Shown here: piece by piece, positions 1 through 64,000 of the stretch | Numbering within the stretch: position 1 is the stretch's first letter | How the letters are laid out: each line of letters starts with the position of its first letter | IMG/VR virus record: IMGVR_UViG_3300045988_132745 | Span: 42,131 to 106,130 of that record | Strand: one strand, 5' to 3' | DNA: 64,000 nt | DNA from: a virus | Program-made: the position numbers and the translations under genes | Notes under the pieces: generated by a model | Told to the model about the DNA's origin: nothing | Database searches by the model: none | The model's input: the letters and a program-made list of their open reading frames with translations, nothing else

Positions 1-16
1 GCGCGGCATCCGTCAG

Positions 17-319
17 TTGCTTCTTATGCTGAACGATGATTTTAAGCGCAGTGTTGTAGAATGGGCTTTAGCTACATTTGACTATTGCACATCCGATAAG
101 CGTATCATTTTCCGTCGTCAAACAGCTATGCTTGAGCGTTTTTTGATGCGTTACGGCATAGACCAGAACGAGAGCGAAAAAGACGCCTTGCGTCGCATCA
201 TCAGCCGATGGCTAACTTCGAATCATAGCAATTTCAAAGCTTATTCATGTGCGGATATGCAGTATATAGATGATAGTGAAAAGCGTTATTGCGTAGACGA
301 TATATTGTTTGACGATTAG
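17..319 (+). CDS. hypothetical protein
   Basis: 100-aa ORF co-oriented with downstream head genes; no motif recognised; may extend upstream of the window. Confidence 0.4.
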   Translation: MLLMLNDDFKRSVVEWALATFDYCTSDKRIIFRRQTAMLERFLMRYGIDQNESEKDALRRIISRWLTSNHSNFKAYSCADMQYIDDSEKRYCVDDILFDD

Positions 320-388
320 AATAACGTAAACAAGAGTTAAACCAAAGTTTAAAACAAGTTAAAAAACAACCGTTTTAGGTGTACAAAA

Positions 389-883
389 ATGCAACTACCC
401 GATAAATGTAAAGAATTATTCCTCGAAGGCATTACCGATATAATGTTTTACCCGAAGGAAGATTGTGTAATCCCCGTGCCGTTCAGCATGGCACAAGTGT
501 TATATATCAACAACTGCAAGTTGCCCGACGAGCCTACTCTTCGTCTTGCTACGAGTGGCGAGAACTTTGTCATTGCAGAGAGTTTGAGTGTGAAGGTAAC
601 GCTGGCAAAACAGGGCTATGGCACTATATATACATATAATATTAGTGCAAATATAGAGTTTGGTGGCGAAAATGTGCGTAGAGCATACCAAATTATGTGT
701 GATATGAGTTATTATGTAGTATTGCGCAAACTGGACGGTTCGCTTCTGCTTTGCTATACTTTACCAGGTTCCTTTGCCATTGAAGGCAACATTACGTGCA
801 GCGGTATGGCGAAAGACCGCACCTTTGCTGCATCCCTCAAAGCCCTGTCGGAGCCGATACCAATCACGCTTCGAGAGGCTTAG
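389..883 (+). CDS. hypothetical protein (virion-module position)
   Basis: 164-aa ORF, TAG stop, followed by hairpin plus T-run at 922-956. Confidence 0.5.
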   Translation: MQLPDKCKELFLEGITDIMFYPKEDCVIPVPFSMAQVLYINNCKLPDEPTLRLATSGENFVIAESLSVKVTLAKQGYGTIYTYNISANIEFGGENVRRAYQIMCDMSYYVVLRKLDGSLLLCYTLPGSFAIEGNITCSGMAKDRTFAASLKALSEPIPITLREA

Positions 884-921
884 TATTTTAGACCATTTTT
901 CAATACCTTAGATTATATATT

Positions 922-956
922 ACGTCGTTGTCCGCGAGGATAGCGGCGTTTTTTTG
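922..956 (+). terminator. intrinsic terminator, conserved-apex family (GCGA tetraloop)
   Basis: Stem acgtcgttgtcc / ggatagcggcgt around loop GCGA, then a T7 run. Confidence 0.7.
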
Positions 957-1003
957 TCCTAATGTTAGAAACCACGGTCTTTAATTTTGCATACGGATAA
1001 CAC

Positions 1004-1077
1004 AGCGGAGTAGTAGCAGATGGTAGCTCACTTGGCTCATAACCAAGAGGTCGAGGGTTCGAGTCCCTTCTCCGCAA
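1004..1077 (+). tRNA. tRNA with CAU anticodon (Met type; some initiator-like features)
   Basis: Acceptor gcggag/ctccgc; anticodon stem cttgg/ccaag; loop ctCATaa (CAT at 1038-1040); T arm gaggg-ttcgagt-ccctt. D stem gagc/gctc needs t1014 bulged. Pair 1:72 is A.A. Confidence 0.7.
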
Positions 1078-1140
1078 CATAGTCAGTCGGTAAAAAGATT
1101 GATTTTTCAGGATAACAACAACTAAACACATTTATTTTTA

Positions 1141-2811
1141 ATGAAAGGCTTATTTGAAATACTAACCGAGAAGAAGTGGATGGTCAGTCCCGACTTCGTG
1201 CATGGTATTCGCAAGTCGCTTGAGCACAACCTAAACACTCATGCGGCTTTCAGCAAGCCGGAGAAGAACTGCGGATATGTCACAGCCGTGTCTGCCGACG
1301 GCTCAATCTATTACCCGGAGGAATATCAGATTTCAGAGGATGGCAAGCAGGTTAAGCCTCATTGGGCTTTGGACTACGAGAAGGAGCAGACCTTTCCGTT
1401 TGTTTCGGTTCTCACTATCGACGGCCCCATTACTCGCAACGGTGGCGGTTGCTCTTACGGATCTATCGACCATCGCGACATGATGCTGCGAGCTGCCAAC
1501 CATCCGCTTTGCCGTGGACACGTTTTCGTCATTAACACTCCTGGCGGATCGGCATGGGCCAAGAACGATTACGAACAGGCTATTCAGTATGCGCGCTCTT
1601 TGGGTCAGCCTGTCATCGCTTTTGTCGATGGCATGTGTGCTTCTGCCGGAATGTACCTTGCTTCGCTATGTGATGAACGCTACTACATGCACCCCAAGAA
1701 CGAAATCGGTTGTATAGGTGTCATGGCGGCATTTTATACTGAGGCAGACGGAAGCACCAACCAATTCACTAACGAGACTTATCACGAACTCTACGATCCC
1801 GAGTCGTTCGACAAGAACCGTGCCTTCCGTGATATTGCCAACGATGGCAAGGACGAGGAGCTTGTAAAGGAGCTTGCCGAACTTGGCGTTGAGTTCCGTT
1901 CCGACGTTAAGAAGGCTTGTCCTAATGCTACCGACGATCATCTGCATGGCAAGGTGTTCAATGCCGAGGACGTGAAGGGTATTCTGATGGACGGTCAGTC
2001 GTCGTTTATGGAAGTGGTTCAGCGCGCTTTTGAGCTTTATGATGGCAGAGCCGAGCTTATCAACCGTGAGCAGACGGTTGAGCCACAGAACGAGCCGGAG
2101 AATGAGCCGGAACCAGAGAAACCGGAAGCAACCAACACAAACACTAATATAAATATGGAGAAATATCCTCTTATTTGCAAAGCTTGTGGATTGCAGGCTG
2201 GCGAGATTGCCGTTACTGAGGAGGGCGCGTATATGAACGCCTCGCTTCTTGACTCTCTCGAAGCTCACATGAAGGAAGTCGAGCAGAAGGTGACTGATGC
2301 CGAGCTGAAAGCCACCACAGCGGAGAACGCTCTCGCAGAATTGCAGGGCAAGTTTGATGAACTCTCCGCCAATGTAAACGCAGCCAAGGAAGCAAAGGAA
2401 GTCGCGGAGACCGCACTTGCCGAAGCTAAGGAGGCTCACAGTAAAGAACTAAGCGACCTTAACGCACAGCACACCGAGGCTCTTGCCAAGAAGGACGACG
2501 AGTTGAAAGCTCTCGCCGAGGCAAAGGACAAGGAGATTGCCCAGCTCACAGCCGACAAGACTGATGCCGAGGCAAACCTTCAGACTGCTAAGGACGCTCT
2601 TGCTACAGCCGAGCAGACCATTGCCGACAAGCAGGCTCAGATAGCTGCCCTCACCAATGAGGCTGGCGAAGAGCTGAACAGCGGCGAGGCTCCCGAGAAC
2701 AATGGCGAAGGAGTAAAGGTCAAGACCTTGCGCTCCTTTGACGGAAGCAAGTACAAGACCAACGCCGAGCGGAAGGCTGCTTTCCAGCGATTTATGCGTG
2801 GTGAGGAATAG
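1141..2811 (+). CDS. S49/SppA-family prohead protease fused to an Ala/Glu-rich coiled-coil scaffold region
   Basis: VFVINTPGGS...VDGMCASAGMYLAS matches the ClpP/S49 serine peptidase core; C-terminal 200 aa is an AEAK-rich coiled coil; lies directly upstream of the capsid gene. Confidence 0.8.
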   Translation: MKGLFEILTEKKWMVSPDFVHGIRKSLEHNLNTHAAFSKPEKNCGYVTAVSADGSIYYPEEYQISEDGKQVKPHWALDYEKEQTFPFVSVLTIDGPITRNGGGCSYGSIDHRDMMLRAANHPLCRGHVFVINTPGGSAWAKNDYEQAIQYARSLGQPVIAFVDGMCASAGMYLASLCDERYYMHPKNEIGCIGVMAAFYTEADGSTNQFTNETYHELYDPESFDKNRAFRDIANDGKDEELVKELAELGVEFRSDVKKACPNATDDHLHGKVFNAEDVKGILMDGQSSFMEVVQRAFELYDGRAELINREQTVEPQNEPENEPEPEKPEATNTNTNINMEKYPLICKACGLQAGEIAVTEEGAYMNASLLDSLEAHMKEVEQKVTDAELKATTAENALAELQGKFDELSANVNAAKEAKEVAETALAEAKEAHSKELSDLNAQHTEALAKKDDELKALAEAKDKEIAQLTADKTDAEANLQTAKDALATAEQTIADKQAQIAALTNEAGEELNSGEAPENNGEGVKVKTLRSFDGSKYKTNAERKAAFQRFMRGEE

Positions 2812-2882
2812 TATTTCCCTACCAAGCCCACAACCAACACAAAAATAGACAACACAACAACAACACAAAAACACAAACAACT

Positions 2883-4181
2883 ATGGCAACACTTCCAAAA
2901 GATTTTATCGGCAAGGATGCGCTTCAGCATGTAGCCGAGCAGGTGAGCAAGGAAATCCTCATGGGTCCTGGCTATACTGATGCAGAAGAGATGGATCGCC
3001 TTGGTATTGAAATCGTATTTGGTGTTCAGTTCAAGCGTACTTTCCACATTCTTCTCCGCAAGGGTGGCACAACCCGACGTAAGGACGTTCACACAAAGAT
3101 AAACAGCGAGGCAGGATTCCTCAAGGAGCGTACACTTACCGTGAAGCTCGCGTGGGATCACTATACCGATTCGATTGACCGCTATGTAGAAACAGTATTC
3201 GGTACAGACGCACAGGGTCAGTACCCACTTTCTACTGCAGCAACTGAGGCAATTCTTCGTAACTATGCCGACAACCTTACAGCATGTTTGTGGAATGGCG
3301 ACATCGACCTTGACAAGGGTGGTGAAAACGTTCCCGCTCGTGACCAGGCAATGGCCCTTTATGATGGCTTCCATACTTGCATCAAGCACGACATCGAGGA
3401 TGGTATTATCTCAGAGGCTAACGGCAACCTCGTTCCTTGCGAGGCTATCACAGCTCCTGTTGACAACAACGACTCTACACCTTACGACAACTTCTTGGCT
3501 TGGCACATGAAGTGGGACGCTCGTCTGCGTAAGGCCAACACTCGTGTCTACATGAGCGAGCTCACAGCACAGTACATCGCAGCCGGCTATGCCAACAAGT
3601 TCCATGGCAACTTCAAGGTTCACTATGAAGTAGACGGCAACTTCAAACTTCCCGGACTGTCTCGCGTTACTATCTGTCCCGTTGCAGACTTTGGTGAGGG
3701 CGACCGCATGTACGCTACTATCGACAAGAACTTTGTTTACGGTGTTGACACCGAGAGCAACCAGACTTATGTAGGCGTTAAGGTCGGTACCGACGATGAC
3801 ATGCGCGTCATCCAGTTCCAGATTCAGTCAATCCAGGGTGCTGGCATCAAGAATCCGTTCAAGTATGCTTTCTGTATGTCGGATGGCACCCTTGCTCCAA
3901 CAGAGTTCCTTGCAGGTGACTACGACAACACAAACCTCGTTATTACCATTGCCCATTCTGACGAAGACACTGGCAAGATCGACGGTACAGTGAAGGTGAA
4001 CAATGTTGCTTACTCTAAGCCTGTTGAGACTACTGTAAATCAGATTCTCTCTATCGAGGCTACCGACACCACCAACTACAAGTTTGTGAACTGGAGCAAC
4101 GGTTCTACCGAGAAGAAGATCCAAATCACTGCCACCGGCATGAGCATGGGCTTGACAGCCTTCTTCAAGAAGAACGGCTAA
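2883..4181 (+). CDS. putative major capsid protein with C-terminal Ig/Listeria-Bacteroides-repeat-like domain
   Basis: 432-aa ORF immediately after the protease-scaffold gene; C-terminus ...TNYKFVNWSNGSTEKK... resembles Flg_new-type repeats; called by position, not by capsid motifs. Confidence 0.55.
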   Translation: MATLPKDFIGKDALQHVAEQVSKEILMGPGYTDAEEMDRLGIEIVFGVQFKRTFHILLRKGGTTRRKDVHTKINSEAGFLKERTLTVKLAWDHYTDSIDRYVETVFGTDAQGQYPLSTAATEAILRNYADNLTACLWNGDIDLDKGGENVPARDQAMALYDGFHTCIKHDIEDGIISEANGNLVPCEAITAPVDNNDSTPYDNFLAWHMKWDARLRKANTRVYMSELTAQYIAAGYANKFHGNFKVHYEVDGNFKLPGLSRVTICPVADFGEGDRMYATIDKNFVYGVDTESNQTYVGVKVGTDDDMRVIQFQIQSIQGAGIKNPFKYAFCMSDGTLAPTEFLAGDYDNTNLVITIAHSDEDTGKIDGTVKVNNVAYSKPVETTVNQILSIEATDTTNYKFVNWSNGSTEKKIQITATGMSMGLTAFFKKNG

Positions 4182-4217
4182 TCCTTAACGGAGTTTCTTT
4201 CACTCTATATTTTTAAA

Positions 4218-4272
4218 GGGCGACGGTCGCGGCTGACTTGACGGAATACGCTAACCCGTCGCCCTTCTTTTC
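4218..4272 (+). terminator. intrinsic terminator after the capsid gene
   Basis: gggcgacgg (4218-4226) pairs with ccgtcgccc (4256-4264), followed by ttctttt. Confidence 0.55.
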
Positions 4273-4301
4273 CAAACAACAACACAAAAACTCATAAGAA
4301 T

Positions 4302-4865
4302 ATGGCAGTACAAGCAACATGTCCTGAGATTATGGATATTTTCGCCGCTAAAGAATGCTTAGAAAACTTTGGCGGTCTTGGCGTTAATGTGTATGTTTTC
4401 AACAAGGGCGACCTCAAAGCTCCTTTGAAGGCAGAAAAAAACATTTATCCTGCGCTGACTACCGAGTCGTTCAACACAGGCAAGGGCCTTTACAAATTCG
4501 AATGTAAGGAGGGTAGTCAGGGACACTCTTTCGAGTCGCTTGGCCGCAGAAACGGTTTCAAACAGCAGCTCGACTATGTACTTGAGAGCGTAAACGCAGA
4601 AGCAGCTGAAGTAGCTCGCGCACTGAATAACCTCGACCTTGGCTATATCGTCCAGGATGGCACGAAGAGCATCATTGTATACGACCCTCAGCATAAGTTT
4701 GAATATGCTTCGGGTGGTATCAAGGGCGACACTGGTAAGAAAGCCGAGGACGACCGTCAGGTCGAACTTAGCGGAACTCTCCAGCCTACAGCATACGGAC
4801 GCTATGAGATTACAGAGCCTGAGACAGGCGGTTGGGACTCGCTTCTCGCTTCAAAAAAAGAGTAA
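4302..4865 (+). CDS. hypothetical head-associated protein
   Basis: 187-aa ORF between the capsid gene and a strong terminator. Confidence 0.55.
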   Translation: MAVQATCPEIMDIFAAKECLENFGGLGVNVYVFNKGDLKAPLKAEKNIYPALTTESFNTGKGLYKFECKEGSQGHSFESLGRRNGFKQQLDYVLESVNAEAAEVARALNNLDLGYIVQDGTKSIIVYDPQHKFEYASGGIKGDTGKKAEDDRQVELSGTLQPTAYGRYEITEPETGGWDSLLASKKE

Positions 4866-5022
4866 GCGATATTGACGCACAGAGCGAGGACAATATCGCA
4901 AAAGAAGTGCTCGACGATACCGATTCTTCTTTCTTTAGTACAAGCGACGAGGAAGGAACAACGGTAAAGAAGAGCAAGAAATAATCGCTCATACGAGGAA
5001 GGTTTTTCATCATACGACAAAT

Positions 5023-5073
5023 TCCCTGCATCTATCCTTTATATATAAAAGGTATAGATGCAGGGATTTTTTA
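5023..5073 (+). terminator. strong intrinsic terminator closing the head operon
   Basis: Perfect 13-bp stem tccctgcatctat / atagatgcaggga, then a T6 run. Confidence 0.8.
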
Positions 5074-5158
5074 TTATATACATATTAATATTCTGATAAA
5101 ATAATACTAAAATTAGCGTTTTTAATATCAAATGTAAACCAAAGAGAATAATTATCGT

Positions 5159-5166
5159 TAATTTTG
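5159..5166 (+). promoter_or_regulatory. Bacteroidota -7 promoter box (TAatTTTG)
   Basis: Matches TAnnTTTG; 63 nt upstream of the LysR ATG, in an AT-rich spacer. Confidence 0.45.
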
Positions 5167-5214
5167 CAATTAGAAAAGCTTTTTTGATTACATTATTGTA
5201 AACGTAGAATAACT

Positions 5215-5225
5215 AAAATATAGAG
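5215..5225 (+). promoter_or_regulatory. ATATAGAG leader motif
   Basis: aaaatatagag ends 3 nt before ATG 5229. Confidence 0.5.
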
Positions 5226-5228
5226 TTT

Positions 5229-6155
5229 ATGGAATTAAGACATTTACGCTCCTTTGTTTATGTCGCCGAAACAAAGTCGTTTAGTACGGCTGCCACACGT
5301 TGTTGTGTCACACAGTCGGCGGTAAGCCAGCACATTCGTGCCCTGGAGGATGAGTTGGGCTGCAAACTGCTTATCCGCACATCACACGGTATTATGCTCA
5401 CCGAAAGTGGCGAAGCCCTGTTGCCTCGTGCAAAAGAAATACTGAAACAGACCGAGGACTGCAAAGAGCAAATCAACGCCCTCAACAACTGCATGACGGG
5501 TGAACTGCGTATAGGCGTAGGTTCGTTTATTGCTCCATACGTCCGCATGGCTGCATTGTTTTTTATGGAGAGATACCCTAACGTGCGTATCAATGCCGAC
5601 TTTACTAAAGCCTACATCCTCAACCAATCGCTAAGGGCGCACATGTTAGACCTTGCTTTCACAATGAATATGGCATACCGCCACGAAGGAATAGAGTCGC
5701 GACCCTGCATACCTTTTAATGTGTATGCTATTATGCGCGACACCCATCCGCTTGCCTCGCTCTCAAAGGTGTCGTATGAGGACATTCTGAAGCACCCAAT
5801 CATCATGCCCGACATAGGCGAACGTGCCATTGAGACTTTTCAGCAATACATACAGCGCGACCTATATAAGCTCAATATCAAGTGCATCATCAGCGACCCT
5901 GACGAAGCTCTTGCTTCCGTGGAAGAAACCAAGTACGTCACCTTTATGCCTAAGCTCTACCTGCGCAACCACCCTACCCTTGTGGCACGTCCAATCGTAG
6001 GAATCGAACAGCAGTTGATGAGCAACGCCCACTGTATGCAGGACGTACCAAAGAAGCGAGCCGCACAACTCTTCCTCGACATCATCCGCGACGAAGTAGT
6101 GCCATATATTTCCGTAGCCGAAGAGGCGCAAGGGAAGTTCACACCGCCACCTTGA
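5229..6155 (+). CDS. LysR-family transcriptional regulator
   Basis: N-terminal HTH MELRHLRSFVYVAETKSFSTAATRCCVTQSAVSQHIRALEDELG plus roughly 200-aa substrate-binding-type C-terminus; classic LTTR layout. Confidence 0.9.
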   Translation: MELRHLRSFVYVAETKSFSTAATRCCVTQSAVSQHIRALEDELGCKLLIRTSHGIMLTESGEALLPRAKEILKQTEDCKEQINALNNCMTGELRIGVGSFIAPYVRMAALFFMERYPNVRINADFTKAYILNQSLRAHMLDLAFTMNMAYRHEGIESRPCIPFNVYAIMRDTHPLASLSKVSYEDILKHPIIMPDIGERAIETFQQYIQRDLYKLNIKCIISDPDEALASVEETKYVTFMPKLYLRNHPTLVARPIVGIEQQLMSNAHCMQDVPKKRAAQLFLDIIRDEVVPYISVAEEAQGKFTPPP

Positions 6156-6184
6156 TAGTCATTAGATTTTCTTATACCGAACCG

Positions 6185-6216
6185 AGTCTCACGTTAGCAG
6201 CGTGAGGCTTTTTTAT
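6185..6216 (+). terminator. intrinsic terminator after the LysR gene
   Basis: agtctcacg / cgtgaggct stem, loop ttagcag, T6 run. Confidence 0.75.
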
Positions 6217-6297
6217 TTAAGTATTAGTCGAAATTATACGTTATATCACCTCAAGAACACTTAATAAGAAACACTTCGCTTCCACCACTTTCTCCCA

Positions 6298-6305
6298 TAC
6301 CTTTG
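6298..6305 (+). promoter_or_regulatory. Bacteroidota -7 promoter box (TAccTTTG)
   Basis: TAnnTTTG 41 nt upstream of ATG 6346. Confidence 0.5.
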
Positions 6306-6345
6306 CAATAAGTTCAATAATGAACGAAACCAAACACAAACAACT

Positions 6346-6861
6346 ATGCAGATTAAAACTAACGACGGCAACTATGATGTTGCCAGCAAGGGACTCGGCA
6401 ACACAGCCCTGGGTCTCGGCATCGCAGGCTTGGCAACGAGCCTATTGGGAGGCAGCGCCTCGCTCCTGGGCATCGGAAGAAACAACGGCATGACAGCCAA
6501 TCCTACCGACCCTGATGCGCGTTTCGTAACTAAGAGTGAGACTAACCTCATTCAGGAGAACAGCACTCTGAAGACTGAACTTGCCATTCAGAAGAGCGAG
6601 AACTACACCGACAAGAAGCTCGTGGAAGTGACACAGTATCTCGACACGAAGTTGCGCCGTGTAGAAGACAAGGTAGACGCAAACAAGGATGCGCAGCAAG
6701 CCGTCAACGCACAGCAGATGGCTTACAATGCGGCTGCTAACGCCAGCATCGACGTGCTCAAGTCGCAGGTGGCATCGTTGTCGAGCGTAACCAAGTTGTT
6801 CATCCCTTCAACCAACGTATGCCAGACAGGTTGTGGTTGCGGTTGCGGATGCAATCAGTAG
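6346..6861 (+). CDS. hypothetical protein: Gly-rich hydrophobic N-terminus, coiled coil, C-terminal CGCGCGC tail
   Basis: 171-aa ORF; GLGIAGLATSLLGG segment; ends ...CQTGCGCGCGCNQ. Confidence 0.6.
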   Translation: MQIKTNDGNYDVASKGLGNTALGLGIAGLATSLLGGSASLLGIGRNNGMTANPTDPDARFVTKSETNLIQENSTLKTELAIQKSENYTDKKLVEVTQYLDTKLRRVEDKVDANKDAQQAVNAQQMAYNAAANASIDVLKSQVASLSSVTKLFIPSTNVCQTGCGCGCGCNQ

Positions 6862-6887
6862 GAGAATGACGTAATCCAGTTATATAT

Positions 6888-7310
6888 ATGGAATACAAAA
6901 ACTCACAAATCTTGGCGGCAGTCGTGTCCGAATGGGCACGACCCGCCATTTCACAGATAGCCGCAGGCAACCTCATGCGCCTACCCATGCTTCAGTCTCT
7001 GCAAGCCACCATCAGCTCGTTAGGCATTGTTAGTGGCAACTATGCCCTACAGAAGGACATCGAGCCGCTTATCCAGCCAATCATCAACTCGCTCGTCGCA
7101 CCTATGCTTGCCCGATATTTCGGTCAGATACCCGAGGAGAGTATACCGCAGATGGCACACGACATAGTGGAGAAGATGCGTGGTAACGGACCGCTGTCGG
7201 TGCTCGAAGGTATGGTGACGTTTGAAGAAGAAGACCTCAACGAGCTTGCCGATCTTCTTGACAAGAACCTTCCCGTAGCGCAGACGCAAGGCTATCAGGT
7301 AAAACATTAA
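6888..7310 (+). CDS. hypothetical protein
   Basis: 140-aa ORF packed in the + strand operon. Confidence 0.55.
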   Translation: MEYKNSQILAAVVSEWARPAISQIAAGNLMRLPMLQSLQATISSLGIVSGNYALQKDIEPLIQPIINSLVAPMLARYFGQIPEESIPQMAHDIVEKMRGNGPLSVLEGMVTFEEEDLNELADLLDKNLPVAQTQGYQVKH

Positions 7311-7368
7311 ATAGAGTAACAACACCAGCGGCGGCAAGCATCGTCGCTATAATAAAACATAAACGATT

Positions 7369-7797
7369 ATGAACAAACGTACCATTCCGGCTATCATCAT
7401 AGCCACACTTGCGGCAGGTGCAACCGCCGCCGCACCCTATTATGATGTCAACATCACACAGCAGCTCTGCACACCGGCTTGCGTAGACGAGACTCCCGTG
7501 TTCGCTCCGAAGTTCTCCGTCAAGAGCATTGCCAATGTAGGCACATCACAGTATATCATCGTCGTGCACGTTGAGGGCGTAATAAACTACATCCCTTGCA
7601 ACTGCGGCTCGTGCTGCACACGCTCACAAGTGGTGTCGCAAGACTTCACCATTCCTGTGTTCAGCGCCACCGCCATCAATTCGGCAACAATAGCAGTTGG
7701 CACCGTCCAAAACGGCATTGCACGCATATCGTGCTGCAACTGTTCCAAGACTTTCGTTTCCGACTGCCCCGTAACGCTCACCCTTGTAACTACATAA
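7369..7797 (+). CDS. secreted cysteine-rich protein
   Basis: N-terminal signal-like MNKRTIPAIIIATLAAGATAAA; clusters CNCGSCC and SCCNCS. Confidence 0.6.
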   Translation: MNKRTIPAIIIATLAAGATAAAPYYDVNITQQLCTPACVDETPVFAPKFSVKSIANVGTSQYIIVVHVEGVINYIPCNCGSCCTRSQVVSQDFTIPVFSATAINSATIAVGTVQNGIARISCCNCSKTFVSDCPVTLTLVTT

Positions 7798-7801
7798 GGC
7801 C

Positions 7802-8101
7802 ATGATAGTTCTGATAGCTATAGCCACCATGATAGCCGCCACGCTCGCCCAACACCTCGGACTGGCCGAAGCCATTGCCCATGTTGTTGACAAGGTGGCA
7901 TCATGCCCTCAGTGTTTCACTTTTTGGGTTTCAATGTCGGCATTGCTCTACCTCGGCCACGATGTCTACGCATCGACGCTGGCGGCCATTGTGGTGGCGT
8001 ATCTGTCAAACTGGTTTGTGTTGTTGCTGCTTATCCTTCAACGAAAATTTACGAAGCTATATGAAAAAGAAAGACACACCACCGACCGCCTCGACCACTG
8101 A
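7802..8101 (+). CDS. small integral membrane protein
   Basis: 99 aa with three hydrophobic spans. Confidence 0.55.
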   Translation: MIVLIAIATMIAATLAQHLGLAEAIAHVVDKVASCPQCFTFWVSMSALLYLGHDVYASTLAAIVVAYLSNWFVLLLLILQRKFTKLYEKERHTTDRLDH

Positions 8102-8233
8102 GGCAAAGGCAGAAAGCAAGCCCGAGGCGCAGACATTCTTTCCTATATTGCATATCTCTGTGCAAAAAAGCCTGATTGTCCCACATTTTCGGGGCATTTG
8201 CCCTACATGTTAAACATATAAAACTCAAACAAA

Positions 8234-8737
8234 ATGAATTACAAACAGATGATTGAACAGGCTCGTGCCAATGGCATGGCTACTGAGAAGAAGATGTGGG
8301 CAGCAGTAGAAACACTTTCTACCGACCTCCTTACGCTTGAGCAGACCGACCCTAAGCTCTACTGGCACATATTGCGCCGTCAGCACGCCGTTCTCTACGG
8401 ACGGCACTATTCTGAGAAGATGGCCAACCACGATGTGAATGCTCTTGTCTATAGCGGCATGTACGATGAAGAGGGTACGCCAACCGACGGAGGTGCACAT
8501 TGGACTCGTATCAAGGTAGACGAGCTGACTAAGGGCATGAAGTTTCACGCCAACGTCAACGCATGGGACAAATACGTCGCCTTCAATTCTATGTATGCCG
8601 ACCTTTGCGCTTGGATGAACGAAGAGGAGATAATCAAGGCAGCCTATGCCTTCTACTTCTGCGATGACGACTGGCAGCCATGCGAAGACGACTGCACTAA
8701 GGTATGGGACTATAACGCCCTACACGCCACGCTCTAA
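8234..8737 (+). CDS. hypothetical protein
   Basis: 167-aa ORF; no recognised motif. Confidence 0.55.
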   Translation: MNYKQMIEQARANGMATEKKMWAAVETLSTDLLTLEQTDPKLYWHILRRQHAVLYGRHYSEKMANHDVNALVYSGMYDEEGTPTDGGAHWTRIKVDELTKGMKFHANVNAWDKYVAFNSMYADLCAWMNEEEIIKAAYAFYFCDDDWQPCEDDCTKVWDYNALHATL

Positions 8738-8865
8738 ATTTTGGATTTTACATTTGTTTTTTTCAAGCCACTTTGCGCCAATTACAAAAATCGCAGAGTG
8801 GCTTCATTTGTATCTTCGCCTTATCCGCTCCCCTACCATGTCCGCTCCGCCAAATTAAAAACGTC

Positions 8866-8873
8866 TATCTTTG
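8866..8873 (+). promoter_or_regulatory. Bacteroidota -7 promoter box (TAtcTTTG)
   Basis: TAnnTTTG 23 nt upstream of ATG 8896. Confidence 0.5.
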
Positions 8874-8895
8874 CTCATGAAAGAAACCCGAAAAT

Positions 8896-9972
8896 ATGAC
8901 ACAACGAAACATCAACCTTACGCTGCCCCGCTCATGGAATGAGTGCAGCACCGAGCAGTTGGAGCTCATCTCCCGTATAATGCTTGAGCAGATAGAGCGA
9001 GTCGACCGTTATCATCCCTTCGACATGCGCAACGTCAAGATAGCGTGCTTCTTCGTCTTGTCTGGCATAGAGATAGTGGAAGGCATAGACGAGTCGGAAC
9101 CTCTCGAAGAGCAACACTACACTTGCCGATTCTCCACCCCAAGTCGTCGCAACCGTTTCTTCCGTCGCAAGCAACATGAGGAAGAAACCTTCCCCATCTA
9201 CCTATGGCAGCTCAACTACTGGCTAACGCCAAAGCCGAAGACCGACGACCGCAACTCGGCTGAGTATCTTGCCTCTGGTGCCGGACTGCTCGATTGGCTC
9301 GACAACGAGCGTGGAGCTCACCTCACTCGCTTTCCCTACCCCACCCTTCGCCTACGCAACAAGCGTGGTCTGCTACGTCGCAAGATTGAGTTTGAAGGTC
9401 CTGCGCAGGATATGGACGGCTTCTCATGGCAGCAGTTTCGCTTTGCCCATGATCTCATGGGACAAAACACCTCGCTCGACAACAACCTTGTCAAGATGAA
9501 GAAGATGGGCAAGTTCACAGCCGAGCAGATAGCACAGCAAGCCGACAGCGTAGACCAGGCACGCTCTATGTTCCTTGCCACAATCTTCAACCGTCGCATC
9601 GACTTCATCGACACCAACACCAACCTGAAGGTACATGATTTCCATTACGACGTGCGTCAGTTCGACACCCAAGCTCCACTCTTCCGCCACTTCCCCGCCC
9701 ACCAGTGGCAACCCATCCTCTTCTGGTGGGCCGGCATGATGCACACTCTCTCACGGCGTTATCCTCATGTGTTCAAGGTGCAGAAGATCGACCGCACGCA
9801 ACCACCGTCCACCCCACTTGAGATATACACCGCCACCATCGCCACTATGCAGAAATACGCCTCGCTCACCGAAGACCAGGTGAACAATCAGTCATATTCG
9901 CTTGTGCTGGAGCATTTGGAACGAATCTCGAAGGATAATGAGGAGATGGAGAAGATTCGCAACGCGAAGTGA
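8896..9972 (+). CDS. hypothetical protein
   Basis: 358-aa ORF; no recognised motif. Confidence 0.6.
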   Translation: MTQRNINLTLPRSWNECSTEQLELISRIMLEQIERVDRYHPFDMRNVKIACFFVLSGIEIVEGIDESEPLEEQHYTCRFSTPSRRNRFFRRKQHEEETFPIYLWQLNYWLTPKPKTDDRNSAEYLASGAGLLDWLDNERGAHLTRFPYPTLRLRNKRGLLRRKIEFEGPAQDMDGFSWQQFRFAHDLMGQNTSLDNNLVKMKKMGKFTAEQIAQQADSVDQARSMFLATIFNRRIDFIDTNTNLKVHDFHYDVRQFDTQAPLFRHFPAHQWQPILFWWAGMMHTLSRRYPHVFKVQKIDRTQPPSTPLEIYTATIATMQKYASLTEDQVNNQSYSLVLEHLERISKDNEEMEKIRNAK

Positions 9973-9995
9973 AAAGCGAAAAATCCAATGGCTTA

Positions 9996-10012
9996 TTAAC
10001 GAAAATATAGAG
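9996..10012 (+). promoter_or_regulatory. ATATAGAG leader motif (full 17-mer TTAACGAAAATATAGAG)
   Basis: Ends 1 nt before ATG 10014. Confidence 0.55.
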
Positions 10013-10013
10013 T

Positions 10014-10619
10014 ATGCAAAAGATTATGTTTAATGACAAGTACGGACTGACTGATGCCGTGCTTGCAAAGCGAAAGACGCAGACAAGGCGAATTATCACC
10101 AACAAGGAGATGCTTAAAGTCATCAAGAAGTTCGATACGTTGGGGGCGCTCTTTACTATTTACTCTCGATTTTTATTAAATCCTGATTTAAGAGAGCGAT
10201 TCATATACAATCGCAGAGTGATGCGCTATCAAAAGAACGAGACCGTAGCTATTGCGCAATCGTATGCCGACATTACGCCTCAAGTAGATTGGGCAAACTG
10301 TATGGCTCGCAAAGAGGAAATCGGTTGGAATAACAAAATGTTTGTTCGTGCCGAAGATATGCCCCATCATATCCGTATAACCAATATTCGTATTGAGCGT
10401 TTGCAAGACATAAAAATCGAGGATTGCTTAAAGGAAGGTCTCTGGATGGCTGGAGACGTAGGACTTGATGGTACGATTTATTGGTATCACGGTCTTGCCA
10501 ATTTCTCGTTTCGCACTCCGCAGGATGCCTACGCATCCCTCATCGACCGCATCTCTGGCAAAGGCACATGGGAGAGCAATCCGTATGTATTCGTTTATGA
10601 TTTTGAACTAATAGATTAG
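10014..10619 (+). CDS. ASCH/PUA-like domain protein (tentative)
   Basis: N-terminus MFNDKYGLTDAVLAKRKTQTRRII resembles the GxKTxTRR start of ASCH domains. Confidence 0.45.
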   Translation: MQKIMFNDKYGLTDAVLAKRKTQTRRIITNKEMLKVIKKFDTLGALFTIYSRFLLNPDLRERFIYNRRVMRYQKNETVAIAQSYADITPQVDWANCMARKEEIGWNNKMFVRAEDMPHHIRITNIRIERLQDIKIEDCLKEGLWMAGDVGLDGTIYWYHGLANFSFRTPQDAYASLIDRISGKGTWESNPYVFVYDFELID

Positions 10620-10622
10620 CGT

Positions 10623-10952
10623 ATGTATCTAAAGATAAAACGTCGCAACCGTCCCGACTGCATCGTCATGCTCTGCCCAGATCGCGCCACAAAGAAATGG
10701 TGTTTCGCAAATCTTTCCACCGAACACGTCTGCACCTGTCGCTTCGACACTATCGATGATGCTTTTGCCGACCTGAGAAAGCGTGCGGAAGTAGCGAGCT
10801 TCTCCGTAATCGAAAATCCCTTTGCTCCACATCTGACCGAGAATGCCATGCCGACCCATGTTTCAAGTATGCCTAACTGCGTGGAAATATTTCGAGAGAA
10901 TGAGGAGAGCGCACTGCGATTGCTGTGGGCAGGAGAAGTAGAGGAAGAGTAA
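10623..10952 (+). CDS. hypothetical protein
   Basis: 109-aa ORF. Confidence 0.5.
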   Translation: MYLKIKRRNRPDCIVMLCPDRATKKWCFANLSTEHVCTCRFDTIDDAFADLRKRAEVASFSVIENPFAPHLTENAMPTHVSSMPNCVEIFRENEESALRLLWAGEVEEE

Positions 10953-10963
10953 TTAATAATGTA

Positions 10964-10980
10964 TTAACGAAAATATAGAG
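10964..10980 (+). promoter_or_regulatory. ATATAGAG leader motif (full 17-mer)
   Basis: ttaacgaaaatatagag ends 1 nt before ATG 10982. Confidence 0.55.
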
Positions 10981-10981
10981 T

Positions 10982-11353
10982 ATGAAGAACAGAGAAATGC
11001 ACATTGCATTGCGTAATAGCGGCTATCGTTTTATTGGCGAGAAGTATGGAGATTATACCTACGGCAAGCCTTTAGGGTATGGCTGTTTAAGCGCTTATTT
11101 TCGCCCAGAGGAGGCGAAAATAGAAATATTGCTTATGGTAAAAGAGGTACCTCAGAAAGATAAACATCTAAATGCGATTTGGAAGAGTGTTCGTCACGAC
11201 ATATCGAGCGAGCATGAAGACTTTTACCTTAATTGCGTGCAGACCATCAAAGACTGCGAGGTAGAGATTTTCTCAACAACGCCTGTGGCTTGGCAATGTA
11301 ACAGGTTTGTAAGATACGACTTTGAAGAAAACCCTTCGCTGGATATAGATTAA
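10982..11353 (+). CDS. hypothetical protein, paralog of 17849-18223
   Basis: Shares YRF..., GKPLGYG, IFS.TPVAW..NR.VRYDFEEN with the 17849 ORF. Confidence 0.65.
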   Translation: MKNREMHIALRNSGYRFIGEKYGDYTYGKPLGYGCLSAYFRPEEAKIEILLMVKEVPQKDKHLNAIWKSVRHDISSEHEDFYLNCVQTIKDCEVEIFSTTPVAWQCNRFVRYDFEENPSLDID

Positions 11354-11371
11354 AGGATATGAATCTAAAAA

Positions 11372-11383
11372 GAAAATATAGAG
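11372..11383 (+). promoter_or_regulatory. ATATAGAG leader motif
   Basis: gaaaatatagag ends 3 nt before ATG 11387. Confidence 0.5.
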
Positions 11384-11386
11384 AGT

Positions 11387-12565
11387 ATGAAGAACGTAAA
11401 GATTTTCGCAAAGACCATTGAGCAGGAGGCCAAGGAACAGATTGAGAGGATGGCAGCGAGCGAGGCTTATCGCGATTGTCAGATACGCATTATGCCCGAC
11501 TGTCATGCGGGCAAGGGATGCACGATTGGTACGGTAATTCAGACTGCCGGTAAGGTGGTGCCCAATACCGTAGGCGTGGATATAGGCTGTGGTATGTTGG
11601 TATTCAAGTTCGCTGAGAAGGATATAAACCTTTCGCTTCTCGACCGAATCATCAATGAGTCGGTGCCGAGCGGATTTGACGTTCACGAAAAGTCCAAGCT
11701 AAAAGATATAAGTCCGCTTACGTCACATATTTTGCTCGAATTACACGAAAGGACACAAGGCTGCTTCGACCCCGACTATATCGGACGCTCGCTTGGCACC
11801 CTCGGTGGCGGCAATCACTTCATCGAGTTGGACGAGGACGAGCAGGGTTATAAGTATCTTGTGATACATTCGGGCAGTCGCAATCTCGGAGTTAAGGTGT
11901 GCAACTTTTTCCAACACTTAGCCAAGAAGAATGTGAATCGAAACGAGGAGCGCAAGCGCATCATCGAAGACTTAAAGAAGTACGGCTTAGAGAAGGAGAT
12001 TAACAATACGTTGCGTCGTTTGGGCACCGTGCCTCCCGATCTCGCCTATCTTGAGGGAGAAGACCTCGATGCCTATATTTTCGCAGCGAACGTCTGTCGG
12101 TGTTTTGCAGACGACAACAGATGGAATATAGCAATGACTATCATCCATGGGCTTCATTTACCGTTCGTGGATTTCTTTACCACCAGGCATAACTATTTCG
12201 ACATACACTCAGGCATCATCCGAAAAGGAGCCGTGCGAGCTGCAAAGGACGAACAGCTCATCATTCCGCTCAATATGCGCGACGGTTCGCTTCTGTGTAT
12301 AGGCAAGGGCAACGACGACTGGCTTCAGTCGGCTCCGCACGGAGCTGGCAGACTAATGTCGCGCTCGGCGGCCAAGAAGCAGCTCAGCATGGAGGAATAC
12401 CGACAGCAGATGCACGACATTTACTCCACATCGGTATGCGAGTCAACAATCGACGAGTCACCAATGGCGTACAAGCCAGCCGAAGAGATAGAATCGCTTA
12501 TAGCCGACACTGTGGAAATTAAAAAGCGCATTAAACCTATATACAATTTCAAAGCGAAAGAGTAA
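11387..12565 (+). CDS. rtcB: RtcB-family 3'-phosphate/5'-hydroxyl RNA ligase
   Basis: Metal and GMP-site motifs IMPDCHAGKGCTIG, GGGNHFIEL, HSGSRNLG and PHGAGR, in the canonical order. Confidence 0.9.
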   Translation: MKNVKIFAKTIEQEAKEQIERMAASEAYRDCQIRIMPDCHAGKGCTIGTVIQTAGKVVPNTVGVDIGCGMLVFKFAEKDINLSLLDRIINESVPSGFDVHEKSKLKDISPLTSHILLELHERTQGCFDPDYIGRSLGTLGGGNHFIELDEDEQGYKYLVIHSGSRNLGVKVCNFFQHLAKKNVNRNEERKRIIEDLKKYGLEKEINNTLRRLGTVPPDLAYLEGEDLDAYIFAANVCRCFADDNRWNIAMTIIHGLHLPFVDFFTTRHNYFDIHSGIIRKGAVRAAKDEQLIIPLNMRDGSLLCIGKGNDDWLQSAPHGAGRLMSRSAAKKQLSMEEYRQQMHDIYSTSVCESTIDESPMAYKPAEEIESLIADTVEIKKRIKPIYNFKAKE

Positions 12566-12592
12566 AAAATATACTGCGTTATCGTAAGTTTT

Positions 12593-12607
12593 CACGAAAA
12601 TATAGAG
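12593..12607 (+). promoter_or_regulatory. ATATAGAG leader motif
   Basis: cacgaaaatatagag ends 4 nt before ATG 12612. Confidence 0.5.
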
Positions 12608-12611
12608 AACA

Positions 12612-12986
12612 ATGAGAATATTCAAATTCAAAGGCAAGAGTGTTGATAGTAGTGAGTGGATTGAAGGCTATTACTATAAGGAGTGTGATAATACCTACAT
12701 CATTGAGGACAGACAGAAAGACTCTGTACTTAATCGTAATGAAGCGGTCTTAATTGATCCTTCTACCGTCTGTATGTATACAGGACTAAAAGATTGTGAA
12801 GGCAATGAGATTTGGGAAGGCGATATACTCGAAGGAGAGTCTAAATGTGAAATCGTTTTCTTTAAAGGAACTTTTGCTATACGTTATATTAATTCTAACG
12901 GAAAAGAATGTGTTGACCCTTTACATTATTTTATAAAAGAAGACGGAACGGTTGAGTGCAAAGTTATTGGCAATATATACAAGTAG
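12612..12986 (+). CDS. YopX-family phage protein
   Basis: MRIFKFKGK...EWIEGYY...YTGLKDCEGNEIWEGDILE...KVIGNIYK is typical of YopX. Confidence 0.75.
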   Translation: MRIFKFKGKSVDSSEWIEGYYYKECDNTYIIEDRQKDSVLNRNEAVLIDPSTVCMYTGLKDCEGNEIWEGDILEGESKCEIVFFKGTFAIRYINSNGKECVDPLHYFIKEDGTVECKVIGNIYK

Positions 12987-13041
12987 CAGTGGACAATGCG
13001 AATCAAGATATCTCAACGTAAGGAAGATAAGGAGGAGAGCT

Positions 13042-13503
13042 ATGATTAAACCCGAAGATCTAAGAAGGGGTAACCTTGTAAGGGTTAACCACGATTGCAT
13101 GTTTCCGAAAGGCACAATGTGCGTTGTTACCGATATAAATCCCCTAAAAGTCTTTGACGATAAAAAAGGAGTCGTCACTCTATATGCTATCAACGATGAA
13201 GACGACGGACCTTGGGGCGTTTGGTGCAACTATGTCGAAGGCATACCCGTCACGCCTGAAATACTTAACAAGAACGGTTTTAAAGAAGAAGTCGTTGGCG
13301 AATACTATACAAAGCCTCTTGATAACGAGGAGTATTCTCTTGCGAGATTTTTGGCGGTAGAGCGGAAAAGTTGTAATTGGGCCGTTTTCATAAAGTATTG
13401 TAGTTTGCCCGACCATGTTTTGATACGCCACATTCTATACGTCCACGAGCTCCAAAATACCCTTTGGGGGGTGTTGGGCTTTGATGCAAAACTAAAATTA
13501 TAA
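13042..13503 (+). CDS. hypothetical protein
   Basis: Internal ATG of the 12952 ORF, chosen to avoid overlap; preceded by aaggagg, a rare SD-like site in this window. Confidence 0.5.
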   Translation: MIKPEDLRRGNLVRVNHDCMFPKGTMCVVTDINPLKVFDDKKGVVTLYAINDEDDGPWGVWCNYVEGIPVTPEILNKNGFKEEVVGEYYTKPLDNEEYSLARFLAVERKSCNWAVFIKYCSLPDHVLIRHILYVHELQNTLWGVLGFDAKLKL

Positions 13504-13510
13504 ACGAGAT

Positions 13511-13801
13511 ATGAAATTTGGAATTATTGATTTTATGATGGCATCGCTTCAGGTAGCCTTCATTGTGATGAAACTCTGCGGAACAATCAGTTGGTCGTGG
13601 TGGTTAGTACTACTGCCCATACTCTTGGTTGTTGTGATAAACGTTCTCGTATACCTTCTTCTCGCTTGCATAAAAGTGTATAAGTACCAAATCTTAAAGC
13701 AGTATGATACCGACAATGAGGCTGCTATTCGCTTGAAAGAGATGCAGCAGGAAAGGGAGGAGTTGGAGCGCGAACGTAATAATGTATTAACGAAAATGTA
13801 G
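13511..13801 (+). CDS. small membrane protein with C-terminal coiled coil
   Basis: Two hydrophobic spans, then EMQQEREELERERN. Confidence 0.55.
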   Translation: MKFGIIDFMMASLQVAFIVMKLCGTISWSWWLVLLPILLVVVINVLVYLLLACIKVYKYQILKQYDTDNEAAIRLKEMQQEREELERERNNVLTKM

Positions 13802-13804
13802 AAG
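13787..13804 (+). promoter_or_regulatory. ATATAGAG leader motif, variant ATGTAGAAG
   Basis: ttaacgaaaatgtagaag overlaps the stop of the upstream ORF and ends 3 nt before ATG 13808. Confidence 0.45.
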
Positions 13805-13807
13805 ACA

Positions 13808-14245
13808 ATGAGAAAAGAGAAAATAAAGCAGTTGGTGGACGTAATGCAGGCGTATGTAAATGGCAAAACTATCCAGTATTACAAAGAAGACCTTAGCTTT
13901 ACGAATGAACATTCAGGAGTGCCTATTCTCAACAATAAATGGGTAGATGTGGATGAAGAACATCTTTTTAGACCTGATTTGTACGACTACCGTATCAAAC
14001 CCGAATCTCAGTACCGCTCGTTTAAGAACGCAGAAGAATGCTGGCAGGAGATGCTGAAGCACCAGCCGTTCGGATGGATTAAGAGCAAGAGTGATGATCA
14101 TTATGTTATGGTCACGGTGGTAGGCGTTGATGACAATATGAAGTGTGTTGCGATAAGTGGTAATCATATTTGGACTTTCGATAAAACAATAAGTGACTAC
14201 ATCTTCGCCGATGGAACGCCTTTCGGTATAAAGGAGGAACATTAA
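13808..14245 (+). CDS. hypothetical protein
   Basis: 145-aa ORF. Confidence 0.55.
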   Translation: MRKEKIKQLVDVMQAYVNGKTIQYYKEDLSFTNEHSGVPILNNKWVDVDEEHLFRPDLYDYRIKPESQYRSFKNAEECWQEMLKHQPFGWIKSKSDDHYVMVTVVGVDDNMKCVAISGNHIWTFDKTISDYIFADGTPFGIKEEH

Positions 14246-14350
14246 GGTTTTTACATCGGATTTGATGGATTCAACGGATTTTCATTCATCATCGAATGAA
14301 ACAAACTGAAAAATCCGTGAAATCCGCGGAATCCGATGATAAAAAGATTA

Positions 14351-14367
14351 TTAACGAAAATATAGAG
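14351..14367 (+). promoter_or_regulatory. ATATAGAG leader motif (full 17-mer)
   Basis: ttaacgaaaatatagag ends 4 nt before ATG 14372. Confidence 0.55.
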
Positions 14368-14371
14368 AACA

Positions 14372-14734
14372 ATGAGAACAATCAAATTTAAGGGCAAGCG
14401 TCTTGACAATGGCGAGTGGGTGGAAGGCTACTATAGAGGAAACAATGAAGGCAAAGCTTTTATCTCAAGAATTAAAAGACCTCCTTTGTATTTTGCAGTT
14501 GACCCTGAAACCGTCTGCCAGTTTACAGGTTTGATAGATAGTGAAGGCAATGAGGTTTGGGAAGGTGATATACTTGAAGGTTCTAATACAGGAGAAATCT
14601 GTTTTGACCAAGGTGCTTTCCTTATTCACTCTATTTATGATAATGTTTTGTACTCTTTATTTAATTATACAACATGGGACGGAAAGATAACGTGTAAAGT
14701 TGTTGGCAATAAATTCGATAAGATTAGCGTATGA
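14372..14734 (+). CDS. YopX-family phage protein (second copy)
   Basis: MRTIKFKGKRLDNGEWVEGYY...FTGLIDSEGNEVWEGDILE...KVVGN; paralog of 12612-12986. Confidence 0.75.
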   Translation: MRTIKFKGKRLDNGEWVEGYYRGNNEGKAFISRIKRPPLYFAVDPETVCQFTGLIDSEGNEVWEGDILEGSNTGEICFDQGAFLIHSIYDNVLYSLFNYTTWDGKITCKVVGNKFDKISV

Positions 14735-15525
14735 AAACAGAAGAATATGTAATCACCATTAAAAAGATGCAGGCATTCTGCAATTTGGTGGAAGGTTTTT
14801 ATCCAGACCAATACAAGTTTGTATGTATGCAGCATGACATTTCGGAGCGTGAGGCGATGGACATGTACGCCTATCTGCGCAAGGTGGCTTCCGGGCAGTA
14901 TTGGTGTATCAACGATAAATCAGACGACTATTTTTACACTATGATAAGTATGGCGCAGGAAGCTCGCAAATTACAGACGCTGAATAGTCTTATCAAAGAT
15001 ACCTCTGCTTCTGGTGAGTATGGAAAATCAAAAATCCTTGCCATATTTAAAAAAGGTGATGAATGTGTCCAAAAGGAGTTTGATTTGCAATGGCAGGCTA
15101 CGTTTATCGAGATAGCCGAAATGATAAAGAATGGCTATGTATTGATGACTACCGCCCGACAGGTAGATTATGTTGATGCCAGGGAGTATGTAGGCGAGAA
15201 CGAAGACAAGAAATCACATATCCCTATCTATGATGGCGATGTGATGCTCTGCTATATAAATAAGCCGGAATTTTGGAGTTCGGATTATGAGGACAGCGGT
15301 CTGTATCTCTGTCAGAATGGTGGTTATCATCGTCTAATCTATACTCCTGGCAAAGGTTACGTAAGACACGGCGAGCCTGATACCGATGAGGATTTTGAGT
15401 TGGAAATTGAAGATAAAGCCTTCAGCAGCTACGTAATGACTATCAGTCAAAAGTGGTATAAACTTGGCAACATTCATGCCAGCATCGGGTTCTTGATTGA
15501 AAAGCCGAAAGATAAAGACGAGTAG
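14731..15525 (+). CDS. hypothetical protein with YopX-like C-terminal half
   Basis: ATGA overlap with the upstream stop; C-terminus IPIYDGDVML...WYKLGNIH resembles the YopX core. Confidence 0.5.
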   Translation: MKTEEYVITIKKMQAFCNLVEGFYPDQYKFVCMQHDISEREAMDMYAYLRKVASGQYWCINDKSDDYFYTMISMAQEARKLQTLNSLIKDTSASGEYGKSKILAIFKKGDECVQKEFDLQWQATFIEIAEMIKNGYVLMTTARQVDYVDAREYVGENEDKKSHIPIYDGDVMLCYINKPEFWSSDYEDSGLYLCQNGGYHRLIYTPGKGYVRHGEPDTDEDFELEIEDKAFSSYVMTISQKWYKLGNIHASIGFLIEKPKDKDE

Positions 15526-15528
15526 CGT

Positions 15529-16053
15529 ATGACAACAAATAATAGAGTACGTGCTTACGCCAAGACCCTGACAACCCCCACAACTCCCGCCAAGTGGCAG
15601 ATTCCCATGCGAAAGACCCCTGCAGGCAGAATGGAGTTTTATCTTGAGGGAGAACTGAAAGATAAGTTTTGTGAGCTTTACCCCAAGATTTCCAACCGTC
15701 GTATGATGTTCTTGTTCGGCATAAAACTCTTTACCTTGCAACGTTTCAAGCGTAAACTCGGACTAAAGAGAGAAGCGCAAGATATTAGCGAGCTGCGCAA
15801 GGAGATGTGGCACAAGGAGCGACTGCGCATAAAATACGATCTCGAACGCCAGACTACCTACCGCATCCCTTTGAAAAATCTCACGCATGTTGCGCACAAC
15901 CACAAGAGCATGATGATACGCCAGTGCAACTACTTTGCCGACCCACTTGGAGACCCTTACATCGTCTGCTACGATAGCCAGACCCGACGCTCCGCAAAGC
16001 GCGAGGCTACGGCTGTGAGGCATGGGCTGAAGGTGGTGGAAGCGGACGAATAA
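15529..16053 (+). CDS. hypothetical basic protein
   Basis: 174-aa ORF. Confidence 0.55.
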   Translation: MTTNNRVRAYAKTLTTPTTPAKWQIPMRKTPAGRMEFYLEGELKDKFCELYPKISNRRMMFLFGIKLFTLQRFKRKLGLKREAQDISELRKEMWHKERLRIKYDLERQTTYRIPLKNLTHVAHNHKSMMIRQCNYFADPLGDPYIVCYDSQTRRSAKREATAVRHGLKVVEADE

Positions 16054-16125
16054 TTAACATTAGCCGACCCTCGCGACGGACTGGGCAACACCACACCGCA
16101 TATAGTATATAAAATTGAATAAGAT

Positions 16126-16296
16126 ATGAAACTAAGAATAATTTCAATGGAGGTTTATAAAGGTTGCATTCCAGAACCTGTTTATATGGTTCAGAAATAT
16201 GTCGGAGACTGTATCTTCGGCAAGTGGGTAAACATCAAAGGATTTTCCGACAAAGAAAAGGCAGTGGCGCTAATGTCGCTGTTGTATAATATGTAA
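16126..16296 (+). CDS. small hypothetical protein (56 aa; below the ORF-track cutoff)
   Basis: ATG 16126 to TAA 16294-16296, read by hand; fills an otherwise empty gap; 3' end lies in the 48-bp repeat. Confidence 0.35.
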   Translation: MKLRIISMEVYKGCIPEPVYMVQKYVGDCIFGKWVNIKGFSDKEKAVALMSLLYNM

Positions 16297-16297
16297 T

Positions 16298-16310
16298 AAA
16301 AACTATAGAG
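16298..16310 (+). promoter_or_regulatory. ATATAGAG leader motif, variant AAAAACTATAGAG
   Basis: Ends 3 nt before ATG 16314; part of the 48-bp direct repeat also found at 16860-16907. Confidence 0.45.
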
Positions 16311-16313
16311 ACA

Positions 16314-16877
16314 ATGAAACATCAGAAATTTAAAAATCGTGATGCCTATGCAAGGCGTTATGGAGAGTTGGTAGCCGAAAATGTGGCGATGGAACAAAGA
16401 ATACATGGTCTTGTCAGAGACTATAACAGGGTAGCGGAAAAACTCCGCCAGCTGGAAGACAAGCATGAGGATGTGGTGGCGCAACTGGAAAATACGGGGG
16501 CCAATCTCAAGGAATTGCATAAAGGTTACACCAACATCTGCAACGCTAACATAGCGCAAGGGCGTGAGACCGACAATCTCAGAAACGAGCTTGCCAAATT
16601 GCGAAGCGAGAACGCAGACTTAAAGCAAGAGCGCCGCACCCTTATCGACTTACTTGAGGAAAAAGGGTTCACTCTCGTCAAGAACACCGAATGTCCTCAC
16701 GACATGGTGGAGACTGGAGACCCGTTCTGCAAAGAAAATCCCGAAACAGTAAGAGTGGATAGCTGCGCATGTTGGAATTGTGAATATTTCTGCCTCCGGC
16801 TGAAGGACAGAGGCAAGATAGTTTGCAAGGAAGGGCAAAAACGGAATCAGCAAGACAATAATGTCGCTGTTGTATAA
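16314..16877 (+). CDS. coiled-coil protein with Cys-rich C-terminus, paralog of 16902-17687
   Basis: Shared AENV..EQR.H.LV.DYN core; C-terminal CPHD...CKEN...CACWNCEYFC. Confidence 0.6.
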   Translation: MKHQKFKNRDAYARRYGELVAENVAMEQRIHGLVRDYNRVAEKLRQLEDKHEDVVAQLENTGANLKELHKGYTNICNANIAQGRETDNLRNELAKLRSENADLKQERRTLIDLLEEKGFTLVKNTECPHDMVETGDPFCKENPETVRVDSCACWNCEYFCLRLKDRGKIVCKEGQKRNQQDNNVAVV

Positions 16878-16885
16878 TATGTAAT

Positions 16886-16898
16886 AAAAACTATAGAA
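16886..16898 (+). promoter_or_regulatory. ATATAGAG leader motif, variant
   Basis: aaaaactatagaa ends 3 nt before ATG 16902. Confidence 0.45.
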
Positions 16899-16901
16899 AC
16901 A

Positions 16902-17687
16902 ATGAAAACAGAAGAAATCAACCCTGGCGACATCCTTTACGAAAAAGAGCGAAATTTGTTGGTGAAGGTGGCGCGAGTAGATGAAGATGGAGTTGTGAAA
17001 TGTTCGGCATATACTGATATGGAAAGAATATTCAAGACAGTACCTCCACCCTATCGCATAGGCACACACACCGCCGATGCCTATATTCCGGCTACTGACG
17101 TGCAGCGCAAGTATATGGAGAGAAATCTGGCAGTATGCAAGTATGTAAATCTGCCTAAGAACAACCGTATGGAGACGCTTGCCTACATCATTGCCGATTT
17201 GAAGGCAGAGAACGTGGAGCTTGAGCAGCGCGTGCATCAGCTCGTGGACGATTACAACGACGTGGTACGCCAGTTGAACGGTAAGGAGAAGCATGAGCCT
17301 AATACAGAAGGTTTCACTCTTGGAGAACTGACAGAAGCCTTGGATAAATGCGAGGTCTTGGAAAAGGAAAACAAGCAACTGAAGCAACAAAACGTTCTGC
17401 TTCTGACGGATCGCAACGAAGCAAAAACTCGTGCCGATGATTGCGACAAACTGAAAAGGATGAACGGAGAGCTGGAGCGTTTTGCAAAGGCAATCCATTC
17501 TTTTGTAAAGGATAATAAAATCTACATGAAAAAAGGAACGTCCTGCGGCTATAAGCAAGGCCACCCCGCTGTAAGTTCTACGGCCTGTCTGGAATGTAAA
17601 TCTTGCCTGGGCATCATTGAAGGCTGCGGCGTGATCTGCGAGGCAAGATTGTTAGAAGCAAATGTCTCTTTCCCCAAAAATGACTGA
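16902..17687 (+). CDS. coiled-coil protein with Cys-rich C-terminus
   Basis: 261 aa; paralogous core to 16314; C-terminal CLECKSCLGIIEGCGVIC. Confidence 0.6.
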   Translation: MKTEEINPGDILYEKERNLLVKVARVDEDGVVKCSAYTDMERIFKTVPPPYRIGTHTADAYIPATDVQRKYMERNLAVCKYVNLPKNNRMETLAYIIADLKAENVELEQRVHQLVDDYNDVVRQLNGKEKHEPNTEGFTLGELTEALDKCEVLEKENKQLKQQNVLLLTDRNEAKTRADDCDKLKRMNGELERFAKAIHSFVKDNKIYMKKGTSCGYKQGHPAVSSTACLECKSCLGIIEGCGVICEARLLEANVSFPKND

Positions 17688-17688
17688 C

Positions 17689-17808
17689 ACCGCACGCACC
17701 CTCGTAGTCGGCTTGATGCAGACACCACCCTACGACCGTATGTTCGAGCAGAGTCGCCGCGTGTATTCCGCAAAAGGAATATCGCCCACGCTGCATACGC
17801 AAGGGGGG
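17689..17808 (+). pseudogene. remnant of a DNA (cytosine-5) methyltransferase C-terminus
   Basis: Translation ...SRRVYSAKGISPTLHTQGG matches the conserved RVY..G.sPTL..GG motif near the C-terminus of C5-MTases; no catalytic PC or ENV motifs upstream. Confidence 0.45.
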
Positions 17809-17848
17809 TGGTCAAGAGATAAAAGTATTAATAGAACTATAAAAAAGA

Positions 17849-18223
17849 ATGAACATGAGAGATTTTGTGATAAAGGCATTGCGAAACTACGGTTACCGCT
17901 TTCTTGAGAATCAGAGCGGTTGCTACACTTTTGGCAAACCGCTTGGCTACGGCATACTTCGTGCGGATGTGCGCGAGGGTGAAAACTCCGTAAGTGTCAT
18001 GCTGATTGTTAAAGGAAACGTGAAGGACGGCAAACGCCCGAATCAGATATGGCAGCGGACGAGCCAGGGCTTTCTGGAAGAACATGACAAACAGAAGATG
18101 TACGAGGCGTTAGTGCAAGCCGTTGCCGACTGTGAGGCAGACATCTTCTCTAAAACGCCTGTGGCTTGGTTGCAAAACCGAGACGTGAGATACGACTTCG
18201 AGGAGAATGTCCATATCGAGTAA
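17849..18223 (+). CDS. hypothetical protein, paralog of 10982-11353
   Basis: See 10982; same length class and shared motifs. Confidence 0.65.
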   Translation: MNMRDFVIKALRNYGYRFLENQSGCYTFGKPLGYGILRADVREGENSVSVMLIVKGNVKDGKRPNQIWQRTSQGFLEEHDKQKMYEALVQAVADCEADIFSKTPVAWLQNRDVRYDFEENVHIE

Positions 18224-18234
18224 AAGGAATAATC

Positions 18235-18242
18235 TACCTTTG
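18235..18242 (+). promoter_or_regulatory. Bacteroidota -7 promoter box (TAccTTTG)
   Basis: TAnnTTTG 70 nt upstream of ATG 18312. Confidence 0.45.
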
Positions 18243-18311
18243 CACAAGCATACGAAGAAAAAGGGACGGTCACAGTCGTCTGACTAAACAAAACTGCGTA
18301 ACATTTTATCT

Positions 18312-18665
18312 ATGATACAACATCAACACTGGGAAGATTCAATCCGAATACTCGTCACCGACGAGCAGCATCATGGCAGCATACAGGTGTTTATTCCTCA
18401 CCGCACCGAAGACAAGCCTTTGGATGGCGCAGCTGATGCTCTCATCTACTCGCTGTGGGTGGACGAAGCTCACCGTGGTCATGAGGTGGCAAAACACCTG
18501 ATTGAGACCGTAGAGAGGGAGCTGAAGCGTTGCGGCATAGCGAACGTCGCAATATCGTGGGACGGACGCGACTCTCCCCTATGGGTGTTGCATTGGTACG
18601 AACGTTTGGGTTACGAAGAAAAGGCGTTAGGCCATCGATGCTGCACACTTCTCAAACGGCTGTAA
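18312..18665 (+). CDS. GNAT-family N-acetyltransferase
   Basis: LWVDEAHRGHEVAKHLIETVERELKRCG (acetyl-CoA motif A) and ...WYERLGYEE. Confidence 0.75.
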   Translation: MIQHQHWEDSIRILVTDEQHHGSIQVFIPHRTEDKPLDGAADALIYSLWVDEAHRGHEVAKHLIETVERELKRCGIANVAISWDGRDSPLWVLHWYERLGYEEKALGHRCCTLLKRL

Positions 18666-18688
18666 GGTACGCAACCCTTTTTATTAAT

Positions 18689-18700
18689 GAATTTATAGAG
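18689..18700 (+). promoter_or_regulatory. ATATAGAG leader motif, variant GAATTTATAGAG
   Basis: Ends 4 nt before ATG 18705. Confidence 0.4.
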
Positions 18701-18704
18701 AACA

Positions 18705-19349
18705 ATGAACATATTTATATCTACTTTTTTAGGCTGGGCATTCTTTCTTGGTGCCGTCTTCGGTTGGACATTCTTCCTCGCCTTTGTCGTTTGGCGTGTG
18801 CGGATAATGCACAAGGAACGTCTTGCTAAGAAAAGTCTGCGAAAGAGCGAGGAGAAGCGGAAGACCGACTCTGACGACATGCCTGTGCTCCTCACTCCGA
18901 AAGAGCGTCGCGAATACATGCTCAACCACATCGAGGACGGACGTTTTTACGCAATCTCGTCGCTCCGTGGCTCTGACACCACCATTGTGTGCGCTGAGCG
19001 ATATGATGCCGAAGAACAAAGGCTATATTGCTATGCTTACCTTTTGATAAGCGGACGTGGTGTGTATAATCTGCACATTAGTGACCCTCGCGGTATATTT
19101 AAATTACGCTATTTTATTGGTAACAATCCCCTGAACATCGACTTCGACTGTAATCCTCACCTCGTTGTCTTTGAAGAAGAGAACATTTCTCCGTATATCA
19201 CAGATAGAGACTACAACGACTTCGTGCAAAGCTTGCAAAAGGCTGGGGGCGATTGGAAGATTGAGAAGGGCGAAGATAACGGACTGGGCTCTTACAAATA
19301 TCTCTTGAAAGAAAACAATAACATAATAACAAATACAACAAGCAAATGA
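18705..19349 (+). CDS. N-terminally membrane-anchored protein, paralog A
   Basis: TM span then LLTPKERREYMLNHIEDGRFYAISSLRGSDTTIVCAERYD; about 170 bp nearly identical to 21215-21374. Confidence 0.65.
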   Translation: MNIFISTFLGWAFFLGAVFGWTFFLAFVVWRVRIMHKERLAKKSLRKSEEKRKTDSDDMPVLLTPKERREYMLNHIEDGRFYAISSLRGSDTTIVCAERYDAEEQRLYCYAYLLISGRGVYNLHISDPRGIFKLRYFIGNNPLNIDFDCNPHLVVFEEENISPYITDRDYNDFVQSLQKAGGDWKIEKGEDNGLGSYKYLLKENNNIITNTTSK

Positions 19350-19897
19350 AAACAAAAAACATTATTACGGCATCCATACTACTTGTAGTTGCCATCGTTA
19401 TCGGCTCATTGGTAGCCACCTACTTCAGTTACAACAACCGCGAGATTGCGCTGCGCCAACAGGCAGAGGCACAACGCGGAAAGATTGAGGGCGTACACGA
19501 CAAGATGTGGAAAATCATTCAGCAGAAGGCGCAGGTCACCGACGAGTATAAGCAGACCTTCGAGAAGATTTATCCGCAGCTCATTGCCGGACGCTATCAG
19601 AACGACCAGGGCACGATGATGAAGTGGATAAAGGAGAGCAACCCCAACTTTGATGTATCGCTCTACCGCGACCTCATGCAGGCCATTGAGATACAGCGTA
19701 CCGAGTTTCAGACCTCTCAGGAACGTATGCTTGACATCATCCGTGAGCACGAAACACTCACTCGCACCTATCCTGCCCGATGGTTTGTGTCGAACACCAT
19801 GCCTATCGAGTATAAGGTTATTTCGTCGTCGCGCTCCAAGGAAGTGATGACGGAAGGCGAAGACAACGACGTGGATCTGTTCGGCAAGAAAGAGTAA
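19346..19897 (+). CDS. N-terminally anchored membrane protein, weakly LemA-like
   Basis: ATGA overlap with the upstream gene; TM span followed by YNNREIALRQQAE... helical region reminiscent of LemA; weak call. Confidence 0.45.
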   Translation: MKTKNIITASILLVVAIVIGSLVATYFSYNNREIALRQQAEAQRGKIEGVHDKMWKIIQQKAQVTDEYKQTFEKIYPQLIAGRYQNDQGTMMKWIKESNPNFDVSLYRDLMQAIEIQRTEFQTSQERMLDIIREHETLTRTYPARWFVSNTMPIEYKVISSSRSKEVMTEGEDNDVDLFGKKE

Positions 19898-19903
19898 AGG
19901 CTT

Positions 19904-21001
19904 ATGGAACTACTCGTTTTTCTCATCCCCTTCTTTGTGTCGGCTGTGTTGCTACTGTTCTTCCGCAAGCAAACAACATGGTGGGAACATGCCATACTTA
20001 TCATCCCCTCGCTCCTTGTGGGTGCAGCGATGATATGGGCGTTTGAGCGCGTAGAGTCGAGCGACACAGAATACTTGGGCAGCTACGTCACGAAGATACG
20101 CTATTACGAGCCGTGGAATGAGCTTGTGAGGAAGACTCGCTCCTATACCGACTCGAAAGGGCATCGGCACACTCGAACCTACTATGTCACGGAGAATCAT
20201 CCAGAACATTGGACCTACTACGACCATTCGGGACGTGAGCGAAACTGTTCCAATGAAGACTTTTCGGCTATGAAGCGTCGCTTGTCGGTGGCTTCGGTGT
20301 TCGTGGATATGCACCGCCACTATTACACTCGTGATGGCGATGCGTATGAATACCGATGGAACGGTCAACCCGCTACGCTCTATTCCGTTACCCGTGAACA
20401 TGAATACGAGAACAAGGTGAAGGCTTCGCGCTCAGTGTTTAAGTTTGAGGACATCAGCGAAAAGGAGGCTCGCCGACTTGGTTTGCACGATTATCCCAAG
20501 ATACGGTTTTGCGACCAGTCGCCTATCATCGGAGCAAAGTTCTCTGCCCGTCAGGAACGAGCCATCCGCGTGCTCAACGCCCAGTACGGCCCGAAAAAGG
20601 AGTTTCGCCTTTATCTGCTATTCTATCGCAACAAGCCGCTATCCATTGCTGACCGACAACGCTCCTATTGGCAGGGAGGCAACAAGAACGAGCTTGTGGT
20701 GTGCGTAGGTCTTGACAGCCGTAACCGCGTGGTGTGGAGCGAAGCCTTCTCGTGGTGTGACTCGCCCGTGCTTGCCGTGAAGAGCCGCGACTGGTTTATG
20801 TCGCACCGTCTCGACCTCTGCGCCTTTGCCTCCTACATAGAACCCTTCGTGCAGAAGGAATGGAAGCGTAAGAATTTTGCCGACTTCAAATACCTCTCGG
20901 TAGAACTGAGCGACAAGCAATATTGGGGCATCATCCTCCTCATGCTCCTGCTCAACATCGGATTGAGCGTATGGGTGGTGAGGAACGGTTTTAGGAATTA
21001 G
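19904..21001 (+). CDS. membrane protein (two N-terminal TM spans and one C-terminal TM span)
   Basis: 365 aa; hydrophobic spans at both ends flank a soluble domain. Confidence 0.6.
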   Translation: MELLVFLIPFFVSAVLLLFFRKQTTWWEHAILIIPSLLVGAAMIWAFERVESSDTEYLGSYVTKIRYYEPWNELVRKTRSYTDSKGHRHTRTYYVTENHPEHWTYYDHSGRERNCSNEDFSAMKRRLSVASVFVDMHRHYYTRDGDAYEYRWNGQPATLYSVTREHEYENKVKASRSVFKFEDISEKEARRLGLHDYPKIRFCDQSPIIGAKFSARQERAIRVLNAQYGPKKEFRLYLLFYRNKPLSIADRQRSYWQGGNKNELVVCVGLDSRNRVVWSEAFSWCDSPVLAVKSRDWFMSHRLDLCAFASYIEPFVQKEWKRKNFADFKYLSVELSDKQYWGIILLMLLLNIGLSVWVVRNGFRN

Positions 21002-21023
21002 TAATAACAAAATAGAGAGAAAA

Positions 21024-21647
21024 ATGGAAACAATCTTATTGAAACACTTACTGTGCATGATGTGCGTGATAGGAGTAGTAACCCTTATCGCTTGCCTCTT
21101 TTGGCTGTGGCGCGAGTTCTTTCGTACCTGGAGAGAGAAGAAGGCAAAGCAAAAGGAGGGATGCCAACAGCAGAAAAAAACTACATGCCTGCCGGAGCCG
21201 CCTTTGCTCCTCACTCCGAAAGAGCGTCGCGAATACATGCTCAACCATATCGAGGACGGACGTTTTTACGCAATCTCGTCGCTCCGTGGCTCTGACACCA
21301 CCATTGTGTGCGCAGAGCGGTATGATACCGAAGAACAAATGCTGTATTGCTATGCTTACCTTTCGATAAGCGGAAGGGGGGATTATAATCTGCATATCAT
21401 CGCCCCTATCGGCAAGACCAAGTTTTGCGACTTCCTCGGCAAAAAACGACTGCGTATTGACCTCGACCTCATTCCTCGCTGCGTTGTCTTTGAAGAAGAG
21501 AACATTTCTCCGTATCTCGTAGATAGAGAATATAACACTTTCGTGCAGAGTTTGCAAGCGGCTGGATTCGACTGGAAGATTGAGAAGGGCGAAGATAACG
21601 GACTGGGCTCCCACAAATATCTCTTGAAAGAAACAAGAACAAAATAG
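21024..21647 (+). CDS. N-terminally membrane-anchored protein, paralog B
   Basis: Same architecture and near-identical core as 18705-19349. Confidence 0.65.
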   Translation: METILLKHLLCMMCVIGVVTLIACLFWLWREFFRTWREKKAKQKEGCQQQKKTTCLPEPPLLLTPKERREYMLNHIEDGRFYAISSLRGSDTTIVCAERYDTEEQMLYCYAYLSISGRGDYNLHIIAPIGKTKFCDFLGKKRLRIDLDLIPRCVVFEEENISPYLVDREYNTFVQSLQAAGFDWKIEKGEDNGLGSHKYLLKETRTK

Positions 21648-21686
21648 CAAGAAACAATTCAATAAAACAATTAAATTTCATTTCTT

Positions 21687-22505
21687 ATGAGAAAATTATT
21701 TTCAATTCTTTTTGCGTTTGTCGCAGTAGTGATGTTATCCTCGTGCCGTTTTGTGTCGCCCGATGCCGACGAGGAAACCGTGTTGGTGAAGAAGCCTTGG
21801 TTCTTCGGACACGGAGGAGTAGACAACGACCCCGTTCAGAGTGGTCTGACATGGTGTGCCATGAGCACACGTGCCGAGACGTTCAAGATTGTTCCGGTAC
21901 GCCATGAGGTTGTTCTTGACGACATCTTCTCTGACGACAACACACCGCTTGACTTCCATTCTGTCATAGTCACTCAGGTGGAGCAAGGCAAGTCGCCCGT
22001 GCTGTTGTAGAACTATGGACGCGACTGGTTTAACACCAACCTCTACAACTACTTCTGCAATCTTGTCAGAGACCATATCTCGCAGTATAGTCCGTTCGAC
22101 TTGATGTCTAACCGTCAGGTATTGAGCACCATCGACAAGAAGATTCTGAAGCAGATGCAGGAGTACGTTGCTGCCCTCTCCAAGCACAAGCCGATGCCCG
22201 TCATCATCAAGGACGTTATCATCGGCAAGGCTACACCCAACAAGGAACAGCTTGCCGAAATGAACCGCACGGCAAAGATGGTACAGGCCAAGCAGACGCA
22301 GGAACGTGAATATGAGGTTCAGGTGGCTCGCGAGAAGGCCGAGCGCCAAAAGGCTGTGGCAGACAAGGCGTATATGAGCGAGATGAATCTTAGCCCGCAG
22401 CAGTTTATTCAGCTTAAATGGGTGGAGACGGTGGCTCAGAAGCAGGGCGCAAACATAGACGTGCTCGTAGGCCCGGCTGAGCACATGTGGAATATCAAAC
22501 GATAA
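21687..22505 (+). pseudogene. SPFH/band-7 lipoprotein interrupted by a single in-frame TAG (22008-22010)
   Basis: ORFs 21687-22010 and 22101-22505 share one frame with no other stop between them; lipobox MLSSC; SPFH-like core and QAKQTQEREYEVQVAREKAE helix span the stop. Confidence 0.6.
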
Positions 22506-22534
22506 AAAGTATATCAATCAAAAATAAAATAATT

Positions 22535-22948
22535 ATGAATATCATTTTTTCAACACTCATCGTGATTCTCATCATCCTGCTGTTCACCATCTTTGCAGCA
22601 TGGATAGACAAGTTCAACGCAAAGCACAAGGAGGCTTTCATTGAGGAAACTCTCGACCGTAAGGAGGCGTTCATTGAGAAAGCCATTGACAAGGTTTCAT
22701 CGCTCCTTACTTCCAAAATCGCCGTGGTGATGGATCAGTACAAAGCTGGTCCGTGGTATCTTGTGGTATATACCAAGGAAGCCAACCACCCTATATGGAT
22801 CTCTAACAACAATATCCGCAGCGTACACCCCGACCCGAAGAACCGCAAAATCATTATCAAGCAGTTCTGTAATGAGGATATGGTGATTGAGAACGTGGAG
22901 AACTACGAGTTGTGCTCGGCCAACGAAATGTGCGACTACGACATGTAG
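22535..22948 (+). CDS. N-terminally anchored membrane protein
   Basis: Internal ATG MNIIFSTLIVILIILLFTIFAAW chosen; 137 aa. Confidence 0.55.
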   Translation: MNIIFSTLIVILIILLFTIFAAWIDKFNAKHKEAFIEETLDRKEAFIEKAIDKVSSLLTSKIAVVMDQYKAGPWYLVVYTKEANHPIWISNNNIRSVHPDPKNRKIIIKQFCNEDMVIENVENYELCSANEMCDYDM

Positions 22949-23010
22949 ACGGGCGCAACTAACAATATACTTTGACTGGATGTTTCATTCGCAAATTTTA
23001 CTTTAGGCAT

Positions 23011-23046
23011 GGTCCTGTTGTCCGTGAGGATAGCAGGGCTTTTTGT
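23011..23046 (+). terminator. intrinsic terminator, conserved-apex family (GTGA tetraloop)
   Basis: ggtcctgttg-tcc-GTGA-gga-tagcagggct, then ttttgttt. Confidence 0.7.
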
Positions 23047-23091
23047 TTATTTTCACCCTGAGCATGTCCGCCCCTTCTCCCCGTCTTTCCT

Positions 23092-23099
23092 TAACTTTG
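23092..23099 (+). promoter_or_regulatory. Bacteroidota -7 promoter box (TAacTTTG)
   Basis: TAnnTTTG 37 nt upstream of ATG 23136. Confidence 0.5.
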
Positions 23100-23135
23100 C
23101 GCTATAGACATTCAACAAAACACATATTTATCACA

Positions 23136-24896
23136 ATGACAACAGTTAGCAACATCAGCGAGTTCCAACAGCGTAGTGAGGAGCTTCAGTCGCAAGGCTA
23201 CGAGGCCGTTCTGCCTGGCGCGTTCTGTGCGCCCAAGCAGGGAGGCAGCAACGTGTTTTCGTGGGGCGAGTACGTTCACCAGAAACTCACGGCTTCGGCT
23301 ACCATGCCCGGAGCGGAAGGCAATGCGGCAAGACGGGAGATTTCCGCTGTGTTCGGTTCATCGGGTGGCGAGAACAAAGCCGTGCCCGAAGGTGTGGGTA
23401 CACCAGGACTGGGATTTATGGAGTGGGGAGTGGGCAACCAACTGCCCAACCTCGTGTATCTGCTCTCCAAGATGTCGCCCTTCACAGCAGCGGGAGTGGA
23501 TTTCGTGAAAAAAATTCTCGTGGGTCGCGGACCATGCGCCAAGTATCACTATACGCAGTATGTCGGTGGCAATATCACCGAGAAGTCTATCCCCTACCCT
23601 TCGGCTGGCACCTTGCTCCGCGGGCAGATAGCCGACCTCAAGGCTAAGGAAAAGCAAATGTCAGATTCGGATAATCAATCTTCACAATCGGATAACCAAT
23701 TCTCAAAATCGGTTAATCAACTCTCACAATCGGCGAACAATTCTGATAGTGAAGACAGCGAAGAGATGAAGTCGCTCAAGGCGGCACTGAAAGAATGGGA
23801 GCGCACCGATGAGGAGTTGCAGGCGTTTGTTGAGAACAACGACCTCCACAATACCTACCTCGAAATGGCAGGCGATATGTCGCTCATGTCGCAATGCTTC
23901 TGCGAGTTGCAGCTTAACCAACGCCAGTTGGACGAGAACAAGCGCCCAGTGCCCACATCACGGTGGGATCCGAAGATTGTAGGCATAAAACCTCGCTCGG
24001 TGTTCACCACCCGACTGGAGCGAATGGACAGACAGTATCGCATCAACTATGCCTACCTCTCCAATCAATGGCTCGACTCCACACAGACGCTCACCGAAAC
24101 CGACCGTCGCATTGCTGCCGTGCCTTATCTCGCTGCCGACACAGCCGTCTCCGACCTCAACCGCCATGTGCGTGAGGCACGTCAGCAGCGAGTGAGCCGC
24201 AAGAACCGCCCCACACGCTTCATCATGTCGCCACGCGACTTCGGCGGGCCTTACTATGCCGATGCCCTTTGGCACAGCATCTTTGCCGGAAGCATTTTTG
24301 AGTATGCCTTTACTATTGTTGACGATCGTCTCACTCGCAAGCGCAACAGCAATATCATCGGTCGCGTAATCTACATTCACCAAGAATACCTCAAACACCT
24401 CTACACCCAGCAGGGCGAGAACAAGAGCAAGACGATGGCGCAGATTCAGCAGGAGGTGTTCACCGACATCAACCGCTGGCTGTCTAATCCCGACAACGCA
24501 GGTCAGGCTCTTATCTCTGCCGTGTTCACTGGCTTGGACGGCAAGGAGCACAAGGCGTGGGAGATTGTGGAGATTGAGAGCAAGGCAAACTCGCAAGCGC
24601 AAGCCGAGAAGACCGAGCTTCAGGAAATTTCTTCCATCATCTTCTTCGCCATGGGCCTTGACTCAAAACTCATAGGCAACACCCCAGGCGACGCTACATC
24701 ATCGGGCGGCACCGACCTCCGCGAGCGTTTCCTCGTAAAGCAGATACAGTTTGCACCATTGCAGCAGCTCATGCTCCGACCACTGGAGGTGATAAGCAAA
24801 TTCAATAAGTGGGACTCGCACCTTGTGTGGCAGATTGACCGCGAAGTGCTCACCACGCTGGATAACTCGAATACAGGGGTTACGAAGCAGGAATAG
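23136..24896 (+). CDS. portal-like virion protein (tentative)
   Basis: Start moved to MTTVSNISEF after the promoter box; C-terminal ...EISSIIFFAMGLDSKLIGNTPGDATSSGGTDLRERF... resembles the conserved portal stem region; Ser/Asp/Gln low-complexity insert. Confidence 0.45.
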   Translation: MTTVSNISEFQQRSEELQSQGYEAVLPGAFCAPKQGGSNVFSWGEYVHQKLTASATMPGAEGNAARREISAVFGSSGGENKAVPEGVGTPGLGFMEWGVGNQLPNLVYLLSKMSPFTAAGVDFVKKILVGRGPCAKYHYTQYVGGNITEKSIPYPSAGTLLRGQIADLKAKEKQMSDSDNQSSQSDNQFSKSVNQLSQSANNSDSEDSEEMKSLKAALKEWERTDEELQAFVENNDLHNTYLEMAGDMSLMSQCFCELQLNQRQLDENKRPVPTSRWDPKIVGIKPRSVFTTRLERMDRQYRINYAYLSNQWLDSTQTLTETDRRIAAVPYLAADTAVSDLNRHVREARQQRVSRKNRPTRFIMSPRDFGGPYYADALWHSIFAGSIFEYAFTIVDDRLTRKRNSNIIGRVIYIHQEYLKHLYTQQGENKSKTMAQIQQEVFTDINRWLSNPDNAGQALISAVFTGLDGKEHKAWEIVEIESKANSQAQAEKTELQEISSIIFFAMGLDSKLIGNTPGDATSSGGTDLRERFLVKQIQFAPLQQLMLRPLEVISKFNKWDSHLVWQIDREVLTTLDNSNTGVTKQE

Positions 24897-24903
24897 TAAC
24901 GAA

Positions 24904-24917
24904 CAAATGATATAGAG
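24904..24917 (+). promoter_or_regulatory. ATATAGAG leader motif, variant
   Basis: caaatgatatagag ends 1 nt before ATG 24919. Confidence 0.4.
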
Positions 24918-24918
24918 A

Positions 24919-25689
24919 ATGATTGAACTGAATAAGATATATAATGAAGACTGCCTCGAAGGAATGAAACGGATTCCAGACGGGAGCGTGGATTGCATTG
25001 TGTGCGATTTGCCGTATGAAGTTCTGAACAAAGGCAATGAAAAGGCACGATGGGATAACATTATCCCGATGGAGCCTCTATTCAAGGAATACTGGCGAAT
25101 AGCAAAAACTAACGCTCCTATTATTCTCTTCGGTCAAGGAATGTTTACGGCACAGCTAATGATGGCACAACCTGACACATGGCGATATAATCTAATTTGG
25201 CAAAAAGACCGACCTACAGGATTTCTCAATGCGAAGCGAATGCCTATGCGGAGCCATGAGGATATTGCTGTGTTCTATCGTGCGCTACCTACATACAATC
25301 CGCAGATGAGACAAGGTTTCCCCACTCACTCACGAGGGCATAAACACGGAAAAGCAAAGGGTAATGTCTGTTATGGCAACTATAATATTGAGACTTACTC
25401 AAAAGAAGCATCAACTGAAAAATATCCTATATCTGTATTGTTCTTCGACAAAGAAAAGAATCTTGATATGCACCCCACTCAAAAGCCCGTAGCTCTTATT
25501 CAGTACCTCATTCGCACTTACTCCAACGAGGGCGACACCATCTTAGACAACTGTATGGGTAGCGGCACCACCGCCATTGCAGCCATCCGCGAGAAGCGTA
25601 ACTTCATCGGCTTTGAGCTCAACAAGGAGTATTACGACAAGGCTTGTAAGCGCATCAAGTTGGAGCAAGCGCAGCTCAAGCTGTTCTGA
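24919..25689 (+). CDS. beta-class DNA methyltransferase (N6-adenine or N4-cytosine)
   Basis: Motif IV DCIVCDLPY is N-terminal to HPTQKPVAL and motif I LDNCMGSGTTAIAA; this order is typical of the PF01555 family. Confidence 0.85.
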   Translation: MIELNKIYNEDCLEGMKRIPDGSVDCIVCDLPYEVLNKGNEKARWDNIIPMEPLFKEYWRIAKTNAPIILFGQGMFTAQLMMAQPDTWRYNLIWQKDRPTGFLNAKRMPMRSHEDIAVFYRALPTYNPQMRQGFPTHSRGHKHGKAKGNVCYGNYNIETYSKEASTEKYPISVLFFDKEKNLDMHPTQKPVALIQYLIRTYSNEGDTILDNCMGSGTTAIAAIREKRNFIGFELNKEYYDKACKRIKLEQAQLKLF

Positions 25690-25717
25690 TTCAGAAAAAC
25701 TATATAAAGTGATTCTT

Positions 25718-26047
25718 ATGGCAAAGATTGTCTATTTTGGCACGAATGGTAGTAGCGGTCATACAGCAATAGGTATTGACGCTAATCTGAAAAACGATGA
25801 ATACAACAAGTGGTGTGAGTGTGACAACGACGGTTGGATAAATAAACTGTATAGCGAGCCAGAAAAGCGCACTCGTTATGTCCGTCATTACGATTTGATA
25901 TATACGGCTTATTCTATTCCAACGTCGCTTGATGACCATCGCTTAGGTTCGCATACCAATTTGTTTTGGGAAGGCTATCATTCGGAGCAGGAGATGGAAG
26001 AGTTTATCAAAAAAAACAGTTTCTTGAAAAAACAGTTTGGAATGTAA
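25718..26047 (+). CDS. hypothetical protein
   Basis: Internal ATG MAKIVYFG chosen to avoid overlap with the methylase. Confidence 0.5.
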   Translation: MAKIVYFGTNGSSGHTAIGIDANLKNDEYNKWCECDNDGWINKLYSEPEKRTRYVRHYDLIYTAYSIPTSLDDHRLGSHTNLFWEGYHSEQEMEEFIKKNSFLKKQFGM

Positions 26048-26054
26048 AAGACTT

Positions 26055-26121
26055 GGATAATTCAAAATTGAGTAATTCCTAATCGGCTTGCCGACAATTC
26101 AAAACTCAAAACTCAAAATTC
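26055..26121 (-). repeat. AATTCAAAA-arm element with central GC hairpin (copy 1, inverted)
   Basis: Its reverse complement aligns with the 58195-58272 copy; core cggcttgccg. Confidence 0.6.
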
Positions 26122-26130
26122 GCATAGCGT

Positions 26131-27186
26131 ATGATTTTATCAACAACCAAGGAGCTTCGGCTCCACATTCCCAGCAACGCCATCGACGAGATAAGTTCTC
26201 TTCAAGGCATACTCGACAACAGCGAGAAAGATTTTCTGCGCGACAAGTTGGGCGACTCGCTCTACAACCGATTGTGCGAGTACTATCAGACCGTTTCGCC
26301 CGACGACTTCTATATGGCAGTCTGTAACGGCGAGAACACTCAGCACCCCTGGATGCAACTCCTGCTTATGGCACAGCGCATGGTGACATACGATGCCATG
26401 TCGCGCTTCGTCTATACACAGGCTCTCTCTATCAACGGCACCGGCATCAACGTGGCTTCAAGCGACGATTACGGCACGGCATCCAAAGACCTCCTCGATA
26501 AGGGAGTGCAAGGCTACAAGCGCGAGGCAATGGTGTCGCTCAACCAAATGCTCGTGATGCTCGAAGGTTGGGCTAAGAAATGTGTCAAGAAACAGACTTC
26601 TGATGTACAGAAAACAGCCGAAAGCATACCGAATACCGACAATAGTGTACCGAATACGGACGAAAGTGTACAAACGACCGAGATTAAGGAAATCACGAAT
26701 CTCTGGAAAGAGAGTCAATACTATTACCTCCACCACGACCTTCTCATTGCCACATGTGCCGACCTTCAGCACTACCTCGACATCTACGAGAGCCGTGAGA
26801 AGTTCATCCGTCTTCTGCCCGACCTCCACTTCATTCAAGACGAATACATCAGTGAGGCTATTGGCGAGGACACGGTGCAGCGTCTGCTCCACACCGACGC
26901 CCCTGCCGACAAACCGCTTCTGCGTAAAGTACGCCGCCTGATGGTGGCCCACCTCGAAGAACGCACAACAATACTCACTATTGACAAGGCACGCCGAGCC
27001 GCTGCCCACAACGAGGCCATCTCCCTACGTTCCTCGGTGCTCCGGCTCATGGAAATGCGCAAGGCAGCGGCCGCTGCCAACAACACCCCAGACAAGCCCT
27101 CAACCAACACCACTGACTCAACAAGCAAAGGCTACGAGAACAACCAGCCAAACAGCAAGATATTCGTGTCGCCATTGCTGTACTAA
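26131..27186 (+). CDS. hypothetical virion-module protein
   Basis: 351-aa ORF. Confidence 0.6.
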   Translation: MILSTTKELRLHIPSNAIDEISSLQGILDNSEKDFLRDKLGDSLYNRLCEYYQTVSPDDFYMAVCNGENTQHPWMQLLLMAQRMVTYDAMSRFVYTQALSINGTGINVASSDDYGTASKDLLDKGVQGYKREAMVSLNQMLVMLEGWAKKCVKKQTSDVQKTAESIPNTDNSVPNTDESVQTTEIKEITNLWKESQYYYLHHDLLIATCADLQHYLDIYESREKFIRLLPDLHFIQDEYISEAIGEDTVQRLLHTDAPADKPLLRKVRRLMVAHLEERTTILTIDKARRAAAHNEAISLRSSVLRLMEMRKAAAAANNTPDKPSTNTTDSTSKGYENNQPNSKIFVSPLLY

Positions 27187-27216
27187 AGTTATTCGTCGGC
27201 AAAACAAAAAATAACT

Positions 27217-28278
27217 ATGGAAGAAATAATTCGTATTCTAACCCCTGCCCTCTCCGCTCGTATGCTCACCTCCGACCAGCGTGAAGCTTTCGAGCGTGGT
27301 CTTACTCTTCTCGAGCAGAATCCACGGGCAACGTCGTTCGTAAAGGAGAGCCGACGATTCCGCGACTACCATCGTCGTGTGCGTCAGCTCCTCACCTATC
27401 TGCAAACCATGCAGACCTCTCGCACGGAGATAAAGCGTCACGTCGGTCGCCCCACCCGTGAGGAACAGGCCCTCTATGCCGAGCAGCAGAAGGAGAAAGC
27501 TCTTGAGGAAGCGCGTCGCTCGCTCTTCCCTGACCTGCAGCCCGACCTCACCTTGCAGCCTCTCACCTACGGCGGCATCGTGGCCAACCCCAACGGCGAG
27601 ACCATTGCGTCCACCATGCCCAACCTCATGCAGCTCCGACCGTTCCTCTCCGAACGTCTGCAAGAGCAGGTCAACACAGTGCGCTCCTTGCGCAACGAGA
27701 TGGCAGCAAAGGCTGAGCAAGCCAAGACCATGGCCGAAGCCAACGAGAAGGCTGGCAGACCTATCTACACCGAAGAAGAGATTGCCCTTCTCGCCACCCG
27801 TGCCGTAAAGATAGAAAGCGAAATCCTGCCTCGTATCTACATCAACGTTGACCGCGAAATAGGCGAGGCATACCTTCGCCTATCACCGCGCACCGGCGAC
27901 CCCGAATACATCGTCCGAATAGAGAAAGCGTGCAACGTGCCACCACAGAACCTACGCGCTCAGTTCCGTCCCTTCTACGACAAGGCACTCTCCCGCGACC
28001 CTCTCTTCGCACAGTCGGTAGCCGACAAGATAGCCAACGACCGACCCGAGGTGAAAGCCGCCCGCGACGCAGCAGCCAAGCACAAAGCCGAAGCCGACGC
28101 TCTCATCAAATATATCATGCGTAAGGACAAGCCATCGACCAAAGCCCGCGTAAAAGGCCTTACCGACCGCATCGCCCAACTCCGCAAAGACTACGCCGAC
28201 ATAGTGACCGAAGACGAACTGAAGGGCTTCGAGGCAATATTGGAGAAAACCAAAAGTGAAGTTTCACCAAAGGCTTAG
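27217..28278 (+). CDS. hypothetical virion-module protein
   Basis: 353-aa ORF; helical, charged. Confidence 0.6.
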   Translation: MEEIIRILTPALSARMLTSDQREAFERGLTLLEQNPRATSFVKESRRFRDYHRRVRQLLTYLQTMQTSRTEIKRHVGRPTREEQALYAEQQKEKALEEARRSLFPDLQPDLTLQPLTYGGIVANPNGETIASTMPNLMQLRPFLSERLQEQVNTVRSLRNEMAAKAEQAKTMAEANEKAGRPIYTEEEIALLATRAVKIESEILPRIYINVDREIGEAYLRLSPRTGDPEYIVRIEKACNVPPQNLRAQFRPFYDKALSRDPLFAQSVADKIANDRPEVKAARDAAAKHKAEADALIKYIMRKDKPSTKARVKGLTDRIAQLRKDYADIVTEDELKGFEAILEKTKSEVSPKA

Positions 28279-28320
28279 AAAGACCTAAAAAAGGCTTAGT
28301 AAGGCCCAGTAAAGCTTATC
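28270..28320 (+). repeat. degenerate 9-mer tandem repeat (aaggcttag / taaggccca type)
   Basis: aaggcttagaaagacctaaaaaaggcttagtaaggcccagtaaagctt; second copy at 28990-29030. Confidence 0.6.
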
Positions 28321-28340
28321 ATCATCAAAAAGAAAATCCT

Positions 28341-28982
28341 ATGACTCCCTTCAATATTCTAAAATCCGCTTGCACCTCCGCTTGTCGTCTGACACCTGCT
28401 TGCGCGCCAAGCTACCGAGCCATGCTCAAGACAGAGAATATCAGTCAGATGATGGCTGTGTGGCGCGAGTATTGGGAAGACATCGCCGACGGCAAGTATG
28501 CCGACATCATCAACGACCGTCTGCCTGCCCTTTACCCCACCCTGCGCAAAGAAATGAATGCCGCCGGCATCTACGTCAACGAATGTCCGAAAACTGCCCC
28601 CGAATTTGTCTTTGTGCTCGTTACCGACTACGACTATATCGTTGACATCCACGACTACGCCCGATGTTACGTCTTAGGCAATGCCGTTGTTCGTGCTTGG
28701 GATCATAGTCAGGTATATAGTAGCCGTTGCGACGCAGCTTGCATCTCGCTCCACGACCATGCCTACGGCCATATTAGCAAAGGCTGGACGCAAGCCTTTA
28801 CCGCCGCCCGACTATGGACCGCCACCGATGCCGTATTGAACGGCAGCGTAACGTGCGAGGCTCACGGAGGTACCATCAAGGCCATCTCCTACCGCAAGCT
28901 CGAAGCCTACGGCGACACCAAGGTACATGCCGCATCAGAGCGTAACATCACGCTCTACGGCAACGCCCACATCATAGTTTAA
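28341..28982 (+). CDS. hypothetical protein
   Basis: 213-aa ORF. Confidence 0.55.
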   Translation: MTPFNILKSACTSACRLTPACAPSYRAMLKTENISQMMAVWREYWEDIADGKYADIINDRLPALYPTLRKEMNAAGIYVNECPKTAPEFVFVLVTDYDYIVDIHDYARCYVLGNAVVRAWDHSQVYSSRCDAACISLHDHAYGHISKGWTQAFTAARLWTATDAVLNGSVTCEAHGGTIKAISYRKLEAYGDTKVHAASERNITLYGNAHIIV

Positions 28983-28989
28983 TTTTTCC

Positions 28990-29030
28990 CAGGCTTAGAA
29001 AGGCCCAGTAAGGCCCAGCAAGGCTTATTA
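28990..29030 (+). repeat. degenerate 9-mer tandem repeat (second locus)
   Basis: caggcttagaaaggcccagtaaggcccagcaaggcttatta. Confidence 0.6.
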
Positions 29031-29045
29031 CAAATAACAACCAAC

Positions 29046-31883
29046 ATGAACAGCAAACTCACAATTCTTGCCGACGGCAAGCCGCTCGCCCTAAAGGAAG
29101 ACGCATCCATCAGCATAGAGTTGAGCAACCCATTGTTCAACGACACCGAGATGTTCTCCTATCCCGTGAAGCTGCCCATCGAAGGCAACCGACATTTCCT
29201 AAAGAACGTGGATGATGTCAGCAGCGACATCCGCCCCATGAGCTACGAGCACACTCCGATGCAAATCATTGCCGACGGTGTGCCCCTCGCATCGGGCCCA
29301 TCCATCATACAGGAAGACGAGCGACTGGAGGACTCCCTCTCACTTAACGTCGATGCAAGCGCACAATCATTCTCCGACCTTATTAGCGATCTAAAGTGCA
29401 ACGAAGTGCCTATACCGTCCAAATATAAGGACCAGCTCTTGATAGGCGAGAAGATAGATAAGGTGGATGTGAGCGTGACCTACAACACGAGCGTTGTCAT
29501 AAAATACGAAGGCAAGAAAGGCAATAAGAAGTATGGTTCGGTGGGTGAAGACAAAACCGAAGCATCTTTTTCTCCGCAAGCTCTCGGCTTCTCTTACCCG
29601 GCACAATGTGTGGAGGAAGGCAACAATCACGAAGCCAAGCTGAAGAAGACTTACACCTATCCGCGCGGCAACGAAGTTAAGGTGCCCGAAGTGCTGAAAT
29701 CATATATCAACGTAAGCGACCCTTATCCTCTGAAGCCATACTGCAATGCCCGTGTCTGCTATAAGCATTACGATATTGACGAAAAAGGAGAAACATCATC
29801 CGATGTAGTAAATTCTATCACCGGTCGTGATGGAGAGAACAACCTAAGCACACTGGAGCAGGAAATGTACGAAGACCGTGGTCCTGTATGGGTATTGGAT
29901 GCCGACCGCCCGCAGTCGGGCATCTGCTTCTATGTGCTGTTCTTCCTCGACTGTCTCTTTGAACATCTTGGCGTACAGTTCGACAATTCGGCTCTTACAG
30001 CCATCGGCGACTTGAACCGCTTATGCTTCTTCACCACAAAATGCGCCTACAACATCGAACCGCTTTATGCCAAGGAAACCTACAAGGAGAACGATAAAGA
30101 GGTTATTGCCGGACTGAAAAAAAAGGGCGACGTGAAGGTTGGCTTTTTCCAGAAACAAGCCAACAGCGAAAAGGACGTTGCTAATCTGTTCGATGATGTA
30201 AACGCATGGCTCAGTTCGCGCGGTTGTGGCGGCAAACTGAAACTTGAAAATCCGAAAGACAAGAGCGTTCAGGAGGTGAAGTATCGCAAGGTGACGTATA
30301 AGGTAGTAGAGAAGCCGTATGATGGTAGCTTCTACAACCAAGGCGTGTTTAAGGACACCGAGGTTGTGACGGTGGAAGATGATAGTTGGACCACCGTCAC
30401 TGTAGGCACCGATAAAGTGGCAAGCATCACTTGTAAGAGCACCATCAAGTCGGCACAGATGAGTGCAAGTATCTTCCGTATGTATGCCAATGAGCAGAAC
30501 TTCCCTGCTGAGTCGGTATCAGATGTTATCGACTCGCTTGAGCAGCAGTTCGGCATAAAGTTCCATTACGACTACGAGCAGAAGAAGGTAACTGCCTATC
30601 TTATCCGTGACGTGTTCCGCAAGCAGAATCCCGACCCTCGCACCTTCCATGCCGAAGTGCTGTCTATGGTGCCCATGACGGAGAAGATAACCGGTGTACG
30701 TGCCGGATATGCAGCCGAGAGTGAGGCGAAAGAGCAGAAAGACAACGTAAAGAATGCCGTTAAGGATTTCAATACCGATTACGACTATATCGAATACCCT
30801 AAAGACCACACCGTGACGAGTCTTACATATAAAGACATCATTCATCGTGTCAAGAATACTGAAATGAGCGTGTTCGTAGACCTTCAGACGGGCAACAAAT
30901 ATCGTGTAAAGATAGACAAGAATTTTACTGATGCAAGCAATATGGAACCTCGCTTGTTTGAGGTGGCAGCCATGAAGGGAGTGGAAGTAGGTGATTGTTC
31001 GACAATAAACGAAGACTTTATTCAGGAATTTAAGTCATCGTTCGTTCCCGTTGGTATGGTGGATGCCAACTATCGCAAAGCCCTATCGTCAAGCACGGGC
31101 AGCAAATGCGCCACTGACAACACAAAGCAACCTGCCGAGGTGGGCAAGCAATACAGCGGATATGAGTTTGGCGAGATAAACGGATCTTACGCCAAGACTC
31201 AGATGGCAGCTCTCATTGACGAGGATATGGAGCATGAGTTTGTGAAGCAGTACATCAAGAACACTATGTCGTCGATGGTGGCTGACTTTTACGTTACCGA
31301 AGAACTCTCGTTGCGTGAGAGCTACGATCCTTCTTCCACCGACGATGGCAACTCGCCCCTTCAGTCATACGACTGGGGCTTGTCGGTGGCTATCATGCGA
31401 GGTGGCGGCGTGGACTCAACACACGAAGCCTATGACTACAACTACGACGGGTTCGGCAACTCGAAGTGGCGCACAAAGGCTGGCGACTATGCTCTGACTA
31501 CAGACTCCATCGACCCCTACGGCGTAGAGTACGACTACAATGGCATTGAGCCGGGCAACGGTAACGAGGAGCGTTTCTCCCTGAAGCCTCGTGCTTGGGT
31601 GCAGCCCGAATGGGCAGATGCTCCGCTTGTGGTGAACACCCCGTCGGTCAAGAACCGTGGCTACGTAGACGTGTTCCTCGTCGATTACATCTACTTTCTC
31701 CTTCACCGCAAGAAGTATTACGTCAAGTGCCTCGCCTCCGTAGCTCAGATAGCCGATATTCAAAATCATTGGAAAGAGTGGTGGACCATCGACGGCAAGA
31801 AATGCCTTATCAACAAGGTAAATGCTGACGTATCGGCAAAGGAAGGAATGGGAGAAGTAGAGCTTGAAATTTATAGCATTTAA
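29046..31883 (+). CDS. large tail/baseplate structural protein
   Basis: 945-aa ORF at the head of the fibre gene run; called by size and position only. Confidence 0.55.
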   Translation: MNSKLTILADGKPLALKEDASISIELSNPLFNDTEMFSYPVKLPIEGNRHFLKNVDDVSSDIRPMSYEHTPMQIIADGVPLASGPSIIQEDERLEDSLSLNVDASAQSFSDLISDLKCNEVPIPSKYKDQLLIGEKIDKVDVSVTYNTSVVIKYEGKKGNKKYGSVGEDKTEASFSPQALGFSYPAQCVEEGNNHEAKLKKTYTYPRGNEVKVPEVLKSYINVSDPYPLKPYCNARVCYKHYDIDEKGETSSDVVNSITGRDGENNLSTLEQEMYEDRGPVWVLDADRPQSGICFYVLFFLDCLFEHLGVQFDNSALTAIGDLNRLCFFTTKCAYNIEPLYAKETYKENDKEVIAGLKKKGDVKVGFFQKQANSEKDVANLFDDVNAWLSSRGCGGKLKLENPKDKSVQEVKYRKVTYKVVEKPYDGSFYNQGVFKDTEVVTVEDDSWTTVTVGTDKVASITCKSTIKSAQMSASIFRMYANEQNFPAESVSDVIDSLEQQFGIKFHYDYEQKKVTAYLIRDVFRKQNPDPRTFHAEVLSMVPMTEKITGVRAGYAAESEAKEQKDNVKNAVKDFNTDYDYIEYPKDHTVTSLTYKDIIHRVKNTEMSVFVDLQTGNKYRVKIDKNFTDASNMEPRLFEVAAMKGVEVGDCSTINEDFIQEFKSSFVPVGMVDANYRKALSSSTGSKCATDNTKQPAEVGKQYSGYEFGEINGSYAKTQMAALIDEDMEHEFVKQYIKNTMSSMVADFYVTEELSLRESYDPSSTDDGNSPLQSYDWGLSVAIMRGGGVDSTHEAYDYNYDGFGNSKWRTKAGDYALTTDSIDPYGVEYDYNGIEPGNGNEERFSLKPRAWVQPEWADAPLVVNTPSVKNRGYVDVFLVDYIYFLLHRKKYYVKCLASVAQIADIQNHWKEWWTIDGKKCLINKVNADVSAKEGMGEVELEIYSI

Positions 31884-31912
31884 ATAATAACTACTAAATA
31901 ACAACTGAAGCA

Positions 31913-32959
31913 ATGGCAAGTTTACTTAGATTACATTCAGGTTCGGTATTTAATGGCAATCCTATTGTCTTCATCGTCTGGCCTATCGCACTTAAAGAAA
32001 CTCCTTCGTTTCATCGTATGATATTCGAGGTGAAGTGTGGCATGAGTGGCATGAGTGACGGCAAATACGAGACAATAAAGATGTCCGAGCCTATAAACAA
32101 CGAAAAAGGCAATCCAATAACTGTAGATATTTCGTCTGCCCTGCGCTCCTTCCGCGACTCCTATGAGTATTCGCCTGAGCCAGGTGTTATGCCAGTAGTG
32201 AAATTCAACGTTTCGGCATACGACGAGTATATGACTAATGGCGAACTGCATAAGTCGGAACCCGTGTCTTATCTCCCTGGCGAGGACGTGAAGCAAACCT
32301 TGTTCGGAGGATTCTCTGACTACGACCGACTTATGGCTACAAACGACACTATGCCCGTTAGCCGAATGACTCGCAAGCCTACCACCATACCACAGTTGGC
32401 GTGTGTAGGCGAAACCATCATCTACGTAGAGCCATACTCTCCTGCCGTTGACTTCACAACCGCCACATGGGAAGCTCCCGAAGCCAAAGCCTACAACATA
32501 ACGGCAGAAGGCGCACAGACCGTAGGCGGACAGCAGCTCTTTGCCCTGCCTGCTTCCGAGGCAGCACGTCGCACGGAGTTTCGCTTCATCAACTCGTTCG
32601 GTGTGCTTGAGAGCATCAGTATACCCAAGAGTTATGCACAGGAAGTAGACATCAAAGCCACCAACTACATCGTGACACGCAAGGAAACCTTGCACTCCTT
32701 CTCTCGGTCGGCAGTACGCAAGCAGGGCAACATGGAAGGTTGGAACTATATGACCGACCCGTTGGATGAAAAATGGCTCGCTTGGTATCTTCACGAATTG
32801 CTCATGTCCGAACACGTATGGCTGAAGATTAACGGCAAGTTCCTGCCATGTACCATCGAGTCGGAAGAGACCATAAAGTATGCCGACGACACCAAGGATG
32901 ATATATACAGCGTATCATTCACAGCACGACTCTGTTTCTGCGGCAGCACAAAGATATAA
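31913..32959 (+). CDS. tail-module structural protein
   Basis: 348-aa ORF between two giant tail genes. Confidence 0.5.
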   Translation: MASLLRLHSGSVFNGNPIVFIVWPIALKETPSFHRMIFEVKCGMSGMSDGKYETIKMSEPINNEKGNPITVDISSALRSFRDSYEYSPEPGVMPVVKFNVSAYDEYMTNGELHKSEPVSYLPGEDVKQTLFGGFSDYDRLMATNDTMPVSRMTRKPTTIPQLACVGETIIYVEPYSPAVDFTTATWEAPEAKAYNITAEGAQTVGGQQLFALPASEAARRTEFRFINSFGVLESISIPKSYAQEVDIKATNYIVTRKETLHSFSRSAVRKQGNMEGWNYMTDPLDEKWLAWYLHELLMSEHVWLKINGKFLPCTIESEETIKYADDTKDDIYSVSFTARLCFCGSTKI

Positions 32960-32988
32960 GTCTTTTAGTTTTCATCTCTATATTTCTT

Positions 32989-33025
32989 ACGACCTCAAGA
33001 GACACCATGCTCTTGGGGTCGTTTG
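32989..33025 (+). terminator. hairpin, possible terminator or attenuator
   Basis: acgacctcaagag / ctcttggggtcgt 13-bp stem (one G.U), weak T tract. Confidence 0.4.
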
Positions 33026-33092
33026 CGTTAGGGTATGTCCGCATCATGCTAACGTTTTTCCCTAAATTCGCAATAGAAAATCAACATAATAT

Positions 33093-36000
33093 ATGACACA
33101 AGCGACAACCAAAGACTATTGGATTTCGCCTTCGGCATTGCATATTGAACTAAATGCCCTTGGCTATCCCGACTATATCCAGGCATCGTGCGTAAGCGGT
33201 GCCCAGATACTTGTGTACGTCAAGGACATTATCGGCTTCGATGCCGGACACAACTACCGACGCTGGCCTTTGCAGGCTGCTGCAACGGTATTCAATACCC
33301 ACACCGAGAAATATGTTTATGTCGCCATTCCTCGCGATATGACGCTCACGGCTTCGGCATGGATAGTATTCCCGTCCGAACAGATAGACATCTACGGCAA
33401 GAATGAAAAAGAAGAGCAGATAGGCGACGAGAAGTTCTATTACATCTTTCTGCAAGGCATCATAACCTCTTCGGGCGATAACGGCACGGTGCAGCGCGAT
33501 TGGAAGAAAGGCGGCAGAATTGTATATGGCTACTTGTCCTCAGACGAAGCTATCAGCGCCATCCCCAATGAAAGCGAGTGGTATAACTATTCTTCGGTAG
33601 ATGGTATCGTGACCTTCCTCAAAGACATCACGATGAAGGCAGGCACCAAATTCCGCCAACTCTTCGCCAATGTGCTAACCATCGTGTCCGGAGGTAAAAT
33701 AGCCTTTGAGGGCCAAGGCGAGGTGAATGGAGTGGCCATTGATTCAACTTCACTTGACTCTGTAGATAAAATTGTTACTCCCAACTATCTTGACAATAAG
33801 GCTCTGTCTAAAGTACATGAAGATGTAGCAAAAAAGGTAATAACCTTCATGGAAGGACTGACGGTTGGAATGGACAAGAAAAAAGGTATTGATGCAAAAG
33901 GCAACGCTGTGTTGGGCGATGTGGTACTCGACCGTGTGCGCGACCCCCACTCTACCGAGGCGGACCGAACCATTATCGGTGCGCAGGGATTTGACCTGTA
34001 CATGGGTGAGGACGGCAAGAGCCACATGTACATTGACTACCTGACGACTCGTGTAAAGATGTTTGCGGCAAGTGCCGAGGTTAGGAAGGTGAGCTATTCG
34101 GGCGGTACAACTATCTTCTCGAACGCTGGTTCTACTATTATTAAGGTGGCTTACATATTCGACGCATCGGGCTCAAAGGTGATAGCGTACAAGTGCTATG
34201 CTGCTGCTGACGATGGTACAACAAGAACCATGAACTGGTGGCATGTGGGCATGATGGCTCTATGCCAGACGTTTAACGTGAAGGCAGGTGAGACAGAGAA
34301 TCTTGCCAATAGATATTATTGGCGCATGGTGGTTGGTGTTGGACAGGAGACATTGGAAGATGGAAAGCTGTACGACTATGTTATGTTGTCGAACATGGCT
34401 ACATTTGTTGGTGGCGACAATGTTATACCGTCGTATTGCTCGAAGCTGATAGCCAAGAAGAAGGTAGCCCTTAAATGGGGTAATATAGCCGTGATGGTGG
34501 CACAGCAAGACGGTATGATGAGTATAGCTCAGCTCTTTGCCGAGCAGGAAGGCGGACGTACACAAGACGATGACAAGAACGAGATTGCGAGTCGTGTATT
34601 CTACGGATATGACGAAGGAAGTGTGGCACCATTGGCGGGTGACGTGATTGTTAATGTGGGAGACCAAATACGTTGGAACTCACGCGGCAATGTTATCAAG
34701 CTGACAACATCGACTGAGGACAACAGTGCGGACACAGCGCCTTCTATCACTATGTACCACGGTATTGGCGCATTGTGGGAGACGGGCAAAGTGGATGCGG
34801 GCAAGCAGCCTGTGCGTAATCCGTACCAGTGGAAAACCGTGACATGTGTAATCTCGCCTGAGCTTACAATGTTCAATACGGAGAGATTCAAATGGTTCTC
34901 GGGTACACCCGATAATCTGATAGACCCTATCACAGTGATGTGGGAGATTGTGCCTACATCAAGCAGCATTGTGCGCCACGTGAGCAACCGCACAACTACG
35001 CCTACAGACATTACCTTTACATTGGTAAAGCATACGGGTAGTAAGGCGGAGACAATAGCTGCCGAGAATGTTGTGTTCAAGGCTACGATAGAGTATCAAA
35101 ATGGCAATAAGCTGAATAATGCTCCTTTCAAGAATTTGTCATCCCTTGCCAGTTTGTACGACATGAAGAGTGTGAAGGTTGACGCTTATCTGAAGGAGGA
35201 AATTAAGGGCACGGATGGACAGACGGAGATGAAGCAGACGCTTGTTAAGAGCACTAATGTGATTGTTACAAGCGACGGTAAGGAAGGTAGCAGCGGACGT
35301 GGCATAGTAAGCGTAAACACCTTCTATGCCTTGGGCGACAATATTACTACCTCGCCTGTAGATGCGGAATACAAATACGATACATTGTCGGCTGTTGTTA
35401 TAAAGAATAATGCCGACAAATACGTATGGAGTGCTGATAAGGTGACATACAGCAACAATACTACGGAGCTTACTGGCAAGTACTGTGTTGGCAAATGTGC
35501 TGACTTGACCAGCGTAACCGAGATGTGGGGTATATCTAATTCGGCAACTGTAAAGCCTACTGTGTGGTCGGACATCTATCCTGACGAGACAAAGCTGACA
35601 CCCGGTACGTACATTTGGAGCCGTGACGAGATAGTTTGGCTGGATGGTACAAAGACGTACAGCGAGGCTCAACTTGTCGGGTATGTAGGTAAGGATGGAG
35701 ATAAGGGAGAACCAGGAACCCCTGGCGACCCAGGTAAGCCTGGAGAACCAGGAGCCGATGGACAGGACGCTATACAAGTAGATTTTTTGCCTACAGCTCT
35801 AACGGTAGAAGCTAATAGCGATAGCAGCGGCAATGCCGTTGTAGATTGTTCGAGCGGTAATATCACAGCAGAGATATTGGTGAGAAGTGGCAGCAAGTCG
35901 GTAATGTCGGCATGCGACAAGATAGAGATTGCGAGTGTTGACGGATGTACAGCCGAGGTGGTAAGGACGGACGTGAACACAGCCAAGGTACGCATAAACT

Positions 36001-38267
36001 CTGTAAGCTACACGACCATTGACGGCAAGCGCATATCGTGGACTACGGCAAGCGTTACCGTGAGAGTACATTGTCTGCTGACGAATCTCTACTACTCGGC
36101 CACACTCGCTATAAACGTCAATGTGGCGGCATTGTGGGGAGAGTACAAGCGCGACATGAAGAGTATGGAGAGCAAGTACACCGAGATAAGCAATACCGTT
36201 AACGGAATACCTATCAAGACCGATACCGACCTGACTAAATACACCTCGAAGATAGAGCAGTCGGCAAGAAATATATCTCTTAAAGTTGGCGAGACCGTTG
36301 TGGGCAGACACAATCTGCTTACGGGCAGCGCATTCGAGAAGAAAACTGACTATTGGACAGGCAACGATGCGTATACGCCCTATATCTCGGTGCTTAACAA
36401 CTATAATGGCTACAACTCGGTTGTGATAGAGGGTAAGAGCGGAGGCAACCGTGGCGTAGATTTTATACGTGTTAAGGTGAAGGAGGCTCGCAAGTATGTT
36501 GTTAGCGCAATGCTCAAATGTAGTGGAGCGGTAAGCGAAGGAGACTTTAATGCGTACATCTTACAACGCGACGGTAGTATGGTCGAATTAAACAAGAACC
36601 TTTTCATACCGTTATCGGTGGCTAAGAACATGGTAGCTAACGAGTGGATGCTTGGAGTAGAGACCTTGACGCTTGATGCCAACACGGTGTTCATCGATTG
36701 TGTATTCCTCTATTACGGCACCAAGACAGCCTATATTGCTTGTCCGCAGATAGCCGAGGGTGAAGAATATGCAGGATATACGCTATCGGAACAAGACCGC
36801 GGCTATATTGGCGGCAACCTGCTAATCAATAGCGACACATTGGTTAAGCCAGAGACCTTGTCTATATACAACTCCGACCCTCTTGTAGTAGACGATACGC
36901 ACACAACCTTGCTGCAAAATGATGATGCAGACAAGTACGGCAGCTATGCTACACTGTATACTGACGCTACATCTGCCGAAATAGACACTATACGTTGGAA
37001 CCTGGATGGCATGAACATCATTAAGCAGGGGCAGATGTATATGTTGTCATTTGTCGCAAAGGGTACTGGAATGTATTATGCCTTCTTGTACAACGACGGT
37101 ACTTCTTCTATCGCTACCGAGGCGAGCGGATTCACAGCTGGCAATACGAGTTCGGGCGGCGGTGCAGCTATTGCATTATCATCGACATGGCAACGATATT
37201 TTGTGTTTTGGCGAGTTGTAGGCGACAAGTTGCCTATATACGTATTGTTCCGCGCCATGAAAGGTAGCAAGCTGTATCTCTCACAACCAAAATTGGAATA
37301 TGGTGCTACAGTAACTGAGTATCGTGCCGAGAAGACTGGCTACGTTGAAGACAAGTCGATAGCTGGCAGTCTGCTTGATGCGGGCATTGACATCAACAGC
37401 AAAGAAATAATGCTCACGGCAGACAAGACGACCTTCAGGACTACCAAAGGCACTAAGGTAGCTATGTTCGACGAGGACGGACTGAACGCTCAACTTGTGA
37501 GAGCACAGCGTCTACAAACCAAAGGTAAGAACGGATTAGAGGTAAGAATAGAGGATGGCATGGTGCAAATCTTCGGCGCAGCTGGTGTGGCTAATATCCG
37601 CTTCGGTCTTGACGATAATGGATATGCCACACTTGGCTATTACGACAACCACGGCAACCTGTTGTACGATCTTGGTCCGAAGGGCGTGGCATCGCTCAGC
37701 CTCTCAAAGGCATCGTTGACAAGAGCTATGTATATAGACCTTGTTGCCGCTGGACTTACAACTCCTTATTACAGCAAGAAGGATGGCTACAACTGGATAA
37801 GCGATGCCAATAACAACAAGGTATTTGGAGTGTTTGCCGTGGCTGACAGATACGTAAGAGACAACCTTGGTGTTAGTGAGGGCATAGAGTTGTACCAATA
37901 TCGCGCGCCTTCCATTAATGGAGAGATTGCTGCTGACAGCGTATACAATCTGACCAAGGCACAGGCAGAGAAGGCTAACGGTTGTTACTTCACAAGCAAT
38001 CAGATACAGGTTATTGGCGACAACTTCCTTAATATAGCCAAGGGCGCGTATCTGCCTTGGGACACCCAAACAGTGGATAACACTAAGTATAGACTACCAG
38101 GAGGTACGAAGGTGCCGAAACTGTTGGTTAGAATGTTTATAACGCAATCACTACTGGGAACAACGCCTGTAGTGAACTTTGAGACAGTGTATGGCGGAGG
38201 CGTATACACGTTTCCTGGAAACGGCACTGACTTGAATGCTGACTTGAATACATATGTAAGGAAATAG
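33093..38267 (+). CDS. giant tail fibre protein with collagen-like Gly-X-Y segment
   Basis: 1724 aa; GKDGDKGEPGTPGDPGKPGEPGADGQD at 35688-35768. Confidence 0.7.
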   Translation: MTQATTKDYWISPSALHIELNALGYPDYIQASCVSGAQILVYVKDIIGFDAGHNYRRWPLQAAATVFNTHTEKYVYVAIPRDMTLTASAWIVFPSEQIDIYGKNEKEEQIGDEKFYYIFLQGIITSSGDNGTVQRDWKKGGRIVYGYLSSDEAISAIPNESEWYNYSSVDGIVTFLKDITMKAGTKFRQLFANVLTIVSGGKIAFEGQGEVNGVAIDSTSLDSVDKIVTPNYLDNKALSKVHEDVAKKVITFMEGLTVGMDKKKGIDAKGNAVLGDVVLDRVRDPHSTEADRTIIGAQGFDLYMGEDGKSHMYIDYLTTRVKMFAASAEVRKVSYSGGTTIFSNAGSTIIKVAYIFDASGSKVIAYKCYAAADDGTTRTMNWWHVGMMALCQTFNVKAGETENLANRYYWRMVVGVGQETLEDGKLYDYVMLSNMATFVGGDNVIPSYCSKLIAKKKVALKWGNIAVMVAQQDGMMSIAQLFAEQEGGRTQDDDKNEIASRVFYGYDEGSVAPLAGDVIVNVGDQIRWNSRGNVIKLTTSTEDNSADTAPSITMYHGIGALWETGKVDAGKQPVRNPYQWKTVTCVISPELTMFNTERFKWFSGTPDNLIDPITVMWEIVPTSSSIVRHVSNRTTTPTDITFTLVKHTGSKAETIAAENVVFKATIEYQNGNKLNNAPFKNLSSLASLYDMKSVKVDAYLKEEIKGTDGQTEMKQTLVKSTNVIVTSDGKEGSSGRGIVSVNTFYALGDNITTSPVDAEYKYDTLSAVVIKNNADKYVWSADKVTYSNNTTELTGKYCVGKCADLTSVTEMWGISNSATVKPTVWSDIYPDETKLTPGTYIWSRDEIVWLDGTKTYSEAQLVGYVGKDGDKGEPGTPGDPGKPGEPGADGQDAIQVDFLPTALTVEANSDSSGNAVVDCSSGNITAEILVRSGSKSVMSACDKIEIASVDGCTAEVVRTDVNTAKVRINSVSYTTIDGKRISWTTASVTVRVHCLLTNLYYSATLAINVNVAALWGEYKRDMKSMESKYTEISNTVNGIPIKTDTDLTKYTSKIEQSARNISLKVGETVVGRHNLLTGSAFEKKTDYWTGNDAYTPYISVLNNYNGYNSVVIEGKSGGNRGVDFIRVKVKEARKYVVSAMLKCSGAVSEGDFNAYILQRDGSMVELNKNLFIPLSVAKNMVANEWMLGVETLTLDANTVFIDCVFLYYGTKTAYIACPQIAEGEEYAGYTLSEQDRGYIGGNLLINSDTLVKPETLSIYNSDPLVVDDTHTTLLQNDDADKYGSYATLYTDATSAEIDTIRWNLDGMNIIKQGQMYMLSFVAKGTGMYYAFLYNDGTSSIATEASGFTAGNTSSGGGAAIALSSTWQRYFVFWRVVGDKLPIYVLFRAMKGSKLYLSQPKLEYGATVTEYRAEKTGYVEDKSIAGSLLDAGIDINSKEIMLTADKTTFRTTKGTKVAMFDEDGLNAQLVRAQRLQTKGKNGLEVRIEDGMVQIFGAAGVANIRFGLDDNGYATLGYYDNHGNLLYDLGPKGVASLSLSKASLTRAMYIDLVAAGLTTPYYSKKDGYNWISDANNNKVFGVFAVADRYVRDNLGVSEGIELYQYRAPSINGEIAADSVYNLTKAQAEKANGCYFTSNQIQVIGDNFLNIAKGAYLPWDTQTVDNTKYRLPGGTKVPKLLVRMFITQSLLGTTPVVNFETVYGGGVYTFPGNGTDLNADLNTYVRK

Positions 38268-38299
38268 CACACAACAACATCTAAAAATTTAAAATAATT

Positions 38300-40636
38300 A
38301 TGGCAGAAAAAACAGAGAAAAGGATTAAGGTGCTGCTTACACCGGGTGGCTCGGAATGGGTGGCGGATAAGGAGTACAAGAGACTTGACTACATCTCGGA
38401 CGGCAAGTCCGTGTGGGTGTGCGTCAAGGTGGATGCCGTGTCGGGTGTAAACGTGGGGCATCCGCTAACGGAGACGGCGTGGTGGAACAAGTGCATCGAC
38501 CTTAGCGAGGCGGAGAGCCTTGCTGGCGAGGCGACTGCTGCAGCTAACGCTGCCGCGACTACCGCCAACAATGCGGCTCAGGCGGCAGAGGATGCCAAGA
38601 CGGCGGCGGAGGCGGCTGTCTCCGAGGCAAACAAGGCTACGGAAGCTGCCAATACCGCGACATCGGCGGCACAGGCTGCCACTGCTGGGGCTAACGACGC
38701 TACTGCTGCCGCCGAGAAGGTGAACGCTGTGCTTGGCGATGACAACGTGCTGAAGGTGACGGACAGAAATGGAGTCGAGAAATCTTTGGAGCTGGTGTCG
38801 CAGGCTGCAGCAACAGAGATAGCGAAGCAGGTGGAGCAGAACACGGCGGACATATCGGGCGTGCAAAAACGTCTCGATATGTTCGGTGATGCTTTTGTAG
38901 GCTTTGCCCGTGTGTCGGGCGATGCCGACCCGAAACCTTCGCAGACCTACATCTACGGCACACGCCAGCTGGTGCGCGAGATTGGCAAGCACATGAAGAT
39001 AGGCACCGTGAAGCGTGTGGGCAACGAAGCTGTGTTGCAGCATGAGGGTGCGCCTGGACGCATAACCAAGGCAAGCAACGGCGAGGCAATGGCTGTGGAT
39101 GGCTCGGAGGGTGACTTGTTGGTATATACCGACATTCCTCTGCATCTTATCAAGGCTAACGAGACTGTCGAAGGACAGGAAATGAGCTGTATGGGCATAG
39201 GTGTAGTGCCTTGCTACTGGATGGGCCATGCAGCCAAGCGACTGGAGCCTTTCGCCTTTGCTCCATTCTATACTGTCAACGCAAAGATATTCGACGATGA
39301 GCGTTCGTGCGCACATTGTATCATCTCTGATGCAGTGGCTGGTACGTCTTTTACGCTTAACGGATTCGTACAAGAGACGTTCCGCCCAAATGCAAATGGT
39401 TATTACAATGTAGGTGTCTCGTCATTGGGATCGATACATAATGCACAGGCTAAGAACGCCGACTCTAACACCAACCGTCCGTACATGGGAGGCTACTATG
39501 AGTTCTACGAGCTGTGGATGACGATGATGTACATTGAGTGCGGCACGCTCAACACTACCGACCTCTACAGCATGGGTGTAGGTCTGACTACAGCCCACTC
39601 GGCAACAGCCGACACTTGGAACAACGAGCGCATTGCTGCAAACTCGGGCATAAAGATGATAGCGGCAGACGGCACGGTGGCAGGTTATGGTGCACTGATG
39701 TCGAAGAGCATGCGCAAGGGTGCAGACGGTAAGGTGGACTATAACCTCTCGGCAGTAGTGGGTAACGGATATTACAGCGCGACTAAGTGCGGAGAGGCAT
39801 TGATGGTGCTCGACGGCATAACTAAGGCAGGATTGCAGAGTAAGGTAGGCTTGTCTACTAATGTGTTCTATTTTGACGAGACGAACAATCTGGTATGCTC
39901 TACATCTATCAATCTTGACACAGGCGAGGGCATGACCCCCAACAAGCGATACTTCGTTGTGCGCGACGTGCCTAACTGTCAGGGTATCGGCGAGGGAGTG
40001 CTCACGGCTGTAATAAATACTTATGTCAAGTTCTCGGTAGCCGACGGTATATATACAGACAGTACCGACCTTACGGGAGGCACGGTAATATACAAGTTCT
40101 CGCATTCGGTGTACCGTGGCATGAGTATTCCTATGGACGGTGCATTCATGCAGCTATGTGGCGCACATTATATGTCTGGACGTACAGCTGAAGATACTGT
40201 CTACGGCAAGTTCTGTTGTGCCGAGAAATGGCAGGACATGGCACCGTTGACAAACGACACTGCCTATGGCGATATTGGCACTGAGTTCAACATTCTAAAG
40301 GGATTGAACAACGTAAAAAGCGTAAGTGGTAACGCAGGATGGGTAAGCAAGGCCGACTATTCTCTGTCGCTGTTCTGCTTTACCGAGCACAGCGGCGGTA
40401 TGCACACTAAGGAGTGCCGCTTTACTTGGAACGGTAATACACTATGGGGCTATGGTGATAGCAATACAGGTTTGCCCGCTACAGGTAAGGAAGGCGTAAA
40501 GGCTCTGGTTGTCGGGTGCAATGCGAACTGTGGCACTGCGTCGGCTTGTACCGCTATTTGCTACTCTGGCGTTAGCAATGGCGATTGGTATTACGCTGGG
40601 GCTTTGGCTGTCCCTCAGCTTAAATTCAAGCAATAA
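38300..40636 (+). CDS. DGR target protein: fibre-like receptor-binding protein with C-terminal variable region
   Basis: Ala-rich coiled-coil N-terminus like neighbouring fibre genes; the last ~40 aa are the VR copy of the downstream TR. Confidence 0.85.
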   Translation: MAEKTEKRIKVLLTPGGSEWVADKEYKRLDYISDGKSVWVCVKVDAVSGVNVGHPLTETAWWNKCIDLSEAESLAGEATAAANAAATTANNAAQAAEDAKTAAEAAVSEANKATEAANTATSAAQAATAGANDATAAAEKVNAVLGDDNVLKVTDRNGVEKSLELVSQAAATEIAKQVEQNTADISGVQKRLDMFGDAFVGFARVSGDADPKPSQTYIYGTRQLVREIGKHMKIGTVKRVGNEAVLQHEGAPGRITKASNGEAMAVDGSEGDLLVYTDIPLHLIKANETVEGQEMSCMGIGVVPCYWMGHAAKRLEPFAFAPFYTVNAKIFDDERSCAHCIISDAVAGTSFTLNGFVQETFRPNANGYYNVGVSSLGSIHNAQAKNADSNTNRPYMGGYYEFYELWMTMMYIECGTLNTTDLYSMGVGLTTAHSATADTWNNERIAANSGIKMIAADGTVAGYGALMSKSMRKGADGKVDYNLSAVVGNGYYSATKCGEALMVLDGITKAGLQSKVGLSTNVFYFDETNNLVCSTSINLDTGEGMTPNKRYFVVRDVPNCQGIGEGVLTAVINTYVKFSVADGIYTDSTDLTGGTVIYKFSHSVYRGMSIPMDGAFMQLCGAHYMSGRTAEDTVYGKFCCAEKWQDMAPLTNDTAYGDIGTEFNILKGLNNVKSVSGNAGWVSKADYSLSLFCFTEHSGGMHTKECRFTWNGNTLWGYGDSNTGLPATGKEGVKALVVGCNANCGTASACTAICYSGVSNGDWYYAGALAVPQLKFKQ
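40508..40618 (+). repeat. DGR variable region (VR)
   Basis: 111 nt aligning to 40994-41104 (offset 486) with 12 differences, all at TR adenines. Confidence 0.85.
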
Positions 40637-40703
40637 AAAGGCAGCAAAAACAAAAAGCTGTCGGCCGTTAGACAACAAGCCTTGAGCGACGCCAACCAGC
40701 TGA

Positions 40704-40727
40704 GGGGCGGCGGCTGTTAGCCGCCCC
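40704..40727 (+). promoter_or_regulatory. GC-rich hairpin downstream of VR (candidate DGR target-recognition element)
   Basis: ggggcggc / gccgcccc perfect 8-bp stem, about 85 nt after the VR end. Confidence 0.5.
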
Positions 40728-40795
40728 GACTGGCGCCTTGTGGAGCTGGCAAATAATCAATAAACTTCAAGTATTTCTCAAAAAACAAAAATATT

Positions 40796-42664
40796 ATGAC
40801 TCTCATCGAACAGAAAAATATCGACACAACGAAGCAGCCATCATCGGAGAATGGGGTGATGTACGGCTGTCCGGTGGGTGCGTCTTGTCATGAAGCACAC
40901 GGTAAGCTCTCTCCTGCGGTGGACGGCAATGTGCCGACCGAGCCGTGTGTGACGGTTGACAAAGACAAAAGCGTGGGTAAGGAAAAGGCTCTCGTTGTCG
41001 GGTGCAATGCGAACAATGGCAATGCGTCGGCTTGTACCGCTAATTGCAACAATGGCGTTAGCAATGACAATTGGAATTACGCTGGGGCTTTGGCTGTCAA
41101 TCAGGTAGAAGATAGCAGGAAACACCTTACAACGCGACCAACAAGGTTAAACATAGCGAACACCCATACCGCCACTGGTGGGTATGGATTGGTAGACTGC
41201 CGCTCATTGCCGTTTTGGAGCGAGAGCACGGAGGCAGACGGCACTATCGGGAATGGTGCCAAACCGATGAAGGCTACCCATGAGGGAAATATCCTCGATG
41301 AATTGAAGACAGCGAATCATAAGAAGAAGCTGAGAAACTTGAAGAGATTTTTGACAGACCCTGTGATTGTGCGCATGGGTGTAGACAGATGTCTGGAGAG
41401 GGCAAGCGACTCGCCCGAAGTGCGCAATATTGAAAACAACAAGGAATACGTAATACAGCGCATAATACGTGAGCTGACCGACGAGACCTACAGATGTCAG
41501 CCTACCGTGCGTCGCATTATCGAGAAGAAAGGCAAGGGCGACAAGAATCGCAATGCCGACATATACACGGTGTATGACAGATGTGTGCAAAACGTGCTGC
41601 TGATAGTAATAAAGGAGAAGCTAACAAACATCATTTCGCCTTATTGCTATTCGGGCATTGAAGGCAGAAGCCTGTGGAGCAACGACAAGCGCGGGTGTAT
41701 GGTGAACCGAATACGTACATACGTAAAGAACCATCCCGATGCGAGCGCAGGATTGACGGACATACGTCATTTCTACGAGACGCTAAAATCGAAGGTGGTG
41801 CTTGGTGTGGTGTTCGAAACTATCACTTGCCCGTTTACACGCCGATTGCTGTGCGACATACTATTGCAGCACGACACGCTCGTTATTGGAGGTACGCTGT
41901 CGCAGATTCTCGCTATGCTTACGTTGACGGAGATGGATAACGAATTGACAAGACGCTTTAAACCGCAATTCTATGGTGGCTTTGGTGACAATCGTATCAT
42001 CATGGACGATGATAGAGAGAAGGTGTTGAAAGCCGTGCATTGGGAAAGGAGTTATCTTGAAGGTAGGTATGGCATGGAGATGAAGGGCGACTATCAGGTG
42101 GTGAGAGTGAAGAATGGCTTTATGTTTTGCAAACAGCACTTTAAAGGGTCGTTTGTGAACGTTAGGTCGGAGCTTAGGCGTAGGGCTATACGTGCAGCAG
42201 GCAGAGGCAGGCAGAACTATGCCGGCTATCACGGAATGTTGATGAAGACGGACAGCAGAAGACTGATACAACTTATAAGAAATGATATTAGACGATTAAA
42301 AAGAATGAAGAATCAAAAAGGAATGTCGGTACGCCCTATGGTTGGCGACAATATCAAACTGGATAAGGTAGAGGGTATGCAGATTGTCATTACAGACTAT
42401 TCGGTACGCCAGAACCATAAGGACAGCGAGTTCTTCGTTCGCTTTCAGTTTGTGGCAATAGGCGACGATGGTAGCAAGCATCTGTTTGTCACCAACAACG
42501 GCAGCTACGAGATAAAGGAGTTCTTCAAACTGGCTGAGGAAGGCAAAGTGAAAATTCCGTTGAAAACGAAGATATGCGCAGAGGGCAAGTCGTTTTACTT
42601 CGAGGGGTATCACACTACGAGTCAGGAGGCATGCGAACTGATATGCGCTAAGTTGGGAATATAG
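40796..42664 (+). CDS. DGR-type reverse transcriptase (maximal ORF; RT domain may start at in-frame ATG 41267)
   Basis: RT motifs KKGKGDKNRNADIYTVYDRCVQNVL, LTDIRHFYETL and DGR-typical VIGGTLSQ (41885-41905); motif C position reads FGDN (41981-41992). Confidence 0.85.
   Translation: MTLIEQKNIDTTKQPSSENGVMYGCPVGASCHEAHGKLSPAVDGNVPTEPCVTVDKDKSVGKEKALVVGCNANNGNASACTANCNNGVSNDNWNYAGALAVNQVEDSRKHLTTRPTRLNIANTHTATGGYGLVDCRSLPFWSESTEADGTIGNGAKPMKATHEGNILDELKTANHKKKLRNLKRFLTDPVIVRMGVDRCLERASDSPEVRNIENNKEYVIQRIIRELTDETYRCQPTVRRIIEKKGKGDKNRNADIYTVYDRCVQNVLLIVIKEKLTNIISPYCYSGIEGRSLWSNDKRGCMVNRIRTYVKNHPDASAGLTDIRHFYETLKSKVVLGVVFETITCPFTRRLLCDILLQHDTLVIGGTLSQILAMLTLTEMDNELTRRFKPQFYGGFGDNRIIMDDDREKVLKAVHWERSYLEGRYGMEMKGDYQVVRVKNGFMFCKQHFKGSFVNVRSELRRRAIRAAGRGRQNYAGYHGMLMKTDSRRLIQLIRNDIRRLKRMKNQKGMSVRPMVGDNIKLDKVEGMQIVITDYSVRQNHKDSEFFVRFQFVAIGDDGSKHLFVTNNGSYEIKEFFKLAEEGKVKIPLKTKICAEGKSFYFEGYHTTSQEACELICAKLGI
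40994..41104 (+). repeat. DGR template region (TR)
   Basis: Asn-codon-rich (AAY) copy of VR lying 5' of the RT domain. Confidence 0.85.
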
Positions 42665-42748
42665 AGTTGGGAATTAGGAGTTAGGAGTTAGGAATTGATC
42701 GCCTATGGCGATTTTGAGTTATTGAATTTTGAATTGAGAATTAAGAAT
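42665..42748 (+). repeat. AATTCAAAA/GAGTTAGGA-arm element with central GC hairpin (copy 2)
   Basis: gagttaggagttaggaattgat-CGCCtatGGCG-attttgagttattgaattttgaattgag; the hairpin plus attttg could terminate the RT transcript. Confidence 0.6.
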
Positions 42749-42761
42749 ATAAAATTTTATT

Positions 42762-43355
42762 ATGGAAATGACAAGAATGATTTTTGAGCAGAAGCAGCCG
42801 AAGGTGGTTGTCTGCAAAAGTGGCAGGGCTATGATTGCTCTTAACGAGCAGGTAGTGAAGTCTGTGGAGAGTGTACCTGTGGGTATGACCGAGGAGGGTG
42901 AAATGCGCTACGAGGAGCGAGAGAAGGAACAGTATGCGTATGATGTGTGCTGGCTTGAGAATGTTGGTACAGAAGCCGACGTGCTCAACTCGGCTAAAGC
43001 GGCTGTGCTCGCCGCTATTGAAGCCTACGACACTTCATCTGCTGTCAACGGCTTTATCCTCAACGGACAGCGTGTTTGGCTCGACAAGGCGACACGTGTA
43101 GGTCTGATGAACTCTACCACTATCGCTAAGGCTATGGGACAGCCTACTACTACACTGTGGTTGGGCGATGTGAAGCTGGTAGTGGAGTGCGACAAGGCTA
43201 TACAGCTGCTCTCGGCACTGGAGATGTATGCCCTGGAGTGCTTTAACGTTACGGCTGCGCACAAGAAGGCTGTAGCGGAAATGAGCACGGTGGAGAGTGT
43301 ACTGGGGTATGACTATACGAAGGGGTACCCGAAGGTGCTGGAAATGAGAGTTTAA
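42762..43355 (+). CDS. DUF4376-like tail-fibre-associated protein
   Basis: ...NGQRVWLDKATRVGL...LLSALEMYALECFNVTAAHKK...YDYTKGYP matches my memory of the DUF4376 pattern. Confidence 0.5.
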   Translation: MEMTRMIFEQKQPKVVVCKSGRAMIALNEQVVKSVESVPVGMTEEGEMRYEEREKEQYAYDVCWLENVGTEADVLNSAKAAVLAAIEAYDTSSAVNGFILNGQRVWLDKATRVGLMNSTTIAKAMGQPTTTLWLGDVKLVVECDKAIQLLSALEMYALECFNVTAAHKKAVAEMSTVESVLGYDYTKGYPKVLEMRV

Positions 43356-43500
43356 GTGAAAAGTGAAGAGTGAAAAATCCATGTGCTTTTGCTTCTTGCG
43401 AGGATTTTGCGCTCTTTTAACTATCGGATTCTTCACTCTTCGTTCTTCACTCTTCACTTTAAAAAGCTATTGGATTTTTCCCTTTTCACTTTTAACTTTT
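43354..43500. repeat. GTGAAGAG/GTGAAAAG low-complexity inverted-repeat element
   Basis: aagtgaaaagtgaagagtgaaaaatcc (43354-43380) faces ggattcttcactcttcgttcttcactcttcactt (43426-43459); then ctattggattttt core. Confidence 0.65.
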
Positions 43501-43512
43501 AACTTTAAGAAT

Positions 43513-43995
43513 ATGGTAGTATTGAGTTTTATTGCGGCATTGCTGATGTTTGCGATGCTGTGTTTAGTGATAGATGATAAAAAGGAGACACCTGAGATGA
43601 TGAGCAGTATCTACTACATGCTTGGCAAGAGAGGTTGGGTGTTTCAACTGGTGATGATACTGTTCGGCATGCTGATGATGATATGCCTGTTAGACAGCGG
43701 ATTTGGCGAGCAATGCCTGGCGTTCATTGCTTGTGCCGGACTGATGTTCGTGGGAGCTGCGCCAAGGTTTCTGGAGCAAGGCGAGAGAGCTGTGCATAAA
43801 GGAGCTGCTATCGTGTCGGCTGTGGCGAGTGTAGGCTGGTGCTTGACGGTGGACTGGAGAATGGTGCTTGCTTTCTTGACTTGGTACGGCGTGTATTGGG
43901 TAGGCAGAAACAAGGACAGCAAGCCTTGGTTAACGGCTGAGTTTACGGCTATATTGTTGGTTATGGTGACGTACTGGTGTAATGTATTGGTGTAA
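43513..43995 (+). CDS. integral membrane protein (four or more TM spans)
   Basis: Start moved to MVVLSFIAALLMF because the upstream part of the ORF is repeat DNA. Confidence 0.55.
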   Translation: MVVLSFIAALLMFAMLCLVIDDKKETPEMMSSIYYMLGKRGWVFQLVMILFGMLMMICLLDSGFGEQCLAFIACAGLMFVGAAPRFLEQGERAVHKGAAIVSAVASVGWCLTVDWRMVLAFLTWYGVYWVGRNKDSKPWLTAEFTAILLVMVTYWCNVLV

Positions 43996-44018
43996 CATGT
44001 AAAAAACAAAATTGAATT

Positions 44019-44294
44019 ATGGCAACTATTGATACTATAGATGTGCTGAGCTTGCCCACAACGGACAAGGTGCAGACGGGTGACACGTTGCTCTTGATAC
44101 GTCCTAAAGCGGATGGCACACAAGAATGCTATCGTGTCGAGGGTAAAGACTTCAGAGGCGAGGACGCTTATGATGTGGCCAAGGCGGGAGGATATACTGG
44201 CACGAGGGGAGAATGGGAGGAACAGATCAGGCGAGTGAGCAAAGTGGACGTAGGGTTTGACGCAGAAGAAGGCTCGCTTGTGATTAGCTATTAA
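44019..44294 (+). CDS. small fibre-associated protein
   Basis: 91 aa; C-terminal VDVGFDAEEGSLVISY is shared with the next fibre gene. Confidence 0.5.
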   Translation: MATIDTIDVLSLPTTDKVQTGDTLLLIRPKADGTQECYRVEGKDFRGEDAYDVAKAGGYTGTRGEWEEQIRRVSKVDVGFDAEEGSLVISY

Positions 44295-44379
44295 GTGAAA
44301 AACGAAGAGTGAAAAGTTAAAAATCCAATAGTTAAGAGAGCATATGGATTTTTCACTCTTCACTTTTCACTCTTCACTT
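44293..44379. repeat. GTGAAGAG-family long imperfect hairpin
   Basis: aagtgaaaaacgaagagtgaaaagttaaaaatcca ... tggatttttcactcttcacttttcactcttcactt. Confidence 0.7.
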
Positions 44380-44399
44380 AACCTTTAAAACATAACGAT

Positions 44400-45440
44400 A
44401 TGAAAAAGATAGTAAGAGGTAATGATTTTACATTGCGCATACCCGTGCGCAAGATTGTGGGGGGCGAGATGCAGAAGTTTCCATTGCCTGCATGCGAGGA
44501 GATTGAGGTGAACCTTGTAAACGCCTTTCGTCGCAGAAGAATGGCGCATACGATAGGTGTGGAGGACGACTCGCTGCTTGAGGTGAGGGTGCAAAGCTCG
44601 GAGATGGCTCTGGGTGCGTATGCCCTTGAGGTGAAGGGCAAGTTGTTTGGCTGTTCATGGCGAAGCAATGAGTATGAACAGATAATGCTTGTGGATAATA
44701 ATGCGTCGGGCGACACAGTGTTTGAGCCACATGAGGGTGAGGACTCGGTTGAGATGGACACGGCTGTTGTGGTGCTGCCTCCTACCGTGGAACTTGGCAA
44801 CCTGATAACGGGGGCAAACGAGGCTATCAAGAAGGCGAATGTGGCTACTGACAGAGCTAATGCTTCGGCAGACAAGGCTGACAAGGCTGCTGCGGACGCT
44901 AAGAGCACGGCTGATACTGCTGCTGCAGAAGCGAAGGCTACTGCGGACGCTGCTGCTGCCGAGGCGAAGAAAACGGCTAATGACGCTGCTGAACTGGCTA
45001 TTACAACTGCTAATGATGCCGCGACCGATGCAGAACAGAGAACGACCGCTGCTATTGCCGAAATGACTAAGCAGACGGACACTACGCTTGCTGCTGTTAC
45101 GCAACAGACAACGGACGCTATTGCTGATGTTAAGCAACAGACTACAGACGCTATTGCTGACGTTAAGCAACAGACAACGGACGCTATTGCTGATGTTAAG
45201 CAACAGACAGATACTGCTATTGCCGACGTGAAGCAACAGACTGCCGATGCTATTGCCAAGAACGACAAGGCTACGACCGATGCTGTGGCTAAGGCTGACA
45301 AGGCTACGGCTGACGCTGTGAAGGCTAAGACGGATGCGGACACGGCTGCGGACAGGGCTAATACGGCTGCAGAAAGATGCGAGAGCGTGAACGTAGATTT
45401 TGATGTGGAAAGAGGAGAATTGGTGATTGTAAGTGAATAG
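44400..45440 (+). CDS. fibre/baseplate protein with Ala-rich coiled coil and tandem 11-aa repeats
   Basis: N-terminal beta-rich domain, then ADKA/AEAK coil and QQTTDAIADVK repeated about 4.5 times. Confidence 0.65.
   Translation: MKKIVRGNDFTLRIPVRKIVGGEMQKFPLPACEEIEVNLVNAFRRRRMAHTIGVEDDSLLEVRVQSSEMALGAYALEVKGKLFGCSWRSNEYEQIMLVDNNASGDTVFEPHEGEDSVEMDTAVVVLPPTVELGNLITGANEAIKKANVATDRANASADKADKAAADAKSTADTAAAEAKATADAAAAEAKKTANDAAELAITTANDAATDAEQRTTAAIAEMTKQTDTTLAAVTQQTTDAIADVKQQTTDAIADVKQQTTDAIADVKQQTDTAIADVKQQTADAIAKNDKATTDAVAKADKATADAVKAKTDADTAADRANTAAERCESVNVDFDVERGELVIVSE
45102..45258 (+). repeat. 33-bp in-frame tandem repeat, about 4.5 copies
   Basis: caacagacaacggacgctattgctgatgttaag units. 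Confidence 0.8.
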
Positions 45441-45506
45441 TGAAAAGGGAAAAATCCAATAGCTTTTAAGAGTAAAAAAGTAAAAGGGTAAAAAAGTAAA
45501 AGGGTT
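45431..45506. repeat. GTGAA/GTAAAAAAG low-complexity intergenic repeat
   Basis: aagtgaatagtgaaaagggaaaaatccaatagcttttaagagtaaaaaagtaaaagggtaaaaaagtaaaaggg. Confidence 0.65.
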
Positions 45507-45511
45507 TTATT

Positions 45512-45940
45512 ATGAAAGCAAGTGACATTTTGATTGACAAACTGAAGCAGTTTGAGGGGTATCGGGCCAAGGCTTACAGATGCCCTGCTGGAGTGTGGAC
45601 GTGTGGGTATGGGCATACCAAGGGCGTAACGGCTCGCACGGCGTGCGACAAAGCGAAGGCTCTTGCATGGCTAAGGTCTGACCTTGCGCCTATCGAGAGC
45701 TTCCTATCGGCTGTGCCTGAGGTGGCGAAGACGCAAGGACGCTTTGACGCATGTGCGGATTTCTGCTTTAATCTTGGTACGGGTGCCTTCCGTGGCTCTA
45801 CGCTCTTTAAACTGATACAGAAGAAGGCTTCGATGGCTGCTATCCAGGCGGAGTTCTTGAAGTGGATTTATGCAGGAGGTAGACCGTTGGAAGGATTGAA
45901 AATGAGAAGACGATGGGAAGCAGGCCGCTTTGCGGAGTGA
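45512..45940 (+). CDS. GH24 (T4/lambda-type) phage lysozyme / endolysin
   Basis: LKQFEGYRAKAYRCPAGVWTCGYGHT catalytic-Glu motif and ...GGRPLEGLKMRRRWE. Confidence 0.85.
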   Translation: MKASDILIDKLKQFEGYRAKAYRCPAGVWTCGYGHTKGVTARTACDKAKALAWLRSDLAPIESFLSAVPEVAKTQGRFDACADFCFNLGTGAFRGSTLFKLIQKKASMAAIQAEFLKWIYAGGRPLEGLKMRRRWEAGRFAE

Positions 45941-45990
45941 AGAGTGAAGAGTGAAAAGTGAAAAATCCAATAGTTATGTAAAAGTGAAAG
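45937..45990. repeat. GTGAAGAG-family intergenic repeat
   Basis: gtgaagagtgaagagtgaaaagtgaaaaatccaatag. Confidence 0.65.
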
Positions 45991-45992
45991 TT

Positions 45993-46235
45993 ATGGAGAA
46001 TGTTATTACAAAGATTGTGAATAAGGTGGGTAGCGATAAGGTGATGCACGTGGAAACGTGTGCGCTTATAGCTGTTGTGGCGAAACGATGCTCGGGCAGT
46101 GTGGCGATAAGTGCTGCTGTTGCTCTGGGTGTAGGATTGCTTAAGGAGCTGTATGATGTGGCTACGGGAGAGGAGTTTGACTGGAAAGACGTGGCTGCGG
46201 ATGCTGTGGGAGCGGTAGTTGGAGCAAGCATTTAA
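45993..46235 (+). CDS. small membrane protein, lysis-cassette position (holin/spanin candidate)
   Basis: Start moved to MENVITKIV; two hydrophobic spans; directly follows the endolysin. Confidence 0.45.
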   Translation: MENVITKIVNKVGSDKVMHVETCALIAVVAKRCSGSVAISAAVALGVGLLKELYDVATGEEFDWKDVAADAVGAVVGASI

Positions 46236-46307
46236 AAGTAAAAAAGTAAAAGAGTAAAAAGGTAAAAAAGGACTTTTAAGGGTAAAAAAGTAAAAAGAGT
46301 AAAAAAG
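46234..46307. repeat. GTAAAAAAG low-complexity repeat
   Basis: aaaagtaaaaaagtaaaagagtaaaaaggtaaaaaagg...gggtaaaaaagtaaaaagagtaaaaaag. Confidence 0.65.
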
Positions 46308-46337
46308 AAGGCTGCTGTCCTCACGGATAGCAGCCTT
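46308..46337. terminator. bidirectional terminator, conserved-apex family (GUGA on the - strand)
   Basis: aaggctgct-gtcctcacggat-agcagcctt; A-run upstream and T-rich downstream. Confidence 0.7.
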
Positions 46338-46507
46338 TAAGTTTTTAACATTTTAAATACTTTACAGAATATGTATTATTCTAATAAAATACTTGTGCAA
46401 AGGTACATAATTTTCTTTGAATATTATCAGCAAAAGGCACAAAAGGCACTAAATATTCGTGAAATAAGCGGATTGCACGAATTTCGCGAATTATAGGGTC
46501 GTTGGCG

Positions 46508-47284
46508 TTACTTTTTTTGCCATACCCATAATGTCTGAGCGTTCTTCTCGTCGTAGAACCTTATAGTCTCCTTCTCTCTTATGTAGATAAGCGAGCAGGA
46601 ATTTGATTCTGGTGTGAATATATGGTCGAATACAACGTGTCCGTTCTTGGTGGTGCATTCGGTAGTAAAGTTGATGTTCTCGCTTGGTGCGGAGAACGTA
46701 ATCTTTCCTTTCTTTCCTATCTTTATGGTAAATGCTACGCCCTGTCCTCCTTTATACCCCGTAGTTTCCCATGTACCGATAAGTGCGCCGTCGTGATCGG
46801 AAGCGTCGGTGAAGTCCTCGAAAGTGTTGCTGGAGCCGTAACTTGCGTAACTATCCAACGCGTGCGAGTCGCCATTTGGAGCTGTGGCTTCGATTGTCTT
46901 GGTGTTTGTACGCAGTTTGGTGATGGTGAGCGACCTGTAAAGGATGTCGTTCCAGTCGAAGCCTTCGTATGCGCCAGATGTGAATGTGGTGACGAGCTTA
47001 CCGTCTACTACTGCCCACGTGCCGAAGAAGTTCGATTCGGCATAGGTGAGCGACCCCGACGTTACCTTACCGCTGCTCATACACGACACCAGTCGGTTGC
47101 GGTAGAAGCGGTACTCGCTGCGCTTGTTGTTGTCGAGATACCATTTATATCCCGCAACATAATTCTCCACACGTCGTTCACTGATGGTGCCGTCATCGTC
47201 ACCGTCGCTACTACAGCTTGCTACATTCGCGCCCATGGCAAGCAGCATGGCTGACATGAACAAAAAACTGAAAATCTTTTTCAT
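46508..47284 (-). CDS. lipoprotein (lipocalin-like beta-rich), opposite-strand moron
   Basis: Signal plus lipobox MKKIFSFLFMSAMLLAMGANVASC; first - strand gene in the window. Confidence 0.75.
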   Translation of the reverse strand: MKKIFSFLFMSAMLLAMGANVASCSSDGDDDGTISERRVENYVAGYKWYLDNNKRSEYRFYRNRLVSCMSSGKVTSGSLTYAESNFFGTWAVVDGKLVTTFTSGAYEGFDWNDILYRSLTITKLRTNTKTIEATAPNGDSHALDSYASYGSSNTFEDFTDASDHDGALIGTWETTGYKGGQGVAFTIKIGKKGKITFSAPSENINFTTECTTKNGHVVFDHIFTPESNSCSLIYIREKETIRFYDEKNAQTLWVWQKK

Positions 47285-47471
47285 TGTGAATTTATTGTTT
47301 TTAGTTAATAATGTTTTTGTCTAACCGCAGAAAGCGCAGAAGAACGCGGAAAATTCTGTGTTTTTTGCGTAGTCTGCGGTTCTTACCACCACACCTCTAT
47401 GTCCGATGTTTCACGCACGTTTTTGTACCTTTATCCTTGGAAAGTTCGAGGTGTTGGACTGGATACGGAAT

Positions 47472-47515
47472 CAGTGAACAACCAGTAAAGACGCAGTGAA
47501 GACGCAGTAAAGACG
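47472..47515 (+). repeat. 11-bp direct repeats (iteron-like), about 3.6 copies
   Basis: cagtgaacaac cagtaaagacg cagtgaagacg cagtaaagacg in a 355-bp divergent intergenic region. Confidence 0.6.
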
Positions 47516-47639
47516 TTTTAAACCGATTTTCGGTTGTTTCCGGTCATTTTCCGACCGAATGTTTCACGGATTTTCGACTCTCCATCCACCCCACGTTTTC
47601 CATCAAAACAATATCTTAAACTCTTAAATCCATTCAACT

Positions 47640-48080
47640 ATGGCAAGAGTCACTTTCTCCACGGACATTCAGTCCATTTCAGGTAAGTTATGCTCCAAAG
47701 AGGGCGTGATTTACAGTGTAAATCAGCAGACGGGCAAGACCTACCGTTCCGACCGTCACAGTTTTTCTGACCCCAACACCGAGGGACAGCAGACCATCCG
47801 CGCCACCTTCAAAAAGAAGTCGCAGTTTGCCTCGTCTTGGTGGAAGCAGAACCGTCCTGCGGACAAGAACGCCAAGGGTACGGAGGCTTACCTCGCCGTG
47901 ATGAAGGCCTACAAGGCGCAGCACAAAATCGGCAACCCCTACAGCTTCATGCGCTCCCTCGTCACCGACGACCTCAAGGTAGTGCTCTCCGGCAACGACC
48001 TCACGGGAGGCGTGAAGCCTGGTAGCTCCACCACTGAAGGTGGCGGTGGTCAGAAGCCTGGTGGCAGCCTGGATGGCTAA
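47640..48080 (+). CDS. hypothetical basic protein with Gly-rich tail
   Basis: 146-aa ORF. Confidence 0.55.
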   Translation: MARVTFSTDIQSISGKLCSKEGVIYSVNQQTGKTYRSDRHSFSDPNTEGQQTIRATFKKKSQFASSWWKQNRPADKNAKGTEAYLAVMKAYKAQHKIGNPYSFMRSLVTDDLKVVLSGNDLTGGVKPGSSTTEGGGGQKPGGSLDG

Positions 48081-48223
48081 AGGTAGCTAAGCGCAAGAAG
48101 GCTTTGCCCTTCTTCAGATCGTAGGGCTACCCCACGGCTGACTCTTCATTATCTCCCTGGCATGACTCTGAATGAAAGGAGCGTGTCGGGGAGTTTTTTT
48201 TGTATGTTGCTTAAAAGCAAAAA

Positions 48224-48253
48224 AGCACTGCTATCCTCACGGACGGCAGTGCT
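48224..48253 (-). terminator. terminator for the - strand XRE gene, conserved-apex family
   Basis: agcactgc-tatcctcacggacg-gcagtgct; the - strand reads GUGA loop then a U-run. Confidence 0.65.
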
Positions 48254-48294
48254 TACCGAATTAATAACATAGTACAAAATACTACGTCATATCG

Positions 48295-48624
48295 TTATCC
48301 CTCCGCCGTCACGCTTGCACTTATCTTTGCACCACACGAGGGGCAGATGGTTTGTATCTTAAATTCTGACGGATATACATTTTTGTTGCATTGGTCTTCT
48401 GGCGGAAACAACTCGGTTATCTTCACGCCTAATGCTTCGGCTATATCATAGAGATTGCTCAACGACGGATTGCCGTTGATGCGTGCTCCTATCGCAGCCG
48501 ATGTGAGTTTACGGACATTGCCATCCTTATCTTTTGTGGTTAATCTTTCGGCAAGGTCGGGAAGTGTAAGACCTTGCTCCTGCATTATAGCAGTAATGCG
48601 TAGATTATTTCTTCTTTTCTTCAT
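48295..48624 (-). CDS. XRE-family HTH regulator with C-terminal CPxCG motif
   Basis: QGLTLPDLAERL...SAAIGARINGNPSLSNLYDIAEALGV HTH; C-terminus ICPSCGAKI. Confidence 0.8.
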   Translation of the reverse strand: MKKRRNNLRITAIMQEQGLTLPDLAERLTTKDKDGNVRKLTSAAIGARINGNPSLSNLYDIAEALGVKITELFPPEDQCNKNVYPSEFKIQTICPSCGAKISASVTAEG

Positions 48625-48669
48625 AGTGATTCTTGTTCAATATTCTATAAAAGTATTAAAATGTTAGTG

Positions 48670-48677
48670 CAAAGATA
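48670..48677 (-). promoter_or_regulatory. Bacteroidota -7 box on the - strand (caaagata)
   Basis: Reverse complement tatctttg; 46 nt upstream of the XRE start at 48624. Confidence 0.5.
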
Positions 48678-48771
48678 AAAATAAACTTTGTATAAACAAA
48701 GAAAAAGCAATAAAAATATAAATGGATTAAAGTTTTCTTTGTTTTTGTTTGCGCATATCAAAATAAACTTT

Positions 48772-48779
48772 TATCTTTG
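48772..48779 (+). promoter_or_regulatory. Bacteroidota -7 box (TAtcTTTG)
   Basis: 53 nt upstream of ATG 48832. Confidence 0.5.
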
Positions 48780-48831
48780 CAGCGCATTGTAAAACAATAA
48801 TGCACGGATTAATAACTTATAAAATATTGTC

Positions 48832-49017
48832 ATGAAAGAAACAACAGTAAAAATCGAGTTGGGCAAGACTGATTTGCAACTTGCCACCACCGGAGTAATC
48901 AAACAGCTTACACTCAATCCGCCTACTGCCGAGGAATGTGACACCGCATACTATATGGGCGTGCAGGTGCTGTTTGATGTATTGGAGTCTACATTTAAGG
49001 ATAGGGAAAAGGAGTAG
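48832..49017 (+). CDS. small protein, paralog of 57882-58061
   Basis: Shared pattern ...L.L.PP..E......Y..G...LF..L...F. Confidence 0.5.
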   Translation: MKETTVKIELGKTDLQLATTGVIKQLTLNPPTAEECDTAYYMGVQVLFDVLESTFKDREKE

Positions 49018-49020
49018 TGT

Positions 49021-50511
49021 ATGTTATGTAAAGATGATTTGGCGAAACCTAATAGGTGGAGCAATGTTAATCTGACGCAAGAACAATATATAGCCAAAGC
49101 AAGAGCCAAATGGGGCGATGCTTACGACTATTCGGAGAGCGTGTATCTTGCCGGACTGAAGCCTATCACTATTCGTTGTGTCAAGCACAATCGTTATTTT
49201 ACGGTACAGGCAGGAAATCATATTAGTTTGAGCCAAAGAGGTCTTTCCGGTGGTTGTCCGTTGTGTGCACAAGAACGTCTTGCTGAGTATAGAGAAAATA
49301 AACATAAGGAGACTTTGAGAAAAAACAAGCAGAAGAAAAAAGAAAGGCAAGAATCTCGCTTGTCTCCTCATGATGTTTTTCTCAAAAAAGCTAAGGCGAA
49401 ATATCCTCTCTATGACTTTTCGCTTGTGAAATATAAAGGTAGAGAAACTTATGTCACTATTATTTGTCCTGTTCATGGCGAGTTTAAGATTAAGCCTCGC
49501 ACACTTCTGAGAGGAGAAAAAGGCAAAAATCCGCATGGTTGTTGGAAGTGTAACGGGATGGTGCCACCCTATGAGCGAGAGAGCGGAATGGAATATTTTA
49601 AGCGTAAAATGTACGAGCTGTATGGCGATAAATACACCTTTATGTGGAGCGACTTCAAACATAAAAAGTCTCAAATCCGTTTCACTTGTAAACAGCATGG
49701 CGAACAGCACCGCAGCGCACAGGTGTTGTTGGAAGGAAAAGGCTGTGAGTATTGCAATGGCAAGCTTTGGCCTACTGATTGGATAAAAAACGCACGGGCT
49801 GTGCATGGAGATAAATACGAATACGACGAGAGCCGACCGCCAAGAATATTTACTGACCGTATTAGGTACAAATGTCCTGTGCATGGATGGCAGGAGACTC
49901 GTTATGATTGTCATGTACAGCAAGGCTGTGGCTGCGCATTGTGTGCAGGAGTTGTTAATAAGTTGTCTGCTGATGAACGAAAACAAATGTGGATAGAGAA
50001 ATGCAAAGCGCGATTTCCGGGCAAGTATTCGTATCGTGATGTGGTGTATGTCAACAATGATACGCCAGTGAAGATATATTGTAAGGAACATCATCTTACT
50101 TTTGAAACTACACCCGATACGCATCTGAGAGGAGCTGGAGGCTGTCCACTATGCACCAAGTCGGTGGGCGAAGTGCAAATATACAAATGGTTAAGCGAAC
50201 ACGATGTTCCCTTTGAAACTCAAAAAAAATTGCCCAACGAGAATATGTTTTGCAAACGTCAGTATCTCGTTGCCGACTTCTATCTGCCCGACCTTAATCT
50301 GATAATCGAAATGAATGGACTGCAACATTATCAGTATGTAGAGCATTTCAACACTAAGGATTGGACGTTTGAGGATCAGCAGATACGCGACGACACCTTG
50401 CGAGCATATTGCTGCGACCACGGTGTGAATCTGCTTGAAATAAAGTATAATGAGATTGGCCGAATACCTAAAATCCTTGCTAAGGCGATAAAGAAATACG
50501 GCAAGCGATAG
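49021..50511 (+). CDS. five-fold zinc-ribbon repeat protein with C-terminal Vsr/DUF559-like PD-(D/E)XK endonuclease domain
   Basis: Five repeats of the form G.KY.Y...........I...C..HG.F.....HL.G.GCP.C; C-terminus VADFYLPDLNLIIEMNGLQH matches the vDF...l.iE.dG.qH core. Confidence 0.65.
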   Translation: MLCKDDLAKPNRWSNVNLTQEQYIAKARAKWGDAYDYSESVYLAGLKPITIRCVKHNRYFTVQAGNHISLSQRGLSGGCPLCAQERLAEYRENKHKETLRKNKQKKKERQESRLSPHDVFLKKAKAKYPLYDFSLVKYKGRETYVTIICPVHGEFKIKPRTLLRGEKGKNPHGCWKCNGMVPPYERESGMEYFKRKMYELYGDKYTFMWSDFKHKKSQIRFTCKQHGEQHRSAQVLLEGKGCEYCNGKLWPTDWIKNARAVHGDKYEYDESRPPRIFTDRIRYKCPVHGWQETRYDCHVQQGCGCALCAGVVNKLSADERKQMWIEKCKARFPGKYSYRDVVYVNNDTPVKIYCKEHHLTFETTPDTHLRGAGGCPLCTKSVGEVQIYKWLSEHDVPFETQKKLPNENMFCKRQYLVADFYLPDLNLIIEMNGLQHYQYVEHFNTKDWTFEDQQIRDDTLRAYCCDHGVNLLEIKYNEIGRIPKILAKAIKKYGKR

Positions 50512-50538
50512 CCATAGCATGAGGTAGGGCAGAACCTT

Positions 50539-50982
50539 TTACCCTACCCCATTCTTCTCCTCTGCATACCGTGGAATGTTGGTTACGAGAAATGCCGTGG
50601 CGCAGTTGGGGCATACCAATACCTGACGTGCGTTTTGCGGTTCTTGTGCAAAAAGCGGACCTAAACGTTCGCGCTCGGCATACTCCTTCAGTTTCTCAAA
50701 GCTCACCTTCGGCTCTTCGATGATTGAGCCGTCGGGAGCCATGCGATAGAAGAAGTCGCGAGGGTCAACGTCTATTGCCCATGCTATCTTGTAGATAGTG
50801 GACAGCGTAGGGTTGCCAGTAATCATCTGCGACACGGCTGCTTTGGTCACGCCCAGTCGTTCTGCCACTTGCACGGTGGTGAATCCCTTGCGATGGATGG
50901 TCTCCAATATTCTCAGCTCCGTAACGGGAGCGTAAGGCTGAACAACCTTGTGTCCGTCCTTCTTTATCTCAATGTCTACCAT
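50539..50982 (-). CDS. XRE-family HTH regulator with C-terminal CPxC motif
   Basis: GFTTVQVAERLGVTKAAVSQMITGNPTLSTIYKIAWAIDV; C-terminus VCPNCATAF. Confidence 0.8.
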   Translation of the reverse strand: MVDIEIKKDGHKVVQPYAPVTELRILETIHRKGFTTVQVAERLGVTKAAVSQMITGNPTLSTIYKIAWAIDVDPRDFFYRMAPDGSIIEEPKVSFEKLKEYAERERLGPLFAQEPQNARQVLVCPNCATAFLVTNIPRYAEEKNGVG

Positions 50983-51532
50983 ATATATTGTGTTTTGTGT
51001 TGTTTTATAGCGTAAAGTTAAGTTTTTTTGTTTTTATACACAGGACATTGTACTTATTTCGTCAATTTTGTGTAAGTTTAGCCTATTGATTAAGCGTTTT
51101 TAGTATAGGTTGATGTTGTTTTAATGTACTAAAAATGAGCGTTTTAATCTGTTTTGTCCCCAAAATAATCGTTGTAAATCGTATTTCCCGAAAAGTGGCA
51201 GAATGAAGACTGCTACCCTAAAAGCTATGTAAATTTTTAAAGATTAGAGCAAAGTTGTTGATTTGAACGGCTCAGCTTCACAGAGCAGCGTCCGCCTCAC
51301 TGCAACCCGTTGGTTTAGTGTAGGTTAGTCAAGTCTTATCATATATGCTAAGCACACCCCAGGCGGGCGAGGGTGTCCAGCTGGGCACCGAGGGCGCACA
51401 GCTCAGGGCGTGAGGCATTGGCGGTCGGGTGTGCTGTTGTGTGTCGTCGGTGTTTTTTGAAAGGATGCAAGAAAAATAAAAGATAATACGAATAAAAGTA
51501 CTAAAATATTTTGTTTGTACAAATAAAAGTAC

Positions 51533-51540
51533 TACCTTTG
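51533..51540 (+). promoter_or_regulatory. Bacteroidota -7 box (TAccTTTG)
   Basis: 27 nt upstream of ATG 51567. Confidence 0.5.
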
Positions 51541-51566
51541 CAGTGTTCAAATAAAATAAATATAAT

Positions 51567-51704
51567 ATGAAAGAATTAAGATTAACAGAGGTTGAACGCG
51601 AGCTAATAGAGGCAGGGCGCAACTACAAAAGGAGTTACCCGAACGGCGCAACGGAATTGCGCTACTATGTAGAGAGGCTTTTTACTGAATGGCTGGACGA
51701 GTAA
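51567..51704 (+). CDS. small hypothetical protein (45 aa; below the ORF-track cutoff)
   Basis: Hand-read MKELRLTEVERELIEAGRNYKRSYPNGATELRYYVERLFTEWLDE; has its own -7 box. Confidence 0.4.
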   Translation: MKELRLTEVERELIEAGRNYKRSYPNGATELRYYVERLFTEWLDE

Positions 51705-51778
51705 CACGAAATTAAAAAAGAGGGTGCCCACTTCGGCACCCTCCCAGAAAGAAAATATAACTTTTAATATATACTATT

Positions 51779-52036
51779 ATGGCAATAATGATTTTGAAAC
51801 AGACACAGGCGGAGACAATGAAAGCGCAGTTATCCGATCTTTTAATCTCTATTTCTTGGGCTGACTTGGCGAAACGTTATTTTAACCGCTCCGGCTCTTG
51901 GCTTTATCATAAGTTTGACGGTATCGACGGAAACAAAAAGCCTACAGCATTTACAGAGGAGGAGCGCGAACAGTTGCGCGGCGCTCTCGTTGACTTGAGC
52001 GACAGAATACGCCGAGCAGCCGACCGCATACAATAA
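51779..52036 (+). CDS. small hypothetical protein, possibly DNA-binding
   Basis: 85 aa; ...ISWADLAKRYFNRSGSWLYHKF... HTH-like segment. Confidence 0.5.
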   Translation: MAIMILKQTQAETMKAQLSDLLISISWADLAKRYFNRSGSWLYHKFDGIDGNKKPTAFTEEEREQLRGALVDLSDRIRRAADRIQ

Positions 52037-52140
52037 AGCCCCGGCTTTGTATATTTAGCCGTATTTGAACACAAGCCGCCGCAGGGCTGCGGCGCACCAT
52101 TCCCGACAAGGTTTGCACCCTGTCGGGATTTTTTTTGCTT

Positions 52141-52488
52141 TTACTGCTTTGCTCCTCCGCCCTGCTCCAGCCTCTCCACGATGGCGCGGAGCTGCTGCAC
52201 GGTGTCGGCGGTGTAGATCTCACAGCCTACACGCACGACACCCACCAAGCCACCACCGCCAACGCCTGAGCGCTGCGCCCTGGCTTGCTTCAGCTCCTCG
52301 ACGACTGAAGGAGGGGCGAGGAGCTGCCACGGCTCGACATTCAAGGCGGCGGCGATGCGCTCTAAGGTGGGGAACGAGGGGCGCGAGATAGAAGCCGAAA
52401 CACTGGCTTGAGAAACCCCCATTTTGTTTGCTATTTCTTGTTGTGTGATTCCCTTTTGGGATAACATTTCTTTTATATATGATTGCAT
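52141..52488 (-). CDS. XRE-family HTH regulator, paralog of 53399-53683
   Basis: GITQQEIANKMGVSQASVS...PSFPTLERIAAALNVEPWQL. Confidence 0.8.
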   Translation of the reverse strand: MQSYIKEMLSQKGITQQEIANKMGVSQASVSASISRPSFPTLERIAAALNVEPWQLLAPPSVVEELKQARAQRSGVGGGGLVGVVRVGCEIYTADTVQQLRAIVERLEQGGGAKQ

Positions 52489-52514
52489 AAGATTATATTT
52501 ATATTTTGATAGTA

Positions 52515-52522
52515 CAAAGATA
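52515..52522 (-). promoter_or_regulatory. Bacteroidota -7 box on the - strand (caaagata)
   Basis: 27 nt upstream of the start at 52488. Confidence 0.5.
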
Positions 52523-52617
52523 CATATATATATATAATATAAAGATATTCTAATACTAATATATGTTAATTATATGGATTTTCCTATATTTTATTTTGTG
52601 ATATAGAGTTTTCTTTA

Positions 52618-52625
52618 TATCTTTG
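52618..52625 (+). promoter_or_regulatory. Bacteroidota -7 box (TAtcTTTG) inside a duplicated promoter-leader
   Basis: tatatctttgcaagcgtaaacaa is repeated at 53814-53836. Confidence 0.55.
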
Positions 52626-52666
52626 CAAGCGTAAACAAGAAACAAAACAAATAAATACTTTTGATT

Positions 52667-53020
52667 ATGAAAATTTTTAAGAATGAATTAAACGGCGTTA
52701 ATTTTAAAGTAGTTTGTGATGTGTGGCAAACGGCATCATCTTGGGGACATGTTGCCAAACTGTTTGAGAATGATGTAGAAATAGGACGCTATAAAATAAA
52801 TTTTACAAGTTTGTCTATTATTGAAAATTACAGGCTTATAATACAATGTTTAATAAATGAAGTAAAAAAGCGCGCGGAAAAAAAGGCGCTAACTGCTTTT
52901 TTAAAAGCTAAGGGCTACAAGCGTATGACGGCTAACAGGTATTTCGAATTGACTTTTTATTTGCAACATGATAAAAAATACATGTTATATAACGAACTTT
53001 TTAAAATTTATAATTTTTAA
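52667..53020 (+). CDS. hypothetical basic protein
   Basis: ATG 52667 preferred over the TTG at 52661. Confidence 0.55.
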   Translation: MKIFKNELNGVNFKVVCDVWQTASSWGHVAKLFENDVEIGRYKINFTSLSIIENYRLIIQCLINEVKKRAEKKALTAFLKAKGYKRMTANRYFELTFYLQHDKKYMLYNELFKIYNF

Positions 53021-53075
53021 TCCTGGACCGGTTACCGGTCTTTAATACAAATAACAAAACAAAAAATACAAGATT

Positions 53076-53228
53076 ATGAAAGAGAAAATAAAAGATTTCG
53101 GAGAGTTCAACGGTTTTCGCGGTTGCATGGGTTTGTATTTCAATACAAAACAGCTTCGCCCCTTGAAGAAGTACGGTATAACAGCCGCTACAACGTTAGA
53201 AGAAGCATATAACATTATTAACGAATAA
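53076..53228 (+). CDS. small hypothetical protein (50 aa; below the ORF-track cutoff)
   Basis: Hand-read MKEKIKDFGEFNGFRGCMGLYF...; leader aaaacaaaaaatacaagattATG is identical to that of 53862. Confidence 0.4.
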   Translation: MKEKIKDFGEFNGFRGCMGLYFNTKQLRPLKKYGITAATTLEEAYNIINE

Positions 53229-53237
53229 TATAGCAAT

Positions 53238-53447
53238 ATGGATTTTAACGAACTTACAACGATTTCGGGGGCGGTTGTCTTCATCAAACGCCCCGCCCCC
53301 TGGAACTGGCAAGCTATAGACGATAAAGGCGTAATTTGTGCAGCTCCTACAAAAAGAGAGTGCCAGCGCAAAGTAAATGTAATGCGCAAGGCTGGGCGTT
53401 ATTCTCCATCCTTGGATAAATCAACGTGTAAAGGCTTCCCGCAATGA
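53238..53447 (+). CDS. small hypothetical protein
   Basis: 69-aa ORF, convergent overlap with the XRE gene. Confidence 0.4.
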   Translation: MDFNELTTISGAVVFIKRPAPWNWQAIDDKGVICAAPTKRECQRKVNVMRKAGRYSPSLDKSTCKGFPQ

Positions 53448-53683
53448 GGACACACAAGGCGCACGCCTTGCCCCGTCTCTTGCGGTGTGCTGGCTGCAAC
53501 CTCTTCAGGGCTGGCAAAAAGTTGCCACATCGGAATATTAAGCACGGCCGCCCACTTCTCTAACGTGGGATATGATGGCGTTTTGATTTGCTGATACAAA
53601 CCGACTGGAGAGATACCGAGCAGGGCGGCGAACTCCTTTTGCGTAATATTTCGCTCTTTTAGTATTTGCTTTATCCTATTCAT
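53399..53683 (-). CDS. XRE-family HTH regulator with C-terminal CPxCG motif
   Basis: Start moved to MNRIKQILKERNITQKEFAALLGIS because a -7 box lies at 53711-53718; C-terminus VCPHCGKPL. Confidence 0.8.
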   Translation of the reverse strand: MNRIKQILKERNITQKEFAALLGISPVGLYQQIKTPSYPTLEKWAAVLNIPMWQLFASPEEVAASTPQETGQGVRLVCPHCGKPLHVDLSKDGE

Positions 53684-53710
53684 AATATATAATATTAGTA
53701 TTTGGTATTG

Positions 53711-53718
53711 CAAAAGTA
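53711..53718 (-). promoter_or_regulatory. Bacteroidota -7 box on the - strand (caaaagta)
   Basis: Reverse complement tacttttg; 28 nt upstream of ATG 53683. Confidence 0.5.
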
Positions 53719-53815
53719 TATAAAATATTAAAAGTATATAGTATATACTTAGTTAATAAGTATTAAATGTATAGTGTTTTCTATTGTTTTATTTTGTTAT
53801 ACTAAGTATTTACTA

Positions 53816-53823
53816 TATCTTTG
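53816..53823 (+). promoter_or_regulatory. Bacteroidota -7 box (TAtcTTTG), duplicate of the 52618 promoter
   Basis: 39 nt upstream of ATG 53862. Confidence 0.55.
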
Positions 53824-53861
53824 CAAGCGTAAACAAATAATAAAACAAAAAATACAAGATT

Positions 53862-56012
53862 ATGAAAGCAACATTTAATGAAATCATCGAGAACTTAGTA
53901 AAAGTATTAACCGACAAGGCCGAGAGCGCACAGTATTACAGCGATAACGAGCAATATATTTGCCTGTGCGGATGGTGTGGCATCATGTCGCCCGTATCTC
54001 GCCCGGCATACGTTAAGACATTCGGCAAGGACACAACCGAGCAAGCCGAGGCAAAGGCCCGCGAGATCATCGCAGAGAAGGAGGCAGCACGCCAGCGCAC
54101 CAAGTACGCAGAGCATGCACGCGAAGCCGACCGCCTCGAAGGAGTGCCAGCCGTTGGCGGCTTTTTCTGGGCAGATAATAGCGGGCTAAAGTGTGACGGA
54201 GGCCGCGGCCTATTCGAGGAGCTGCACGCCCTCAACTACTACACCGACGCACAGAACACCCCCGCCCGCTTGTGCTGCGTTGAGCAAATTATAAAAGTAT
54301 CTGATGACGATTTTGCACGCCCTGGACTCGCCGACGAGCTTGTAACACGTTACAACCTTCAGGGCTTCGCCCGTTCTGAGGACGTGGACGACAACGATAA
54401 TACATACAACAACGACCCCGAGAAATTGGCCACTTTCTACACCGTCGGTACCCTCGTTGTGTCGCCTTCCGGTAAATACTATCTTATAGACTCCGAGGGC
54501 TACAACTACGCCCGTTATATTTATGTGCCTATAGAGTGGCCCGTAATGCTCGCCGACGAGGTGGCAGCCGTCAAGGCAAAGGAGGAAGCGCGCAAGGCAG
54601 AGGAGGAGCGACAGGCCGCCGAAGAGAAGGCGCAGCGCCTCGCCGATTATCGCGCACGTTGTGCGAAGTGGTCGCCCCTCATGCGTAACGTTGAGAAGAT
54701 GGAGCAGGAAGGCAAAGCGACCGCCCGAAAGATTGACAACGCGCGAAAAGCAAATATTTTGGCAATGTGCGCCGCCGCCTTCCCTGGTGTCAAGTTCTCC
54801 GTATCTGTGCGCCGTGGCTGGGGTGCCGATTTTGAATTAACTTGGACCGACGGCCCGACGGTTGAAGAGTTCAACGAAAAAATCGATCTTTCGCTGTTCT
54901 GCCGTTGCCGTGATACCTTCGACGGCTGGGACGACTCGACGGGCGTAGATTACGCCGAGTTTGCCGACTTCGCACGCCTGACAATGGGAAGCAACGGCGG
55001 CGACATCAAGGCAACCCGCGAGATGTCAGACGAGGCACGCGCCGAACTGTTAGCCGACATATTCGCGGTAGTGCCAGCCGCTGACGTTACGGACAAATAC
55101 GGATATTATAGCAACTACACCTATACAGCACAGGAGGCCGAAGCCGTGGCCGCAGCCTTAGGCGTGGACGTGTTCGACGTGTTCGCCTTCGGTTATTCCG
55201 ATAACGCCGTAGCCCTCGCCCGCCGTGCCTGGGATAAGCACAGCTACACCAAGACCACAACGCCAGAGCCTACCGACCCGACACCGGGCAAGCACACCGA
55301 GGAGCGCACCGAGAACACCGAAGCCGCACCCGCTCAGGATGCAGCACAGACCGACGACGCACCCGCCGAGGGTTTGCAGCTCGTAGAGACTGCCGAGGGT
55401 GTGGCAGTGATAGGCGACAGCCGCACGACGTACCGCAACCGCAAAGCCATTAAGGCACACGGGGCGACATGGAACAAGGAGGCGAAGCAGTGGCAAGCAA
55501 GCGAGCCGGAAGCCGTGGCACGTCTTCGCGAGTGGTTCGGGGTATCTGGTACCCCGACCGCTGAAGAAGGCGACACAGCGCACGAGAGCGAGCCACAGAG
55601 CGACGACACCGACCGCAACGAGCCAACCGAGCACACACACACCACCGAGAGCACGCCGACCGCTTCTACCGCTCCGGCATCCTTATTATACGAGGCCGAC
55701 GAAATCACGGCAACCGCACCGACCGACACCGCTGAAGACTTTGCGGACGTGCTGGCAGCCGACCGCCTGGAGCTGCTGCGCGGTGCTGCCGCTGACTTCG
55801 ACCGACTGACGCAAGCCGGGGAGCATGTAGCCGCAGTAAATGCGCGATTGTCCGCCCTCTTTGCGTGTGGCGTGGACGTTGCCGACCTCGTGCAGTGTGC
55901 CGACTATAAGGCAGACCAACGCGCCCGACAGCGTGCCGCGGCCGTGCTCACGGCTGACGAGTTCCGCACGCTGTACGGCTGTAGCAAGGAGCAGCACGAG
56001 CCTGCGGCATAG
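53862..56012 (+). CDS. large polyvalent-type protein (LPD29-like domain, acidic Thr/Glu/Asp-rich linker)
   Basis: ...AAFPGVKFSVSVRRGWGADFELTWTDGPTVEEFNEKI...FDGWDD resembles LPD domains of polyvalent proteins; also IGDSRTTYRNRKAIKAHGATWNKEAKQW module. Confidence 0.45.
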   Translation: MKATFNEIIENLVKVLTDKAESAQYYSDNEQYICLCGWCGIMSPVSRPAYVKTFGKDTTEQAEAKAREIIAEKEAARQRTKYAEHAREADRLEGVPAVGGFFWADNSGLKCDGGRGLFEELHALNYYTDAQNTPARLCCVEQIIKVSDDDFARPGLADELVTRYNLQGFARSEDVDDNDNTYNNDPEKLATFYTVGTLVVSPSGKYYLIDSEGYNYARYIYVPIEWPVMLADEVAAVKAKEEARKAEEERQAAEEKAQRLADYRARCAKWSPLMRNVEKMEQEGKATARKIDNARKANILAMCAAAFPGVKFSVSVRRGWGADFELTWTDGPTVEEFNEKIDLSLFCRCRDTFDGWDDSTGVDYAEFADFARLTMGSNGGDIKATREMSDEARAELLADIFAVVPAADVTDKYGYYSNYTYTAQEAEAVAAALGVDVFDVFAFGYSDNAVALARRAWDKHSYTKTTTPEPTDPTPGKHTEERTENTEAAPAQDAAQTDDAPAEGLQLVETAEGVAVIGDSRTTYRNRKAIKAHGATWNKEAKQWQASEPEAVARLREWFGVSGTPTAEEGDTAHESEPQSDDTDRNEPTEHTHTTESTPTASTAPASLLYEADEITATAPTDTAEDFADVLAADRLELLRGAAADFDRLTQAGEHVAAVNARLSALFACGVDVADLVQCADYKADQRARQRAAAVLTADEFRTLYGCSKEQHEPAA

Positions 56013-56025
56013 ATACCTATATTAT

Positions 56026-56060
56026 AGCGTGTGCGAAATATTGAGGACTTCGCACACGCT
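56026..56060 (+). other. perfect 10-bp hairpin displaying the AAATATTGAGGACTT leader motif in its loop
   Basis: agcgtgtgcg / cgcacacgct with a 15-nt loop. Confidence 0.6.
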
Positions 56061-56108
56061 CAGGAAACAAGCATCTATTTTATAGAACCTACAAAATATT
56101 AGAAAATC

Positions 56109-56378
56109 ATGGCAAATCACAATCCAGTTATAACAAACACCCTCCCTACATGGGTATTTATTCAGTCCACAGCATCGGGCAACTATCGCCACGAAATTCA
56201 GCGCGTGCCTTCTGGCTTCATGGTGTTCGTCAACGTGAGCGACGAGAACGGCGGTGGCTGCTCCTTTCCTCAGAAGTTCGCCACCTATCAGGCAGCTTTT
56301 GAAACGCTTGTACATTTCCGCCCTGGTGCGAAGCTCACGGAACGTATCAACGGCGCAGGCGAGCTTGCAAACTATTAA
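56109..56378 (+). CDS. hypothetical protein
   Basis: 89-aa ORF. Confidence 0.5.
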   Translation: MANHNPVITNTLPTWVFIQSTASGNYRHEIQRVPSGFMVFVNVSDENGGGCSFPQKFATYQAAFETLVHFRPGAKLTERINGAGELANY

Positions 56379-56418
56379 CAAACCCTATATTATAGAATAC
56401 ATAAAATATTGAGGACTT

Positions 56419-56703
56419 ATGAAACGAGTATATATATTAAACACTTGCGACGAAAGGAAATCGTGGAGTTCATTCCATCTTTACGGCATCTGGGCATCTT
56501 CCAAGGCCGGAACTCGTCGCCTTGTTAATGCTATTATTGCAGGCATTGAAAAATACTATTTTTCGTATGAAGACAAGTATATGGATATAGCGCAACAAAT
56601 AGAAAGTTTGCGTGAAGATGCAAAAACAGATTGCAACACCTTTTATTCTCTTTTGCAGAGCAAATTGATTTATGGCTCAATCGATTTGGTGGAGATTCGG
56701 TAA
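56419..56703 (+). CDS. hypothetical protein
   Basis: 94-aa ORF preceded by the ...aaaatattgaggactt leader. Confidence 0.5.
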   Translation: MKRVYILNTCDERKSWSSFHLYGIWASSKAGTRRLVNAIIAGIEKYYFSYEDKYMDIAQQIESLREDAKTDCNTFYSLLQSKLIYGSIDLVEIR

Positions 56704-56740
56704 TAACGAAGGAAATAACATTTTAATACTTTATAGAATC

Positions 56741-56788
56741 GTATTTTTTGTTTTCCGGCTGTTGGCGGTCCGTGAGGATAGCAGCAGC
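56741..56788 (+). repeat. 45-bp direct repeat copy 1, containing a conserved-apex GUGA hairpin (no T-run)
   Basis: gtattttttgttttccggctgttggcggtccgtgaggatagc is identical at 58143-58184. Confidence 0.75.
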
Positions 56789-56792
56789 GCAA

Positions 56793-56840
56793 CGCCCGCA
56801 CGATTGACACGTGGACGAGGTTCGACTCCTCGTCGGGCGA
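56793..56840 (+). other. tRNA-like minihelix (acceptor-like stem + small hairpin + T arm)
   Basis: cgcccg/cgggcg 6 bp; cacg-attgaca-cgtg; cgagg-TTCGACT-cctcg. Confidence 0.4.
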
Positions 56841-56874
56841 CTACGTTTTATAAACCCTATAAAAAATTAAGGAT

Positions 56875-57159
56875 ATGAAAGTAACAGCAACAACAACACC
56901 GGCCGCGCCCCAGGTGAGCGCGTCGGACGTGGCAAAATCTCTCGGCAGATGCGCAGCCCTCTGCCTTGTGTACGTCTTGCAGACCATCGCCAAGGCGTTA
57001 GACCTTGCACAGCGTGCAGCCCTGGGCGTGTGCCAGTGGCTCAACACTCGCCACAACTTCACCGACGAGGAAGACCCCGTAATAATGACGGGCTGGCAGT
57101 ACCTCGGCTTCGGCGTGGTGGTAATGTTCGTGGCAATGGTAGTGTGCATTAAGTGGTAA
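56875..57159 (+). CDS. small membrane protein
   Basis: 94 aa with two hydrophobic spans. Confidence 0.5.
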   Translation: MKVTATTTPAAPQVSASDVAKSLGRCAALCLVYVLQTIAKALDLAQRAALGVCQWLNTRHNFTDEEDPVIMTGWQYLGFGVVVMFVAMVVCIKW

Positions 57160-57217
57160 GCGCCTCTTTATAGCGTGTGTAAAATATTGAGGATTTCATT
57201 TTTTTAATCAAAACAAT

Positions 57218-57847
57218 ATGATTCTACAATTAACAAAACAAAGTACCGCCCAAGAGATAAAGGCGTACTTTGAAGAAGTATTAAAATTGACGAAAGACAG
57301 CAAGGAATTTCCGGTTAATCTCGATGACGTGTGGCCGTTAGTGTATTCGGCCAAAGAAAAAGCGGTAAGAGCTTTAAAAACTAACGATTTGTTTCTGCAA
57401 AACGTTGATTATCAAGTTTTAGCCCAAAATGGCGAAAACTCCGAGGTTTTAGCCCAAAACGGGGGAAAAGTCAGAAACGGTCGCCCGACAGAGATTTACA
57501 TGCTCTCCGTTCCTTGCCTCGAGTTCTTCATCGCCCGTAAGGTTCGCCCAGTGTTCGAGGTCTACCGCCAGGTGTTCCACAAGGTGGCAAGTGGTGAGAT
57601 CGTTCATCCGGTACCTGTATACTCTAAGCCTTGCGACCTGGAAACTACCCTCTTGCCGTTGAGAGACTACACAGACGAGATTTATCAGCGTTGGAAGAGA
57701 CTCTTCGACCTCTCGAATGGGAGCGACCGAGTGAAAAAAGAATATGATAACTGGATAACTACATACACAAATCTCTGTTACTATACCTCGCAGATGGTAT
57801 ATCTGGAGACGATGGCAAAGCTGGAGGGTAATCATTTTATAAAATAG
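57218..57847 (+). CDS. AntA/AntB-type phage antirepressor-like protein
   Basis: FPVNLDDVWPLVYS...DYQVL...GGKVRNGRPTEIYMLSVPCLEFFIARKVRPVFEVYRQVFHK follows the AntA N-terminal pattern; internal duplication VLAQNGENSE/VLAQNGGKV. Confidence 0.55.
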   Translation: MILQLTKQSTAQEIKAYFEEVLKLTKDSKEFPVNLDDVWPLVYSAKEKAVRALKTNDLFLQNVDYQVLAQNGENSEVLAQNGGKVRNGRPTEIYMLSVPCLEFFIARKVRPVFEVYRQVFHKVASGEIVHPVPVYSKPCDLETTLLPLRDYTDEIYQRWKRLFDLSNGSDRVKKEYDNWITTYTNLCYYTSQMVYLETMAKLEGNHFIK

Positions 57848-57881
57848 AGGAGTATTTACGAACAAATAAGAATAAACAACA

Positions 57882-58061
57882 ATGGAAAAGACAGTTATAA
57901 CAATAGATATGGACAAGGCAAGCCTCCGTGAGGCAATGACACGCATCATCGAGTACATCACCCTTACACCTCCCGATCCCGACGAGTTCGGCAGCAAGGA
58001 ACGCATAGAGTACAACTTAGGACTTGATGCACTGTTCTCTTGCCTCCGTCAGACATTCTAA
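57882..58061 (+). CDS. small protein (59 aa; below the ORF-track cutoff), paralog of 48832-49017
   Basis: Hand-read MEKTVITIDMDKASLREAMTRIIEYITLTPPDPDEF...LFSCLRQTF. Confidence 0.45.
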   Translation: MEKTVITIDMDKASLREAMTRIIEYITLTPPDPDEFGSKERIEYNLGLDALFSCLRQTF

Positions 58062-58073
58062 CACCCTACCCCA

Positions 58074-58123
58074 TCCCGCGCCCGGCACGGCCCTTTGCGA
58101 AGGTTCGACCCCTTCGGCGGGAT
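58074..58123 (+). other. tRNA-like minihelix 2
   Basis: tcccgc/gcggga 6 bp plus gaagg-TTCGACC-ccttc T-arm-like hairpin. Confidence 0.4.
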
Positions 58124-58142
58124 CTTGATAATCATAATCTAA

Positions 58143-58197
58143 GTATTTTTTGTTTTCCGGCTGTTGGCGGTCCGTGAGGATAGCGAGCAGCTTTTTG
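58143..58197 (+). terminator. 45-bp direct repeat copy 2 = conserved-apex GUGA terminator with T-run
   Basis: ctgttggcgg-tcc-GTGA-gga-tagcgagcag, then cttttt. Confidence 0.7.
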
Positions 58198-58272
58198 AAT
58201 TTTGAATTAGGAATGTTGAGTTTTGAATTGTGCGCCGTGGGCGCATTTTGAATTACTCAATTTTGAATTATT
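58195..58272 (+). repeat. AATTCAAAA-arm element with central GC hairpin (copy 3)
   Basis: ttgaattttgaattaggaatgttgagttttgaattgt-GCGCCgtgGGCGC-attttgaattactcaattttgaattat. Confidence 0.65.
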
Positions 58273-58356
58273 CACTGAAAATGCAAAAGAAACAATAAAA
58301 TACGCATTAATGTATAATTTATGCGTCATTTATTTGGTAATTTCAAATATAATCGC

Positions 58357-58364
58357 TACCTTTG
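58357..58364 (+). promoter_or_regulatory. Bacteroidota -7 box (TAccTTTG)
   Basis: 69 nt upstream of ATG 58433. Confidence 0.5.
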
Positions 58365-58432
58365 CATCAGATAAAGAAATAAACATTATTAATCATTAGA
58401 TCGGGCGGCAACCGTTAAGCGGCAGAATTATT

Positions 58433-59839
58433 ATGAAGACTTATAACAAAGCACAGTTCATCGAGAAGTTTGGCGACAAGAAGAATTCTATCGCATTCGT
58501 AAAGCCTTTTGGCGTAAACACTGTTTTAAACATTACAGACGTTGAGGACATATGGCAACTTATAAAAATGCTCCCTGGCGAAGCAGTATTCGATGTTTAT
58601 TCATTCTCGGCTGGTCTCTCTAATAATAAGGTATTACAGAAGACCTTTAAGGAGGACGAGTTCGGATATTACGGTGAAAAGAGTCTTTATGATTATCGCA
58701 ATCTCGAAGACAATGGCGACGACATCTTTGTTGCGCTTATTAGTGACTACGATAGCCTTCTGAAGAGCATCGTTGCAAGCCAATATCCTTATAAGGTGAC
58801 GGCGGAAATGATACGTCGCGCTCTGGGTAAGTCATGCAGCGAGATGCTTGACCTCCGTGATAAAGCCATTGACCGTGTCATCATTCAGCGCGTAGATACT
58901 CCTTATTATAAGGGACGCGCGGATTTCGCTACACGTCAGGAGGCTAAGGCAGTTGTTGCCCAGAAAGTAAAGGAATATCAGTCGTACATACGTGGCGTTC
59001 TGAGCAGATGCAAGGATATAGACGTTAAGGGTCTATCGCTTGAAGAGGGTGTAAACGTGTGGCTCAAGTATCAGAAGCAACTGAAGAAGGAGCAGGAGAA
59101 GGAGCAGAAAGCGAGAGAGAAAGCCGAGGAGAAGGCTCGCAAGGTGTACGAGGCGGAACAGAAGCGAGTTAGTATGATGATTGACGGAAATTATAGTGTA
59201 GATGGATTTTTAGATGATCACCTGCGTACAGGCGATCATACCTATAAGCACAATGGACATATTGCCGACGAGAATAATATCATCTGCCACGAAGATAAAG
59301 ATTTTGATGGCTACTCGCGTAGCTGCTCATTCCCTATGATACGCCGTCAGTTCGTTTTGAATATTAAGCGAGGTTACAGAGTGTGTGTAGTAGGTGGCCT
59401 TATCACCTTCTATAGGGGCGAGTTCAACCGTCAAGGAATGAAGGTTGACTGGATAGAGCAGGGACGCTCTATAGCCGACATCACTAAGCATACGGGCTAC
59501 CTGGTAAGGGGTGAGCATATCGAGGCTGAGAGTCTGCGTGAGGCTGTCCGCATCAACGAGGAGCACCGAGCCATGAAGCTGGCTCGCATATTGAGCAAGC
59601 GCAAGAGAGCCGAGAGACGCGAGGAAGAGAAGAAGAACGGCAGCCTGAAGATTACCTTTGCCGACTCATTGAATGCTGGCAACTGTCGCCCTGGTACTCA
59701 GGAGTTCAAGAACAAGTACGAGGACGCCATAGGCCATAAGGCTACATCTATCTCTATAGCAGACCTCCGTAAGTATGCCAAGCAGTTCGGCGTGGAGTAT
59801 TATGCAGAGCAGGCCATCGAGTATGCACTTAATCATTAA
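58433..59839 (+). CDS. hypothetical protein with central Lys/Glu coiled coil
   Basis: 468 aa; KKEQEKEQKAREKAEEKARK; C-terminus SLNAGNCRPGTQEF. Confidence 0.6.
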   Translation: MKTYNKAQFIEKFGDKKNSIAFVKPFGVNTVLNITDVEDIWQLIKMLPGEAVFDVYSFSAGLSNNKVLQKTFKEDEFGYYGEKSLYDYRNLEDNGDDIFVALISDYDSLLKSIVASQYPYKVTAEMIRRALGKSCSEMLDLRDKAIDRVIIQRVDTPYYKGRADFATRQEAKAVVAQKVKEYQSYIRGVLSRCKDIDVKGLSLEEGVNVWLKYQKQLKKEQEKEQKAREKAEEKARKVYEAEQKRVSMMIDGNYSVDGFLDDHLRTGDHTYKHNGHIADENNIICHEDKDFDGYSRSCSFPMIRRQFVLNIKRGYRVCVVGGLITFYRGEFNRQGMKVDWIEQGRSIADITKHTGYLVRGEHIEAESLREAVRINEEHRAMKLARILSKRKRAERREEEKKNGSLKITFADSLNAGNCRPGTQEFKNKYEDAIGHKATSISIADLRKYAKQFGVEYYAEQAIEYALNH

Positions 59840-59898
59840 TCCTTGCAGCCTCCTTTATGGAGGCTTGGGTAATCACAAAAAATTTAACAAATCGAATA

Positions 59899-59926
59899 TT
59901 CAGCCCTCGACATCACGGTGAAGTCA
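59899..59926 (+). promoter_or_regulatory. conserved 5' leader hairpin, copy A
   Basis: TTCAGCCCT-cGAC-atcacggtgaa-GTCa, 7 nt before ATG 59933. Confidence 0.6.
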
Positions 59927-59932
59927 TTTAGT

Positions 59933-60499
59933 ATGAATAAATTCAATATTATTATTGATGGGTTTAATCATAACCTTAAATGTTTGTTAAGCGTAAGATT
60001 GCCCTTTGATGATCCTAAATATTCAAAGTTCGGAAAGGACTTTTTTGATGATGATTTTATAAATGATAAAGTCCTTCAATATTTCGATTATTTTAGGTTC
60101 TATTCTGATGATTTTGCTGCATGGTATAAACAAAATGAAGAAAAAACATGGTTTGACTTACGTTTAGGCGAGGATGGTAAAATTTATACGGTAGCAGGCG
60201 ATAAAGAAGGTATTAAGTTCTTAAACGAGGTAAGCTATATAGCATTAGATTATCGCGACTATGAGATAACATTTATGGGTAGCGAGAATAGTAGTTATTG
60301 GTTTGATTTTAGGATTGACCCTGATGGTGGCATTTTAAAATCTCCTAACCTTTGGAGTACTTTTAACTATTTTGACGACTTAAATTTTGATAGCGCATAT
60401 TATTCGATGAAAGAATATAGTTTCAAGGAAGCTCTTGATGATCTAATTGCTCACAGTGACGATTATCAGAATCCGGATAATGAGGAGGAGGAAGAGTAA
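59933..60499 (+). CDS. acidic protein, paralog of 63480-63944
   Basis: Start at ATG MNKFNIII rather than the GTG at 59918; shared ...VAGD..G..F.......DYE..F core; poly-E tail. Confidence 0.6.
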   Translation: MNKFNIIIDGFNHNLKCLLSVRLPFDDPKYSKFGKDFFDDDFINDKVLQYFDYFRFYSDDFAAWYKQNEEKTWFDLRLGEDGKIYTVAGDKEGIKFLNEVSYIALDYRDYEITFMGSENSSYWFDFRIDPDGGILKSPNLWSTFNYFDDLNFDSAYYSMKEYSFKEALDDLIAHSDDYQNPDNEEEEE

Positions 60500-60518
60500 C
60501 TACAATATTATAGACAAT

Positions 60519-60749
60519 ATGGAAAAAGACCAAATAATTTACGACAAGCGTAAGGCCATGGGCGAGAACATCCGCAAGTTGCGCACCGCCCAGGGCTGGG
60601 AGCAGGAGCAGCTCGCCCAGATTGCGGGCATCACCACCGCGAACGTCCGCAGTGTTGAAGCCGGCAAGTATGCCGTTAATATCGACGTGCTCAACAAGAT
60701 TGCAGGAGCATTGGGTGCGGAACTGAGAATGGTAGAAAAGGGCTTTTAA
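60519..60749 (+). CDS. XRE-family HTH regulator
   Basis: GENIRKLRTAQGWEQEQLAQIAGITTANVRSVEAGKYAVNIDVLNKIAGALG. Confidence 0.8.
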   Translation: MEKDQIIYDKRKAMGENIRKLRTAQGWEQEQLAQIAGITTANVRSVEAGKYAVNIDVLNKIAGALGAELRMVEKGF

Positions 60750-60774
60750 AGGTAAAAAAGTAAAAACTAAGATT

Positions 60775-61383
60775 ATGGCAAAAGAAAGATTTGAGTTGAC
60801 ATCGGGCAAAGACTTGATGTGGACGGTGAAAGACAATGAGAGTGGCATCACGATTGATTTTCGCGAAGGCTTGTTTAACGAGACTCAGGAGGTAAAACTA
60901 CCAGCCGACTTTGCTCCTGGCGATGTTATGAAGTTGGCACGTATCATGCGCGAGATAGGCGACTGGATGGTTGAGAACCATGTGGAGGTAGCTCTCAGCG
61001 ACTGGAAGGCTCGACGCTCGGCAATCTGGAAACTGTCTAACGAAAAATATTGGTTGGCCATGGCTGCAGCAACCAACAGCCTTATGTTGTCGGACATGGA
61101 TGCTGAACATGCAGCTTGTATGTTGTGCGCCGAGGTGTGCGACTGGGCAGATTTCGAGAAGAACGTTGATTTGACAGCAGCCGAGGAGGAGAATCTGAAG
61201 GGCGTGTTGTCGGAGTTGACAGACGCAGAAGCCTGGGAAGTGTTCAAGATCCTACACGTCTACTGGATTTATCGCACGGAAGACATAGACATGTTCCAAT
61301 GGGCGATGGATGTGACTTGGTGGCCGGCATGGTTGCCGGAGGAACTGAAGGAAACCGACGAGGATATTGAGGAAGAATCGTAA
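60775..61383 (+). CDS. acidic hypothetical protein
   Basis: 202 aa; Asp/Glu-rich C-terminus. Confidence 0.6.
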   Translation: MAKERFELTSGKDLMWTVKDNESGITIDFREGLFNETQEVKLPADFAPGDVMKLARIMREIGDWMVENHVEVALSDWKARRSAIWKLSNEKYWLAMAAATNSLMLSDMDAEHAACMLCAEVCDWADFEKNVDLTAAEEENLKGVLSELTDAEAWEVFKILHVYWIYRTEDIDMFQWAMDVTWWPAWLPEELKETDEDIEEES

Positions 61384-61387
61384 TGTC

Positions 61388-61594
61388 ATGTACGAGATAA
61401 CAGACGTAATACGCGACTATCTGTTTGTTACGCTCCGTCTGCGCGATGTGCAGACGGGTGTGACAAGAGAGTGGAAGTATTGGGATGACCTGGAAGAGTG
61501 GCTGTGCAAGGAGCACGGCGTGAAGGATCTGAAAGGTCTTGTTATAGATAAGCTGCCTGATTATGGAGATTGGGTGGAATCACAAAAAATTTAA
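61388..61594 (+). CDS. small protein MYEITDVIRDY..., duplicated at 63948
   Basis: First 53 nt are identical to 63948-64000. Confidence 0.6.
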   Translation: MYEITDVIRDYLFVTLRLRDVQTGVTREWKYWDDLEEWLCKEHGVKDLKGLVIDKLPDYGDWVESQKI

Positions 61595-61605
61595 CAAATC
61601 AAATA

Positions 61606-61632
61606 TTCAGCCCTCGACATCACGGTAAGTCA
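61606..61632 (+). promoter_or_regulatory. conserved 5' leader hairpin, copy B
   Basis: TTCAGCCCT-cGAC-atcacggtaa-GTCa, 5 nt before ATG 61637. Confidence 0.6.
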
Positions 61633-61636
61633 ATAT

Positions 61637-62266
61637 ATGAGCGACGTTAGAGTATTAAAAAACATAAATCACCTTGGGAACGGAGTTGCTTATTTCGTTG
61701 TTTACGAGGATCAGATTAGCGGAACCGCAGCCGATGGAACGACGTATGACTATTCGCTTAAAAACGGTGAAAGCACATGTTGGAGTGACCTTGAATCCGA
61801 ACTTGAGAAAAAATTTGATGGCCTTCAATTCACGCTTGGCGAGGACAACGAAATAGATATTGACGAATGGTACTCTGATGACGAAGCTCTTGAAGAAGCA
61901 GAAAAAACAAATAAAATAGAGGAAATTCGTGAGTTCGCGAAAGAGTGGTTAGATGATAATGAATGCTTCTATGATTGTAAGTTTTGGAATTACTGGGACG
62001 GATCTAATTGGAAGTCGTGGTTGCTATATTGCGAGAATCCTGAAGTGGACGACAACAAGGACTATGAGCTGCTGGGTGAAGATGTTACTTTGGATGAAGA
62101 ACCAGATGAAGAGGATATTGTCCTTGCTGCATTCAAGCGAGCGAGAAAAGCCTCACCTGAATGGCAGAACGGGTACGCTCAATATAAAGACGAGGAAACA
62201 GGTTATTTAGTTACGTTTTCTTGCTGGGAGGGCGATGCGGAGGCAGCTGCTGTTTCTAAAGAATAA
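61637..62266 (+). CDS. highly acidic hypothetical protein
   Basis: 209 aa; many D/E runs and Trp-rich segments. Confidence 0.6.
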   Translation: MSDVRVLKNINHLGNGVAYFVVYEDQISGTAADGTTYDYSLKNGESTCWSDLESELEKKFDGLQFTLGEDNEIDIDEWYSDDEALEEAEKTNKIEEIREFAKEWLDDNECFYDCKFWNYWDGSNWKSWLLYCENPEVDDNKDYELLGEDVTLDEEPDEEDIVLAAFKRARKASPEWQNGYAQYKDEETGYLVTFSCWEGDAEAAAVSKE

Positions 62267-62302
62267 TCTCCTTATATAGCAGAGTATTAAATTGACAATT
62301 TT

Positions 62303-62331
62303 TTCAGCCCTACCGCAATACGGCAAGCGGA
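62303..62331 (+). promoter_or_regulatory. conserved 5' leader hairpin, copy C (compensated stem)
   Basis: TTCAGCCCT-aCCGC-aatacggcaa-GCGG. Confidence 0.6.
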
Positions 62332-62335
62332 ATGA

Positions 62336-62639
62336 TATGGAGAATATATTAGAGAAAACAGTAAAAGAGAATGGCAATATAGAGTTGAACGAATTAAGTT
62401 GGAAGCAGCTCATCGCTCTTATGAACATCTGGGACACCGACTATGCAAAGAAGGAGAATAAATCATTCTCCGAAATGGTGAAGAGGTGCTATAAGCCTCG
62501 CCCTTGGCATGAGAACGCAAATATTATTTATCTACATAAAGACAACCTGAGAACAACCATCGTCCCTCATGCTTGTTATAACCTCGATGAAGCAGAGGAG
62601 AAAATCATGCTTGGTTTATTTAAAAAGCAATTAAAGTAA
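62336..62639 (+). CDS. hypothetical protein
   Basis: Start moved to MENILEK, downstream of the leader hairpin. Confidence 0.55.
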
Positions 62640-62681
62640 AGAGTAATATCTTTGTTATAGCAAAGAATATTAATCACAAGT

Positions 62682-62711
62682 TTCAGCCCTACCGCATCAC
62701 GGACAAGCGGA
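62682..62711 (+). promoter_or_regulatory. conserved 5' leader hairpin, copy D (compensated stem)
   Basis: TTCAGCCCT-aCCGC-atcacggacaa-GCGG, 6 nt before ATG 62717. Confidence 0.6.
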
Positions 62712-62716
62712 ACGAT

Positions 62717-63436
62717 ATGACAAAATCAGATATTAAGACATTGGACGACTTGAAGGAGTACTTGACTGAATATTGCGAGGAGAATCCTGAAGACGATTGT
62801 TGCGAACTGATCCGCGACATCTGCGAGAAAAACGGATGGATATATACCGCAGATTCTGCCATCAGTTATGATGATGAGGATTTTGTCACCGATGGTGAAT
62901 ACGTATTGTCATTTACTCTTGGAGTCTGGGAGCTCCACGAGAACTACAGTCGGGATGTTAAACGCTATGGACGCATGGTAGCTCTTAGAGAGGATGGCAA
63001 GAATTGGTATGTCAGGTTCCCCTTGGGAGATGGCGAAGTAATCTACCCTAAGAAGGATTGGACGCTTGAGAATGCTATCTACGACCAGGCGGATAAATGT
63101 TATGCGGACAAGTTGAATAACATAAAGAAGATGACTTATGATGAATATGAAGACTTAAGTATTCAGTCTCCAGATGAGTTCTGGGAGAAATTCGACTATT
63201 TCACTGATATGGAGAATGTAGGCGACATGCAGTATCTATTTGATTTTAACGACCGCTTCTGTGGTATAGGAGCCTTAAATGTCAACGAGAGTGTTGTTGC
63301 GGCATGGTTGCCGGATAATCAATATATATTTTACGACACATCTGTTCAGGATGTCTTGAGGTATATTTTGAAGAATTATCCAGGACTTGATGACAAGGCC
63401 ATAGAGCAAGAACTTAATGACCTCCCCGAATTTTAG
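62717..63436 (+). CDS. acidic hypothetical protein
   Basis: 239 aa; shares the KKDWTLENAI motif with 63480-63944. Confidence 0.6.
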   Translation: MTKSDIKTLDDLKEYLTEYCEENPEDDCCELIRDICEKNGWIYTADSAISYDDEDFVTDGEYVLSFTLGVWELHENYSRDVKRYGRMVALREDGKNWYVRFPLGDGEVIYPKKDWTLENAIYDQADKCYADKLNNIKKMTYDEYEDLSIQSPDEFWEKFDYFTDMENVGDMQYLFDFNDRFCGIGALNVNESVVAAWLPDNQYIFYDTSVQDVLRYILKNYPGLDDKAIEQELNDLPEF

Positions 63437-63445
63437 ACAAATAAT

Positions 63446-63473
63446 TTCAGCCCTCGACTACACGGTTAAGTCA
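63446..63473 (+). promoter_or_regulatory. conserved 5' leader hairpin, copy E
   Basis: TTCAGCCCT-cGAC-tacacggttaa-GTCa, 7 nt before ATG 63480. Confidence 0.6.
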
Positions 63474-63479
63474 ATAGAT

Positions 63480-63944
63480 ATGTTAGAATTTTTTAATCCT
63501 GATATTATAATAGCGAACGATGGCGGATTAGGCAGCGCTGTGGACGGGGTGCCTACTTTTGAAGACATTGACACAGATTTGTTTCCTGAAGGCTTTTTCT
63601 CGCAGGTGGCTTTTGATTATCTGGACGATAATTGGGGAAATGGCTACGATATGGAAGACACAGTGGCAAGATGGATTAACGACGAAGACAAAGAGCATTG
63701 GTACGATATAAAGAAGGCTGAAGATGGTGATTATTACTTTGTTGCCGGCGATCAGACTGGTGTTGTTTATTTCGGGAAGATAGAGGTTGTCAAAGTTATA
63801 TTTGAGGACTACGAACTGAGATTTAACGAGGATAGTGATTACTATTACGTCCAGCTTCAGGACAAGGAAGGCGAATATCGCAAGGAGGATTGGACTTTAG
63901 AGAATGCTATTCTTGACATGAAAAGAATCCTTGAAGAGTCTTGA
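63480..63944 (+). CDS. acidic protein, paralog of 59933-60499
   Basis: Start moved to MLEFFNPD; ...YYFVAGDQTGVVYFGKIEVVKVIFEDYELRF...KEDWTLENAI. Confidence 0.6.
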   Translation: MLEFFNPDIIIANDGGLGSAVDGVPTFEDIDTDLFPEGFFSQVAFDYLDDNWGNGYDMEDTVARWINDEDKEHWYDIKKAEDGDYYFVAGDQTGVVYFGKIEVVKVIFEDYELRFNEDSDYYYVQLQDKEGEYRKEDWTLENAILDMKRILEES

Positions 63945-63947
63945 TTC

Positions 63948-64000
63948 ATGTACGAGATAACAGACGTAATACGCGACTATCTGTTTGTTACGCTCCGTCT
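63948..64000 (+). CDS. second copy of the MYEITD small protein (truncated by the window end)
   Basis: 53 nt identical to 61388-61440. Confidence 0.5.
   Translation, partial: MYEITDVIRDYLFVTLR

Follow-up and report, generated by a model that had tools for sequence, protein, structure and literature searches.

How does the 3' end of a phage fibre gene come to be repeated inside a neighbouring reverse transcriptase (RT) gene, and what does the second copy do? The window analysed here is a 64-kb stretch of the ~105-kb genome of a gut Caudoviricetes phage, whose host is probably a member of the Bacteroidaceae. We consider it very likely that the locus is an active, Avd-less diversity-generating retroelement (DGR) that diversifies the C-terminus of the fibre protein. 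This reading is directly supported by the adenine-specific pattern of mismatches between the template copy (TR) and the variable copy (VR), by natural hypervariability at the adenine-templated sites and by the DGR-type fold of the RT, as well as by a conserved open leader frame and by covariation in the spacer RNA. A sequence-only reading of the locus had already proposed a DGR, and the three checks that came with it (a computed alignment, placement of the RT and VR heterogeneity) were run or approximated, with none speaking against it. The DGR itself is of an ordinary kind; its odd parts are the catalytic motif of the RT, the location of the template RNA within the RT coding sequence and an additional domain at the RT C-terminus.

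Adenine-specific variation at the end of a fibre gene

The target gene (38300–40636, plus strand) encodes a 778-aa protein resembling tail-fibre or receptor-binding proteins and carries VR at its C-terminus. An Ala-rich coiled coil (aa 67–181) matches PHROG tail-fibre families, and the AF2 model of aa 200–778 matches the BFVD entries 'Receptor binding complex', crAss-like 'Tail fiber protein' and 'Tail collar fiber protein', with E-values from 3.7e-19 to 3.6e-4; the neighbouring genes encode a 1724-aa fibre-like protein and a DUF4376 tail-fibre protein. No Mtd-like C-type lectin fold could be confirmed: Foldseek against the PDB did not recover one (best E 0.4), and the model has low confidence at the VR tip. 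The VR-encoded part of the protein would be the one that binds the receptor.

A repeat search found one direct repeat, pairing VR (40498–40618) with TR (40984–41104), both on the plus strand, 121 nt long, 89% identical and spaced by 486 nt; VR is single, no second one being present in the 64-kb window. Gapless comparison over the 121 nt gave 13 mismatches, 12 of which are an A in TR and T, G or C in VR (TR positions 41015, 41016, 41022, 41043, 41048, 41051, 41052, 41067, 41069, 41075, 41099 and 41100), bearing out, to the nucleotide, all the adenine differences previously claimed by eye. The thirteenth (G at 40507 in VR, C at 40993 in TR; synonymous, Leu CTG/CTC) lies 1 nt 5' of the 111-nt span to which that claim referred, so that 'every difference is an A' holds for 40994–41104, where the computed alignment has zero non-A substitutions. 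TR has 30 adenines, 27 of them in the 111-nt span; the chance of 12 random mismatch sites there all falling on A is 4.4e-9, and that of at least 12 of 13 doing so in the 121-nt repeat is 8e-8. The translations likewise reproduce the nine changed codons, with eight Asn AAY codons giving C, T, I, Y, S, D, Y and P, and GAC giving GGC.

At the GC-rich 3' end, said to be invariant, the 18-mer gctggggctttggctgtc is indeed identical at 40595–40612 in VR and 41081–41098 in TR. In VR it forms, with a constant CC at 40613–40614, an IMH-like boundary (40595–40614, plus strand); in TR the IMH*-like 18-mer, on the same strand, is followed by AA at 41099–41100. CC occupies this position in 12/13 related loci (the exception, L006, has AAT), Pro772 is found in 34/34 fibre homologues, and the distant relatives L017 and L019 share the AA-to-CC boundary. 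Of the twelve supposed mutations, the last two A-to-C differences, constant in relatives, look like IMH/IMH* markers and not like fresh mutagenesis.

Between the target and RT genes lies a conserved GC-rich hairpin (40704–40727, without strand assignment; 8-bp stem, 8-nt loop), whose stem shows compensatory changes in the alignment of 13 loci (GGGG/CCCC, GTAG/CTAC, GGAG/CTCC). It is a candidate terminator or target-recognition hairpin, and is unlike the cruciform of BPP-1 (PMC3240598) because it lies 86 nt beyond the end of VR homology and has no GRNA tetraloop; within 4–34 bp of the present VR such a cruciform is absent, this being the nearest conserved hairpin.

The same asymmetry is seen in 13 related loci, each with its own TR/VR pair, in which TR adenines are mismatched at 168/380 sites (44.2%) and non-adenines at 9/1154 (0.5–1.2% for each of C, G and T). 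The adenines are replaced by T (63), G (63) and C (42), and the rate agrees with the A-site mismatch of ~50% reported for BPP-1 and Bacteroides DGRs (bioRxiv 10.1101/2024.11.15.621889). TR is near-identical between close relatives and their VRs differ; comparing VRs of loci with near-identical TRs gave 33/4, 84/6, 54/2 and 17/0 differences at A-sites and other sites, respectively. Rare G-to-T changes also occur among homologues, besides the non-A difference at 40507.

At the protein level, 34 near-identical fibre homologues (92–100% identity) from other metagenomes were compared. The ten AAY-templated residues are hypervariable, with 7–11 residue types and entropies of 2.2–3.2 bits, and the residues flanking them are invariant; the hypervariable codons span 40520–40594 (plus strand; aa 741–765). 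Single-A codons vary as expected, D761 to D/G/V and T751 to A/S/T. All 34 VRs are distinct, and nine pairs of proteins identical outside VR, over the 738 residues beyond the aligned VR stretch, differ at 7–14 VR residues, as do three further pairs that are one residue apart outside VR. The expected VR heterogeneity was thus found in silico, concentrated at sites templated by TR adenines, in comparisons between assemblies of different samples rather than within one population.

The reverse transcriptase and its leader

The RT had been described as following TR. Its 622-aa ORF (40796–42664, plus strand), however, starts 188 nt before TR and continues across it in the frame of VR, and therefore does not follow it: TR is internal (aa 64–103). 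More than 100 homologues have a length of 621–628 aa. The ORF comprises a leader (aa 1–159; 40796–41272) that holds TR and a spacer RNA, a core of fingers, palm and thumb (aa 160–506; 41273–42313; pLDDT above 90) and a C-terminal domain (aa 514–622; 42335–42661), all on the plus strand.

In the core, motif A is represented by Asp322 (41759–41761), and the predicted DGR-type IGGTLSQ (41885–41905; GxxxSQ) is present, but motif C (41981–41992) is FGDN instead of YxDD, HMMER aligning it to YMDD of the BPP-1 bRT. D322, G365, S369 and D398 are invariant in the alignment A2; several members of the RT family, L019 among them, have SP in place of SQ. The best match among solved structures is the BPP-1 DGR RT (8ub7_A), both by sequence (E 8.8e-6) and by fold, as the top Foldseek hit of the core (E 1.3e-14, TM 0.86 over the target), a placement that approximates the proposed RT phylogeny and supports the DGR assignment; the RT also matches PHROG 1423 'reverse transcriptase' (E 2e-31).

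A Pfam search of the 73 ORFs of the window gave no Avd-family match among the 25 listed of 27 matched families. Without Avd the element is therefore not a BPP-1-type cassette; a DGR lineage that has no Avd is known from Bacteroides and its relatives (PMC5758913). The C-terminal domain, of mixed beta/alpha structure (pLDDT 83–92), is conserved across the family and also in ~430-aa sister RTs; it has no Pfam match, and its best PDB sequence match has E = 0.13. It may take a role in place of Avd.

Downstream of TR, RNAalifold predicts a spacer RNA element (41136–41187, plus strand) made up of hairpin A (41136–41148; 4-bp stem, ANCAA loop), a 15-nt linker and hairpin B (41164–41187; 10 bp, bulged G, triloop). 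In a 10-sequence family alignment, 140/140 cells are paired and 11/14 pairs show compensatory changes, a level reached by 0/500 shuffles, with slid controls at most 40% paired. No Rfam family matches the element. In BPP-1, the spacer downstream of TR is an element for priming and RNP assembly (PMC6182149).

Alternative explanations and a proposed mechanism

One alternative is a plain segmental duplication of the fibre gene's 3' end, unrelated to the RT, whose copies are drifting apart through point mutation or gene conversion; a direct repeat of 121 nt with 89% identity can originate in this way. Here, however, the mismatches sit at a single base type in only one of the two copies (P 4e-9), this asymmetry recurs in 13 related and 3 distantly related loci, TR is conserved where VR is variable, and the conserved copy is always enclosed by or adjoining an RT gene; independent assemblies from many samples oppose an assembly artefact as the cause of the A-bias. 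The computed base-specificity leads us to reject duplication, whose probability we regard as negligible. A fossil DGR, in which the A-pattern records past activity, the FGDN enzyme is dead and VR differences are old alleles shuffled by recombination, would account for the Asn in place of the second catalytic Asp and for a Pfam RVT_1 score (20.5 bits) under the gathering cut-off of 29.6. Other RTs with the second Asp mutated are usually dead. In a 2012 survey, moreover, both YxDD aspartates were 100% conserved among DGR RTs (PMC3521204). Both points speak against catalytic competence of the FGDN RT, which we infer from the natural variation. On the other side, all 20 homologues of 69–98% identity carry FGDN, which is retained down to 32%, and the core dN/dS of 0.06 (pS 0.73) fits strong selection on the protein. 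The 7–14 VR differences between otherwise identical proteins imply turnover faster than ordinary drift; all 34 VRs are distinct, and differences are confined to A-sites and use all three alternative bases. Independent xDN RTs (L017, L019 and, with YADN, L020) also adjoin A-specific TR/VR pairs, with 12/15 and 18/18 for two distant FGDN relatives whose RTs are 48% and 38% identical to the present one, the latter count being that of L019. We therefore hold a fossil element to be highly improbable.

Less easily set aside, though still unlikely in our judgement, is that the RT starts internally at M158 (41267), so that, as in classical DGRs, TR and spacer would lie in a 5' UTR, and the length of the ORF would be a by-product of TR copying coding sequence. 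The leader is predicted to be disordered (AF2 pLDDT ~30), an in-frame ATG is present at M158, and one homologue (P0024, 465 aa) is called from that position. The leader dN/dS is 0.42 (aa 1–63), 0.29 (TR) and 0.88 (aa 104–157), and the last value, together with low synonymous divergence across the leader (pS ~0.33), suggests RNA-level rather than protein-level constraint; judged by these codon ratios, protein-level constraint on the leader is weak. Yet frame 0 has no stops over 130–184 codons in 14 lineages, against 1–23 in the other frames, in a set biased towards open frames because its lineages were identified through proteins called at full length, and VR homology accounts for only ~40 of those codons. 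Many homologues have L, T or I instead of M158, L017 has no ATG, GTG or TTG from TR to the conserved N-terminal helices of the RT and has a stop directly upstream of its ATG, leader indels are in frame, and the linker between the hairpins is always 15 nt.

On the reading that we prefer, an active DGR, the 622-codon RT gene would yield one RNA, with TR and the two-hairpin spacer in its first 480 nt; translation of the RT from this RNA probably begins at the ATG at 40796 and runs through TR. The RT would assemble on the spacer hairpins of its own RNA, presumably acting in cis and with self-priming, and copy TR into cDNA, inserting any of the bases wherever the template has an adenine. This cDNA would then substitute for the last ~100 nt of the fibre gene, with the 3' junction defined by the GC-rich 18-mer and the CC/AA difference that distinguishes VR from TR. 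As an outcome, ~10 AAY-templated residues and a few single-A codons, within the C-terminal 30 residues of the 778-aa tail-fibre or receptor-binding protein, would be repeatedly re-randomised while scaffold residues stay fixed.

Relation to known systems

The DGR of Bordetella phage BPP-1 (mtd-avd-TR-brt), which the sequence-only reading took as its paradigm, is matched in the AAY template and the C-terminal VR, and departed from in the lack of Avd, the TR inside the RT ORF and FGDN. In both elements a phage receptor-binding gene carries VR at its 3' end, TR lies on the same strand as the RT core and upstream of it, adenine-specific substitution has AAY codons as its main template, VR and TR have in common an invariant GC-rich 3' end, followed just downstream by the bases that distinguish them, structured RNA lies 3' of TR, and the RT cores superpose (TM 0.86). 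In BPP-1, however, avd and brt flank a non-coding TR and spacer, motif C reads YMDD, and the RT has 328 aa, compared to 622 aa with a ~110-aa C-terminal domain here; the present target also has no detectable similarity to Mtd or C-type lectins.

Similar in organisation are the Avd-less 'Lineage 3' DGRs (Wu et al. 2018, PMC5758913), for example that of crAssphage LMMB (PMC7290462, MT006214), the features in common being the order target-VR-TR-RT with no avd, phages of Bacteroidales-type gut hosts, a target structurally resembling tail-collar fibre proteins and an RT C-terminal extension past the thumb. The RT of LMMB shares only 24% identity with the present one, has the canonical YADD and 431 aa, and, unlike the present RT, starts downstream of an intergenic TR; the two fibre proteins have no detectable sequence similarity. 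In an epsilon crAss-like phage (PMC11054128) the DGR RT has GxxxSP, keeps YxDD and has an intergenic TR; it is a precedent for phage DGR RTs whose departures from hallmark motifs cause myDGR to miss them. In the present family, SP for SQ is shared by several members, whereas the RT of the window keeps SQ and alters the catalytic loop. Overlap of TR with the 5' end of an annotated RT ORF has been catalogued before, in the 'group 3' cassettes of DiGReF (PMC3521204); by comparison, the present TR is wholly internal (codons 64–103), is followed by ~55 further leader codons that encode structured RNA, and belongs to a family that keeps the frame open down to 32% identity.

Adenine-confined variation in the fibre gene

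A repeat search within positions 38000–43500 returned a single long direct repeat, 121 nt in length and 89% identical, whose copies at 40498–40618 and 40984–41104 have a spacing of 486 nt. The first copy, the variable repeat (VR), encodes amino acids 734–773 of the 778-aa fibre protein (38300–40636, + strand), and the second, the template repeat (TR), lies in the reverse transcriptase (RT) ORF (40796–42664, + strand, 622 aa). In a gapless comparison the copies differ at 13 positions, at 12 of which a TR adenine stands against T, G or C in VR; these 12 coordinates are exactly those of an earlier sequence-only reading of this DNA, which had proposed a diversity-generating retroelement (DGR) with a 111-nt repeat (40994–41104 in TR). 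The remaining mismatch (G at 40507, C at 40993) is a synonymous leucine change 1 nt beyond that span. Given 27 adenines per 111 TR bases, the probability that 12 random mismatch sites would all hit A is 4.4e-9. The comparison also bore out the codon count of the sequence-only reading (eight Asn AAY codons and one GAC change), as well as the 18-mer common to both copies. TR holds 11 Asn AAY codons, ten of which template hypervariable residues, and the eleventh (N772) falls at a constant CC/Pro position. Scoring of the non-A positions on both strands revealed no further repeat copy or second VR in the window, the next best score being 45/91.

We compared the window with 12 IMG/VR loci whose RTs are 69–98% identical to its own (13 loci in all), each of which has a TR/VR pair of its own in the corresponding position. 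Pooled over the 13 loci, 168 of 380 TR-A sites (44.2%) are mismatched to VR, as against 2/357 for C, 5/412 for G and 2/385 for T; adenines thus account for 168 of the 177 mismatches, and all five G cases, among the nine at non-A sites, lie at the repeat edge. The replacing base was T or G in 63 cases each and C in 42, and the observed 44% agrees with the mutational density of ~50% reported for A sites in BPP-1 and Bacteroides DGRs (bioRxiv 10.1101/2024.11.15.621889). Within groups of loci that have near-identical TRs, VR–VR differences at A sites and at other sites stand at 33:4, 84:6, 54:2 and 17:0.

At the protein level, 34 fibre homologues from different samples (each 778 aa, 92–100% identical) show 7–11 amino-acid types at each of the ten AAY-templated residues, with an entropy of 2.2–3.2 bits; the scaffold residues beside these positions do not vary, and entropy averages 0.10 bits elsewhere. 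Codons with a single A vary as predicted (GAC to D, G or V; ACC to T, A or S), and there is no stop in any of the 34 VR variants. Twelve fibre pairs differ at 7–14 VR residues, with the other 738 residues identical (nine pairs) or carrying one change (three pairs). The sequence-only reading had proposed, as a test, that polymorphism should be confined to positions templated by TR adenines; as approximated from public assemblies, variation between samples does fall on the A sites, and TR is stable. We consider that this A-confined variation among 13 loci and 34 fibre homologues demonstrates, as far as sequence comparison can, that adenine-specific retrohoming in this phage lineage is ongoing or very recent.

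The twelve differences had all been taken as mutations. While every one of them does sit on a TR adenine, two, at 40613–14, are of another kind. Here a GC-rich 18-mer shared by both copies is followed by a constant CC in VR and AA in TR: residue 772, Asn in the TR frame, is Pro in 34/34 fibre homologues, CC is present in the VR of 12 of the 13 loci, and the same AA/CC boundary recurs in relatives whose RTs are merely 38–48% identical. Because of this constancy, the two bases are read as fixed VR/TR markers rather than as products of current mutagenesis, with a presumed function in the sense of the 3' boundary elements IMH (VR) and IMH* (TR). The sole related locus that lacks the otherwise constant CCT is L006, whose VR (L006:5000–5120) has AAT at this boundary, like TR; retrohoming could here have continued beyond the usual 3' crossover.

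A reverse transcriptase carrying FGDN

The RT scores below threshold against Pfam RVT_1 (20.5 vs the cut-off of 29.6 bits), and its best NCBIfam match, a group II RT, is also sub-threshold; it matches PHROG 1423 'reverse transcriptase' at 2e-31. The closest solved structure is that of the BPP-1 DGR RT (8ub7_A), which leads in the sequence comparison (E 8.8e-6) and again when the predicted model is compared by fold (E 1.3e-14, TM 0.86 on target, 3.4 Å), and the RT adjoins TR/VR in every lineage checked. An AlphaFold2 (AF2) model divides the protein into an N-terminal stretch with a pLDDT of about 30 (aa 1–159), a core with a pLDDT >90 (aa 160–506) and a separate C-terminal domain with a pLDDT of 83–92 (aa 514–622). 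This last domain has no Pfam match, its best hit among PDB sequences, the TFIIH p62 PH domain, is not significant (E = 0.13), and its synonymous sites were saturated, so that the computation yielded no dN/dS for it.

Motif 4, found at aa 364–370 as the IGGTLSQ that the sequence-only reading had pointed out, follows the [LIV]GxxxSQ pattern and is invariant among close homologues, with SP in more distant family members. Motif C reads FGDN (aa 396–399), which HMMER aligns with high posterior probability to the YMDD of bRT, the BPP-1 enzyme, and which the AF2 model places at a beta-hairpin turn between strands 392–396 and 399–404. A 2012 survey of DGR RTs reported 100% conservation of both YxDD aspartates and, at position 2, M, V, A or C (PMC3521204), so FGDN truly falls outside what has been documented; a literature search for RTs with YxDN retrieved nothing relevant.

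Such a departure could mark a decaying enzyme, and decay is argued against by the dN/dS of 0.06 in the RT core. All 20 homologues of 69–98% identity have FGDN, and FGDNR persists among cluster representatives as distant as 32% identity, the single exception being YGDD in protein P0134. The family is small (26 representatives of 50% identity clusters with E < 1e-30 among 1.84 billion), and among sister RTs with the same C-terminal domain YADD, YMDD or FCDD predominate, although three carry FTDN, FADN or YADN. In the repeat pairs of relatives, mismatches fall on A at 12/15 sites in L017 and 18/18 in L019, both FGDN loci, the latter combining FGDN with CLSP (RT P0128), and at 16/16 sites in L020, whose RT (P0166) has YADN and GDPISH in place of SQ; for a further locus with an FTDN enzyme (P0146, L021) the contig was too short to contain a TR/VR pair. 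Because the pairs of L019 and L020 are A-specific throughout, adenine mutagenesis in this clade seems to depend neither on SQ nor on the second aspartate, and judging from such A-specific pairs in xDN relatives, FGDN does not remove DGR function. The interpretation of the locus as a DGR is very probably correct, and the element, from its sequence record, works like one.

Template, leader and spacer RNA in the RT frame

The RT ORF had been described as following TR. Instead, it starts at 40796 and spans the repeat (codons 64–103), in the same frame as VR. Nei–Gojobori estimates over eight locus pairs gave dN/dS values of 0.42 for leader residues 1–63, 0.29 for TR (aa 64–103) and 0.88 for leader residues 104–157, each with a pS of about 0.33, compared with 0.06 and a pS of 0.73 in the RT core; these values point to a leader that is constrained at the nucleotide level and weakly as protein, and the weak protein constraint fits the disorder predicted for it.

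Whether this leader is translated depends on where the RT begins. Frame 0 has no stop in the 130–184 leader codons of 14 lineages, compared with 1–23 stops in the other two frames, and leader indels are in frame. In this phage M158 is the one ATG at which the RT could plausibly start internally, and many homologues have L, T or I there; in L017, the stretch from TR to the conserved helices at the N-terminus of the RT core has no ATG, GTG or TTG, and a stop codon immediately precedes the upstream ATG of that locus. Together, these features make it likely that translation starts upstream of TR; since the 14 lineages were found via called proteins, which favours open frames, we infer this start rather than take it as established. 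Overlap of TR with annotated RT ORFs was catalogued earlier as DiGReF 'group 3' (PMC3521204), and a limited literature search found no description of a fully internal TR with a structured spacer inside a conserved ORF.

RNAalifold indicated helices with compensatory changes in the 215 nt 3' of TR, and the comparison was widened to remote members of the family, retrieved through exact-protein matches. Two hairpins result, A at 41136–41148 (4-bp stem, ANCAA loop) and B at 41164–41187 (10 bp with a bulged G and a triloop), joined by an invariant linker of 15 nt. An invariant AAAC at 41149–41152, between the two, is a candidate site of cDNA priming. In a gapless alignment of ten sequences, standard pairs occupy 140/140 cells of the two hairpins and 11 of 14 pairs show compensatory double changes; this pairing was reached by 0/500 shuffles, and sliding the partners by 1–3 columns left 26–40% paired. 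Double-change cells number 30 vs 6.4 expected, a contrast that is inflated since the structure was chosen from the tested sequences, although the excess lies well beyond what this choice would produce. No Rfam family covers the hairpin region, the whole window yielding a tRNA only (a tRNA-Met(CAT) gene lies at 1004–1078). In BPP-1, a non-coding spacer 3' of TR recruits the complex of bRT with the accessory protein Avd and supplies the priming 2'-OH (PMC6182149); because of their position and conservation, hairpins A and B are probably the functional analogue of that spacer.

The 159 nt between the fibre stop (40636) and the RT ORF start (40796) leave no room for avd, and there was no Avd-family Pfam among the matches listed (25 of 27 families) for 73 window ORFs at E ≤ 1e-3. 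This intergenic region does contain a GC-rich conserved hairpin (40704–40727) with compensatory stem changes among relatives. The cruciforms of BPP-1-type elements are GC-rich hairpins with a GRNA tetraloop, 4–34 bp downstream of VR (PMC3240598); the hairpin here was rejected as such a cruciform on account of its distance from VR (86 nt downstream) and its 8-nt loop. In L004, a related locus whose VR/TR pair remains A-specific, a deletion has removed the 5' half of this hairpin. Scans for sigma-70 promoters and intrinsic terminators across 40400–42900 gave counts near shuffled expectation, and are uninformative for a Bacteroidetes-type phage.

In a larger picture, which we hold to be doubtful, one RNA would serve as message, template and primer scaffold; ribosomes would read through TR and the two-hairpin spacer, every RT molecule would thus be made on the very RNA that holds its template and would load in cis, and its C-terminal domain together with the spacer would replace Avd. 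The polymerase would work with an FGDN loop, against the rule that the YxDD aspartates are indispensable, and this loop might add to adenine infidelity.

The target fibre, its surroundings and known systems

The N-terminal domain of the 778-aa target corresponds to PHROG 20680, and its Ala-rich coiled coil matches tail-fibre PHROGs; there was no match in Pfam or NCBIfam. Its C-terminal region was modelled with an AF2 pLDDT of 72.5, falling below 50 at the VR tip, and in the predicted fold it matches BFVD viral models of a receptor-binding complex, a crAss-like tail fibre and a tail-collar fibre; a Foldseek search of the fibre model against the PDB gave nothing below E 0.4, and thus speaks neither for nor against a C-type lectin fold of the kind that displays the VR in Mtd, TvpA and TaqVP. 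The genes neighbouring the cassette are fibre-like, the target being flanked by a 1724-aa fibre-like protein and a DUF4376 tail-fibre protein, and a receptor-binding role for the target can reasonably be inferred. The 1724-aa protein, encoded upstream at 33093–38267, carries a collagen-like Gly-X-Y stretch (GKDGDKGEPGTPGDPGKPGEPGADGQD) and has weak tail-fibre PHROG matches.

Downstream, a 14-nt tandem repeat (AGTTGGGAATTAGG, 3.4 copies, 42651–42697) directly follows the RT stop and gives way to GAATT-rich repeats up to 42760. Beyond the DGR, gene boundaries carry short tandem arrays of the heptad GTGAA[GA]A, at 43356–43374 (+), 43446–43457 (−), 44352–44377 (−), 45433–45444 (+) and 45937–45962 (+), with ten matches to GTGAAGAGTGAA at ≤1 mismatch vs 0.38 expected. 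Some of these arrays form inverted repeats (43354–43498), and they may represent a regulatory or terminator motif peculiar to this phage. A 346-aa ORF without a family match (44400–45440) contains about five copies of a 33-nt/11-aa tandem repeat, ADVKQQTTDAI (45088–45256), inside an Ala/Thr-rich region resembling a coiled coil; it probably encodes a further fibre component whose repeat number varies. Elsewhere, the window encodes an RtcB tRNA-splicing ligase (11387–12565), a 496-aa HNH/homing-endonuclease-like protein (49021–50511), a LysR-type regulator, a GNAT acetyltransferase, an N6/N4 DNA methylase, two YopX and five HTH_3 proteins.

Among 50,697 GenBank phage records, megablast of the locus and of window positions 1–25000 and tblastn of the fibre gave no match, and tblastn of the RT gave four, at ≤29% identity, so the phage is missing from that collection. 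A 106,160-bp contig carries a fibre protein identical to the target, and one relative falls in a Bacteroidaceae MAG bin, which is weak evidence for the host.

DGRs acting on gut-phage fibres are very common, and the bare finding adds one more member. Its weight lies in the details. A whole RT lineage apparently carries out adenine-specific mutagenic retrohoming using FGDN for YxDD, and in some members SP for SQ, which relaxes two motifs by which DGR RTs are recognised and their chemistry is explained. Owing to these variants, motif-based tools such as myDGR may miss such elements. The conserved spacer with its two hairpins, the C-terminal domain and a template that ribosomes probably read through offer mutable parts for testing how ribonucleoproteins (RNPs) assemble in Avd-less DGRs, a question posed by Wu et al. 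2018 (PMC5758913), and a single-gene cassette, an RT with a built-in template, would be an attractive compact tool for targeted diversification.

Set against known systems, the locus has the A-confined TR/VR pair, the 3' VR in a coding target, AAY codons, hypervariability of VR with a stable TR and an IMH/IMH* pair expected of a DGR, and it departs in carrying FGDN rather than YxDD with both aspartates. Unlike the BPP-1 cassette, which includes avd for a four-helix-bundle protein, it is Avd-less, and it also lacks the GRNA-tetraloop cruciform of that type. Avd-less DGRs form 'Lineage 3' of Bacteroides and relatives, mechanistically an unexplained variation (PMC5758913); the architecture here matches that lineage in the absence of avd and the order target–TR–RT, although the evidence for a Bacteroides-type host is weak. 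A phage example of an Avd-less DGR, crAssphage LMMB (PMC7290462), has a Lineage 3 RT that is 24% identical to the one described here, with YADD and without a TR inside it, and a fibre with no sequence similarity to ours. Epsilon crAss-like phages, in which a GxxxSP departure from the hallmark makes myDGR blind (PMC11054128), provide a precedent for departures in hallmark motifs such as those seen here. The element is set apart by an FGDN loop in an apparently active lineage, by a TR and a covariation-supported spacer RNA within a conserved RT frame, and by an Avd-less organisation with an extra RT domain.

Follow-up and report, generated by a model that had tools for sequence, protein, structure and literature searches.

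The locus described here, which lies in a 64,000-nt stretch of viral DNA (hereafter, the window), is best explained as a DGR that is active and works without Avd; it would belong to a tailed phage of Prevotella/Bacteroidales and diversify the C-terminus of a tail-fibre protein. Its RT would be read through its own template and would carry a C-terminal module in the role of Avd; taken as a whole, we consider this reading probable. Three features pointed out in a first-pass annotation of the DNA, namely the lack of Avd, the position of TR inside the RT ORF and an extra C-terminal domain on the RT, were confirmed as real and conserved. About a quarter of DGRs lack Avd, and how their adenine-mutagenic reverse transcription is primed and controlled is an open question; an unknown, Avd-independent mechanism was explicitly inferred by Wu et al. 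(2018, PMC5758913). The features of the locus are listed in Table 1.

Table 1. Features of the DGR locus, in positions of the window.
Feature	Position	Strand	Basis or remark
DGR target gene, 778 aa, tail-fibre-like, VR at 3′ end	38300..40636	+	ORF; PHROG tail-fibre matches in the N-terminal part
VR	40498..40618	+	121-nt direct repeat with TR
GC-rich hairpin GGGGCGGC / GCCGCCCC	40704..40727	+	sequence; about 85 nt 3′ of VR
Single ORF of 622 codons: leader (TR and spacer RNA), RT core and accessory domain	40796..42664	+	
Pre-TR leader	40796..40970	+	coding-like codon usage; nucleotide conservation at first, second and third codon positions alike; 5′ RNA helices predicted by RNAalifold
5′ arm of TR-clamping duplex (cPRT-Stop-like)	40971..40982	+	pairs with 41125-41135
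TR, in frame with the RT ORF	40984..41104	+	121-nt direct repeat with VR
Linker between TR and 3′ arm, 20 nt, candidate primer strand	41105..41124	+	
3′ arm of TR-clamping duplex	41125..41135	+	pairs with 40971-40982
Stem-loop GACC-AACAA-GGTT, then A-run AAACA	41136..41153	+	4-bp stem
10-bp hairpin with bulged G and ACN triloop	41164..41187	+	covariation, 12 sequences
Distal spacer, predicted long interrupted stem	41188..41266	+	RNAalifold pairs, compensatory changes between subclades
RT core (N-terminal extension, fingers, palm, thumb)	41267..42304	+	dN/dS about 0.07
C-terminal accessory domain, 119 aa, alpha/beta, uncharacterised family	42305..42661	+	AlphaFold2; dN/dS about 0.07

VR and TR are 89% identical over 121 nt, and 12 of their 13 mismatches lie at TR adenines, an adenine-specific pattern that was also present in seven distant relatives. 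Within the 622-codon ORF, TR lies in the same frame as VR in the target gene, and the target position was occupied in all relatives by a gene of 650–1190 aa. Two near-identical phages (L001 and L013) allowed a closer comparison, the RTs of these and of the window being 98% identical. TR was nearly the same in all three, with one substitution in L001/L013. The three VRs differed from TR and from each other at 12–13 TR-A positions, and those of L001 and L013 departed from the window VR at TR-A sites only. Among these phages, mismatch density was 13–15 per 100 nt in VR, compared with 1–7 in the flanks. Because three near-identical phages have TR in common and yet differ in VR, the element is active, with evidence of ongoing mutagenic homing. 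The GC-rich hairpin downstream of VR is kept in the alignment of relatives, has a folding energy of −26.4 kcal/mol with its flanks and is not followed by a T-run; it may be a DGR target-recognition hairpin or a transcript-processing element.

No ORF fits inside the 159-nt gap between the target gene and the RT ORF (40637–40795), as had been claimed from the sequence, and the ORFs of at least 40 aa that touch the gap run into the neighbouring genes. The accompanying claim that no four-helix-bundle-sized gene stands beside the RT also held, the flanks being the 778-aa target on one side and a 197-aa DUF4376 tail-fibre-like protein on the other. The Bacteroidetes −7 box (TAnnTTTG) was not found in 40601–40800, hence nowhere in the gap. 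A megablast search of 50,697 phage records with the cassette gave no match, and tblastn with the RT against the same records gave four weak matches only, none of them to a crAss-like phage.

Sequence and predicted structure both place the RT in the DGR type, since the best PDB match by either measure was the Bordetella DGR RT. Foldseek returned 8ub7_A (E 1.8e-14, target TM 0.88, rmsd 2.1), and phmmer against PDB returned the same chain (E 8.8e-6) with FGDN aligned with YMDD. RT motif 4 reads IGGTLSQ. The canonical YxDD of motif 5 is absent; instead, the catalytic hairpin (strands E392–396 and E399–404) carries F396-G397-D398-N399 (41981–41992) at its tip, and FGDNR is invariant in the clade. 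The ongoing diversification of VR shows that the FGDN enzyme is still functional.

Genes for Avd, HRDC and MutS-like proteins were found neither in the 64-kb window nor within 7 kb of the RT in eight relatives. PF05635 had no match at E ≤ 0.05 in the roughly 85 ORFs of the window. In the 76 small ORFs located up to 7 kb from the RT in these relatives, no strong PF05635 match occurred among the matches listed, which covered 25 of 33 matched families, the remaining eight being single-member matches. No gene separates target and RT in any locus, and the avd gene defining architecture B (a basic PF05635-type four-helix bundle of about 110–130 aa in the cassette) is lacking. The profile check suggested in the first-pass annotation, run on the window ORFs and on the RT flanks of the relatives, thus agreed with its claim of a missing Avd gene.

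The 622-codon product has more than 120 homologues of 621–628 aa, including RefSeq WP_440430672.1 (622 aa), which is annotated as 'hypothetical protein [Prevotella sp.]'. TR lies in the frame of this ORF, as had been noticed, and the statement that about 120 codons outside TR are stop-free was likewise correct: the window leader outside TR contains 0 stops in frame 0, whereas the two alternative frames contain 8 and 6. In about 12 divergent lineages, frame 0 had 0 stops, and each other frame had 3–25 (mean about 7 per off-frame). As a guard against the full-length ranking bias of the first protein search, loci were also collected with leader-free probes (RT core, RT-core motifs and accessory protein). 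Each of the 27 loci found in this way kept TR and about 120 flanking codons open and in register with the RT (15/15, 7/7, 2/2 and 3/3 in the separate samples). The distance from TR to an anchor in the RT took nine values between 222 and 294 nt, every one a multiple of 3. This comparison of homologous loci, which had been proposed as a means of defining the RT start, spoke against the suggested start at ATG 41267: the codon (Met158) is absent in most lineages, where Ile, Leu, Thr or Ser codons stand instead, and the next invariant Met, M194, is within strongly conserved RT sequence. One apparent natural leaderless RT, P0024 (465 aa, starting MKATHEG), was rejected; an N-run in its contig collapses VR and TR, and it is thus an assembly artefact and no true exception.

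Constraint on the leader differs along its length. The pre-TR part has a codon score of 0.30, similar to that of the RT core (off-frame scores, −1.05 and −0.73), and a dS of 0.2–0.7, compared with >1.4 in the RT core. The spacer has a dN/dS of 0.6–1.1 and an intermediate codon score of −0.05, and yet contains no stops or frameshifts; these values indicate that most of the leader peptide itself is not under selection. Protein-level constraint begins at about residue 160. The distal spacer also encodes an L-P-F-W motif (codons at 41207–41218), and LP[FY]W is retained in most lineages through synonymous changes, with four different Leu and four different Pro codons in use; it is missing in the L032/L040/L042/L044 branch. 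The structure predictions called for in the first-pass annotation (residues 1–157 and 500–622) were run. For residues 1–163, AlphaFold2 returned a pLDDT of about 25 without any secondary structure, so the leader of about 160 residues is predicted to be disordered, and the fossil lectin-like segment proposed for TR did not hold up as a folded domain. Pfam, PHROGs and NCBIfam gave nothing for the leader. The evidence supports selection to keep the frame through TR and spacer open, and its conservation suggests that translation of the RT begins at ATG 40796 and passes through the template.

The same region bears the marks of a structured RNA. Across 10 lineages, the duplex that clamps TR was paired in 99% of cells, with compensatory changes in 6 of its 10 pairs, and the stem-loop that follows was 100% paired, with compensatory changes in three of four pairs. 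Together, these 14 pairs of cPRT-Stop type were 99.3% paired with nine compensatory, a score reached by 0 of 500 shuffles, on segments extracted by hand at homologous positions, a procedure that favours structure. The 10-bp hairpin further downstream was 99.1% paired in 12 sequences, with 5 of 10 pairs compensatory and 0 of 500 shuffles reaching its score, compared with 25–46% pairing in slid controls; this hairpin would impose the conserved peptide 'ATGG'. The 20-nt linker is too short to leave room for an Avd-binding stem-loop, and inspection of it by eye for a priming adenosine and a TR:spacer primer duplex gave no convincing conserved pairing. The evidence supports 41105–41266 as structured spacer RNA with covariation, and all covarying DGR RNA elements lie within codons 1–157 of the RT ORF. 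A translated extension and a spacer RNA had been offered as alternatives from the sequence; each half was borne out, by the selected open frame and by the covarying RNA, and only their mutual exclusion was not.

About 120 additional amino acids after the thumb had been reported, and AlphaFold2 modelled aa 504–622 as a compact domain with high confidence (pLDDT 93.2, pTM 0.81; order b-b-b-a-b-b-a). Its family comprises only 29 cluster representatives among 1.84 billion and is confined to this RT clade. In four lineages (L035, L040, L042 and L044), the domain is a separate ORF directly after the RT; these split loci were reached from homologous proteins via their encoding contigs. Confinement to the clade and the separate downstream gene in four lineages argue that the domain is an accessory module. 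Its dN/dS of about 0.07 indicates strong purifying selection. The search for related loci found nothing for P0134 or P0146 in viral contigs or for P0141 in metagenome contigs. Stand-alone homologues have 136–151 aa and a pI of 5.4–7.6; the pI of the domain itself is near neutral (7.7).

Neither Pfam, PHROGs nor NCBIfam matched the C-terminal domain, and a PDB profile search gave nothing below E 0.1. Its top Foldseek neighbours in PDB were OB proteins at E 0.08–0.3 and TM 0.25–0.35, below significance; these weak neighbours included OB-fold ssDNA binders (PrgE, Teb1, RPA and SSB) and PUR-alpha. Beyond its own family, the matches in BFVD were to two further viral RTs (E 1.8e-4 and 9e-3), together with weak ones to phage SSB and DUF669. 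A nucleic-acid-binding fold was not established by Foldseek against PDB and BFVD or by the PDB profile search. The domain was rejected as a member of the Avd family, because its b-b-b-a-b-b-a order is not a helical bundle, its pI is 7.7 and it lacks a Pfam match. The earlier suggestion that the segment substitutes for Avd gains indirect support from its being a fused or split module restricted to this Avd-less clade, and loses from its being neither a helical bundle nor basic. The opposing case named with that suggestion, a common part of the clade with no nucleic-acid-binding fold, is half borne out, the segment being common to the clade.

These observations led us to a model in which the RT would be translated from ATG 40796 through TR, yielding a disordered leader with a short LP[FY]W motif in most lineages. 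The mRNA would double as template RNA, in which case the probable substrate of each RT is its own message, and the C-terminal module would do what the Avd pentamer does in Bordetella, as a scaffold or in positioning nucleic acid. A bolder form, which we advance tentatively and regard as rather unlikely in all its parts, is a self-contained single-transcript DGR, with obligatory translation through TR and spacer, capture of the RNA in cis, LP[FY]W as a docking motif, a module that replaces the Avd pentamer in positioning the template–primer duplex, and an FGDN active site. LINE-1 ORF2p, which prefers its own mRNA, offers a comparison for cis capture. If true, this form would mean that DGR ribonucleoproteins can assemble in a second way, by a different mechanism.

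The extent to which the leader is translated bears on two alternatives. In one, RT synthesis has an internal start (ATG 41267 here, near-cognate codons elsewhere), 40796–41266 is purely non-coding, and the frame derives from the coding origin of TR and from chance. Conservation of the leader at the nucleotide rather than the peptide level (low dS, dN/dS up to about 1) fits such a start, as do the RNA helices that explain much of the conserved 'peptide' (KS.GKE and ATGG), the lack of structure in the AlphaFold model and the untranslated state of TR and spacer in canonical DGRs. We nevertheless judge it improbable, given the stop-free frame 0 in each of the divergent lineages, the spacer length classes in multiples of 3, the open frame in every unbiased locus, the loss of Met158 from most lineages with M194 already inside conserved RT, and the synonymous substitution pattern of LP[FY]W. 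A sizeable possibility, if not the one we favour, is that reading through TR serves regulation, with the leader peptide as a by-product. Ribosomes might unfold the TR–spacer RNA, so that a transcript serves as mRNA or as template; alternatively, an upstream start might be needed because ribosomes of a non-Shine-Dalgarno host would be kept by the structured RNA from initiating right at the RT, and Bacteroidota do initiate translation without Shine-Dalgarno sequences. The disordered leader, a dN/dS close to 1 in most of the spacer and RNA structured extensively right up to the RT core all suit a regulatory role, and the missing −7 box in the gap fits one long transcript. Peptide-level conservation of LP[FY]W is left unexplained by it, and it overlaps our preferred explanation, so that neither excludes the other.

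The part played by the C-terminal module is a separate matter. It might act at another step, such as cDNA or ssDNA binding during VR integration or recruitment of a host factor, in which case the RT core and the RNA would by themselves account for Avd-independence; this is a serious contender that we place behind an Avd-like role. The weak structural neighbours (OB-fold ssDNA binders, PUR-alpha and phage SSB/DUF669) point in that direction, the domain is not basic, and other Avd-less DGRs, such as those of crAss-like lineage 3, have been described without such a module. Those structural matches are below significance, however (PDB E ≥ 0.08, TM ≤ 0.35), and the module is strictly coupled to the RT clade, in every case immediately following either the thumb or the stop codon of the RT, which fits a subunit of the RT complex. 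Very improbable, in our view, is a trans-acting Avd or other accessory protein with its gene at another site in the phage or host genome. The screen covered the 64-kb window, related contigs reach 77–106 kb, and Avd proteins are poorly conserved; yet neither the window nor the surroundings of the RT in the eight relatives yielded an Avd, the RNA has no room for an Avd-binding stem-loop, and other hosts of Avd-less DGRs were likewise negative in profile searches of their whole genomes (Wu 2018, PMC5758913).

The preferred explanation, an active Avd-independent DGR with a read-through RT and an accessory module, gives the clade several uses. Its RNA keeps the Bordetella cPRT Stop without the Avd-binding stem-loop, which makes Avd-independence testable, and because fused and split versions occur in nature, the candidate replacement for Avd should be easy to delete or to supply in trans. 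The clade also offers an unusual coupling of translation to template RNA and an FGDN active site in an enzyme demonstrably active in nature. Engineered in vivo hypermutation systems currently rely on bRT and Avd; a compact cassette of target, TR and RT, about 2 kb long and free of a separate accessory gene, could serve the same end. In annotation, 'hypothetical proteins' of 590–670 aa such as WP_440430672.1 should be labelled DGR RTs with an embedded TR.

The closest structural reference is the BPP-1 DGR (PDB 8ub7-8ubf), which shares with this locus the order target-VR, TR, RT and adenine-specific VR/TR differences, and on whose bRT the RT core superposes (target TM 0.88). In the BPP-1 cPRT Stop, a duplex is followed by a stem-loop and adenosines (Handa et al., bioRxiv 10.1101/2023.10.23.563531); here, too, a flank duplex encloses TR and is followed by a short stem-loop with adenosines and then by further stem-loops. 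In BPP-1, TR and the duplex are 58 nt apart, an interval that accommodates both the Avd-binding stem-loop Sp3-33 (31 nt) and the primer strand Sp47-56 (10.1101/2023.10.23.563531), whereas the linker here is 20 nt, with no Avd-binding stem-loop and no avd gene. This locus further differs from BPP-1 in that TR and spacer lie within the RT ORF and are apparently translated, in its FGDN in place of YMDD, in its RT ORF of 622 aa as opposed to 328 aa, and in its extra C-terminal domain or separate accessory gene. Avd itself has a pI of about 9.5 and is poorly conserved (Wu 2018, PMC5758913). An FGDN core is also found in the active RT of an RT-Cas1 fusion of type VI-A CRISPR, for which FGDN to FGAA served as the RT-minus control (PMC11662929), but that enzyme belongs to an unrelated system (spacer acquisition).

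Several of the individual features have precedents. Architecture A (target-TR-RT with no accessory gene) accounts for 29% of curated DGRs, and one entire RT lineage lacks avd (Wu 2018, PMC5758913); the crAss-like phage LMMB carries a TG-VR-TR-RT cassette (PMC7290462). The present locus resembles architecture A1/lineage 3 and LMMB in its accessory-free target-TR-RT order, its association with Bacteroidales and their phages and its tail-fibre target, the likeness to lineage 3 being one of architecture A1 and Bacteroidales association only; an in-frame TR, FGDN and this C-terminal module have been reported neither for lineage 3 (PMC5758913) nor for LMMB (PMC7290462). In structural group 3 of DiGReF, TR overlaps the annotated RT ORF (Schillinger et al. 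2012, PMC3521204), but that group is a descriptive annotation class made without a test of conservation or translation of the overlap, whereas here TR and spacer are overlapped over their full lengths, and selection maintains this overlap. About 20% of DGR RTs continue past the thumb for up to 150 aa without a motif (Wu 2018, PMC5758913). The small accessory protein CH1 (160–169 aa, pI 4.7), encoded beside an RT, is found only in DGRs without avd, HRDC and MSL (PMC5758913); compared by description only, it is larger and more acidic than the stand-alone modules found here (136–151 aa, pI 5.4–7.6). An Avd-less layout, overlap of TR with the RT ORF and C-terminal extensions have thus each been published, so that the first-pass annotation described the anatomy correctly and overstated it as non-canonical. 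A literature search for in-frame or translated TRs in DGRs found none in the papers covered, and what appears to be new is the conservation of the read-through, together with the RNA architecture and the module that occurs fused or split.

A 121-nt direct repeat occurs at the 3′ end of a 778-aa ORF and within the 622-codon ORF that follows it. The copies differed at 13 positions, 12 of them adenines of the downstream copy, indicating that they are the variable repeat (VR) and template repeat (TR) of a diversity-generating retroelement (DGR). The 622-codon ORF matched Pfam RVT_1 weakly (aa 243–414) and a PHROG reverse-transcriptase (RT) family at residues 70–507. Its best PDB relative by sequence (phmmer) was the Bordetella DGR RT, bRT (8ub7_A, 328 aa), which was also the top Foldseek match of the AlphaFold2 model of the whole ORF (target TM 0.88, rmsd 2.1 Å, 328 columns). 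The cassette is preceded by a gene for a tail-fibre-like 1724-aa protein, the target itself being tail-fibre-like, and is followed by genes for a tail-fibre-like DUF4376 protein, a holin-like membrane protein and a lysozyme. The 90% cluster of the RT includes RefSeq WP_440430672.1 (“hypothetical protein [Prevotella sp.]”), and a scan of 185,579 species genomes gave only two matches, a Bacteroidaceae MAG and a Prevotella MAG. Relatives keep conserved blocks (AAGGCAGCA..AAAAAGCTGTCGGC..TAGAC) and a GC-rich 8-bp hairpin with no T-run 3′ of it in the stretch separating the target stop codon from the RT ORF; the hairpin could be a processing signal or the hairpin or cruciform of a DGR target site.

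Features of the DGR locus and of the surrounding window
Feature	Position	Strand	Remark
LysR-type regulator	5229–6155
Duplicated gene pair	10982–11353 / 17849–18223		C-terminal halves near-identical
RtcB RNA ligase	11387–12565
Two YopX paralogues	12612–12986 and 14372–14734
Duplicated gene pair	18705–19349 / 21024–21647		C-terminal halves near-identical
N6/N4 DNA methylase	24919–25689
Target ORF	38300–40636	+	ORF call
VR	40498–40618	+	direct repeat with TR
Gap, target ORF to RT ORF		+	159 nt
Conserved blocks	40640–40700
GC-rich hairpin	40704–40727
RT ORF	40796–42664	+	ORF call
Two-part duplex	40971–40982 with 41125–41135	+	first strand directly 5′ of TR; covariation
TR	40984–41104	+	direct repeat with VR
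4-bp stem-loop, then A-run	41136–41148	+	3′ of duplex; covariation
10-bp bulged hairpin	41164–41187	+
FGDN (F396-G397-D398-N399)	41981–41992
Intergenic repeats and tracts	43354–43505, 44291–44381, 45425–45476, 45927–45982; also 45453–45517, 46219–46311 and 42665–42760
346-aa ORF	within 44400–45440
11-aa tandem repeats	45055–45289		6 copies
Spurious-looking ORF	44378–45616		opposite strand of 346-aa ORF, longer

The first-pass annotation had placed TR inside an ORF that is free of stops on both sides of TR as well, and comparison across relatives confirmed this arrangement. An initial protein search returned >120 homologues down to 70% identity, nearly all of 621–628 aa. Because full-length matches rank top in such a search, loci were re-sampled with probes devoid of the leader (pre-TR, TR and spacer): the RT core alone (15 IMG/VR loci), RT-core motifs from a divergent alignment (7 more, 39–51% identity), a genome scan (2) and the stand-alone accessory protein (3). 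In 27/27 of these loci, the reading frame leading into the RT core was open through TR, with its start 46–70 codons before TR, and all seven distant loci had their own VR upstream. In the non-TR leader (100–148 codons) of 15 representative loci, frame 0 held no stops and the other frames 3–25 each. Between the “NYAG” codon of TR and the “KRKLKNL” anchor of the RT, the spacing took nine values, each divisible by 3 (222, 225, 228, 231, 240, 243, 246, 267 and 294 nt). A single short homologue (P0024, 465 aa) was dismissed as an assembly artefact, since assemblers collapse the VR/TR repeat and thereby shorten RT gene calls; on the ENA metagenome scaffold L036 (~2650–2757), an N-run joins VR straight to TR. 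In the distant relative L032, two tandem 707-aa target genes each have a VR (7085–7210 and 9580–9705), and both VRs match a single in-frame TR. Its IMG/VR phage contig measures 279 kb and that of another relative, L035, 273 kb, so the clade covers phages of very different genome size.

Two readings of the leader had been offered, a translated N-terminal extension carrying a fossil lectin-like segment or a spacer RNA followed by an RT starting at ATG 41267, and parts of both stood. ATG 41267 was not conserved, its place being taken in relatives by an Ile, Leu, Thr or Ser codon with the frame open to the start before TR, and strong protein-level conservation began at about residue 160. The frame-0 codon-usage score was 0.30 for the pre-TR leader versus 0.28 for the RT core, and −0.05 for the spacer (real genes, 0.48 ± 0.18; off-frames, −0.84 ± 0.36). 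At least one motif, L-P-[FY]-W, shows peptide-like behaviour: relatives encode it with four different Leu and four different Pro codons, and one sub-branch lacks it. Several other conserved leader motifs, KS.GKE and ATGG among them, are simply RNA helices read as codons. The RT core and the C-terminal domain (residues 504–622) were under equally strong purifying selection (dN/dS ~0.07, dS saturated); dN/dS was 0.35–0.5 in distant pairs for the pre-TR segment (dS only 0.2–0.7) and 0.6–1.1 for the spacer (dS only 0.2–0.7, 1.0 in one pair). Leader nucleotides were kept irrespective of codon position, which is the signature of a functional RNA. In 10 lineages, 99.3% of cells in the duplex and stem-loop were paired, with compensatory double changes in 9 of 14 pairs, figures carrying some bias because the segments were hand-picked at homologous positions; 0/500 shuffles reached the covariation score. 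The bulged hairpin was 99.1% paired with five compensatory pairs, and RNAalifold predicted more helices, again showing compensatory changes, both in the pre-TR region and in the distal spacer. Most economically, translation would start at 40796 and continue through TR and spacer, yielding a disordered leader whose sequence is set mainly by RNA function. AlphaFold2 gave residues 1–163 a pLDDT of ~25 and no secondary structure, which speaks against a folded lectin-like segment.

The claim that Avd is lacking was upheld for the window: among its ~85 non-overlapping ORFs (≥70 aa), Pfam at E ≤ 0.05 detected no PF05635 (Avd), no HRDC and no MutS_I. In eight relatives, 76 small ORFs lying no more than 7 kb from the RT gave no strong Avd match; PF05635 was absent from the 25 of 33 matched families listed, the other eight being single-member matches. 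The target gene directly preceded the RT ORF in every locus. The leader RNA matches the order of the Bordetella “cPRT Stop” (duplex, stem-loop, adenosines), an element predicted in 207 Avd-containing DGRs (10.1101/2023.10.23.563531). The Bordetella interval from TR to duplex is 58 nt and holds the primer strand as well as a 31-nt Avd-binding stem-loop (10.1101/2023.10.23.563531), whereas here it is 20 nt, so that the RNA layout itself argues against the existence of an Avd partner.

The extra ~120 aa noted after the thumb proved to be a compact predicted domain (23-sequence alignment; AlphaFold2 pLDDT 93.2, pTM 0.81, order b-b-b-a-b-b-a). Among 1.84 billion cluster representatives, only 29 proteins carried it, either at the C-terminus of 570–670-aa TR-RT proteins or as short proteins of 120–150 aa. 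In L035, the thumb is the last part of the RT ORF, and 3 nt downstream begins a 150-aa homologue of the domain; the split also occurs in L040 (2-nt gap), L042 (18 nt) and L044 (22 nt), and L032, a close relative of L042, has the fused form. This alternation of fused and split forms marks the segment as an accessory module within the DGR clade. It had been suggested that it might replace Avd, and its distribution makes such a role a reasonable inference; it is not an Avd homologue (pI 7.7 versus ~9.5 for Avd; Wu et al. 2018, PMC5758913). The opposing possibility, a common part of the clade with no nucleic-acid-binding fold, was borne out as to commonness, and fold matches were weak. No sequence match was found in Pfam, NCBIfam or PDB; the PDB Foldseek neighbours, OB-fold ssDNA binders and PUR-alpha, were no better than E 0.08, and in BFVD the domain matched its own family as well as two further viral RTs and, weakly, SSB or DUF669 proteins. 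The described CH1 accessory protein has 160–169 aa and a pI of 4.7 (Wu et al. 2018, PMC5758913).

DGR and group II RTs carry YxDD, whereas the window RT has FGDN, the second Asp being replaced by Asn. These residues aligned with Y-M-D-D of bRT (phmmer) and formed the tip of the catalytic β-hairpin in the AlphaFold2 model; FGDNR was invariant in all clade members examined, down to 39% identity. Active RT-Cas1 proteins have FGDN as their catalytic core (PMC11662929), so the motif is compatible with RT activity, as the VR data also show. In two IMG/VR phages, L001 and L013, the RT is 98% identical to that of the window and the TR differs by one base. Compared with TR, with one another and with the window VR, their VRs differed at 12–13 positions, all TR adenines, and differences per 100 nt were 13–15 in VR versus 1–7 in flanking target sequence. 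These data show recent diversification by the element, without Avd and with an unusual active site.

Downstream of the DGR, purine-rich repeats AGTGAA[AG]AGTGAAGAGTGAAAAATCCA and their reverse complement form long hairpins between genes, and tracts of 8-nt period, (AAAAGTAA)n, are also present; a similar GGAGTTAGG tract lies immediately 3′ of the RT stop codon. The 346-aa ORF contains 33-nt repeats (TDAIADVKQQT) in an Ala/Asp/Thr-rich coiled segment.

As a whole, the original observation was confirmed, and its interpretation was partly right. All three oddities have precedent in DGR surveys, and the element is therefore not a new kind of system. The Avd-less layout is not new: architecture A, without an accessory gene, makes up 29% of curated DGRs, one RT lineage lacks avd with none elsewhere in genome-wide profile searches (Wu et al. 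2018, PMC5758913), and TG-VR-TR-RT without avd is also on record for a crAss-like phage (PMC7290462). Motif-less C-terminal extensions occur in ~20% of DGR RTs (Wu et al. 2018, PMC5758913). A 2012 survey included overlap of TR with the annotated RT ORF among its structural classes (Schillinger et al., PMC3521204); we found no literature report of this overlap being conserved or translated. What appears to be new is read-through of the entire template RNA that is maintained by selection, an RNA that contains the cPRT Stop but lacks the Avd-binding element, the fused-or-split accessory domain and the clade-wide FGDN motif, which together provide a testable model of Avd-independent mutagenic retrohoming.

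Follow-up and report, generated by a model that had tools for sequence, protein, structure and literature searches.

DGR cassette of the window

The window, a 64-kb stretch of phage DNA, carries a DGR cassette on its plus strand in the order target gene, VR, TR and RT. The target gene (38300..40636, +) encodes a protein of 778 aa that is tail-fibre-like by weak PHROG tail-fibre matches and that bears the VR, located by a repeat search, at its C-terminus; a Pfam search with this protein returned no match. The VR (40498..40618, +) and the TR (40984..41104, +) form a direct repeat of 121 nt with 89% identity. When the pair was recomputed, 12 of its 13 mismatches fell at TR adenines (30 A in the 121 nt of the TR; binomial P = 5.4e-7), so that the 12 adenine-specific VR changes reported in the original prediction stand. 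The long RT reading frame includes the TR: it starts from an ATG at 40796 and stays open across the TR as far as the RT. Between TR and RT lies a spacer (41105..41293, +) that is also open in this frame. As the longest ORF, the RT gene (40796..42664, +) spans 622 aa, with the conserved RT core starting near 41294; residue numbers given below refer to a 456-aa query beginning at that position.

No avd gene is apparent in the cassette, as the ORF list contains none of suitable size between target gene, TR and RT. Avd (or HRDC) is common in DGR cassettes and not universal, and DGRs without Avd have already been published. Downstream, an ORF of 197 aa encodes a DUF4376 tail protein. The nearest annotated relatives of the phage are distant Flavobacterium and Polaribacter phages, that is, phages of Bacteroidota hosts. 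Searches against the annotated phage collection gave no match for the cassette (megablast) and only a distant Yersinia phage RT for the RT (tblastn).

By its likeness to the Sp RNA that accompanies bRT, the DGR RT of Bordetella phage BPP-1, the TR–RT spacer is probably the RNA scaffold of the DGR. Frame analysis across 24 loci found the spacer free of stops in the RT frame in all 24, with usually 1–7 stops in each of the other frames; its dS lies far below that of the RT in the more divergent pairs, and its omega is ~0.3–0.9. Each of the 24 loci has an ATG ~180–250 nt upstream of the TR from which the RT frame runs uninterrupted across TR and spacer as far as the RT. Between the TR and the point where the RT match begins, in-frame ATGs are lacking at five loci, and in L021 the first in-frame ATG comes 39 nt after the match has begun. 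The N-terminal parts of the frame show an omega of ~0.3–1.5 over few substitutions, and their dS, which is well below that of the RT in divergent pairs, points to constraint at the nucleotide (RNA) level. A Pfam search with the N-terminal extension returned no match.

At its other end, the RT is fused to an extra C-terminal domain of ~112 aa (42326..42661, +); in an AlphaFold2 (AF2) model, the two are joined by a linker of low confidence (residues 333–347). Modelled separately, the domain reached a pLDDT of 92. Foldseek returned no significant structural match for it in the PDB, the weak matches being OB-fold-like, and Pfam none; homologs of the domain also exist as small stand-alone proteins.

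A DGR RT with FGDN in the catalytic hairpin

The RT is a DGR RT by every functional hallmark examined save the canonical YxDD box. An RT fold with fingers and palm motifs is supported by matches to the phrog_1423 reverse transcriptase (E = 1.7e-29) and TIGR04416 (E = 1.2e-12) and by Foldseek (below), with Pfam RVT_1 scoring under its gathering threshold (E = 4.4e-4; 20.5 bits against 29.6). The catalytic aspartate of motif A, D156 (41759..41761, +), aligns with D138 of bRT and ends a strand (residues 151–157) in the model, and motif D reads K264-G-D266 (42083..42091, +). The DGR-specific motif 4, [I/L/V]GxxxSQ, is present as IGGTLSQ (ATT GGA GGT ACG CTG TCG CAG; 41885..41905, +), and the adjacent TR with a cognate VR that differs from it almost only at TR adenines is found here as well as at 23/23 loci of the clade described below. 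In place of a Y/F-x-D-D box with both aspartates, the RT has FGDN (TTT GGT GAC AAT; 41981–41992), so that motif C reads F230-G231-D232-N233-R234 (41981..41995, +) instead of Y-x-D-D followed by a hydrophobic residue. Since every other functional hallmark examined is present, the missing YxDD is taken as a variant state and not as a ground for exclusion. A tract reading MDDD (ATG GAC GAT GAT; 42002..42013, +) follows. Re-reading of the sequence placed IGGTLSQ, FGDN and MDDD exactly where the original prediction had them, and all three are read in frame with the ORF at 40796–42664.

The original prediction had put FGDN into the YxDD slot by counting the bRT spacing from IGGTLSQ, which would replace the second catalytic aspartate with asparagine, and had left room for the alternative that MDDD is the real motif C, shifted by a six-residue insertion, with FGDN merely an upstream strand. 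MDDD does offer adjacent aspartates near the expected position. However, the spacing between IGGTLSQ and FGDN equals that between IGxxxSQ and YxDD in alignments with bRT and canonical DGR RTs, and in 4/4 displayed alignments to PDB sequences FGDN stands, free of gaps, against YMDD or YADD: the best phmmer match among all PDB sequences is bRT (8ub7_A; E = 5.5e-6), with F230-G231-D232-N233 opposite Y213-M214-D215-D216, and in the group II intron RT alignments the same residues are opposite YADD. In the bRT alignment, M237-D238-D239-D240 falls opposite L220-G-D-D223, a similar acidic pair that follows the bRT hairpin. The AF2 model, computed from a 16-sequence clade alignment (mean pLDDT 86.8), forms the hairpin from strands 226–230 and 233–238 with G231-D232 at its tip, and has MDDD off the tip, where the second strand runs out and the helix 241–259 starts. 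Its best Foldseek match is the active-state bRT (8ub7_A; TM score 0.88 normalised to bRT, 2.4 Å r.m.s.d. over 331 columns). Moreover, the tract is variable, with close homologs reading MDDN, MDYD, MDED or MDND and distant clade members FGGD, FIGD, IGGS, YVGR and also GG-D, whereas GDN is invariant. As alignments and model agree in placing FGDN at the hairpin tip, MDDD is refuted as motif C and is not catalytic; we regard a shifted motif as extremely improbable. The placement of FGDN in the YxDD slot, with asparagine for the second aspartate, is thus borne out by the PDB alignments, the clade alignment, the AF2 model and Foldseek.

Conservation of FGDN and selection on the RT

Among the 120 best database matches to the RT (71–98% identity), 119 read FGDN and one VGDN; with 119 of 120 homologs sharing it, FGDN is no sequencing accident. 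Relatives down to 34% identity emerged when 1.84 billion cluster representatives were searched exhaustively. In an alignment of 118 full-length matches, a block of 15 sequences (the query, P0121–P0133 and P0136) reads F-G-D-N-R throughout, and 15/16 clade representatives, at 34–73% identity, have FGDN. In a rough neighbour-joining tree, the FGDN sequences form one clade with a lone nested member, P0134, that reads Y-G-D-D-R. All 23 clade loci from IMG/VR (39–98% identity) likewise encode FGDN.

The codons of the motif vary synonymously among these 23 loci (Phe TTT 16, TTC 7; Gly GGT 10, GGC 11, GGA 2; Asp GAC 15, GAT 8; for Asn, the window included, AAC 19, AAT 5), and FGDN is common to lineages in which synonymous sites are saturated. 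The RT gene has a dN/dS of 0.06–0.13 between close pairs, and the RT ORFs are intact at all loci. Codons for Asn and Asp are a single transition apart, and yet Asn has been kept across saturated synonymous divergence, which implies that Asn itself is selected. Taken together, these comparisons indicate that FGDN is not a product of decay.

Other parts of the active site are conserved along with the motif. D156 and D232 are invariant in 118/118 of the RTs in the alignment that have DD or DN in motif C, and the FGDN clade also has invariant K84 and R86 (fingertip) and K264 (motif D). Four residues are specific to the clade, namely G231, R234, T155 and D266. Both K264 and D266 are 100% conserved within it; among YxDD relatives, 50/91 have Asn and 7/91 have Asp at position 266, and other x-x-D-N lineages do not have D266 in common. 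Motif 4 reads GxxxSP in part of the clade (P0123, P0129–P0133, P0136 and L023), where a non-canonical motif 4 and a non-canonical motif C thus co-occur; the window RT keeps GxxxSQ.

Recent adenine-specific mutagenesis beside FGDN RTs

At 23/23 FGDN clade loci, the RT core is directly preceded by a TR, for which a cognate VR is present. Pooled over these loci, 306/321 TR/VR mismatches are at TR adenines, compared with 208/227 at 16 control loci with canonical YxDD taken from the same search. Close relatives have TRs that are identical or 1–2 bases apart, while their VRs differ from one another at TR-A positions, as for L001 and L013, in which the TR is identical and the VRs are different at such positions. 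The clearest case is a pair of loci (L003 and L004) that are collinear over ~7 kb including the whole RT: outside the VR they differ by a single mismatch, whereas their VRs differ at 14 sites, all of them TR adenines. This pattern implies that mutagenic retrohoming was very recent in genomes with an FGDN RT. At the population level, we infer from these sequences that mutagenic retrohoming is ongoing.

When the 410 stop-to-stop segments of at least 60 aa in the 64-kb window were scanned with a profile HMM made from 119 diverse RTs, no second RT was found; the same profile, run over 314 kb from 26 related loci, detected none in 25 of them. The exception, L020 from a 279-kb contig, has on its opposite strand a further DGR, separate and canonical (IGNLTSQ...YVDD), with a CLec-type TR of its own. 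Adenine-specific VR diversification has therefore occurred recently where the only detectable RT is one with a conserved FGDN, in the motif C position and in a gene under purifying selection.

These observations bear on whether the FGDN protein is itself the enzyme. It might instead be a dead RT-like scaffold, for instance an RNA-binding or targeting factor, with a canonical RT of phage or host supplying the cDNA in trans, as the original prediction had allowed. The D186N substitution, a tool for disrupting metal binding at the polymerase site of HIV-1 RT, lends some weight to this idea, as does the presence of a second, canonical DGR RT in L020; furthermore, the window covers 64 kb of a phage genome of maybe ~97 kb, and an RT could lie elsewhere in phage or host. 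Against it stand the lack of a second RT in the window and in 25/26 related loci, and, in L020 itself, the fact that the second RT has a different TR of its own and is split by a stop. A dead enzyme would also be unlikely to retain D156, D232, K84/R86, K264 and the SQ motif (GxxxSP in part of the clade) at 34% overall identity, and the adenine-specific TR/VR pattern recurs next to the resident RTs of xxDN lineages that are independent and lie on unrelated contigs. Action in trans thus finds no support among the loci surveyed, and we consider it very unlikely. Nor does the element look like a relic whose adenine-specific differences predate the Asp-to-Asn change and whose RT is now decaying. 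A lone TR/VR pair cannot, by itself, date the mutagenesis; but the change is old, given the saturated lineages that have FGDN in common, the 14 VR differences at TR adenines over ~7 kb are recent, and the low dN/dS and intact ORFs do not fit decay. We judge a relic extremely improbable. The suggestion of the original prediction that the variant is active is, by contrast, strongly backed by comparative evidence, namely the adenine bias of TR/VR pairs, the near-identical phages that differ in their VRs, and dN/dS.

Recurrence of x-x-D-N among DGR RTs

Replacement of the second motif C aspartate is not confined to FGDN. In the rough tree, RTs reading FTDN, FADN, YADN, YMDN, YCDN and YNDN are scattered among canonical YxDD RTs, giving at least six occurrences of Asp-to-Asn at this position. 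TR/VR mismatches were counted where contigs were long enough; those of P0134 (YGDD; L040), P0144 (FTDN; L042) and P0157 (FADN; L044) were too short to include a VR. All 16 mismatches are at A for P0160 (YADN), as are 24/25 for P0168, 24/24 for P0232 and 11/17 for P0228 (all YMDN). These independent adenine-specific pairs suggest that the change of the second Asp to Asn is recurrent and compatible with DGR function. Some of the singleton xxDN sequences could be errors or dead copies, a problem from which the FGDN clade is free.

It is conceivable, if somewhat doubtful, that DGR RTs can work with two active-site carboxylates, that this state has evolved repeatedly, and that Asp-to-Asn is adaptive and not a tolerated defect. 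Together with the changes next to the active site that mark the FGDN clade (G231, R234, T155 and Asn-to-Asp at position 266), it would then alter metal preference, rate or fidelity and thereby tune adenine mutagenesis.

Proposed role of N233

From the sequence comparisons and the model, F-G-D-N-R is very probably a true motif C, belonging to a functional DGR RT from a monophyletic phage clade, in which the exchange of the second Asp for Asn has been kept by selection. Counting against this reading, the nested YGDD member P0134 shows that a canonical motif C is viable in this scaffold, too. The FGDN RT would most likely still make adenine-mutagenised cDNA from the RNA of the adjacent TR, and both its role as the catalyst and the part of N233 in catalysis are deduced from comparison.

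The metal-binding carboxylates would be D156 of motif A and D232, the first motif C aspartate, which together could carry two-metal chemistry. N233 may serve as a neutral oxygen ligand or hydrogen-bond partner in place of the third carboxylate. By alignment, D156 corresponds to D138 of bRT and D232 to D215; in the accessible part of the report on active-state bRT, Mg2+ lies 2.2 Å from D138 and 2.3 Å from D215, and D216 is listed by the authors as a catalytic aspartate with no Mg2+ distance given for it in that part. In motif C, according to a review on RNA-dependent polymerases, it is the N-terminal Asp that binds metal, and GDNQ is the working motif C of the polymerases of non-segmented negative-strand RNA viruses. 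Because HIV-1 RT with D186N is defective in metal binding, the loss of the second Asp may need to be compensated, for which G231, R234, T155 and D266 are candidates. For D266, with which Asp and Asn may have traded places between motifs C and D, such a role is hypothetical, since other x-x-D-N lineages do without it.

Implications for DGR RTs and their detection

For reverse transcriptases, the two aspartates of YxDD count as essential and invariant. In a survey of 155 DGRs, both were 100% conserved (PMC3521204). Within the open-access literature, a D-N variant of motif C goes unmentioned in the large DGR surveys and the papers on crAss-like DGRs, and full-text searches for FGDN, YMDN, YADN, YxDN and YVDN yielded nothing relevant. 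FGDN in the window is a real, previously undescribed and, on the sequence evidence, evidently active variant of the DGR RT motif C. A large natural clade with Asn, made up of recently active elements, would mean that the requirement for the second Asp is not absolute in the DGR RT family, and it provides a natural system in which to ask what this residue contributes to metal choice or fidelity. There is also a practical consequence: real elements will be overlooked or misinterpreted by programs for finding or annotating DGRs or RTs that demand YxDD or that take a missing YxDD as a sign of inactivation. A GxxxSP motif 4 already defeats myDGR (PMC11054128).

Comparison with known systems

The RT of Bordetella phage BPP-1, bRT (PDB 8ub7 and related entries), resembles the window RT in its fold over the whole RT, in the motif A aspartate, in IGxxxSQ and in the geometry of the hairpin, and the BPP-1 DGR likewise is mutagenic specifically at adenines, with a TR next to the RT and a VR that forms the 3′ end of the gene for a receptor-binding protein. 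However, the two RTs share only 18% sequence identity, Y-M-D-D-I in bRT corresponds to F-G-D-N-R, and the window cassette differs in having no avd, an extra C-terminal domain of ~112 aa and a TR inside the long RT frame. In cassette order, lack of avd and origin in uncultivated phages, the element matches the Avd-less phage DGRs (lineage 3 of Wu et al.; the crAssphage LMMB DGR, PMC7290462), although the published descriptions of these do not mention a non-canonical motif C. The DGR RTs of epsilon crAss-like phages (PMC11054128) have GxxxSP instead of GxxxSQ, as does part of the FGDN clade; by contrast, the window RT keeps GxxxSQ, and the epsilon crAss-like RT is stated to have a catalytically active YxDD motif (PMC11054128).

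Outside DGRs, the L polymerases of Mononegavirales have the same tripeptide, as G-D-N(Q), at the same structural position of the right-hand palm, where it is functional. These are RNA-dependent RNA polymerases with no specific kinship to the window RT and the resemblance is convergent, so that the likeness to GDN-type RNA polymerases pointed out originally is fair as an analogy but does not hold as homology. In HIV-1 RT, D186N likewise turns the second Asp of YMDD, which corresponds to N233, into Asn. There, however, the exchange was engineered to disrupt metal binding, whereas in the FGDN clade it is natural, appears to be under selection, and belongs to an element that has recently been active.

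Catalytic motifs of the RT

Within the FGDN clade of phage DGR RTs, Asn occupies the second position of motif C, and an invariant Asp lies two residues past the motif D Lys; in motif D of the window RT, D266 of the 456-residue query is encoded at 42089-42091. In canonical relatives the motif C residue is Asp, and the motif D residue is mostly Asn. Comparison of these sequences suggests a possible D/N swap between motifs C and D in the FGDN clade.

Location of the TR in the RT reading frame

The TR (40984-41104) lies in the 5' stretch (40796-41293) of the long RT frame. This arrangement, in which an ATG upstream of the TR, the TR itself, a spacer of ~190 nt and the RT form a single open frame, is found at all 24 loci compared (the window and 23 related IMG/VR loci of the clade, L001-L023; 39-98% RT identity). 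Across these spacers the RT frame contains no stop codons and each other frame usually contains one to seven. Five of the 24 loci lack an in-frame ATG in the interval from the TR to where the RT match begins. The 5' parts of the frame have omega values of about 0.3-1.5 and, in divergent pairs, a low dS, as if they were under constraint at the RNA level.

TR/VR differences and the target protein

The final two differences between TR and VR lie directly 5' of TCAG, where the TR has AA (41099-41100) and the VR has CC (40613-40614). Of seven close relatives that were compared, six share this end difference, with the remaining A-site changes varying; the VR of L004, a related locus, has AA at the end pair where the window VR has CC. 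The AA/CC pair may be a fixed distinction between IMH and IMH* rather than a product of mutagenesis. The target gene (38300-40636, + strand) encodes a protein in which no Pfam domain was found, and its VR peptide, VVGCNANCGTASACTAICYSGVSNGDWYYAGALAV, does not appear to resemble the usual CLec VR consensus.

Two DGRs are present on the very large (279 kb) contig L020 (IMGVR_UViG_3300045988_162199; DGR parts at 2630-2745, 5125-5240, 5639-5754 and 8682-10020). The first has an FGDN RT and two VRs that match its TR, both within a duplicated 340-nt segment (99% identical). The second, on the opposite strand, has its own CLec-type TR and a canonical YVDD RT that is interrupted by a stop.

C-terminal domain and other genes of the window

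Fused to the RT of this Avd-less DGR is a C-terminal domain of about 112 residues (42326-42661), which is also found on its own as small proteins (database hits P0137, P0140, P0149 and P0164). Its structure is predicted confidently (pLDDT 92). A Pfam search returned no match and a PDB structure search no significant one; the best PDB matches, all weak, are OB-fold nucleic-acid binders (Teb1, PrgE, PriB and POT1). The domain might substitute for Avd.

Elsewhere in the window, all on the + strand, are an RtcB-type tRNA-splicing ligase (11387-12565; phrog_1075, 1.9e-124), a large HNH/homing-type endonuclease (49021-50511; phrog_559, 4e-80) and a 346-residue ORF (44400-45440) with no match in PHROG, which contains a run of four or five near-perfect copies of the 11-residue repeat QQTTDAIADVK in an Ala/Thr/Asp-rich region.

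Comparison with crAss-like phage DGRs

One FGDN sub-clade, comprising database relatives P0123, P0129-P0133 and P0136 and locus L023 (around 6001-6996), has GxxxSP in place of the DGR hallmark GxxxSQ. The same GxxxSP is a published peculiarity of the DGR RTs of epsilon crAss-like phages, which are there given a normal YxDD (PMC11054128).
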